DNA from: Vibrio vulnificus CMCP6
GTDB taxonomy: Bacteria > Pseudomonadota > Gammaproteobacteria > Enterobacterales > Vibrionaceae
Assembly (NCBI RefSeq): GCF_000039765.1
Contig: NC_004459.3
Location: 30,001 to 62,000 of the forward strand
Direction: 5' to 3'
DNA length: 32,000 nt
The notes beneath the pieces were generated by a model. It was not told the origin of the DNA and did not search any database. It saw nothing but the letters and a program-made list of their open reading frames with translations. Shown piece after piece: positions 1 through 32,000 of this stretch. Position 1 is the first letter of the stretch, and the number at the start of each line of letters is the position of its first letter. The translations under genes were made by a program, and so were the position numbers.

Positions 1-612
1 GAAATTGAATCGATGCCAATGCAAGCACAAATCCGCTTGTTGCGAGTGTTGCAAGAGCGCGTGATTGAACGCGTCGGGTCAAATCAGTTGCTGCCTTTGG
101 ATGTGCGTATTATCGCCGCCACTAAGGTTGACCTCAAACAAGCGGCAGCCAACGGTGAGTTTCGTCAGGATCTCTACTATCGTCTCAATGTGGTAACCCT
201 CAACTTGCCGCCTCTTCGGGAACGAAAAGAAGACATCGCGGCCCTCTTTCACCACTTTTTACTGGTGGCGGCGGCTCGTTACGCAAAAACCGTCCCTGCG
301 CTCTCTGCCAGCGATTTACAGCAGCTGTTAGCTCACAATTGGCCAGGCAATGTGCGAGAACTGCGCAATGCGGCTGAGCGATACATTTTGCTTGGCAAGT
401 TGGCGCAGCTCGGTGAGACACCTGCAAGCACAACAGTGCATTATGCGCTCTCTGACCAAGTGGCCGAATTTGAAAAAAGCGTCATCGAGCAAACGCTGAT
501 GGAATGTGGTGGCAGCATCAAAGAGACGATGGACAAACTGCAAGTGGCGAGAAAAACCCTGTATGACAAAATGCAGCGCTATGGTTTAGATAAAGAAAAC
601 TACAAACAATAA
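1..612 (+). CDS. dctD: Sigma-54-dependent response regulator, C-terminal part (DctD-like enhancer-binding protein); 5' end outside window
   Basis: The frame is open from base 1 (EIES precedes the first Met of ORF 13..612). It carries the end of an NtrC-type AAA+ domain (LLRVLQERVIERVGSN, RIIAATK, FRQDLYYRLNV, HNWPGNVRELRN) and a C-terminal Fis-type HTH (TMDKLQVARKTLYDKMQRYGL). The symbol is inferred from the adjacent dctPQM operon with a sigma-54-type promoter. Confidence 0.8.
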   Translation, partial: EIESMPMQAQIRLLRVLQERVIERVGSNQLLPLDVRIIAATKVDLKQAAANGEFRQDLYYRLNVVTLNLPPLRERKEDIAALFHHFLLVAAARYAKTVPALSASDLQQLLAHNWPGNVRELRNAAERYILLGKLAQLGETPASTTVHYALSDQVAEFEKSVIEQTLMECGGSIKETMDKLQVARKTLYDKMQRYGLDKENYKQ

Positions 613-650
613 AGGCCACAAAATGATTGGTGGCCTTGTGTCATTTTTCC
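612..650. terminator. Stem-loop between convergent genes, probably a bidirectional intrinsic terminator
   Basis: aaggccac (612-619) pairs with gtggcctt (630-637). A T-run lies at 645-649 on the + strand, and a U-rich tail (uauuguuugu) follows on the - strand. It sits between the dctD stop (612) and the stop of the convergent gene (707). Confidence 0.6.
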
Positions 651-706
651 CTTGTACTCCTCTCAGATGCACTCAATGGGCAAACATGAGGAATCTTGGT
701 TCCTTG

Positions 707-2665
707 TTATTTTCCTTTGGCATAGCTGAAGTAGTAGGTCATAAACTCATTCGCTTGCTTTGTCTCTTTGATGTACTTCGGTAGTTCATCAACCGAAACC
801 GAGGACGCCTTTCTTTGGTACCGGTAGTTCATGTTGATTTTCTTATAAACTGGCGCCAATACCTGTAACAGCCCTTCCCCATCACCCTTAATCGAAACAT
901 CCAGCGAATAGGTATCATTCTTAACTGAAAACGCTTCCTCTTCGAGCTTCAGTCTATCTGGCAAGTTCACCACGATATTCTGCTCTATCATCAAAGGCGA
1001 TCCAACGTAGTACGGAGTTTTACGATTTTGAGCTTCTGGCGCATAGAGCGAGTTATTGATGATATCCGCCGTCACTTCCACTCGCACAGTATTCTCATCA
1101 CCTTCCATCCACGGGTTCTCGAGAACGTAAGTTTCGACCATGGTCACAACATTGCTCTGAGGGTCATCTTGATACTCAAACTCTTCCGCCGCATAAACGC
1201 TTTGATAGAAGCGACTATAGTAGTCTTCATACTCACCCATCACCGTATCCATTGAGTTTGCCGTTAGGTAGCGACGCATACGCTCAGCTTGATGCCCTTC
1301 GTAAAGAGTCGTGATCTTCATCGTGCTGTCACCCTCTTTTTGGTGCTTGAACTGGTATTCAACACTTGAGGTGATCTGATTGGTATTGTTGACATTCATC
1401 TCACTCAACCAAATAGATTCGGGCTTAATCACCAGCGCGTAACCAAGCTCAGACTGTACAATCGAATCTAACGCATCGCCCTGTTCTGTAACTGTCGGAT
1501 CAACCCAATATTCAATACCTTGATGGAAGAAATTCACAATAACATGGTCGAATGCACTATGACCCGGCAGTTGTTCGTTGAGTTTCTCGCGATGAACGGT
1601 ACTCACTAATGCGGGGTAAGCTTCAACGCCAAGTTGGTTTAACAAGGTCGCCAGAAGCAAAGATTTGTCTTTGCAATCACCATAACCTTGCTCCAAGATT
1701 TGCTCAGGCAAACGAGGAGCGTGTGAGCCGATACCGTTCTCAATACCCAAATAACGTATTTTTTGCTGCGAAAGTTTAATCGCCGCCATGATTTGCGCTT
1801 CTTTTGAAGGCAAAGCTTTCAAAAGCTCTAGCTCTTTAGCGAACAAACGCCCAGAGGTAGAATTTGGGTAAAGAGGAAGCGCCCATTGAGCCACCTCTTG
1901 CCAGTTATCGTAGTTCGAAACATTGATATAAGGGTATGGGATAAACCAGCTTGGCTGATCTTTTTCATCAAAATCGTACGCTCTTCTACCATCTTCAAAA
2001 ACGTACTCTTCCATCGCGCCAACTTGGCGATGCGTCAATGAACCGAACTCTGAGTTCCCAACGCGTGTGATGGTAAAACCTTTGTCTACAGGGACCAAGC
2101 TGCGTGCGTACACTTTAGCCACTGGCACTGACCAACCCAATCTAACCCATGTATCAAACTTATCACCAAAAACAGGGTTGGCTCCTTCAATGCTAAAGCT
2201 GTAGTCAATAATGTCGCCAACTTGGACATTCTTCAAAACCAAGTAATACGTTTCAGTGCCGTTATACAACAGTTTTTCTAAGTCGGATTCTTGCTTAAAA
2301 CGCTTTAACTCCACCTCTCGCGACTTATCAATACGTTGACCATCGCGCCATACATCGACGTGGTGAAATAGCACTTTTTCATAATGAGGATCAAACGAAA
2401 TGGAGATCTGAGAGTTGTCTTCAACCCCTTTAGAATTAACGGATTTGGTTGCATAGTGGGTGTACATCATCGGCTTGGGCAACGTAAAGTTGTACTGTTT
2501 GTCCACTAACAGGAAAATGCTGCCATCCACTCGATCTCGTCGATTCTCTTTGTCAAAAGTTTGCTTCACAACCCATTCTGGTGTGGGGGTTAACACAAGC
2601 GATTCACCCGCAAAAAGAGAAAAGCTCGCCGCAAGTAAAAGCCAGACTGACCATACAAATTTCAT
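707..2665 (-). CDS. Secreted DUF3857-type / transglutaminase-like (cysteine protease fold) protein, function unknown
   Basis: 652-aa ORF with an N-terminal signal peptide (MKFVWSVWLLLAASFSLFAGE). It has a transglutaminase-core motif GYGDCKDKSLLLATLL (Cys331) followed by FDHVIV (His374) and YWVDPT (Asp389). The DUF3857 call for the long N-terminal domain is from memory of this architecture. Confidence 0.7.
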   Translation of the reverse strand: MKFVWSVWLLLAASFSLFAGESLVLTPTPEWVVKQTFDKENRRDRVDGSIFLLVDKQYNFTLPKPMMYTHYATKSVNSKGVEDNSQISISFDPHYEKVLFHHVDVWRDGQRIDKSREVELKRFKQESDLEKLLYNGTETYYLVLKNVQVGDIIDYSFSIEGANPVFGDKFDTWVRLGWSVPVAKVYARSLVPVDKGFTITRVGNSEFGSLTHRQVGAMEEYVFEDGRRAYDFDEKDQPSWFIPYPYINVSNYDNWQEVAQWALPLYPNSTSGRLFAKELELLKALPSKEAQIMAAIKLSQQKIRYLGIENGIGSHAPRLPEQILEQGYGDCKDKSLLLATLLNQLGVEAYPALVSTVHREKLNEQLPGHSAFDHVIVNFFHQGIEYWVDPTVTEQGDALDSIVQSELGYALVIKPESIWLSEMNVNNTNQITSSVEYQFKHQKEGDSTMKITTLYEGHQAERMRRYLTANSMDTVMGEYEDYYSRFYQSVYAAEEFEYQDDPQSNVVTMVETYVLENPWMEGDENTVRVEVTADIINNSLYAPEAQNRKTPYYVGSPLMIEQNIVVNLPDRLKLEEEAFSVKNDTYSLDVSIKGDGEGLLQVLAPVYKKINMNYRYQRKASSVSVDELPKYIKETKQANEFMTYYFSYAKGK

Positions 2666-2753
2666 ATTTATCCAACGCTATATTTTAATTTCATTTAATT
2701 AGTCGGATGAATACTAACGAGTTAAGCGGCAAATAGTAAGCCCTTTACAAAGA

Positions 2754-2780
2754 AACCCGCCAAATGGGCTTTGGCGGGTT
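2754..2780 (-). terminator. Intrinsic terminator downstream of dctM
   Basis: aacccgccaaa (2754-2764) pairs with tttggcgggtt (2770-2780). On the - strand the hairpin is followed by uuucuuugu. A second 10-bp hairpin without a U-tract lies at 2825-2851, right after the dctM stop. Confidence 0.7.
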
Positions 2781-2859
2781 ACGTTTAACGAATTTCGTAC
2801 TTATTACAGAGACTTACCACTTGACCTTATCGCATTGAATCTGCGGTAAGGCGACATGG

Positions 2860-4221
2860 TTACTTGGTAATGATCTCCGGCCCCATCAGTGTGGTTGGTA
2901 GCCAAGTCGATACCCAAGGAACGTACGTGACAATAATGAGGAAGAGGAACATCACCGCCACCCAAGGCAATGCGGCTTTGACCACATTCATCATCGACAT
3001 TTTTGCCACCCCTGCGGTGACGAATAAATTGAGCCCGACAGGCGGTGTGATCATGCCGATTTCCATGTTCACCACCATGATGATACCCAAGTGAATCGGG
3101 TCGATGCCTAACGCAATGGCGATGGGGAAGACTAACGGAGCCACGATGATCAGTAGACCTGACGGTTCCATAAACTGACCGCCAATCAGCAGTAATACGT
3201 TGACCACAATCAAGAAGGTGATGGGACCAAGCCCCGCTGACAACATCGATTCTGTGATCATTTGCGGAATGCGCTCTTCCGTCAGCACGTGTTTAAGAAT
3301 CAATGCGTTGGCAATGATAAACAGCAACATGATGGTCAGCTTACCTGCTTCAAAAAGCGTATGTTGGGTGTCTTTATGAAAGAAGGCTTCAAATACTTTC
3401 ACGAGCGCAGGACGTTGGTTTTGCTTATCGGCAAAAGGCCCCATGTCTTTATAAACGAAGTTAGCGATCAAGAATGAGTAGACGGCAGCCACCGCAGCCG
3501 CTTCGGTTGGGGTAAAAATGCCCCCATAGATACCACCAAGGATGATCACCACCAACAGTAATCCCCAACTCGCTTCCTTTGCCGCGTTGATGGCTTCTGA
3601 CCAACCCACAAAAGGCTGCTTAGGCAGATTTTTTATTCGTGCCGCAATATAAATCGCCACAATCAGCATAAGACCGGCAAGTAGCCCTGGGATCACGCCA
3701 CCAAGGAACATACGACCAACCGAGACATCGGTGGCCGCAGAGTAAACGACCATCACAATCGACGGTGGGATCAAAATACCCAGTGTTCCAGCATTACAAA
3801 TCACCCCAGCGGCGAACTCTTTCGAGTAACCGTTTTTGATCATCCCAGCGATGACGATGCTACCAATCGCCACCACGGTAGCCGGTGAAGAACCGGACAG
3901 CGCGGCAAACATCATACATGCCACCACCGAGGCCATAGCTAGGCCACCGCGAAACCACCCCACCATAGCAATCGCAAAGCGGATGATGCGCTTGGCTACT
4001 CCACCCGTCGACATAAAACTGGATGCCAAGATAAAAAACGGAATCGCCAACAAGGTGTAATGGCCTTCAAAGGCATTAAATAAAGTCTGCGCCACCGACG
4101 CCAAAGACGCATCGGAGTGCCACATCAAAAACAGAATGCTCGATAAGCCGAGAGAAACCGCGATAGGCACGCCAATCAGCATAAAGCCAATGACTAACAA
4201 AAATAAAAATAGAATATCCAT
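2860..4221 (-). CDS. dctM: TRAP transporter large permease subunit DctM
   Basis: 453-aa highly hydrophobic polytopic protein of typical DctM size. It is the last gene of a P-Q-M arrangement and lies 4 nt after the small-subunit gene. Confidence 0.9.
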   Translation of the reverse strand: MDILFLFLLVIGFMLIGVPIAVSLGLSSILFLMWHSDASLASVAQTLFNAFEGHYTLLAIPFFILASSFMSTGGVAKRIIRFAIAMVGWFRGGLAMASVVACMMFAALSGSSPATVVAIGSIVIAGMIKNGYSKEFAAGVICNAGTLGILIPPSIVMVVYSAATDVSVGRMFLGGVIPGLLAGLMLIVAIYIAARIKNLPKQPFVGWSEAINAAKEASWGLLLVVIILGGIYGGIFTPTEAAAVAAVYSFLIANFVYKDMGPFADKQNQRPALVKVFEAFFHKDTQHTLFEAGKLTIMLLFIIANALILKHVLTEERIPQMITESMLSAGLGPITFLIVVNVLLLIGGQFMEPSGLLIIVAPLVFPIAIALGIDPIHLGIIMVVNMEIGMITPPVGLNLFVTAGVAKMSMMNVVKAALPWVAVMFLFLIIVTYVPWVSTWLPTTLMGPEIITK

Positions 4222-4224
4222 CGC

Positions 4225-4905
4225 TTACTGCTCCTTACCATCACGACGTGAACCACCCATCAAATCGTCGGCATCACCCATCTCCGCTTTCAATGCTTCA
4301 AGATCTTCTTCTGCCTCATGACCCGCGATCATGCGATCTTGTTGATTGTTCAGAATTCGCCACGCGACCTGCAAAAAACGAAACGTCAGCAACGCCATCC
4401 CAACGGGAAGTGCCATGTAAGGAATAAAACGGGGGATCTTCTCGTACGCTTCGCCTTCATTGAACCAATCCGACATAAACTGAAAAATCTCAGGCATCGG
4501 GATATCGTCGGTTTCATACCAAGCACGCTCAGTCGCAAAGGGGTACCAGTAATTCCAAGAGCCAATCAAAAGTAAAATAGAAAAGGTTAAGCAACAACTG
4601 ACGGCCACCAAGGCCAGCACTTTGCGTAACGGTGGTGGGGCTTTATCAATCACCACATCCACACCGATGTGGAAGTGTTTCTTCACACCATAAGACGCGC
4701 CGACCAACACCATCCACGCGAACATAAATACGGTAAGTTCAAGGGCCCATAGAATGTTGTCGTTAAAGAGATAGCGCATCACAACATTGACGAAAGTCAG
4801 CAGTGTCATGGCACCAAGGAAAAATGCAATCAGCCCTTCTTCTACCCGATCGGTGAAGTGACCAATTTTTGCCAAAAGTGATTGTTCCATAATCGATTCG
4901 CTCAT
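4225..4905 (-). CDS. dctQ: TRAP transporter small permease subunit DctQ
   Basis: 226-aa protein with four hydrophobic segments and an acidic C-terminal tail, located between dctP and dctM. A second Met at codon 6 is an alternative start. Confidence 0.85.
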   Translation of the reverse strand: MSESIMEQSLLAKIGHFTDRVEEGLIAFFLGAMTLLTFVNVVMRYLFNDNILWALELTVFMFAWMVLVGASYGVKKHFHIGVDVVIDKAPPPLRKVLALVAVSCCLTFSILLLIGSWNYWYPFATERAWYETDDIPMPEIFQFMSDWFNEGEAYEKIPRFIPYMALPVGMALLTFRFLQVAWRILNNQQDRMIAGHEAEEDLEALKAEMGDADDLMGGSRRDGKEQ

Positions 4906-4911
4906 TATTGT

Positions 4912-4947
4912 GCTAAAAACTGGGCTCTGACTCGACCGTCAGAGCCC
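4912..4947 (-). terminator. Intra-operon terminator-like hairpin between dctP and dctQ (probable partial terminator/attenuator)
   Basis: On - strand RNA, GGGCUCUGAC / GGUCGA loop / GUCAGAGCCC forms a 10-bp perfect stem (4922-4931 with 4938-4947). It is followed by AGUUUUUAGCA, 9 nt after the dctP stop. Confidence 0.6.
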
Positions 4948-4955
4948 GTTCTTAT

Positions 4956-5954
4956 TTATTGTTTGTTTGACGCCAATGCTGCATCAATCAGATCTGAACC
5001 GATGTCTTTCTCAAATTTCTTCCAAACAGGTTTCAACGCCGTTACCCACGCTTCACGTTGCTCTGGCGTCAAGGTGCGCACCACACCCCCCGCTTCAATC
5101 ACGTACTGCTTGTTGGCTAACTCAACCTTGTTGGACTCAGCGTTACGTTGCTCTGTCACTTCTTTTAGGATGGTCGCGAACTGGTCACGCACATCCGCAG
5201 GCAGGCCATCCCACCACTTGCTTGAGGTCACGACTAGGTAATCCAAAATGCCGTGGTTGGTTTCAGTAATACCATCCTGTACTTCAAAGAATTTCTTACC
5301 GTAGATGTTAGACCAAGTGTTTTCCTGACCATCAATAACCTTGGTTTGCAGCCCGCCGTACACTTCAGCAAACGACATTTTTTGCGGGTTCGCACCCAGT
5401 TGTTCAAACTGAGCAACCAACACATCAGACGCTTGCACGCGGAATTTCAATCCTTTGGCGTCCGCTGGCGAAATCAGTGGCTTGCTGGCTGAAATTTGCT
5501 TCATGCCGTTGTGCCAGAACTCTAACCCACGCACACCACGACGATTCATGGCATTTTTCAACTTCACGCCCGCGTCTGAGTTTTGGAAACGGTCAACCGC
5601 GTCGACATCTTCAAACAGGAATGGCAGGTCAAAGATGCGATATTTCTTGGTGAATTTTTCAAACTTGGAAAGAGAAGGGGCCGCCAATTGAACATCGCCG
5701 TTTAGCATGGCTTCTAACACTTTGTCGTCATCGTACAGTGTTGAGTTTGGGTAAACCTGCATACACGCTTTGCCATTCATCTCTTCGTTCACGCGTTTTT
5801 CCAGTAGTGATGCTGCAATCCCTTTCGGGTGCTTATCGGTATTGGTGACGTGGCTGAACTTGATGACGATCTCGCCTGGGTCACAGTTGGCCGCCGCATT
5901 GAAACTGGTGACAGCAAGCACGGAAGCAGCAAGTAGGGTTAGAGGCTTTAACAT
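4956..5954 (-). CDS. dctP: TRAP periplasmic C4-dicarboxylate-binding protein DctP
   Basis: 332 aa with a signal peptide (MLKPLTLLAASVLAVTSFNAAA). The DctP-family N-terminal block IVIKFSHVTNTDKHPKG...VYPNSTLYDDDKVLEAMLNGDVQLAAPSLSKF closely resembles my memory of Rhodobacter DctP. A strong RBS (aaggagaa) precedes the ATG. Confidence 0.9.
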   Translation of the reverse strand: MLKPLTLLAASVLAVTSFNAAANCDPGEIVIKFSHVTNTDKHPKGIAASLLEKRVNEEMNGKACMQVYPNSTLYDDDKVLEAMLNGDVQLAAPSLSKFEKFTKKYRIFDLPFLFEDVDAVDRFQNSDAGVKLKNAMNRRGVRGLEFWHNGMKQISASKPLISPADAKGLKFRVQASDVLVAQFEQLGANPQKMSFAEVYGGLQTKVIDGQENTWSNIYGKKFFEVQDGITETNHGILDYLVVTSSKWWDGLPADVRDQFATILKEVTEQRNAESNKVELANKQYVIEAGGVVRTLTPEQREAWVTALKPVWKKFEKDIGSDLIDAALASNKQ

Positions 5955-6010
5955 TATTCTTCTCCTTGTTAATCGAACCGCCCCATCTTTGGGTGCGATA
6001 CTTCTGTTAG

Positions 6011-6026
6011 AGCAATAACCAGACCA
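6011..6026 (-). promoter_or_regulatory. Candidate sigma-54 (-24/-12) promoter of dctPQM
   Basis: The - strand reads TTGGTCTGGTTATTGCT, i.e. TGG-N9-TTGC with exact consensus spacing (TGGCAC-N5-TTGCW). It lies about 57 nt upstream of the dctP ATG, with an AT-rich tract immediately upstream (6027-6060). A sigma-54 activator gene is in the window. Confidence 0.55.
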
Positions 6027-6100
6027 ATAAAAAAACTAAATAATATTCAAATAGATAAGCAAACAAACCATGAGCAACACCCCGTTACGGCGTTTAAAAT

Positions 6101-6151
6101 GGGTGGGAAATGACACATCTATTAAGAACAAAAGGGTGGAAAGTGACACAT
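6101..6151 (-). promoter_or_regulatory. Paired 18-bp direct repeats, candidate enhancer (UAS) sites for the sigma-54 activator
   Basis: gggtgggaaatgacacat (6101-6118) and gggtggaaagtgacacat (6134-6151) are 16/18 identical. Their starts are 33 bp (three helical turns) apart, about 75-125 bp upstream of the -24 element. Each has weak internal dyad symmetry (GnGT-N8-ACnC). Confidence 0.35.
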
Positions 6152-6212
6152 TAGTATCAAACGCTTTGGGTGTGTCGCTTATCTTTAGAGCTCGAATGGC
6201 AAGCAAGATAAA

Positions 6213-6257
6213 CGGATTGTAGAAAAATGGATTGTAGAAAAACGGATGACTGGAAAG
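6213..6257. repeat. 15-bp tandem repeat (two good copies plus one degenerate copy)
   Basis: cggattgtagaaaaa (6213-6227), tggattgtagaaaaa (6228-6242), cggatgactggaaag (6243-6257). Function unknown. It lies in the 570-bp intergenic region upstream of dctP. Confidence 0.6.
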
Positions 6258-6523
6258 CTGATGGTAGGGAAACCGATAGCAGAAACACCAATTGCAAGAA
6301 AGCGGCGCTGACAGAAGGAAAGGCGGTTCAAGACCGATGAGCGCAGAAAAGAAGTCATAAGGAAGGCGTGCCCTCACATCAAACCGCAAGCTTGGTTTGA
6401 TCATTCTCCCCCGATCATGCCATAGCGACACCGTGATAATGTGCATCGCCACGATAGAGGACACGCAAATAATGGGCTAACGCGCCCTACACGCTTCGCC
6501 CTTGTGGGTTTCACCCTACCTCA

Positions 6524-7639
6524 TCAGTGAAACTCTATTCGTTGTTGTGATTCGGCATCAAAATAGACCGCTTTGGACAAGTCGAAGTAGAGCGATGCAC
6601 TTTCCCCCGCCTTCGCTTGCAGTTCAGGAGAGAGGCGACACGCCACTTCCTGTTGATTCACTTTAATCATCGCAATCGTGTCTGGCCCTGTCGGTTCCAA
6701 CACTTCCAGTTTCAAATCCAAACACGTCGACGCGCTCTGATCATCGCTTGGCTTGTCGGAAATGTGCTCTGGACGCAAACCAATCACCACGCGTTTGCCA
6801 TCTTGCTCACGCATGGAGGCAGGCAGTTTGATGTGATGCTCCTGACCACACTCACCACTCACCTTAATCACTGGATGATCTTCACTGTTGAGATCGACCA
6901 TAGTGGAAATAAAGTTCATCGACGGCGACCCCATGAAGCCCGCCACAAACATATTCGCCGGTTGGTTGTAGATCTCCTGTGGTGTGCCGAGCTGCTGCAA
7001 GATGCCATCTTTCATCACCGCGATACGGTCTGCCAGCGTCATCGCCTCGATCTGATCGTGGGTTACGTAAACGATGGTGGTATTGAGCTTTTGGTGCAGC
7101 CGTTTGATTTGATGGCGCATTTCCACACGCAATTTGGCATCCAGGTTTGAAAGCGGCTCATCAAACAGATAGAGCTTAGGACGACGCGCTAATGCACGCC
7201 CCATCGCCACACGCTGGCGCTGACCACCAGATAGCTGAGACGGTTTGCGATCCAAAAGGTGGTCAATTTGCAGCATTTCGGCCACACGTTGCACTTCCGC
7301 ATCGATCTCGCTTTGTGGCATTTTGCGGATCTTCAAGCCAAATTCGATGTTGCCACGCACCGTCATATTGGGATACAGCGCGTAAGACTGAAACACCATC
7401 GCGATGTCGCGATCTTTCGGTTCCACTTGCGCCACATCGACACCATCAATCACAATTTCACCGGAAGAAATGTTTTCTAACCCCGCAATGGTGTTCATCA
7501 AGGTGGACTTACCACACCCTGACGGACCCACCAGGATGAGAAACTCACCAGATTCGATGCTGATATCAATGCCTTTTAAGGTTTCTTGGTCCGCTTTTGG
7601 GTAGGTTTTGCGGATCTGTTTGAGTTCTAGAGTTGCCAT
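6524..7639 (-). CDS. Sugar ABC transporter ATP-binding protein (MalK/UgpC/GltK family)
   Basis: 371 aa with Walker A GPSGCGKST, Q-loop, signature LSGGQRQRVA, Walker B LYLFDEPLS, an H-loop (VTHD) and a MalK-like C-terminal regulatory domain. Confidence 0.9.
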   Translation of the reverse strand: MATLELKQIRKTYPKADQETLKGIDISIESGEFLILVGPSGCGKSTLMNTIAGLENISSGEIVIDGVDVAQVEPKDRDIAMVFQSYALYPNMTVRGNIEFGLKIRKMPQSEIDAEVQRVAEMLQIDHLLDRKPSQLSGGQRQRVAMGRALARRPKLYLFDEPLSNLDAKLRVEMRHQIKRLHQKLNTTIVYVTHDQIEAMTLADRIAVMKDGILQQLGTPQEIYNQPANMFVAGFMGSPSMNFISTMVDLNSEDHPVIKVSGECGQEHHIKLPASMREQDGKRVVIGLRPEHISDKPSDDQSASTCLDLKLEVLEPTGPDTIAMIKVNQQEVACRLSPELQAKAGESASLYFDLSKAVYFDAESQQRIEFH

Positions 7640-7644
7640 GTTAC

Positions 7645-8502
7645 TTATCCTTTTACTGATCCCGCAGTTAACCCGCGTACAAAATATTTACCCGCCAACA
7701 CATACACCAACAGCGTTGGTAACGCCGCAATGATCGCCGCTGCCATGTCCACGTTGTACTCTTTCACCCCAGTACTGGTGTTGACCAAGTTGTTCAGCGC
7801 CACCGTGATCGGTTGGGTTTCTGAGCCGGAATACACCACGCCAAACAGGAAGTCATTCCAAATCGCAGTAAACTGCCAAATCACCGTCACCATAATGATG
7901 GGGGTTGAAATAGGCAGAAGGATTTTGAAGAAGATGGTAAAAAATCCTGCGCCATCGAGCTTGGCAGCTTTGATCAACTCATCAGGCACACTGATGTAAA
8001 AGTTGCGGAAAAACAGTGTGGTAAACGCCATGCCGTAGATAACATGCACCAGTACCAAGCCGGTGGTGGTATTGGCTAAACCGAGCTTGCCAAGCACCGC
8101 GGCCATCGGCAGCAAGATCACTTGGAAAGGAATGAAGCAGCCAAACAGCAACAAGCTGAAAAACAGGTTAGAGCCACGAAATTGCCATTTGGTGACGACA
8201 TAGCCATTGAACGCCCCAAGCAAAGTCGAAATGGCCACGGCAGGGATCACCATTTGAAACGAGTTCCAAAAGTAGCCCTTTACCCCTTCACATTTCACCC
8301 CAGTACAGGCGCCATTCCACGCTTTGTACCAAGCGTCAAACACCCACTCTTGTGGCAAGCTCATTAAGTTACCGGCCTTAATGTCTGGCAAGGTTTTAAA
8401 CGAGGTGATCACCATGACAAACAGCGGCATCAAATAGACCAGGCAGAAAAAGACCAATGCGCCGTAAATAAACCATCGGGCCATGTTCACTGAAGAGTTC
8501 AT
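7645..8502 (-). CDS. Carbohydrate ABC transporter permease (CUT1 family, GltG/GtsC-like)
   Basis: 285-aa six-TM protein with an EAA-type loop (ELIKAAKLDGAGFFTIFFKILLP). It overlaps the upstream permease gene by 4 nt. Confidence 0.85.
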   Translation of the reverse strand: MNSSVNMARWFIYGALVFFCLVYLMPLFVMVITSFKTLPDIKAGNLMSLPQEWVFDAWYKAWNGACTGVKCEGVKGYFWNSFQMVIPAVAISTLLGAFNGYVVTKWQFRGSNLFFSLLLFGCFIPFQVILLPMAAVLGKLGLANTTTGLVLVHVIYGMAFTTLFFRNFYISVPDELIKAAKLDGAGFFTIFFKILLPISTPIIMVTVIWQFTAIWNDFLFGVVYSGSETQPITVALNNLVNTSTGVKEYNVDMAAAIIAALPTLLVYVLAGKYFVRGLTAGSVKG

Positions 8503-9422
8503 GCGCGCTTCTCCCTAAGCTCGGAATAAAGATACGGCACCAAGATGGCCAGAATGCCCCCTAACATCATCATCGCACTGGCGGCACCTAAGCCGATTTG
8601 CCCGCGAGTAAACGAATGAGCGTACATAAAGAGCGCAGGTAAATCCGATGAATAGCCCGGTCCTCCAGCGGTCATCGCAGTGACCAAGTCGAAACTCTTA
8701 ATCGCGATGTGCGAGGTGATGATCACCGCGCTAAAGAACACCGGACGCAAACACGGCAGAATGATTTTCCAATAGATGGTCGGTAGGCTCGCGCCATCAA
8801 TTTGCGCCGCTTTGATGATCGAGGAATCAATACCACGCAAACCCGCGAGAAACATCGCCATAACAAAACCGGACGATTGCCAAACCGCAGCAATCACTAA
8901 GGTGTAAACCGACATCTCCGAGTTCACCAACCAGTCAAATTTAAAGGTTGTCCATCCCCAATCGTTCAACAGTTTTTCTATCCCCAATCCTGGGTTCAAA
9001 ATCCACTTCCACGCCGTACCAGTCACAATGAACGACAGCGCCATGGGATAGAGGTAAATGGTGCGAATTGCCCCTTCCTGACGGATGTTTTGATCCAACA
9101 AAATGGCCAGACCGACACCCAAGACGATGGCAATCGCAATGAAAAGAACGCCAAAAATACCTAGGTTAGTAATCGACGTTACCCAGCGGTCGTTTTCCAT
9201 CAATTTGGCATATTGGTCAAAACCAACAAACTTAAAACTGGGTAGAAAACGGGAGTTAGTCATGGAAAGCGCCGCTGTCCAAAAAATAAATCCGTAGATA
9301 CACACCACCGTCACTAGCATGGTCGGCGCTAACACCAGTTTCGGTAACCAGTGTTGCAAGCGATCAGCTAGCGAAGGTTTTGGTGCGATTTTGCTCGTTG
9401 GCCCACTCAAAATATGCTCCAT
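8499..9422 (-). CDS. Carbohydrate ABC transporter permease (CUT1 family, GltF/GtsB-like)
   Basis: Polytopic protein with an EAA loop (IKAAQIDGASLPTIYWKIILP). I moved the start to Met14 of the ORF (ATG at 9422), which is preceded by aaggaatcgtt. The tracked start at 9461 has no visible RBS. Confidence 0.8.
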   Translation of the reverse strand: MEHILSGPTSKIAPKPSLADRLQHWLPKLVLAPTMLVTVVCIYGFIFWTAALSMTNSRFLPSFKFVGFDQYAKLMENDRWVTSITNLGIFGVLFIAIAIVLGVGLAILLDQNIRQEGAIRTIYLYPMALSFIVTGTAWKWILNPGLGIEKLLNDWGWTTFKFDWLVNSEMSVYTLVIAAVWQSSGFVMAMFLAGLRGIDSSIIKAAQIDGASLPTIYWKIILPCLRPVFFSAVIITSHIAIKSFDLVTAMTAGGPGYSSDLPALFMYAHSFTRGQIGLGAASAMMMLGGILAILVPYLYSELREKRA

Positions 9423-9527
9423 AACGATTCCTTGTAGCGAAAAACACTTCCTACCGAGCAAACGCTCAGAGTGAGAAGATCAGCTGAGATAGGCAGACAG
9501 GCAAAGAACGCCTGCCCGCCTAGGGGG

Positions 9528-10775
9528 TTAGATCGCTGCTTTCACGGCTTTCGCCAGTTTCTGTGCAGCTTCTTTTGGATCCGCCTTGCTGTCGTTAAAG
9601 AAGTTGGTCACCACATCGTAGATCGCACCTTGTGCGTAACTGGTGGTTGAGAGGCCATGCGCCATACTTGGCACGAGATCACCCGACTTCGCGCTGGCTT
9701 TGAAGGTCGCCATCGAGTCAAGCGCACATTGATCAAACTTACTCATGTCCATATCCAAGCGAACTGGAATCGAGCCTTTGTTGAGGTTGAACACTTCTTG
9801 GAACTCTTTGGTCAAGATGGTGCGAGCCAAATCTTGCTGGGCTTTTTGATTGGCTTTGTCGCTCAGTTCAAAGAAAGCAAAGCTGTCGATGTTGAAGGTA
9901 AACTGGCCAGCCGTTCCCGGCGCTGGGGCACAAATGTAGTCTTTGCCCGGTACTTTGCCCGCAGCGCTAAACTCACCTTTTGCCCAGTCACCCATGATTT
10001 GCATCGCCGCTTCACCATTGATGACCATGGAGGTCGCCACGTTCCAATCACGTCCCGGCGCATTGCTGTCGATGTAATCACGCATTTTTTTGAACTTAGT
10101 GAACACTTCCACCATCTTGTCACCAGACAAGACGTTCATGTCCAGATCGACAAACGCTTTGTTGTAATCTTCGCTGCCTAACACATCCAGTGCCACCGCT
10201 TCAAACACGGTCGCGTCTTGCCAAGGTTGGCCACCGTGAGCAAGAGGAATAAAGCCCGCCGCTTTGATTTTGTCCGCTGCGTCAAAGAACTCATCCAAGG
10301 TAGTTGGTAAGCTCACACCCGATTTTTTCAATACATCAGGGTTTGCCCATAGCCAGTTAACACGGTGAACGTTGACAGGCACAGCCACGTATTCACCATC
10401 AAATTTCATCACCTTAGTGACAACGGAAGGCAAGATGCCATCCCAGTTTTCTTGTTTCGCTGTCGCATCGAGAGAAGTGAGGAAACCTAACCCACCCCAT
10501 TCCTGAATATCGTGTCCTTTAATTTGAGCAGCAGACGGAGGGTTGCCTGAAACCGCACGGGTTTTCAGTACCGTCATGGCAGATTCGCCACCACCGCCGG
10601 CAACCGCAAAATCTTTCCAAGTGTGACCTTGCTGTTCAAGCATTTGTTTGAGTACGGCAGCGGATTTCGCCTCGCCACCTGCCGTCCACCAGTGCAGCAC
10701 TTCTACTTCGCCTGCTTGTGCAAAAGAGGCAGCAGAAATAAGAGAGAGGGTAAGTAGGGTTTTCTTCATTTTCAT
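9528..10775 (-). CDS. Periplasmic sugar-binding protein, glucose/mannose-binding (GltB/GtsA)-like
   Basis: 415 aa with a signal peptide ([21 protein letters not shown]). The N-terminal block [22 protein letters not shown]...[41 protein letters not shown] matches my memory of Pseudomonas GltB/GtsA. Substrate is not proven. Confidence 0.75.
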
Positions 10776-10894
10776 TGTTATCTTCCATGTATCGGATTAG
10801 ACAGATCAGGTCGTGCCTGATATTGAGCAGTCTATCCATAACTGGAGATAAGCATTGCAACAAACCGTAACCACAAAGTAACACCTTTGTTACA

Positions 10895-12337
10895 TTACAC
10901 TTCCAGCCCTTTAGGAATCAGCACTTGCGCACGTAAACCACCCTGCGGCAGATTGCTAATAATGAGATCTCCACCATGTCCGTGTAAGATGTTTCGGCAG
11001 ATACCTAAGCCTAATCCATGCCCTTCACTGTCCTTTGCTAAGCGGAAATAAGGTTCAAACACGGCCTCTAATTGCGCTTCCGCAATTCCCGGCCCTTGGT
11101 CATCAATGGTGACGTAAATCCACTCCTCACTGTGTTCGAGTGTCACCACCGCTTGTTCACCATATTTCACCGCGTTGTCGATCAAATTGGTGAGCACTCG
11201 CTTTATCGCCAGAGGCTTGGCCACCATAGGCTCCATGATGATAGGACGAAAATGGACCTTAGTATCGTGCTGATTATAGGTATCAATCACATGCTCGATC
11301 ATCGCATTGAGATCGATGTAGTCGTTGTTCTCATGCAAATCGGTATCGCGCACACACTGCAGCGCCCCTTTGACCATCATCTCTAAATCATCGAGATCGC
11401 GATTGAACTTGCTGCGTTTGGTGTCATCTTCGAGCAACTCGGCTCGAATGCGCAAACGGGTGATCGGCGTTTTGAGATCGTGAGAAATGGCGGAAAAAAG
11501 ATGCTCTCGGTCTGCCACATAACGGCGAATACGCTGCTGCATGCGATTAAACGCGCGCGTGGCTGTCACCAGCTCACTCGCTCCTTCCTCTTGCAACGGC
11601 GGCTGCTCGATATTGATGCTCATTTCATTGGCCGCTTTGGCTAAGCGCTTGAGCGGCTTCACCTGGCGACGGATCATGGTGTAAGTCAACACTAACAATA
11701 GCGTGGTTGAGAAGAAGAGAAACAAGATCTGCTCACGCCCTAAAATGGTGTCATCTAAGGTCAAATAAGGTGCGGGAAGCAGCGCGGCAATGTAGATCCA
11801 CTCGTGACTTTCTAACTCAATTTGCACCACCAACACGGGGGGATTGATCGGCTCCAAAGTAAGCGTGTGGTGCGCCCACGATTTGGGTAGGTCATGCAGA
11901 TAGATATCGTCTTTCAGCAAACGTAAATTTTGCGGATGCGAGAAGTCAACGGAGATTGAGGCAACCTTGGTGAGTTTTTGCTGCAGCACGCTTTCGACAG
12001 CCAGCACCGAAGCCAGTTTTAACGGTGTATCGGCAATCGGCTCAACAGTCAGCTTCTGTTTATTGAAAGAGACGAAAAAGCGCGTGCCGCCCATATTGCG
12101 GATCTGATCCAGCACGATATGACGATAACGCACGGGTAAGGATTGGAAAAAGGTCACCGTCGAGGCAAACATGCCCGCCATGCTTTCCGACGCAGAGCGA
12201 ATGCCTTGCAGCTCTTTCTGTTTGGACTCGCTATACCAGATAGCGGTGGCGATCCCTTGAGCTATCACCACCGCGAGCAAGGTGAGCAACAGCGTTCTGG
12301 CAACCAAGGAGTTGGGGCGAAACCTCTTCATCTCCAA
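10895..12337 (-). CDS. Sensor histidine kinase (EnvZ-type; GtrS-like by position)
   Basis: 480 aa with two TM segments flanking a periplasmic domain of about 150 aa, then a HAMP domain. H-box FSAISHDLKTPITRL, N-box LIDNAVKYG, G-boxes DDQGPGI and GHGLGLGI. Confidence 0.9.
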   Translation of the reverse strand: MEMKRFRPNSLVARTLLLTLLAVVIAQGIATAIWYSESKQKELQGIRSASESMAGMFASTVTFFQSLPVRYRHIVLDQIRNMGGTRFFVSFNKQKLTVEPIADTPLKLASVLAVESVLQQKLTKVASISVDFSHPQNLRLLKDDIYLHDLPKSWAHHTLTLEPINPPVLVVQIELESHEWIYIAALLPAPYLTLDDTILGREQILFLFFSTTLLLVLTYTMIRRQVKPLKRLAKAANEMSINIEQPPLQEEGASELVTATRAFNRMQQRIRRYVADREHLFSAISHDLKTPITRLRIRAELLEDDTKRSKFNRDLDDLEMMVKGALQCVRDTDLHENNDYIDLNAMIEHVIDTYNQHDTKVHFRPIIMEPMVAKPLAIKRVLTNLIDNAVKYGEQAVVTLEHSEEWIYVTIDDQGPGIAEAQLEAVFEPYFRLAKDSEGHGLGLGICRNILHGHGGDLIISNLPQGGLRAQVLIPKGLEV

Positions 12338-12342
12338 TCACC

Positions 12343-13071
12343 TCAATGTTCGTAGCTAACAGGCACCGATAAAATATAGCCATTACCGCGCATGGTTTTG
12401 ATGTAGTGTGGGTAGCGTGCACTGTCGCCCAGGCGTTGACGCAAACGTGACAGTTGAACATCAATACCGCGCTCAAAAGGCAACGACTCACGCCCCTTAG
12501 TGGCATAAGAAATGGTGTCACGATCGAGGATTTCATCGGGATGGGTCAAAAACAGCATCAGCAAAGCGAAATCACTGCCTGACAGTTCGTGTTGCTGGCC
12601 ATTTTCTTGATGAACAATGCGGTGTGCTAACGTATCCAACCGCCAATCACCAAAAACAATCTGCTTTGGCAGCGTGTCACTTGGCTTCTCCTGCGTGACG
12701 TGCACGCGGCGTAAAACCGCTTTGATGCGCGCCACCAAATGGCGTGGGTTAAAGGGCTTGGCAATGTAATCATCGGCACCAATCTCCAAACCGATGATTT
12801 GGTCTGTCTCTTCCGAGACCGCCGTGAGCATGATGATCGGCACAGTCGATTCACGGCGCATAAATTGGCACAGGCTGAAACCGTCTTCACCGGGAAGCAT
12901 GATGTCGAGCAGGACTAATTCTGGATAGCCGTTTTCTGCAAGGTAGTGTTTTAACTGATGCCCATCCGCCACCGTGGCCACTTGGTATCCGTTGCGGCTC
13001 AAATACTCATCCAGCAGTTCGCGAATTTCGCTATCGTCGTCCACCACTAAAATTCGAGTTACATCCTGCAT
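12343..13071 (-). CDS. OmpR-family response regulator (GltR-like by position)
   Basis: 242 aa. Receiver domain (ILVVDDDSEIRELL, LVLLDIMLPGEDG, KPF) plus a winged-helix output domain (IKTMRGNGYIL). It lies 5 nt upstream of the kinase gene. Confidence 0.9.
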   Translation of the reverse strand: MQDVTRILVVDDDSEIRELLDEYLSRNGYQVATVADGHQLKHYLAENGYPELVLLDIMLPGEDGFSLCQFMRRESTVPIIMLTAVSEETDQIIGLEIGADDYIAKPFNPRHLVARIKAVLRRVHVTQEKPSDTLPKQIVFGDWRLDTLAHRIVHQENGQQHELSGSDFALLMLFLTHPDEILDRDTISYATKGRESLPFERGIDVQLSRLRQRLGDSARYPHYIKTMRGNGYILSVPVSYEH

Positions 13072-13183
13072 CTGAGCTCATCCAAAAAATTACAACTTAT
13101 TTACATAGTGTATCGATTTCAACGCGAACCACTGACGAAAGTTTTAATAATTTTTGAAGCTGATCTGGAGCTAGCTCACAACT

Positions 13184-13327
13184 TATACCCAAACAACTTG
13201 AAGTTGCAGGTAGGCGGCAAATGAGTGAATCCCCATGAGCATAGATACGCTATGTGATTGGGCCGGGCTGGCGTGCCAGTGAACGAATGCAGCCAACACC
13301 GCTGCAGCTTCAAGTAGGAAGGGTATA
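13184..13327. repeat. ERIC/IRU (enterobacterial repetitive intergenic consensus) element
   Basis: Core gtgaatccccatgagcatagat (13223-13244) matches the ERIC core GTGAATCCCCAGGAGCTTACAT at 19/22. Terminal inverted repeats are tataccc...cttgaagttgcag (13184-13209) and ctgcagcttcaag...gggtata (13302-13327). The - strand blocks TTGGCTGC, GGGGATTCACTCA, TTGCCGCCT, CCTGCAACT and TTTGGGTATA all match the remembered consensus. Confidence 0.8.
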
Positions 13328-13338
13328 GCAGGCATAAC

Positions 13339-14811
13339 TTAAGAAGAGCAACTGATGACCATCTTCTTACCCCATTCAGGAGGAAGGTGAGCATACGCTT
13401 CCATTTCGGCTTGCTCGTCATAGGGATTTTTCAGTAGCTTGGCTAGGGTATGCACCTCCGAAAAATCGCCCTGCTGCGCTTTGTCGATCGCCTGTTGCGC
13501 GAGATAATTGCGCAAAATGTACTTAGGATTGACGGCGCGCATTTGCTCACAACGTTGCTGGGCAGATTTCGCCTCTCCAGAGGCGGTTTGCTCCATCGCC
13601 ACCCGTTCAAGGTAACGGCTTAGCCAACCATGGGCGGCGTCTCGGTCAATAAACAGATCGATCACCGTTTGTTCATCCTCCCTATCGAGTTGAGAAAGGG
13701 TACGAAAGAAGCGCGTGTAGTCGGTGTGATTCTCCGCCAACAAAGCAAACATGGCGTTAAATAGCTCGCTGTCTCCCTCTTGCTGGCTAAGCAAACCGAG
13801 CTTTTGCCTCATCAATTGACTAAACACCTTACCGAGTGTCGGTTCGTACTGAGCCAAGGCCAGTTCCAAGTCGTCACGTTCAATTAAGGGTGATAAGGCA
13901 TGCGCCAGTGCAGAGAGATTCCACAGTGCCACACGAGGCTGTTGGTCAAACGCGTAACGGCCTTGATAATCAGAGTGGTTACAGATGTAACCTGGTTCAT
14001 AATCATCGAGGAAACCAAACGGACCGTAATCGAAGGTTTGACCCAAAATCGACATGTTGTCGGTGTTCATCACCCCATGAGCAAACCCCACCGCCTGCCA
14101 CTGGGCAATCATGGTCGCTGTGCGCGCCACCACTTGTTCAAACATCGCCAAATACGGTTTGTCGTGTGCGGTGCACTCAGGCATGTACCATTCGATGACA
14201 TTGTCAGCGAGAAGGCGCAACTCATCATATTGTTCGGTATAGAAAAAATGCTCGAAATGACCAAAGCGGATGTGCGTTTGGGCAAGACGAATCAAACAAG
14301 CGCCCTGCTCGACTTGCTCACGATAGACGGGCGTGTCGCTCACCATCATGCCCAACGCGCGCGTTGTCTCGATGCCAAGAGCGGCCATCGCTTCGCTGCA
14401 GAGGTATTCACGAAGGGTGGAACGCAGCACCGCTCGGCCATCTCCCATGCGAGAAAATGGCGTCAGCCCTGCGCCTTTAAGATGAATATCGAACCACTGC
14501 CCCTGCTGGTTTTGCATTTCGCCCAGCAGTAAGCCTCTTCCATCACCTAAATCTGGGTTGTACACCCCAAACTGATGGCCAGCGTATTTCATCGCTAAGG
14601 GCTTGAAGGCAGAAAACGGCTCCGCACCGGAGAAAACAGAGAGCAGTTGTGGATCGTCAGCGTGCTTGGGTAACGCAAACCCTTGGGCGAGTTCACCATT
14701 CCAAATGACCCAACGGTTATTGTCGAGCGGTTGAGGGGTCACCAAACGATAAAATACCTTGGGGAGTTGAGCGTAGCGTTGAGCAAATTTCACCGACGAC
14801 CAAAGAGACAT
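13339..14811 (-). CDS. selO: Protein adenylyltransferase SelO (YdiU, UPF0061 pseudokinase-fold AMPylase)
   Basis: 490 aa. Family-typical N-terminus (FAQRYAQLP...F...V.P) and blocks [85 protein letters not shown]. Confidence 0.9.
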
Positions 14812-14888
14812 AGCGCATTCTTCCTGATGAGTTTTTCGCTACGCTACCACAGACTTCTCTCGACAAACACCGAGAGAAATCAGGGGCT

Positions 14889-16523
14889 CTAAACTTTGAA
14901 CTGCGCGACCAAGTCGTCCAATGTTTCGCACTGACCAGCCAACGATAGACAAGCATTTTCTGCACTGCTGACCATTTCCACCATGTGATGACTGTTTTCC
15001 AAAATGTGCATCACATTGTTGTTGACCTCATCGCTGACACTGGTTTGCTCGCTGGCGGCGGTCGCAATTTGTGAGTTCATTTGGCTCATCAACGAAATCG
15101 ATCCGATGATTTCTGCCAGCGAATCACTGGCTTTACCTGCATTATCAATCGTATCGTGGCCACGCTCTTTACTCGCTTGCATCACCGCAACCGCTTCTCG
15201 CGCCCCTTGTTGCAGTTTTTCGATCATCGATTGAATTTCACCCGTGCTTTCTTGAGTACGGCTAGCGAGCGAACGCACTTCATCGGCCACCACGGCAAAG
15301 CCACGACCTTGCTCACCGGCGCGAGCCGCTTCGATCGCTGCGTTTAGCGCCAGCAGATTGGTTTGATCGGCAATGCCTCGAATCACATCAAGAATAGAGG
15401 CAATGTTCGCTACATCGAGATCCAGGTTGTGAATGACTTGGCTGGCGTTATCCACTTCCCCGGCGAGACTTTGAATAGAGCTGACGGTGGTCTTCAAAAT
15501 GGCGTTGGTGTTGTCCGCTTCGCGGTTGGCTTTATGACTGGCCGACGCCGCTTCATTGGCATTCTCGGCAACCGACTGGCTGGTCATCTGCATTTCGTTA
15601 ACCGCGGTGGCCACCATCTCACTTTCTTGTTGCTGCTGGCCTGAGAACTCGGCCACCGTTTGCGTCAGCGTTTTGATGTTCTCCATTTCAGCGCGAACCG
15701 CGTTGGAGGAAATAATCACCTGCTCGACTGTGGAGTGGATCCGAGAAACAAATTGATTAAATGCGCCTGCCAGTAGTCCGAGTTCGTCGTCACTGGTCGC
15801 CACCATGCGTTTTGAGAGATCGCCATCCCCTGACGCGATTTCCGCCATGGCGTGACTAATGCCTTCTATGGGTTTAAGAATTAATTGCTTGGCCATGACG
15901 AAAGAGAGCAGCACCAATGCGATGGAGATAACCGCCCCAGCTTCAATCACATACACACTGTAATCAATCGAACGTTCAACCTCTTCTCTTAGTTGCCCTT
16001 GCACTTGCTCGATTAAGCTGCGAATGGAAACCAGTTGCTGGCGCAATACGGCAAATTGCTGCTCAAACTGGCGACGGTTATCTTGGTAGTAACCCGCCGC
16101 ATTTTTTGGCTGGGCAAACATCGGCTCATAAAGCGCTAACCACGCTTTTGCGGCACTCGTTAGATTCGTCAGTTGCTGACGCTCCGATTCTGGCAACAAA
16201 CCGGCATTAAACAGCTCTCGGACTTTGCCAACTCTCGGTTCGACGTTGTAGGCATTATCTTTAAACTCACCAATGTGATAATCCACCTCGCTTTGTGACT
16301 GCGCCAGTAATATTCCTTGAGCAGCTGTGATCACTTGGTAAATGTCTCGATAACCATCTTCTAAGCTATCCATCACCGGCTGCACTTGAGTATTGAGCAT
16401 TGAATTAAGCTCAGCTTGTTTATTGGCTTGCAGCACATTGATCAGTGTCGTCGCAACGATCACCAATGTCAGTAAGCCAATGGGCAGCATCAGCTTCTGT
16501 TTAATTGAGAGTCGATTGAACAT
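14889..16523 (-). CDS. Methyl-accepting chemotaxis protein
   Basis: 544 aa: TM1, a periplasmic helical domain of about 160 aa, TM2, HAMP, and the highly conserved signalling hairpin ([38 protein letters not shown]). Confidence 0.92.
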
Positions 16524-16546
16524 AAATGGCCTTATTCATCGCTGAT

Positions 16547-16573
16547 TGATCGCCCATTCTCAATGACACTCTA
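16547..16573 (-). promoter_or_regulatory. Candidate sigma-28 (FliA) promoter of the MCP gene
   Basis: The - strand reads TAGA-N15-GGCGATCA against consensus TAAA-N15-GCCGATAA (3/4 and 6/8, exact spacing). It ends about 24 nt before the ATG. This is a pattern match only. Confidence 0.3.
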
Positions 16574-16744
16574 GCGCCTTGGCTAGAGGTTTTGAGAACA
16601 AGGCTTACTTGGGGTATGAATTAACTATAGAGCAAAATCAGCCTGTTGCTTGGCGACAACTGAAAAGCGTTTCCATTGCCCACATCAGCTTGCTTAGGTA
16701 GGCGCTGCTCTTCTCAGCAACATTCCCTACACAAGGAAATGGCG

Positions 16745-16772
16745 ATAAAAAAGCGCACTCAAAGTGCGCTTT
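16745..16772 (-). terminator. Intrinsic terminator of the metalloprotease gene
   Basis: On - strand RNA, AGCGCACU/AGUGCGCU forms a stem (16752-16759 with 16763-16770) followed by UUUUUU (complement of the a-run 16746-16751). It lies about 60 nt after the stop codon. Confidence 0.85.
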
Positions 16773-16829
16773 GGATAACAAGATCGTTCGCCACCATTTG
16801 ATGGCTCTGTTAACGAGTGGCTTTGATAA

Positions 16830-19800
16830 CTAGTGGTTTTGGTTACGAGTTCGCCATACACCTAGTAAACCAAGAATAACAACCATCACTCCACCTATCC
16901 CGCCGCCAGAGGAGCCGCTGGAACTGGAGCTTGCCACCACTGCCGTTGTTGCTAACACGGTGATCGTAACTCGTCCTTGCGCTGTGGCGCCTTCAGAATC
17001 CGAGACGGTGTAATGCAAAGCCACCTCACTGGTGGATGCCATCTCTTCAGGTGCTTGATAGCGAATCTGATTGTCAATAAGCGACACGCTTCCGAAGGTC
17101 GGCTGTGATACTTGGGTTATTTGCAACGTTTGCCCATCGTGATCGCTGTCGTTAGCCAGTGGCGTGATATCAATACGCTCTCCGACCTTAACCGACACAT
17201 GATCATCTTGCGCCACTGGTGGTGTATTGACGATAACAATCTGCACATGATCGCTGTGACTCAGTCCACTTGGATCGCTCGCTTCTAACGTAAACGCAAA
17301 CACATCTCCCATACGAGCCGAAGCTGGAATCGTAAACTGCGCGGTGTCACTATCGGTTCCACTCAGGGAAACCGAAGGACCAAACGTCTGTCGCCATTGA
17401 TAGTTCAGAGGGTCTCCATCCGGATCTTGCGTCGTCGTCCCGTTTAGCTGTACACGCTGACCAGCAATCAGTTGACTTGCTTGCACATCAACGTTCACTA
17501 CAGGAGCAACATTATCGCCGACAACGACTACCTCGACGTTTGCAACGTCAGAGATCATTCGTCCATCCGCGGTTTGCAACCGATAGCTGAAACGATCTGA
17601 ACCCACAAAATAAGAGGGAGCAGTGTACGTTAAGCCACTCAAACGGCCATGTTGTGGCTGAGTAACAATGTGTACTTCCACTTGCCCTGCCAAGGTGGCG
17701 TCAATGCGATCGTTGCTGGTCAGCATGAGTTGCAGTGAGCCATTTTTGCTGACTTCAACGCGATCATTCACCGGTAGCAATAGTTCGCTGATGTCTCTGT
17801 CCAGCAGCGCGGCAAAAGGAATGAGATGATATGGCAGTAATTTATTCATGCCGTCACTGCTGCTGGTTTGCGAATTTCCTAACCAGATGGTTTTACTTCC
17901 TTCCGGTTCCATATTTTGGAGTTCACTAAACTGATAGTTTTGCTCCAGTTGCGCGTTCGTCAGCTCAATGACTAACGTATGCGACCCCATAGACAGTTTC
18001 GCAGGGGCATCAAATAACAGGCGACCATTACCAAACGTCGAGCCTTGGGCAAGCACGATACGCTCAGCTGGGTTGAGCACCAAAGAAGCAAAATTGGCAT
18101 TTGATACCGGGTAACTTGCCACCACATACTCAACGGGCTGAAGTGCATTGAGTACTTGGTAATAAAGCTGCACCCCCTCCAATACCGAATCTGAATTTAG
18201 CGTGACAGCAAATGCGGCACTGTTCTTCTCCGCTTCACTGACAACATAGCTACGACGAAGACTGGTCATCCAAGCGAAATCATACCCTTCAACAGGGCGA
18301 CGAAAGAGGAACGAAGCAAACGCATCTGAACTCGCAATATTATTTAGGCTCACGCCAGTGGCAAAGCCAGTGATTGACGTTAACGAGGGGTGCGAGCTAT
18401 CACTAATAAGGCTATTTTGGCTATCACCAGGATACACATCCGCGCCGTCAGTCCAGCCGCCATTCTCAAGCTCAGCTAAGCCATCCGCTTGCATGATCTG
18501 CACTTGCATCGGGCCTATATGGTTAAAAGCATGATTGATGTTAACAGAGGTCACTAATACCCCTTCCGCTGTCAACGCTCGATCGTAATCCTGCTTGCGG
18601 CGGTTCTCGACATACAAACGCGGACCAAATTCTTGTAGATAGGGGTCAAGATTGACGATGGCCGCTTGCTGATTAACGATTTGTACGTCGTTGTCTGAGC
18701 TTGTCAGGATCTGTGGATTGATGAAGCCAGCCGCATGTCGGCTCCAAGCACTCATATTCACAGGAGTCTCTCCTGCATACAGATCGCCCTCTTTCATTGC
18801 CCAAGAACCTGCGCCCATTACCCCCCAAGATCCCACTGAACCTTTGTGGTTATAAGAATAAAGGTCTGGTAGATCGAGCATGAGATGGCCAAGCTCATGC
18901 ACAATCACCCCCAAGGTGGATTGATGGTTGACTTGATAATCGGCAAACAAGCAGTAGGCAGAAATGTGCTTACCATCGACATAAACCGTGTTGTGGAAAT
19001 ACATGTGCGGCCAAATTGCAGGCTTCGTGAGCACACCGGTTGAGCGGTCTCCACCAGCAAAAACAAACATCACCGACAGCTCAGTTGGGTCGATAGAGCC
19101 GTCGCGGTTGAGATCGTAGGTCGAAAAATCCACATATTGGTCGATCAGTCGGTATGCTTCACTAAAGATGCTGTTCAAACGATTGGTACAAATTTGGCTG
19201 TCGTGACAATTCGGATGCTGCTGTGAAACCCGAATGCTGATCACGCCGTCATTTGCCGTACCATAGGTTTCTTGAGCTGGTACAACGCGATACTGGCCAA
19301 AAGAGTTTTTGTCGTAGTAATCCACCACACTTTGGTTGACGTCACTGAACACCAACTCTGTAAAATCATGATCCATCGAAATGTTGCTAAACGACACCTG
19401 CACAACCAACAACGGTTGCTCAAACGGCTGCGCTCGGGAAGCGAAAGCGGAACGTGTTGAAAAAAGAGTTTGCTGCAGCGAACGAGAGCGTTGAGTAACG
19501 GGGCGATCCGGCAGACTGGCGTGAGATGGCGTCACTTGTAACGCCGAGCGATCTTGAGCCGAAAGAGGAGGCTGCGAGTCGGCCAATTTTGCATCGCCAC
19601 TCGAAATCAGATAAGGCTTAGCACCGTCGTTTTTTATTTCTGCGAAAAACCATGTATCTTGCTGTTGAATCAGTGCATTGCCTTGCTCGTCTTCATACCA
19701 ATGGAAATCCGCATTACCCGTTAAGCGCACTTTCGTTGAAGAGCCGTCACTTAATTCGACATCATGCCAAATCGGCGCTGGTGGCACCGTTGCCGTTGCA

Positions 19801-19847
19801 GAGGCAGACAGTGCCAAAGCAAGCGTAAAAATCAGCCATTTGTTCAT
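16830..19847 (-). CDS. Secreted M6-family (immune inhibitor A-like) zinc metalloprotease with C-terminal Ig/cadherin-like repeats and GlyGly-CTERM sorting domain
   Basis: 1005 aa with signal peptide MNKWLIFTLALALSASATA. HExxH zinc motif VIVHELGHLMLDLPDLY (HELGH = 18885-18899). PKD/cadherin-like segments (DPDGDPLNYQWRQ; PPVAQDDHVSVKVGERIDITPLANDSDHDG). Tail SSSSSGSSGGGIGGVMVVILGLLGVWRTRNQNH. Confidence 0.85.
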   Translation of the reverse strand: MNKWLIFTLALALSASATATVPPAPIWHDVELSDGSSTKVRLTGNADFHWYEDEQGNALIQQQDTWFFAEIKNDGAKPYLISSGDAKLADSQPPLSAQDRSALQVTPSHASLPDRPVTQRSRSLQQTLFSTRSAFASRAQPFEQPLLVVQVSFSNISMDHDFTELVFSDVNQSVVDYYDKNSFGQYRVVPAQETYGTANDGVISIRVSQQHPNCHDSQICTNRLNSIFSEAYRLIDQYVDFSTYDLNRDGSIDPTELSVMFVFAGGDRSTGVLTKPAIWPHMYFHNTVYVDGKHISAYCLFADYQVNHQSTLGVIVHELGHLMLDLPDLYSYNHKGSVGSWGVMGAGSWAMKEGDLYAGETPVNMSAWSRHAAGFINPQILTSSDNDVQIVNQQAAIVNLDPYLQEFGPRLYVENRRKQDYDRALTAEGVLVTSVNINHAFNHIGPMQVQIMQADGLAELENGGWTDGADVYPGDSQNSLISDSSHPSLTSITGFATGVSLNNIASSDAFASFLFRRPVEGYDFAWMTSLRRSYVVSEAEKNSAAFAVTLNSDSVLEGVQLYYQVLNALQPVEYVVASYPVSNANFASLVLNPAERIVLAQGSTFGNGRLLFDAPAKLSMGSHTLVIELTNAQLEQNYQFSELQNMEPEGSKTIWLGNSQTSSSDGMNKLLPYHLIPFAALLDRDISELLLPVNDRVEVSKNGSLQLMLTSNDRIDATLAGQVEVHIVTQPQHGRLSGLTYTAPSYFVGSDRFSYRLQTADGRMISDVANVEVVVVGDNVAPVVNVDVQASQLIAGQRVQLNGTTTQDPDGDPLNYQWRQTFGPSVSLSGTDSDTAQFTIPASARMGDVFAFTLEASDPSGLSHSDHVQIVIVNTPPVAQDDHVSVKVGERIDITPLANDSDHDGQTLQITQVSQPTFGSVSLIDNQIRYQAPEEMASTSEVALHYTVSDSEGATAQGRVTITVLATTAVVASSSSSGSSGGGIGGVMVVILGLLGVWRTRNQNH

Positions 19848-20041
19848 TCTTAACCCTAACTCCCTTTAAGATATCGCTCGGCTCTGTGGTCAATCCAAGA
19901 CACACCAATGTAGTAACTCAAGCCGAGAAATCAATGAGGTTTTATAAAATACGCGAATCGTTTGGCAAAATAATCCATCTTGAATAAGTAAAAACGTAAT
20001 AAAGTGTAATCTTGATGACAACCGCGTTGAAAGATAAAGAA

Positions 20042-20061
20042 AAAGGCCCTGATGGGCCTTT
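20042..20061 (-). terminator. Intrinsic terminator after the minus-strand tailoring operon (symmetrical hairpin)
   Basis: aaaggccc (20042-20049) / tgat loop / gggccttt (20054-20061). On the - strand it is followed by uuuucuuuauc, about 70 nt after the stop at 20130. Confidence 0.75.
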
Positions 20062-20129
20062 TCCATTTACTCGCTATTTAGGCTAAAAAGACGATCTCTT
20101 TCTTCTCCTTAGGGTGCAGATGATTCCGT

Positions 20130-21386
20130 TCAAAGCGCTGTTTCAGTGCGCAGCTCGCGAACAAACTCCGCCAAGCTTGCCAGTCGGCGTCTCGATTCTT
20201 TGACATAAGGGTTACTCTCATCCCACGCGTAACCAGCGAGAATAGAAGAGATCATCTGCTTGATGCGCGGGTTAGGATCGTCAAAGAAAATCACCTCTTG
20301 CAAAGTGCCGTCATACCAACCTTCAACATAGGTGCGGAAGGTATTCACCCCGACCATCAAAGGTTCGGCATACGCTTTTTGCCAATCGACCACTTTACCG
20401 GCCAACTGTTTCTCAACGCACTCTACGGCAAATTGTGCCGACTTCATCGCAATCGTGACACCGGAAGAGAACACCGGATCAAGAAACTCACCCGCATTGC
20501 CTAGCAACGCATAATGTGGTGTTGCTAAGTGCTTAACATTGGCCGAGTAGCCGCCTAATTCGCCAGCAGGATTCGGGTATTGCGCCTTCTTCAGCAATTG
20601 AGCGAGCCCTGGTTCTTCTGACGCCAGTTGCTGGAGCGCTGCTAACTTATCATCTGGATAATTTTGGAAAAACTCTGGAGTGCCAACCACGCCAAAAGAG
20701 CAAACACCATTGGAAAACGGTATCAACCAATACCAGACATCGGCGTTTTCAGGATGAACCGAAATCAAGATCTTATCACGGGTATAAGCGATGCCATCGC
20801 CATCGATATTATCGACGATGTGAGTAAAAATGGCTTTCCTCGGAGGTAAACAAGAAGGCTCTTCCAAGGCCAGTAATTTTGGCAACACTCGTCCAAACCC
20901 ACTGGCATCGAGTAAATAATCGGCTTCAATTTGATAGGCTTGACCGTGTTCGTCCGTCACCACAAGCCGTGACTTGCTGCCCTCAAAGGTCACTTCCGTT
21001 ACTTCATGCTGGTAACGAATCTCTACCCCTTGACGCTGCGCATCATCTGCCAACACTTTATCGAACGTCGCTCTTTGTACTTGAAAGGTCGTGCCAGGGC
21101 CGGGCGTAAACTTATCGGTAAAGTCGAACTCGGTATAGACACCTTGCTTGCGAAAGGCAGCACCATTTTTAAATTGAAAACCATGCTGATTCACGGCGTC
21201 TAACATGCCTGCCTGTTCAACCACTTCCATACAAGCCGGCAGCAAACTCTCCCCAATCGAAAAGCGGGGAAATTGCGCTTTTTCTAACACAATGACTTTG
21301 ATGCCACGCTGGTGTAACAGCGCAGAGGCGGTCGAGCCAGAAGGGCCCGCACCAATAATGACAACCTGGGTGGATTGCTTTTCCAT
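20130..21386 (-). CDS. FAD-dependent oxidoreductase of the flavin-dependent halogenase type
   Basis: 418 aa. N-terminal dinucleotide fold VVIIGAGPSGSTASALL, then RFSIGESLLP, and a WxWxIP motif (WYWLIP, residues 218-223, nt 20718-20735). Confidence 0.75.
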   Translation of the reverse strand: MEKQSTQVVIIGAGPSGSTASALLHQRGIKVIVLEKAQFPRFSIGESLLPACMEVVEQAGMLDAVNQHGFQFKNGAAFRKQGVYTEFDFTDKFTPGPGTTFQVQRATFDKVLADDAQRQGVEIRYQHEVTEVTFEGSKSRLVVTDEHGQAYQIEADYLLDASGFGRVLPKLLALEEPSCLPPRKAIFTHIVDNIDGDGIAYTRDKILISVHPENADVWYWLIPFSNGVCSFGVVGTPEFFQNYPDDKLAALQQLASEEPGLAQLLKKAQYPNPAGELGGYSANVKHLATPHYALLGNAGEFLDPVFSSGVTIAMKSAQFAVECVEKQLAGKVVDWQKAYAEPLMVGVNTFRTYVEGWYDGTLQEVIFFDDPNPRIKQMISSILAGYAWDESNPYVKESRRRLASLAEFVRELRTETAL

Positions 21387-21410
21387 ACTCAGTGTAATTC
21401 CTGATTTTCT

Positions 21411-22481
21411 TTATTGTTTTGCAACCAATTTGAGCAAAGTGTGGCCTAATCCGATATTGTCGGTACGCTCCACAACCTCAAGTCCGGCTTCTTCAACGAT
21501 TTGCAAGAAATCTTCGCTTCGATAGAAACGACTGTTACCATTCGCTAAACAGGTAAAGTAAAGCGAGGTTGCGTTTAGGCTATATGAAGCGGCATCATAT
21601 TTCTGTGCATCGCAAAACAGTTCAAGAATATACACTATAGAATTCTGTTGAAGGTTCTCCTTTACGCGCTTGAGTATGCTCAATATTTCCATCGGCGAAA
21701 AACAGTCTAAGAACTGGCTCATCCACCACACGTCCGCGTTTTGCGGTAAGGATTCATTCTTATCAAGCATGTTCGCAGGGAAAGGAGCAATACGCCCCGA
21801 AAAACCTTGTTTATCGGCATTGGCCATCGCGAGTTCAAGCTGACGAGGTAAGTCCACAATCGTCACTTTGACATCAGGATCATAGTTACAGCACTGCAGC
21901 GCCCATTTTCCGGTATTGCCACCAATATCGACGATGTGTTGTGGTTTCTCCGTAAACACCGTCTCCAGCAAAATCGGGAATGAGCGATCAGAATAGTAGT
22001 GATCAAACTTAAACCAGCTCTCTTTTGCTTTTTCAGGTAGGCGAGACAAACCTTCGTAAATGGTGACCCAGTCACCAAGTTCTTTGAGGCCCGCCGGCTT
22101 GCCTTCTTGAATCGCTTCCGTCAAATGCATCATCGCGGCGTAACAGACGTCGGCGGTGAAATCCATGTTGGCTTGAGTCATGCCATCATGAAGAAGGAAA
22201 TGGCCCAAGTTTGCCAAGATATAGTTAGGTTTTTTCCACATCACAACATGAGCACTCAGTGCCATATCAAGCAGTACTTTTACCCCATATTCTGAGACTT
22301 GAGTTTGCTCAGCAATTTGTTCTGCGGAGAGCCCTTCTTCCCCGGCTTTATCTAAGGCAGCCAGGATTCCAAGATCTCTGAGAGTGCGAGCGGTATGAAA
22401 AAGAATAGGAGCAAATGAAAGTTTCTGAGCTTCTGTTTTCGCTTCGAAAGCGTTATACGGATCAAAATTATGATTTAACAC
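21411..22481 (-). CDS. SAM-dependent methyltransferase (family-2 O-/C-methyltransferase architecture)
   Basis: 356 aa. N-terminal winged-helix/dimerisation-like region and SAM motif I (HIVDIGGNTGKWA) followed by an acidic loop (VTIVDLP). It lies 24 nt upstream of the halogenase-like gene. Confidence 0.8.
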   Translation of the reverse strand: MLNHNFDPYNAFEAKTEAQKLSFAPILFHTARTLRDLGILAALDKAGEEGLSAEQIAEQTQVSEYGVKVLLDMALSAHVVMWKKPNYILANLGHFLLHDGMTQANMDFTADVCYAAMMHLTEAIQEGKPAGLKELGDWVTIYEGLSRLPEKAKESWFKFDHYYSDRSFPILLETVFTEKPQHIVDIGGNTGKWALQCCNYDPDVKVTIVDLPRQLELAMANADKQGFSGRIAPFPANMLDKNESLPQNADVWWMSQFLDCFSPMEILSILKRVKENLQQNSIVYILELFCDAQKYDAASYSLNATSLYFTCLANGNSRFYRSEDFLQIVEEAGLEVVERTDNIGLGHTLLKLVAKQ

Positions 22482-22511
22482 GAAAAAACCTAACTAACTG
22501 TTAAAAAGAAA

Positions 22512-22901
22512 TTATTGCGCTGCGACTAGCGCAAATTGACGTTGAATATCAACATTTAAGTTGTTGATCCAGCGATTGTAATTACGATGGATATTGCCAT
22601 CACTTGCATTCAGATTCTCTGATTTAACGTAAAGAATTGAGTAATATTTGTCGTCGTAAGGGATCATTATTTCTGCAAAATGCGAGCGAAGATTCAATTT
22701 TGCGCTTAAAACGCCAGGTTCCACTTCGGTAATCGCCCAACCCCTTTTCGTTGCTGCCAAGACGATCGCGCTTTTCACTTGTTTACTTTGAAGATCATAA
22801 CTGACTGGAGTATCCTGTATCTCCAAAATTGGTTGTACTCGACCACAGCCAACTAATAACAACGTCAAACATATAGAAATAAAAATTTTAAAGGTTTTCA
22901 T
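22512..22901 (-). CDS. Small lipoprotein of unknown function
   Basis: Start moved to the internal ATG at 22901 (RBS aaggacaatcta). This gives MKTFKIFISICLTLLLVGC with lipobox LVGC, 129 aa. I recognised no family. Confidence 0.6.
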   Translation of the reverse strand: MKTFKIFISICLTLLLVGCGRVQPILEIQDTPVSYDLQSKQVKSAIVLAATKRGWAITEVEPGVLSAKLNLRSHFAEIMIPYDDKYYSILYVKSENLNASDGNIHRNYNRWINNLNVDIQRQFALVAAQ

Positions 22902-22945
22902 TAGATTGTCCTTATTTTTTGATAAGGGCTTTAGTATGAACGCCA

Positions 22946-23698
22946 ATGGAAACAAATCAACAATCTATGTCAAATTCATCACTATCTCTTTGTGTAAATA
23001 TTGAAAAATGGTATGCGAACTCTCCTGGATTGGATAATAAAGAGCGCTGGCTAGAGTGGGCAAATACCGGAAGCTATCCTGAATCTTTCGATATTACGGC
23101 AAGTAATATACCGGCGATGATGAGACGCCGAATGAGTTCGTTAAGCAAACTGGCGGTGCACGCTGCCATTGAGTTGCTTAACCAAAACGACGTTGACTAT
23201 ATGGTTTTTTCAAGCCGTCACGGAGAATTACACCGCAGCATCGCCTTAGTCAAAGATATATTACTGGGTGAAGAAGCCTCACCAATGGCTTTTTCTCAAT
23301 CGGTACATAACACGGCGGCGGGATTAACCACCATTGCAACCAAAAAGCCTATTCCACTGACGTCGATTGCCGCGGGGAAAAATACATTCCTGAGCGCGCT
23401 TACAGAGGCTTACCTATTTTTGTCTATCCACCCAGATGCCAAAGTGTTATTAGTAGACTTCGACGAACCATTGCCACAAGACTATGCGGAATTTGAAACA
23501 CAAACGTATCGCGGTTATGCACTCGCGATGATCGTGAGCACGGGACAACAATTTGCTATCGAGGCCCATTCCGCTCAGCAGCCACAAGAGCATGAGTTGC
23601 CGCAAGCGCTGCAATTTTTCCGCGGTTTCCTCCAAGAGCAGGTCACACAATGGTCAATCACTGGCTCTCGCCAAACGTGGACATGGCATAAAAAGTGA
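22946..23698 (+). CDS. apeC: Beta-ketoacyl synthase-like protein, chain-length-factor type (ApeC-like)
   Basis: 250 aa with no obvious active-site Cys motif. The N-terminal IEKWYANSPGL...W..W pattern and its position directly before the acyltransferase/ACP/ACP genes match APE clusters. An alternative start is ATG 22967. Confidence 0.65.
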   Translation: METNQQSMSNSSLSLCVNIEKWYANSPGLDNKERWLEWANTGSYPESFDITASNIPAMMRRRMSSLSKLAVHAAIELLNQNDVDYMVFSSRHGELHRSIALVKDILLGEEASPMAFSQSVHNTAAGLTTIATKKPIPLTSIAAGKNTFLSALTEAYLFLSIHPDAKVLLVDFDEPLPQDYAEFETQTYRGYALAMIVSTGQQFAIEAHSAQQPQEHELPQALQFFRGFLQEQVTQWSITGSRQTWTWHKK

Positions 23699-24453
23699 AA
23701 AAACTGAATCAATATTGGCGGGTGTTTGCAACAGGCTTTTGCTTTGCGACCTTTGGCATTGGTGGTCTTATTCTCGGCTTGGTCATTATTCCACTGATTC
23801 ATTTGTTCATACGTGAGCAAACCGCGAGAGAATATAAAGTACAACATACAATTAAATTCACTTTTACGCTGTTCTGCAAACTGATGAAATACACTGGCGC
23901 GATCGACTATAAAATTACCGGTGGTGAGATTCTTGCCGCCGATAAAAATTGCCTTATCGTCGCCAATCATCCCAGCCTGATCGATTATGTGTTAATTGCC
24001 TCGCAGTTACGCCAATGCGATTGCTTAGTTAAAGCCTCTATTTGGCAAAATCCTTTTATGAAATATGTTGTACAAGGAGCAGGCTACATACCCAATAAAT
24101 CACCGGATGATCTTCTCAACCAATGCGAACAACGATTTGAACGCGGCAATGTATTATTGGTATTTCCCGAAGGGACACGAACGACCCCAGGAGTGAAGTC
24201 GCAATTACAACGCGGTGCTTCTCAGATCGCGATTAGGACCGAACGAGATTTACGCATCGTGCACATCACCGTTACCCCTAGTTTCTTGACCAAAGAAAAA
24301 ATGTGGTACCAAGTGCCTGAAACTAAACCGTTCTTTCACGTTGAGGTGAAACATAAGGTTGAGGTAAAACCATTTATAGAGCAAACTAATAACCCAACGT
24401 CAGCAGCCAGAAGACTGAATACACATTTGGCTGAGGCAATCTTCCCTGAGTAA
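23695..24453 (+). CDS. apeD: Lysophospholipid (1-acyl-sn-glycerol-3-phosphate, PlsC-type) acyltransferase (ApeD-like)
   Basis: 252 aa. N-terminal TM segment, HX4D motif (NHPSLIDY) and FPEGTR motif. The GTG start overlaps the apeC stop (GTGA). Confidence 0.85.
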   Translation: MKKLNQYWRVFATGFCFATFGIGGLILGLVIIPLIHLFIREQTAREYKVQHTIKFTFTLFCKLMKYTGAIDYKITGGEILAADKNCLIVANHPSLIDYVLIASQLRQCDCLVKASIWQNPFMKYVVQGAGYIPNKSPDDLLNQCEQRFERGNVLLVFPEGTRTTPGVKSQLQRGASQIAIRTERDLRIVHITVTPSFLTKEKMWYQVPETKPFFHVEVKHKVEVKPFIEQTNNPTSAARRLNTHLAEAIFPE

Positions 24454-24547
24454 GCCAAAAGATGTCTCTCCGATTTTGCCCAAGCAATATTGTTTTTGCT
24501 TATTTCAGGTTTCATTTTCCAAAATCAGTAAATATAAGTAGGTCCCA

Positions 24548-24808
24548 GTGGAAGTACTACAAAATGAAATTAAACAACTGATCATCGATGCACTCAATCT
24601 AGAGGACATCTCGATTGATGATATCGACACTGAAGCACCACTGTTTGGTGATGGCTTAGGTCTCGATTCAATCGATGCATTAGAACTTGGTTTGGCTATT
24701 AAGAAGAAATACAACATTGTTATTGATGCAGATGACAATAATACTCGTCAGCACTTTGCTTCTGTGGCAAATTTGGCAAACTACATTTCTTCACAAACCG
24801 GAAATTAA
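24548..24808 (+). CDS. apeE: Acyl carrier protein (ApeE-like)
   Basis: 86 aa with phosphopantetheine attachment motif GLGLDSIDALEL. GTG start, with a 94-bp gap upstream. Confidence 0.85.
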   Translation: MEVLQNEIKQLIIDALNLEDISIDDIDTEAPLFGDGLGLDSIDALELGLAIKKKYNIVIDADDNNTRQHFASVANLANYISSQTGN

Positions 24809-24824
24809 TTAAGCAGGCCCTGAT

Positions 24825-25079
24825 ATGTCAGAAGTTAATCAACAAGCCGTATTTGAGCAGGTTAAAGCCGCTCTGATTGAACTATTTGAACTAGAAGAAG
24901 ACGACATCCAACCGGATGCTCATCTTTATCAGGACCTAGACCTGGATAGCATTGATGCCGTTGATCTGGTCGTTCATCTGCAGAAAGTGACAGGAAAGAA
25001 AATCCAACCCGAAGAGTTTAAAGCGGTACGCACGGTTCAAGACGTCGTTGACGCTGTCGTTGAACTTGTAAAGGAATAA
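24825..25079 (+). CDS. apeF: Acyl carrier protein (ApeF-like)
   Basis: 84 aa with motif DLDLDSIDAVDL. It is the second ACP, in tandem with the first. Confidence 0.85.
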   Translation: MSEVNQQAVFEQVKAALIELFELEEDDIQPDAHLYQDLDLDSIDAVDLVVHLQKVTGKKIQPEEFKAVRTVQDVVDAVVELVKE

Positions 25080-25082
25080 GAG

Positions 25083-25640
25083 ATGCGCACATTGCTGACA
25101 GTTTTGTCTGCAATTGTATTGCTTACCTACCCTTTTGCCGTCTATTTCGGTATCGATAAGCTTGGCTTAGAAGTGGTCGCACTCCTTTTAGGCATTGTGT
25201 TTCTGCTCAGAATCCTTTCCGGCCATCAAGCCAAGCTTAAAGAATTCAAACAACTTGCGGTGATAAGCGGAGTGATCGGTGTGATGCTGGTTACGCTAGG
25301 CGCGATATTCAAACAGCAAGGTTGGCTGACGTTTTATCCCGTGATCGTTAACCTCGCCATGTTGACGCTTTTTGCCTCGAGTTTAACTCAGCCTCAAACG
25401 ATTATAGAGCGATTGGCTCGTCTACAAGAGCCCGAGTTACCCGAAAGTGGCGTTCGTTATACTCGCACAGTCACGAAAGTGTGGTGTTGGTTTTTTCTCA
25501 TCAATGCAAGTATCGCTTTATACACCTGTTTTCAATCACTACAGGTGTGGACACTGTATAACGGCTTGATTAGCTATTTAGCCGCCGGAAGTTTATTTGC
25601 TGGGGAATGGATCGTTCGCCAGTTTGTTCGCAAGGACTGA
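25083..25640 (+). CDS. apeG: Integral membrane protein of unknown function (ApeG-like)
   Basis: 185 aa with about five hydrophobic helices. Its position between the ACPs and the AMP-ligase matches APE clusters. Confidence 0.6.
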   Translation: MRTLLTVLSAIVLLTYPFAVYFGIDKLGLEVVALLLGIVFLLRILSGHQAKLKEFKQLAVISGVIGVMLVTLGAIFKQQGWLTFYPVIVNLAMLTLFASSLTQPQTIIERLARLQEPELPESGVRYTRTVTKVWCWFFLINASIALYTCFQSLQVWTLYNGLISYLAAGSLFAGEWIVRQFVRKD

Positions 25641-25647
25641 GCATTAG

Positions 25648-27015
25648 ATGAGTCACCCTCTACCATTTCATTCACTCGCCACGTTGTTTCATCACGGCAG
25701 AGCTCCACGACACCAAGTCGCGTTTTCCCTGAATGAACACCATGATTGGTCATCGTTCACGTGCCACGTGCATTCACTTTGCGAGCAATTGAAGCAAACA
25801 GAAGCTCCACGAGTTGCCCTGTGCGCCGCCAACAGCTACCAATTTGCCATTGGTTTTTTTGCGCTGTGTTTTAGTGGCAAAGCCATTGTGTTACCTGGAA
25901 ATTATCAACCAGCGGCGTTGAATGAGCTCAGTTGCGAGTTTGATCTCTTATTGTGTGATGAGGAAGTGGGAAGCCACTTGCGCCAAGCGTACCAATTAAT
26001 ATCGGACACGCACAGCACGTGCAAACCCGCCTTGTTTCCACACTTGTCACTTGAACAAGTGGTGCTCACCTTATTTACCTCGGGCTCCAGTGGAACACCA
26101 AAGGCGATTCGCAAAACGCTGCAACAGTTAGATAGTGAAATCGCTGTGTTAGAGCAATTGTTTGGTCAGCAGTTACAAGACTGCCGCATTGAAAGCACCG
26201 TTTCTCATCAACATATTTACGGTTTGCTTTTCCGTGTACTTTGGCCTCTTTGTGCAGGTCGTGCCTTCGCTCAAACCAACTTAGAGTATCCCGAACAGCT
26301 TGTCGCACACGCCAGTGACCACACCGCGCTCATCAGCAGCCCTGCACTGCTTAAGCGATTAACCTCCGAGCATCACTCTTCGCCATTTGCGTGTGTCTTT
26401 TCATCTGGCGGCCCGTTAAGTTACGAAGCGGCGATGCACGCTCAAACGCTGTTTTCACAGACACCTTGGGAGGTGTTCGGCAGTACAGAAACGGGGGGCA
26501 TTGCTTGCCGTCAACAGCATCAAGCCAACACACCATGGCAACTCTTTCCTGGCATTGATGTCGAGCTCAATCAAGAGAACTGTTTGCGTCTGCGCTCTCC
26601 GCACATTGATGGAGAGAACTGGTATCAAACCGCCGACGAATGTGAAATGGTCAGCGAACGTCAATTCTTGTTGAAAGGGCGTACCGATCGCGTGATCAAG
26701 CTGGAAGAGAAGCGAATTTCACTGGTCGAAGTAGAAAAGCGCCTTGATCATCTCGACTGGATTAACGAAAGCGTGGTCATCCCCATGACAGAATCTGACA
26801 GATTAACCTTGGTGGCTGCGATAGTATTAACCTCAGCAGGTACAGCGAAACTCAATGAGCTTGGTAAAGGCAAGTTTTGGCTTATGCTGAGAGGGGAATT
26901 GCGACAATGGTTAGAGCCGATCGCCATTCCACGTCGCTACCGAGTTGTCAGTGAAATTCCTTTGAACAGCCAAGGGAAGAGACTGACCAACCAAATAGAA
27001 CAACTTTTTCATTAG
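25648..27015 (+). CDS. apeH: AMP-dependent acyl/aryl-ACP (CoA) ligase (ApeH-like)
   Basis: 455 aa. Adenylate-forming motifs TSGSSGTPKA and FGSTETGG, with a C-terminal GK (NSQGKRL). Confidence 0.85.
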   Translation: MSHPLPFHSLATLFHHGRAPRHQVAFSLNEHHDWSSFTCHVHSLCEQLKQTEAPRVALCAANSYQFAIGFFALCFSGKAIVLPGNYQPAALNELSCEFDLLLCDEEVGSHLRQAYQLISDTHSTCKPALFPHLSLEQVVLTLFTSGSSGTPKAIRKTLQQLDSEIAVLEQLFGQQLQDCRIESTVSHQHIYGLLFRVLWPLCAGRAFAQTNLEYPEQLVAHASDHTALISSPALLKRLTSEHHSSPFACVFSSGGPLSYEAAMHAQTLFSQTPWEVFGSTETGGIACRQQHQANTPWQLFPGIDVELNQENCLRLRSPHIDGENWYQTADECEMVSERQFLLKGRTDRVIKLEEKRISLVEVEKRLDHLDWINESVVIPMTESDRLTLVAAIVLTSAGTAKLNELGKGKFWLMLRGELRQWLEPIAIPRRYRVVSEIPLNSQGKRLTNQIEQLFH

Positions 27016-27027
27016 AACGAAAACACT

Positions 27028-27399
27028 ATGAGTACAAAAAGAAAGCCAACCGTTCTTGCCAGTCAGGTCGACGGACACAGTGCCACATTACAGCTGCGCG
27101 TTGATCATGATCTGCTGGATTTTTCTGGTCATTTCACTCACTTTCCCTTGCTACCGGGTGTCACACAAATCGACTGGGCGATGTTCTATGGTCAAACGCT
27201 GTTGCAGTGCCCTGCCGCATTTAAAGGAATGGAAGTCATCAAGTTCCAAGAACCCATTCTGCCCGATGCGCAAGTAACACTCTCGCTCGTTTGGGATGAG
27301 AGCAAAGCGAAACTGCAATTTAGCTATACATCCTCTCGAGATGGCGAACGTGTATCTCACTCATCAGGCAAGATGAAACTAGGGGCGAGCAGTGACTGA
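27028..27399 (+). CDS. apeI: Hotdog-fold dehydratase, FabA/FabZ-like (ApeI-like)
   Basis: 123 aa with the FabZ-type motif FSGHFTHFPLLPGV. Confidence 0.75.
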   Translation: MSTKRKPTVLASQVDGHSATLQLRVDHDLLDFSGHFTHFPLLPGVTQIDWAMFYGQTLLQCPAAFKGMEVIKFQEPILPDAQVTLSLVWDESKAKLQFSYTSSRDGERVSHSSGKMKLGASSD

Positions 27400-29101
27400 C
27401 TATCAAGCTTGTTTTCTCATCCCTTGTTACAACCATGGTGAAACCATTGGTCAGGTGATCGACTCGCTGCAAGAGTTTGCGCTGCCAGTGATCATCGTTG
27501 ATGATGGCAGCAATTTCGCCACACAAACGCAACTCGAGCAGCAAGCAACACGCGACAAGGTATACCTGATCCGCTTAGCCGAAAACCAAGGCAAAGGCGG
27601 CGCCGTCATGGCGGGTATCCGCTATGCACAACAACTTGGCTTTACGCACACCATTCAAATCGACTCGGATGGGCAACATGATCTGCAAGCGCTGCCAAAG
27701 TTGCTAAACGCCTCAAAAATGCATCCTCAGCGCTTGATATCAGGGCAGCCAATTTATGACGAGAGCGTCCCTAAATCTCGCTTGTATGGCCGTTACGTGA
27801 CTCATGTTTGGGTGTGGATTGAGACACTCTCCATGAGCATCCAAGACAGCATGTGCGGCTTTCGCGCCTACCCAGTGGACAAAACCGTCGCGGTTTTGGA
27901 CAAATATCGCCTTGGCACACGCATGGATTTTGACATCGAAATCCTCGTTCGCATGTACTGGGAAGGGGTGGACATTGATTTCATTGAAACTCGCGTGATC
28001 TACCCTGAAGGTGGCATTTCGCATTTTGATGCGCTTTGGGACAACGTTAAAATCAGTTGGATGCATACGAAGCTCTTTTTTGGCATGCTGCCAAGAGCCC
28101 CGAAGTTGATGATGCGCAAACATCCTGATGCGAAAAACAATGTGCATTGGTCCAAGCAGCAAGAGCGAGGCACGGTACTGGGCATTAAACTGCTGCTAGC
28201 GGTCTACTCGCTGCTAGGGCGAACGACCTTCAATCTGATCTTGCGTGTTGTGATGGCTTATTATCATGCGACGGGCAAACAAGCCAAGCAAGCATCGCAA
28301 CGCTATCTCGACCAACTGGAGCAATACGCCAGAGAAAAGCGTATTGAACTCCCGGATAATCTCACCAGTTACAACCATTTGCTCTCTTTTGGCCATACCA
28401 TGCTGGATAAACTGGCGGCTTGGAAAGGCGATTTTTCAGCGCAAAATTTGACTATCCACGGGCAAAATCAGTTCGACAAAATGATTGAGAACCAGCAAGG
28501 TGTGGTTATTCTCGGTTCGCATTTGGGCAACATTGAGCTGTGTCGAGCCTTAAGCCGACGTCATACCCACGTCAAAATCAATGCCTTGGTCTTTACTGAG
28601 CACGCAGAGCGTTTTAATGCGGTGATGAAAGCGGTTAACCCCAATTCTGAGCTCAATCTGATTCAAGTGAGCCATTTGGGGCCTGATACCGCTATCTTGC
28701 TACAACAGAAAATTGAGCAAGGCGAATGGGTCGTCATTGTGGGTGATCGCACCTCCACCAGCAAAGAAACACGCGCCGTTTGGGCTGATTTTCTTGGCAA
28801 GCCTGCCCCATTCCCACAAGGGCCATTTATGTTGGCTTCGATTCTCAAAGCGCCTGTGTATTTACTCTTTGGCCTGCGTGACGATTCCAGCAGTACCCCC
28901 CATTTTGATGTCTACTTCGAACATTTTAGCGACAAAATTGTTCTGCCTCGCAAAGAGAGACAAACCGCTTTGGAAATGGTTGTGCAACAGTACGCACAAC
29001 GTTTAGAACATTACACACTGCAGGCTCCTCTGCAGTGGTATAACTTTTTTGATTTTTGGAACCTAACAGATCAGCAACATGACGATGCAAGCAGAAAATA
29101 A
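27392..29101 (+). CDS. apeJ: Fusion protein: family-2 glycosyltransferase (N-terminal) plus LpxL/HtrB-type lipid A-class acyltransferase (C-terminal) (ApeJ-like)
   Basis: 569 aa. GT2 motifs VIIVDDGS and QIDSDGQH; central TM region; C-terminal HX4E acyltransferase motif GSHLGNIEL. The GTG start overlaps the apeI stop by 8 nt. Confidence 0.8.
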   Translation: MTDYQACFLIPCYNHGETIGQVIDSLQEFALPVIIVDDGSNFATQTQLEQQATRDKVYLIRLAENQGKGGAVMAGIRYAQQLGFTHTIQIDSDGQHDLQALPKLLNASKMHPQRLISGQPIYDESVPKSRLYGRYVTHVWVWIETLSMSIQDSMCGFRAYPVDKTVAVLDKYRLGTRMDFDIEILVRMYWEGVDIDFIETRVIYPEGGISHFDALWDNVKISWMHTKLFFGMLPRAPKLMMRKHPDAKNNVHWSKQQERGTVLGIKLLLAVYSLLGRTTFNLILRVVMAYYHATGKQAKQASQRYLDQLEQYAREKRIELPDNLTSYNHLLSFGHTMLDKLAAWKGDFSAQNLTIHGQNQFDKMIENQQGVVILGSHLGNIELCRALSRRHTHVKINALVFTEHAERFNAVMKAVNPNSELNLIQVSHLGPDTAILLQQKIEQGEWVVIVGDRTSTSKETRAVWADFLGKPAPFPQGPFMLASILKAPVYLLFGLRDDSSSTPHFDVYFEHFSDKIVLPRKERQTALEMVVQQYAQRLEHYTLQAPLQWYNFFDFWNLTDQQHDDASRK

Positions 29102-30623
29102 TATTACCTTTGGCCAAGGCAGACTGACGATTGAGGATGTTGCGGCGATCGCTCAAGGCGCAAAGGCCACGTTAAACAACTCAGTTGAATTTACCGCCAA
29201 AATCGACCGCGGTGTCGCCTTTCTAGAACGCCTTCTTAAAGAAGAAGGGGTGATCTATGGCGTCACCACTGGATACGGCGACTCTTGTACAGTCGCGATA
29301 CCGCCTCAATTGGTTGAAGAATTGCCCCTTCACCTAACGCGCTTTCACGGCTGTGGCTTAGGCAAAATTCTCACCCATGAGCAAGCGCGCGCGGTGCTTG
29401 CTACACGTCTGTGTTCTTTATCACAAGGCGTTTCGGGCGTAAGTCATGACTTACTTAATCAGATCGTAACTTTGATTAATCACGATATTTCACCTCGCAT
29501 TCCTGAAGAAGGTTCGGTAGGGGCCAGTGGCGATCTGACTCCCCTTTCCTACCTTGCTGCAGCGCTGGTTGGTGAGCGAGAAGTGATCTACCAAGGTGAA
29601 GAGCGTGCAACCGCCGAGGTTTACGCCGAACTGGGCATCCAACCGATTAAACTGCGTCCTAAAGAGGGCTTGGCGCTCATGAACGGCACATCAGTGATGA
29701 CCGCGTTAGCTTGCCTTGCCTACAAACGCGCGGAGTATCTAGCGCAGCTCAGCACCAAAATCACCGCAATGGTCTCTGTGGCCATGCACGGTAATGACTT
29801 CCATTTTGATGAAGCGCTCTTTGCAGTCAAACCTCATCCTGGCCAACAACAGATCGCCGCTTGGTTGCGAGATGACTTGAAAGCCGATAAGCCACCACGC
29901 AACAGTGACCGTCTGCAAGATCGTTACTCATTACGCTGTGCGCCGCACGTGATTGGTGTTGTCCAAGATTCACTACCTTGGTTGCGCCAAATGATCGAAA
30001 ACGAGCTCAACAGCGCCAATGACAACCCAATCATCGATGGTGACAACGAACGTGTTTTACACGGCGGTCACTTCTATGGTGGTCACATTGCCATGGCAAT
30101 GGACACACTGAAAACCGGTATTGCCAACCTCGCGGATCTGCTCGATCGTCAAATGGCACAATTGATGGATTACAAGTTCAACAATGGCTTACCATTTAAC
30201 TTGAGCGGTGCCGAAGGGGAACGCAAGCCCATCAACCATGGCTTTAAAGCGGTGCAAATTGGTATTTCTGCCTGGACCGCAGAAGCGCTCAAGCACACCA
30301 TGCCTGCCAGTGTATTCTCGCGCTCTACCGAGTGTCACAACCAAGACAAAGTGAGCATGGGGACTATCGCTGCCCGCGATTGTTTGCGAGTATTGGAACT
30401 GACCGAACAGGTGGCAGCCGCGTCTCTACTTGCTGCAACGCAAGGGATCGAAATTCGCCGCCGTCGTGGTGAACTGGACGAAAACCACATGAGCGATCGC
30501 CTAAAAGCCATCTGCAGCTCGGTACTCAATGAGTTTGAATTTGTCACTGAAGATCGCCCATTGGAAAAAGATCTACGCCAGTTCATCGCTCACATTCAAC
30601 AGCGTCATTGGTCACTGTATTAA
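29079..30623 (+). CDS. MIO-dependent aromatic amino acid ammonia-lyase (HAL/PAL/TAL family); substrate not assignable
   Basis: 514 aa. MIO-forming triad in GSVGASGDLTPLSYL (Ala149-Ser150-Gly151, nt 29523-29531), plus GYGD, NGTS, YSLRCAPHV, QDKVSMG. The start overlaps the apeJ end by 23 nt (17 nt if Met3 is used). Confidence 0.88.
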   Translation: MTMQAENNITFGQGRLTIEDVAAIAQGAKATLNNSVEFTAKIDRGVAFLERLLKEEGVIYGVTTGYGDSCTVAIPPQLVEELPLHLTRFHGCGLGKILTHEQARAVLATRLCSLSQGVSGVSHDLLNQIVTLINHDISPRIPEEGSVGASGDLTPLSYLAAALVGEREVIYQGEERATAEVYAELGIQPIKLRPKEGLALMNGTSVMTALACLAYKRAEYLAQLSTKITAMVSVAMHGNDFHFDEALFAVKPHPGQQQIAAWLRDDLKADKPPRNSDRLQDRYSLRCAPHVIGVVQDSLPWLRQMIENELNSANDNPIIDGDNERVLHGGHFYGGHIAMAMDTLKTGIANLADLLDRQMAQLMDYKFNNGLPFNLSGAEGERKPINHGFKAVQIGISAWTAEALKHTMPASVFSRSTECHNQDKVSMGTIAARDCLRVLELTEQVAAASLLAATQGIEIRRRRGELDENHMSDRLKAICSSVLNEFEFVTEDRPLEKDLRQFIAHIQQRHWSLY

Positions 30624-30631
30624 GAGGTTCT

Positions 30632-31078
30632 ATGACAGACGTACTTTATCCACTAGAAGCTGAGGTAACTTTGGTGACCTCGTTTCAAGATGCCGACCCT
30701 ATGGGGGTTATCTATCACGGTAATTACTTCCGATTTTTTGAAGAAGCAAGACGTGTGATGATGGAGAAAATCGATTATGGCTATCAACAAATGAGCGCGT
30801 CAGGATTCATGTGGCCAGTGATTGATGTTCAGGTAAAGTACGTCCGAGCCATTCCTTTTAATCACGCAATTCGCGTCAAAGCGACGCTGAGCGAATGGGA
30901 AAATCGCTTACGAGTGCATTATCAAATCTTTGATGCCGCCACTGGGCAACGCATGTGTAAAGCGCATACCACTCAGGTCGCCGTCAGCATTGAAGATCAA
31001 GAGATGCGATTAGCATCGCCCTCGGTGTTTCTCGAACGCGTCCATCAATGGCATCAAAACGGAGCGTACCTATGCTAA
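30632..31078 (+). CDS. apeK: 4HBT/YbgC-type hotdog thioesterase (ApeK-like)
   Basis: Start set at ATG 30632 (RBS aagagg), 8 nt after the lyase stop. The tracked TTG start at 30608 would overlap the lyase gene. Motif DADPMGVIYHGNYFRFFEEAR. Confidence 0.8.
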   Translation: MTDVLYPLEAEVTLVTSFQDADPMGVIYHGNYFRFFEEARRVMMEKIDYGYQQMSASGFMWPVIDVQVKYVRAIPFNHAIRVKATLSEWENRLRVHYQIFDAATGQRMCKAHTTQVAVSIEDQEMRLASPSVFLERVHQWHQNGAYLC

Positions 31079-31704
31079 TGTCATGGCGACAACACACGCT
31101 CACTTTGTGGCTACTGGTTTGCACACTGTTTTCTCCGCTGAGCTGGGCCCAAGTGAGCAACCTAGATGAATTGCAAGCGCAGCTTTCCAAACACGATCTG
31201 GTGCGAGGCCAGTTCACCCAACAACGCCATTTGGAAATGTTTAACCAACCCTTGAGTTCTCAAGGGCAATTTGTGTTAGACAAAAGCCATGGTCTGTTGT
31301 GGCAACAACAAACCCCCTTCCCTGTGAATTTGGTTTTAACGCAAGACAAACTGCGACAAAATTTTGCTGGGCAAGCACCACAAGTGATCACGGCAGAGCA
31401 AAACCCAATGGCGTTTTACTTCAGCCGCATTTTTCTCTCCGTGTTTCATGGAGATACCTCCGCTTTGCAGCGCGAGTTCGAGTTGACGTTACACGTTGAC
31501 GACAATGGATGGCAGCTCGACCTGACACCGACGGCAGCCCCTTTAAATGCGGTATTCAGCAAAATTACCCTCAGAGGTAACGAAGAAATTGACCAACTGG
31601 AACTGGTGGAAAAACGTGGCGATCGCACCGATATTCAATTTTCACAGCAAACGCACACCCCAGAACAGTTGAGCGAAACGGAGCAAAAGCAGTTTGCGTT
31701 TTAA
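31072..31704 (+). CDS. apeL: LolA-like outer-membrane lipoprotein carrier family protein (ApeL-like)
   Basis: Start set at ATG 31072 (RBS ggag, 7-nt overlap with the apeK stop). This gives signal peptide MLMSWRQHTLTLWLLVCTLFSPLSWAQ. LolA-type block LVRGQFTQQRHLEMFNQPLSSQGQFVL. Confidence 0.75.
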   Translation: MLMSWRQHTLTLWLLVCTLFSPLSWAQVSNLDELQAQLSKHDLVRGQFTQQRHLEMFNQPLSSQGQFVLDKSHGLLWQQQTPFPVNLVLTQDKLRQNFAGQAPQVITAEQNPMAFYFSRIFLSVFHGDTSALQREFELTLHVDDNGWQLDLTPTAAPLNAVFSKITLRGNEEIDQLELVEKRGDRTDIQFSQQTHTPEQLSETEQKQFAF

Positions 31705-32000
31705 ATCCCCGACGTTAGCCGTTAGCTGGCTTATGGCCGTGATCATGGCCGGTTTGTTGCTGAGCTATCTCTGGTTTGCGCAAGCAACGGCGCCAATCGA
31801 AACCGATATTTTAAAACTGCTGCCTAAAAATCAGCAAAATCCAGTAGCAGAACAAGCGTTTGAGCGCATTGCGGAGACGATGGGCAACAAGGTGATTTTT
31901 ATCGTATCGGGCGATGAGATCGATAAAGTTTACCAAGCAAGCGATGCGCTCACACAGCAGCTCACTCAAAGCGGTTATTTTGCCCAAGTGATGGGCCAAA
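31694..32000 (+). CDS. apeM: MMPL/RND-type exporter, N-terminal fragment (ApeM-like); continues beyond window
   Basis: Not in the ORF track because there is no stop. The frame is open from 31673 to 32000 and reads (M)RFKSPTLAVSWLMAVIMAGLLLSYLWFAQATAPIETDILKLLPKNQQNPVAEQAFERIAETMGNKVIFIVSG... That is a TM helix followed by a periplasmic segment. The start is uncertain: TTG 31694 (ggag 10 nt upstream) or ATG 31733. Confidence 0.6.
   Translation, partial: MRFKSPTLAVSWLMAVIMAGLLLSYLWFAQATAPIETDILKLLPKNQQNPVAEQAFERIAETMGNKVIFIVSGDEIDKVYQASDALTQQLTQSGYFAQVMGQ

Follow-up and report, generated by a model that had tools for sequence, protein, structure and literature searches.

The window analysed here is a stretch of 32,000 nucleotides from Vibrio vulnificus CMCP6, and its positions 20130-32000 carry two divergent sets of genes. 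Pfam calls bear out the gene content and order that the first-pass annotation had read from the letters. The plus strand opens with apeC (22946..23698), a ketosynthase-like chain-length factor (CLF; Ketoacyl-synt_2, PF13723, 227 bits) that is 34% identical to E. coli ApeC, itself labelled 'chain length factor' in RefSeq. A motif scan of ApeC did not find the active-site cysteine motif [AS]C[AS][ST], unlike in the ketosynthase ApeO, where TACSS is present. The next genes are apeD (23695..24453), a PlsC-type lysophospholipid acyltransferase for lipid-anchor attachment (PF01553; 45% identity to its E. coli namesake, as for the percentages that follow), two acyl carrier proteins with PP-binding domains, apeE (24548..24808; NF006617, 95 bits; 64%) and apeF (24825..25079; NF003757, 134 bits; 64%), and a small membrane protein, apeG (25083..25640; 51%), with a weak IspA-like Pfam match below cutoff. 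They are followed by apeH (25648..27015; AMP-binding; 37%), an adenylating acyl-ACP synthetase for aromatic starter loading, apeI (27028..27399; PF22818 ApeI-like, 81 bits; 43%), a hotdog 3-hydroxyacyl-ACP dehydratase, and apeJ (27392..29101; 48% over 567 aligned residues), a fusion of a GT2 glycosyltransferase (PF00535 Glycos_transf_2) with an LpxL-type acyltransferase (PF03279 Lip_A_acyltrans).

Between apeJ and apeK, as initially annotated, lies a gene for a 514-residue MIO aromatic amino-acid ammonia-lyase, hereafter AL (29079..30623, plus strand; PF00221 Lyase_aromatic, 548 bits). The strand continues with the hotdog thioesterase apeK (30632..31078; 4HBT_2; 51%), the LolA-like periplasmic carrier apeL (31048..31704; LolA, LolA_3; LolA2_flexi at 82 bits, below cutoff; 39%) and the N-terminus of the MMPL/RND exporter apeM (31694..32000; weak HpnN/RND match; 34%), which is interrupted by the end of the window. 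The start of apeK was set from the gene call and the sequence: ATG 30632, 8 nt past the AL stop and preceded by GAGG, is the most likely one, with TTG 30608 as the alternative. Many junctions are tight. The GTGA at 23695 joining apeC to apeD and the overlaps of 8 nt (apeI/apeJ) and 23 nt (apeJ/AL) noted in the first pass stand, but its 7-nt overlap is in fact a 7-nt gap, between apeG and apeH. Further overlaps join apeK to apeL (31 nt) and apeL to apeM (11 nt, with TTG as the apeM start).

The minus strand holds the divergent operon of a methyltransferase and a halogenase-like enzyme expected from the first reading and seen in Pfam, together with a third gene which that reading had overlooked. 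This gene encodes a 129-residue protein (22512..22901), is called in same-species contigs, has a possible longer form starting at TTG 22955 and adjoins apeC in 62 related loci. It had no match in Pfam, NCBIfam or PDB searches and is 48% identical to E. coli ApeA, listed as 'lipoprotein'; by sequence it is the ApeA orthologue. Its neighbour at 21411..22481 is a SAM-dependent methyltransferase of the FlxJ family (an O-methyltransferase by Pfam: Methyltransf_2 and Dimerisation2-like). By the same kind of comparison it is orthologous to the canonical ApeB of E. coli, sharing 52% identity with the CFT073 protein. On the NCBIfam model FlxJ_fam_MTase it scores 479 bits and E. coli ApeB 470 bits, against a cutoff of 560. 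It is presumed to be a ring C-methylase.

The last gene of the operon (20130..21386, minus strand) encodes a 418-residue FlxK-like, flavin-dependent halogenase-like protein (Pfam FAD_binding_3, Trp_halogenase). Its motifs GAGPSG12-17 (GxGxxG), K73, WYWLIP218-223 and GNAGEFLDPVFSSG296 agree with the flavin halogenase-like call made at the outset, and Lys73 aligns with Lys76 of CndH. In the PDB its best match is the flavoprotein 3nix (364 bits), followed by the halogenases Mpy16, CndH, PltA, Bmp2 and CmlS; among NCBIfam models CmlS comes first, far under its cutoff. The cluster is bounded on the left by a hairpin resembling an intrinsic terminator (20039..20064, minus strand; 11-bp stem with 6 GC pairs, T-run), immediately 3' of the gene.

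Hundreds of contigs carry V. vulnificus proteins to which AL is 100% identical. Contigs L081-L083, of the same species, match the window at 98.7% identity across 12.9 kb. These contain a full-length apeM of 769 residues with PF03176 and continue with the ketosynthase, ketoreductase and dehydratase genes that had been predicted to lie downstream: after the MMPL exporter come a DUF3261 protein (apeN), a ketosynthase (KS; apeO), an ApeP-like dehydratase (DH; apeP), a ketoreductase (KR; apeQ) and a second ketosynthase (apeR), with a divergently oriented two-component system beyond the final one. The same downstream genes follow in the closest locus. From the AL identity, the match to these contigs, their downstream genes and the colinearity with E. 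coli described below, we assign positions 20130-32000 to the left two-thirds of an ordinary V. vulnificus aryl-polyene (APE) cluster for a yellow membrane pigment. We are confident that they are genes 1-15 (apeM being the fifteenth) of a 20-gene cluster for an outer-membrane APE pigment in the usual Vibrionaceae layout.

We fetched 80 loci from other Vibrionaceae species, A. fischeri lying outside this set. In 72 of the 80, colinearity extends from apeC to apeM and AL is in place, and since the order recurs so, the gene organisation is real and not due to chance. All 72 colinear loci contain both AL and the divergent methyltransferase, and 52 contain the halogenase-like flavoprotein, which is missing from the other 20; because the loci were chosen through AL similarity, the AL count is a biased estimate of its frequency among Vibrionaceae APE clusters. 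AL and the halogenase-like gene, singled out in the first-pass annotation as unusual, are thus the usual Vibrionaceae layout and not peculiar to V. vulnificus. Nor is the proposal of a non-standard tailoring and starter set supported, the methyltransferase being ApeB and its partner ApeA. With its layout shared by at least 72 other species of the Vibrionaceae, the locus is an unremarkable example of a familiar cluster type.

Residues Y60, F89-H90, ASG149-151 and NQD421-423 of AL are invariant across 81 Vibrionaceae sequences. They include the MIO triad (ASG149-151), Tyr60 and, in motif 2, Gln422; this position is Gln in TAL and PAL and Glu in HAL (PMC3992019). The selectivity switch reads Phe89-His90, whereas classical TALs have His-Leu and FlxA has Ser-His, and AL stays below the NCBIfam cutoffs of the HutH, FlxA, BagA, PAL, PAM and TAM models. 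Given the MIO triad, Tyr60, Gln422, the sub-cutoff hutH score and the operon position, we consider AL a Tyr/Phe-type lyase rather than a HutH.

Most likely, AL would make 4-coumarate from tyrosine as the starter. The flexirubin-cluster enzyme FlxA is a TAL with a 1010-fold preference for Tyr over Phe despite its HAL-like switch motif, and the flexirubin ring and adjacent double bond derive from tyrosine (PMC3992019). Alternatively, AL may be kept for another purpose and the line may start from 4-hydroxybenzoate, as it does in E. coli and Xenorhabdus. ApeH does not discriminate between the two starters, because its likeness to 4-coumarate-CoA ligase (TIGR02372) is sub-threshold and common to E. 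coli ApeH (104 and 75 bits, respectively). It is unlikely that AL is instead a phenylalanine ammonia-lyase supplying cinnamate, any ring hydroxyl being added later. Such a role would fit the Phe at switch position 89, as in PALs, and the use of cinnamate in vitro by FlxY-type and other ligases (PMC3992019). However, the cluster encodes no hydroxylase besides the halogenase-like flavoprotein, which has the WxWxIP motif typical of halogenases and is missing from 20 loci, and the 4-hydroxyphenyl head of known APEs and flexirubins comes from the precursor (PMC8253772; PMC3992019). His90 also matches the second switch position of a Tyr-specific FlxA-like lyase (S-H) and of an aligned tyrosine aminomutase. 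We give very little credence to AL being a stray histidine-utilisation gene (hutH) with no part in the pigment: many database entries do label it 'histidine ammonia-lyase', and it reaches 414 bits on the HAL subfamily model, but the cutoff there is 524 and on the hutH equivalog it scores 404 against 539. Motif 2 argues against a HAL as well, AL occupies the identical slot, overlapping apeJ, in 72 species, and it is present in the compact polyene-only clusters of Photobacterium. Equally improbable is a non-polyene lipid as the product of the whole locus. To our knowledge V. vulnificus is not a conspicuously yellow organism, which would suit such a product; against it stands the one-to-one synteny with the experimentally studied APE cluster of E. 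coli CFT073, ApeI-like and ApeP-like dehydratases and the KS/CLF pair included.

Whether the flavoprotein acts on the pigment is a closer question. Perhaps it halogenates the ring, as its motifs suggest, but there is a substantial, somewhat less than even chance that it does not, being inactive under normal conditions or serving another redox role, so that the product is methylated only. Its absence from 20 of the 72 colinear loci makes it evolutionarily dispensable, its second FAD motif is GNA and not the usual GDA (likewise in 3nix and the Bacteroidota homologue), and it scores far under every halogenase equivalog cutoff. Cimermancic et al. (2014) reportedly obtained from E. coli a V. fischeri product that was methylated and not halogenated; yet with expression in ordinary broth a bromide-dependent enzyme would stay hidden. 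Halogenation is further favoured by the catalytic Lys and WxWxIP, kept in all full-length copies examined, and by the fact that every one of its closest characterised relatives is a halogenase and several of them act on carrier-bound substrates. Among the pigments themselves, the chlorination pattern varies between flexirubins (PMC3992019) and xanthomonadin is halogenated (PMC8253772).

Most likely, a flexirubin-like starter supply delivers to an APE line of the E. coli type, in which the ring is C-methylated and perhaps halogenated. AL would deaminate an aromatic amino acid, most probably turning tyrosine into 4-coumarate, and ApeH, by homology to the Xenorhabdus enzyme shown to load 4-hydroxybenzoate, would adenylate the aromatic acid and transfer it onto an ACP. 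ApeR would then start the chain, and ApeO-ApeC (KS/CLF), ApeQ (KR) and ApeI/ApeP (DH) would build the polyene, again judging by homology. The ring would be C-methylated by ApeB and, to go by motifs, possibly halogenated by the FlxK-like flavoprotein. ApeK would release the acid, ApeD and ApeJ would join it to its lipid anchor, and ApeL, ApeM and ApeN would export it to the outer membrane. An aryl head that bears methyl and/or halogen groups and derives from a cinnamate-type starter was the product first suggested, and it is a reasonable guess.

Gene-by-gene comparison with the APE_Ec cluster of E. coli CFT073 (apeA-apeR, c1204-c1186) confirmed the APE type and the apeC-to-apeM order recognised earlier: each of its 18 proteins has an orthologue in V. 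vulnificus, at 32-71% identity and in matching order. Overlapping junctions occur in both species (PMC8253772). Shared are the KS/CLF pair, the initiating KS, two ACPs, the ApeH loader, two hotdog dehydratases and the KR, as well as ApeB, the thioesterase, two attachment acyltransferases and the LolA-like/MMPL/DUF3261 export set. In V. vulnificus only AL, in the apeJ/apeK slot, and the halogenase-like flavoprotein are extra, neither having a counterpart in the E. coli cluster; apeA and apeB are inverted and form a divergent operon, with the flavoprotein gene appended. E. coli is thought to use 4-hydroxybenzoate from UbiC, whereas the starter in V. vulnificus probably depends on the cluster-encoded lyase. 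The APE cluster of Xenorhabdus doucetiae has been reconstituted in vitro.

The APE_Vf cluster of Vibrio fischeri ES114 (VF_0841-VF_0860, MIBiG BGC0000837) belongs to the same family, with 20 locus tags against 20 V. vulnificus genes. We infer that the gene content of both is the same, with the ammonia-lyase, methyltransferase and FAD-protein genes presumably present in APE_Vf too. Its product is a 4-hydroxy-3,5-dimethylphenyl polyene. Xanthomonadin and the (bromo)alterochromides are halogenated aryl-polyene acyl chains of other Gram-negative bacteria. The xanthomonadin starter is 3-/4-hydroxybenzoate made via XanB2; the alterochromides are NRPS lipopeptides, and their pathway in marine Pseudoalteromonas has a tyrosine ammonia-lyase as well as a flavin brominase. 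Neither pathway is known to share the ApeA-R synteny of V. vulnificus. In V. tapetis, an APE cluster is about 80% similar to that of V. fischeri at the protein level (PMC5825899).

The flexirubin clusters of Bacteroidota (Chitinophaga pinensis flxA-flxY; the Aurantibacillus locus L086) likewise encode an MIO ammonia-lyase, with 36% identity between AL and the FlxA-like enzyme and a switch of F-H versus S-H. In the flexirubin-type Bacteroidota locus, the gene of a halogenase-like flavoprotein comes directly after that of an FlxJ-family methyltransferase, the two proteins being 41% and 49% identical, respectively, to those of V. vulnificus; C. pinensis has flxJ next to flxK, and a methyltransferase-halogenase pair together with an ammonia-lyase has been described for flexirubin clusters (flxA, flxJ, flxK; PMC3992019). 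A type II FAS-like polyene line and LolA-like, GT2 and acyltransferase genes are common to both systems. Unlike flexirubin clusters, V. vulnificus has no dialkylresorcinol (DarA/DarB-type) genes in the window or the 10 kb downstream. The flexirubin loader is the F390-synthetase-like FlxY, whereas that of V. vulnificus is of the ApeH type, and the V. vulnificus gene order is E. coli-like.

The ORF listing of the window, scanned with Pfam and NCBIfam models, bore out the gene list of the first-pass annotation. On the plus strand it starts with apeC (22946-23698; Ketoacyl-synt_2, PF13723, 227 bits), of the chain-length-factor (CLF) type, and apeD (23695-24453), a PlsC acyltransferase. Two ACP genes follow, both with the Pfam PP-binding domain (apeE, 24548-24808; apeF, 24825-25079), then the membrane protein gene apeG (25083-25640), the AMP-binding acyl-ACP synthetase apeH (25648-27015), the ApeI-like hotdog dehydratase apeI (27028-27399) and apeJ (27392-29101), which joins a GT2 to an LpxL-type acyltransferase. 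The MIO ammonia-lyase (29079-30623; Lyase_aromatic, PF00221, 548 bits) stands between apeJ and the 4HBT thioesterase apeK (30632-31078); LolA-like apeL (31048-31704) and the first ~100 codons of apeM, an RND/MMPL exporter (from 31694), complete the strand. The minus strand carries apeB (21411-22481), an O-methyltransferase 52% identical to E. coli ApeB, and a FAD/Trp_halogenase-type flavoprotein by Pfam (20130-21386), with a strong terminator-like hairpin to its left (20064-20039, minus strand). One minus-strand gene had been overlooked: a 129-aa product encoded at 22512-22901 is ApeA, with 48% identity to its E. coli namesake.

The tight junctions read previously are largely present in the sequence, namely GTGA at 23695 and overlaps of 8 nt (apeI/apeJ) and 23 nt (apeJ/lyase); the supposed 7-nt overlap is in fact a 7-nt gap, from apeG to apeH. 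Further overlaps occur at apeK/apeL (31 nt) and apeL/apeM (11 nt). The divergent start codons of apeA and apeC are just 44 bp apart (22902-22945). This region contains an inverted repeat with a 9-bp stem (22908-22929, GTCCTTATTTTTTGATAAGGGC) that could be a candidate operator; a promoter scan of the same 44 bp found sites no more numerous than in shuffled sequence. Left of 20039 the genes are unrelated: an M6 peptidase, an MCP, SelO, a two-component system, and ABC and TRAP transporters. The first of these, adjoining the cluster (16830-19847, minus strand), encodes a secreted-type metallopeptidase of 1005 aa, M6 (immune inhibitor A-like), which also carries PKD, cadherin-like and Big_9 domains. 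None of 80 related loci (the best 80 of 213 relatives) has a homologue of it at this position, so the left neighbourhood is specific to V. vulnificus.

The lyase protein is 100% identical to V. vulnificus proteins on hundreds of contigs, and the best 120 matches of a protein search with it are all V. vulnificus variants. Three V. vulnificus contigs with the exact lyase that reach beyond the window end (L081-L083) differ from window positions 19079-32000 by 165-177 mismatches in 12,922 bases. In all three the order continues with full apeM (769 aa, MMPL), apeN (DUF3261), apeO (KS), apeP (ApeP-like dehydratase), apeQ (KR) and apeR (KS), beyond which a two-component system is encoded on the other strand. 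The complete cluster thus has 20 genes, its right end lying ~6.2 kb beyond the window end. The first-pass annotation had expected KS, KR and DH genes downstream and would have been contradicted by their absence after 32000: they are there, as apeO, apeP, apeQ and apeR. The closest locus from another species (L001) has the identical set of downstream genes. In L081 the two-component genes directly after apeR encode a sensor kinase (HisKA) and a response regulator of the OmpR type (19437-21333, opposite strand, ~6.5-8.4 kb beyond the window end).

We compared the cluster by BLASTP with the aryl polyene (APE) cluster of E. coli CFT073, taken from RefSeq. All 18 E. coli proteins, ApeA to ApeR, have their best match in the V. 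vulnificus cluster and the order is preserved, so the assignment to the APE family was right. Identities range from 32% (ApeN) to 71% (ApeR), with 34% for ApeC, ApeM and ApeP, 37% for ApeH, 43% for ApeI, 64% for ApeE and ApeF, and 68% for ApeQ. The KS/CLF pair is present: ApeC is without the active-site Cys motif, and ApeO (48% to E. coli, in L081) has the motif TACSS. The tandem ACPs, the ApeH synthetase and the ApeI dehydratase are all in the window; the initiating KS ApeR, the KR ApeQ and the second dehydratase ApeP, with an ApeP-like Pfam match, all lie outside it in L081-L083. The attachment and export set (ApeD, ApeJ, ApeK, LolA-like ApeL, MMPL ApeM and DUF3261 ApeN) is complete and colinear. 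The methyltransferase, previously counted as an extra to the core, is the canonical ApeB orthologue: it scores 479 bits with the NCBIfam FlxJ-family model (cutoff 560), E. coli ApeB 470. PDB searches with ApeH and ApeA gave nothing useful.

To judge how usual the layout is, we queried one genome per species with the lyase. This gave 213 relatives, of which the best 80 were taken: Vibrio, Photobacterium, Enterovibrio, Grimontia and one Psychromonas MAG, with no Aliivibrio among them, also by locus GC content. Of 79 species, 67 have a distinct ApeE. All window proteins were then compared with these 80 loci by tblastn. In 72 of them apeC to apeM are colinear and the lyase lies between apeJ and apeK; as the lyase itself served to collect the loci, this count does not measure the share of Vibrionaceae APE clusters that are without one. 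The divergent methyltransferase occurs in all 72 colinear loci and the flavoprotein in 52, and apeA adjoins apeC in 62 loci. In the 20 colinear loci without the flavoprotein the cluster stops after the methyltransferase; V. mediterranei, for instance, then has an adenylosuccinate synthetase gene. The layout with the lyase and a divergent apeA-apeB(-flavoprotein) operon is therefore the common one and no peculiarity of this window, and to call the set "non-standard" was an overstatement of an ordinary Vibrionaceae form. In the literature Vibrio arylpolyene clusters count as routine antiSMASH finds, and that of V. tapetis is reported to be ~80% similar to the characterised cluster of V. fischeri ES114 (PMC5825899). 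Our literature search found no paper describing the ammonia-lyase or the halogenase of Vibrio APE clusters.

Several loci depart from this layout. The Psychromonas MAG (L066, 1731-2967) has the methyltransferase and halogenase-like genes in an order apparently swapped relative to all other loci, and in one locus (L015, 2818-4402) the apeC-apeD interval is ~800 bases longer than in sister loci of the Splendidus clade; the extra bases may be an insertion. Photobacterium makurazakiensis (L061, 6830-14030) and P. lutimaris (L073) possess a second, compact lyase-containing cluster of CLF, ACP, ApeH-like ligase, ApeI-like DH, ammonia-lyase, KS, ApeP-like DH and KR, without attachment or export genes and without ApeR; its lyase is 83-84% identical and keeps the same Phe-His selectivity switch. 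A still smaller form (L076, L080 and L069) consists of a glycosyltransferase-family-3-like gene (Pfam-checked in L076 only), CLF, ACP and lyase; L076 shares a contig with a full cluster (L064).

Across the window and the 80 loci no cluster protein is nearly as well conserved as the lyase: its median identity is 87%, compared with 52% for ApeC and 57% for ApeH. Between genera it stays at 83-90%, with 56% of positions invariant, while ApeC falls to 41-60% and ApeH to 48-63%. The MIO triad Ala149-Ser150-Gly151 and Tyr60 are present and invariant in 81 Vibrionaceae sequences. Classical TALs have His-Leu at the selectivity switch, PALs Phe-Leu and HALs Ser-His. Here the switch is Phe89-His90, again invariant in the 81 sequences; the classical TAL pair is absent, and we know of no characterised TAL, PAL or HAL that the Phe-His combination matches. 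At motif 2 the same sequences invariably read Asn-Gln-Asp (421-423), and HALs have Glu at the position of Gln422, TALs and PALs Gln (PMC3992019). The lyase also scores below every NCBIfam equivalog cutoff: 404 bits of 539 for hutH (TIGR01225), 363 of 700 for FlxA (NF053541) and 428 of 1000 for BagA. By both residue and score it falls outside HutH.

Two substrates are to be weighed. Conversion of tyrosine to 4-coumarate as starter supply is the reading that we moderately favour, its main rival being phenylalanine to cinnamate. Gln422 is compatible with both, and the Phe-His switch is neither the classical TAL nor the classical PAL pair. An aligned tyrosine aminomutase has Ser-His at the switch, as does a FlxA-like lyase from a flexirubin locus of Bacteroidota, which is only 36% identical to the V. 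vulnificus protein. FlxA is a TAL, 1010-fold Tyr-selective despite its HAL-like switch: TAL activity is possible without the His-Leu motif, and specificity, according to its authors, is not readable from sequence (PMC3992019). Our preference for tyrosine goes only somewhat past even, because the specificity of FlxA defies the sequence motif. The likeness of ApeH to 4-coumarate-CoA ligase was dropped as a starter clue: E. coli ApeH shows a comparable match, likewise below threshold.

The flavoprotein has the FAD motif GxGxxG (GAGPSG, 12-17), a lysine, K73, aligned with catalytic Lys76 of CndH, and WYWLIP at 218-223, a WxWxIP motif retained in all full-length homologues; it further carries GNAGEFLDPVFSSG. 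Among solved structures the uncharacterised flavoprotein 3nix comes closest (364 bits), followed by the halogenases Mpy16, CndH, ChlB4, PltA, Bmp2 and CmlS. It reaches no NCBIfam halogenase equivalog cutoff (CmlS, 126 bits against 900), and 20 species of the 72 colinear loci dispense with it. It may halogenate the aryl ring. Short halogenase matches in four Photobacterium loci (L053, L055, L060 and L065) were considered as gene decay, which was rejected: in these loci an alpha/beta-hydrolase gene (322 aa, opposite strand; e.g. L055, 1058-2026) separates the methyltransferase and halogenase-like genes, so that the retrieved stretch ends within the latter.

We now propose a pathway for a cluster whose gene content, order, orthology, motifs and conservation are established. 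The roles from ApeH to the export set follow characterised homologues (PMC8253772); those of the lyase and the flavoprotein are drawn from context only. The lyase would supply the starter, an aromatic acid that ApeH would load onto ACP. ApeR would start chain building, ApeO and ApeC would elongate and set the chain length, ApeQ would reduce, and ApeI and ApeP would dehydrate. The ring would be methylated by ApeB, and the flavoprotein may halogenate it. ApeK would then release the acid, ApeD and ApeJ would attach it to lipid, and ApeL, ApeM and ApeN would export the product.

A bolder version, in which the APEs of Vibrionaceae in their marine habitat combine 4-coumarate, made from Tyr by a distinct ammonia-lyase clade with the Phe-His switch, with FlxK-like halogenation, strikes us as rather unlikely in its entirety; the halogenation could plausibly be bromination, because seawater contains bromide. 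If it were true, the halogenation would have escaped notice when the V. fischeri cluster was expressed in E. coli grown in ordinary broth, and the pigment of V. vulnificus would be an aryl polyene carrying halogen, so far undescribed for this family. The species is a heavily sequenced and serious human pathogen; its cluster is an uncharacterised member of a very well-known family. A complete cluster of the usual Vibrionaceae type is a useful annotation, not a discovery: useful because the exact lyase recurs on hundreds of contigs of such a pathogen and APEs are protective. These pigments shield Gram-negative pathogens from oxidative stress and help them to form biofilms (PMC8253772).

Among known systems, V. 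fischeri ES114, compared by gene count and literature statements alone, has an APE cluster of 20 locus tags (VF_0841-VF_0860; MIBiG BGC0000837) against the 20 V. vulnificus genes. E. coli CFT073 differs in the orientation of apeA-apeB, a pair that is divergent in V. vulnificus, and is without counterparts of the ammonia-lyase and the flavoprotein; no other V. vulnificus cluster gene lacks one. Flexirubin clusters offer counterparts to both. In a flexirubin-type locus of the Bacteroidota Aurantibacillus (L086) a 65%-identical 3nix homologue directly follows an FlxJ-type methyltransferase, divergent from a lyase-KR-KS-ACP-acyltransferase operon; to the members of this adjacent pair the V. vulnificus proteins show 49% (methyltransferase) and 41% (flavoprotein) identity. 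In C. pinensis flxJ (methyltransferase) likewise adjoins flxK ("tryptophan halogenase"), and flexirubins vary in ring methylation and chlorination (PMC3992019). Pair homology and flxJ/flxK adjacency therefore point to a methyltransferase-flavoprotein module common to flexirubin clusters. The link rests on the Aurantibacillus homologue, since the nearest 3nix homologue (97% identical; L085, a metagenome contig, 10001-11242) has neither polyene genes nor a lyase gene as neighbours over 10 kb. Flexirubin systems differ in their loader, a FlxY-type CoA ligase rather than ApeH, and in their lyase, whose switch is Ser-His and whose equivalog cutoff the V. vulnificus enzyme does not reach; in the window and the 10 kb that follow it we found neither dialkylresorcinol genes (darA/darB) nor a FlxY-type CoA ligase. 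Judged by its sequence, the cluster is best described as the E. coli-type ApeA-R line joined by a lyase and by a methyltransferase-halogenase module of the kind known from flexirubin clusters.
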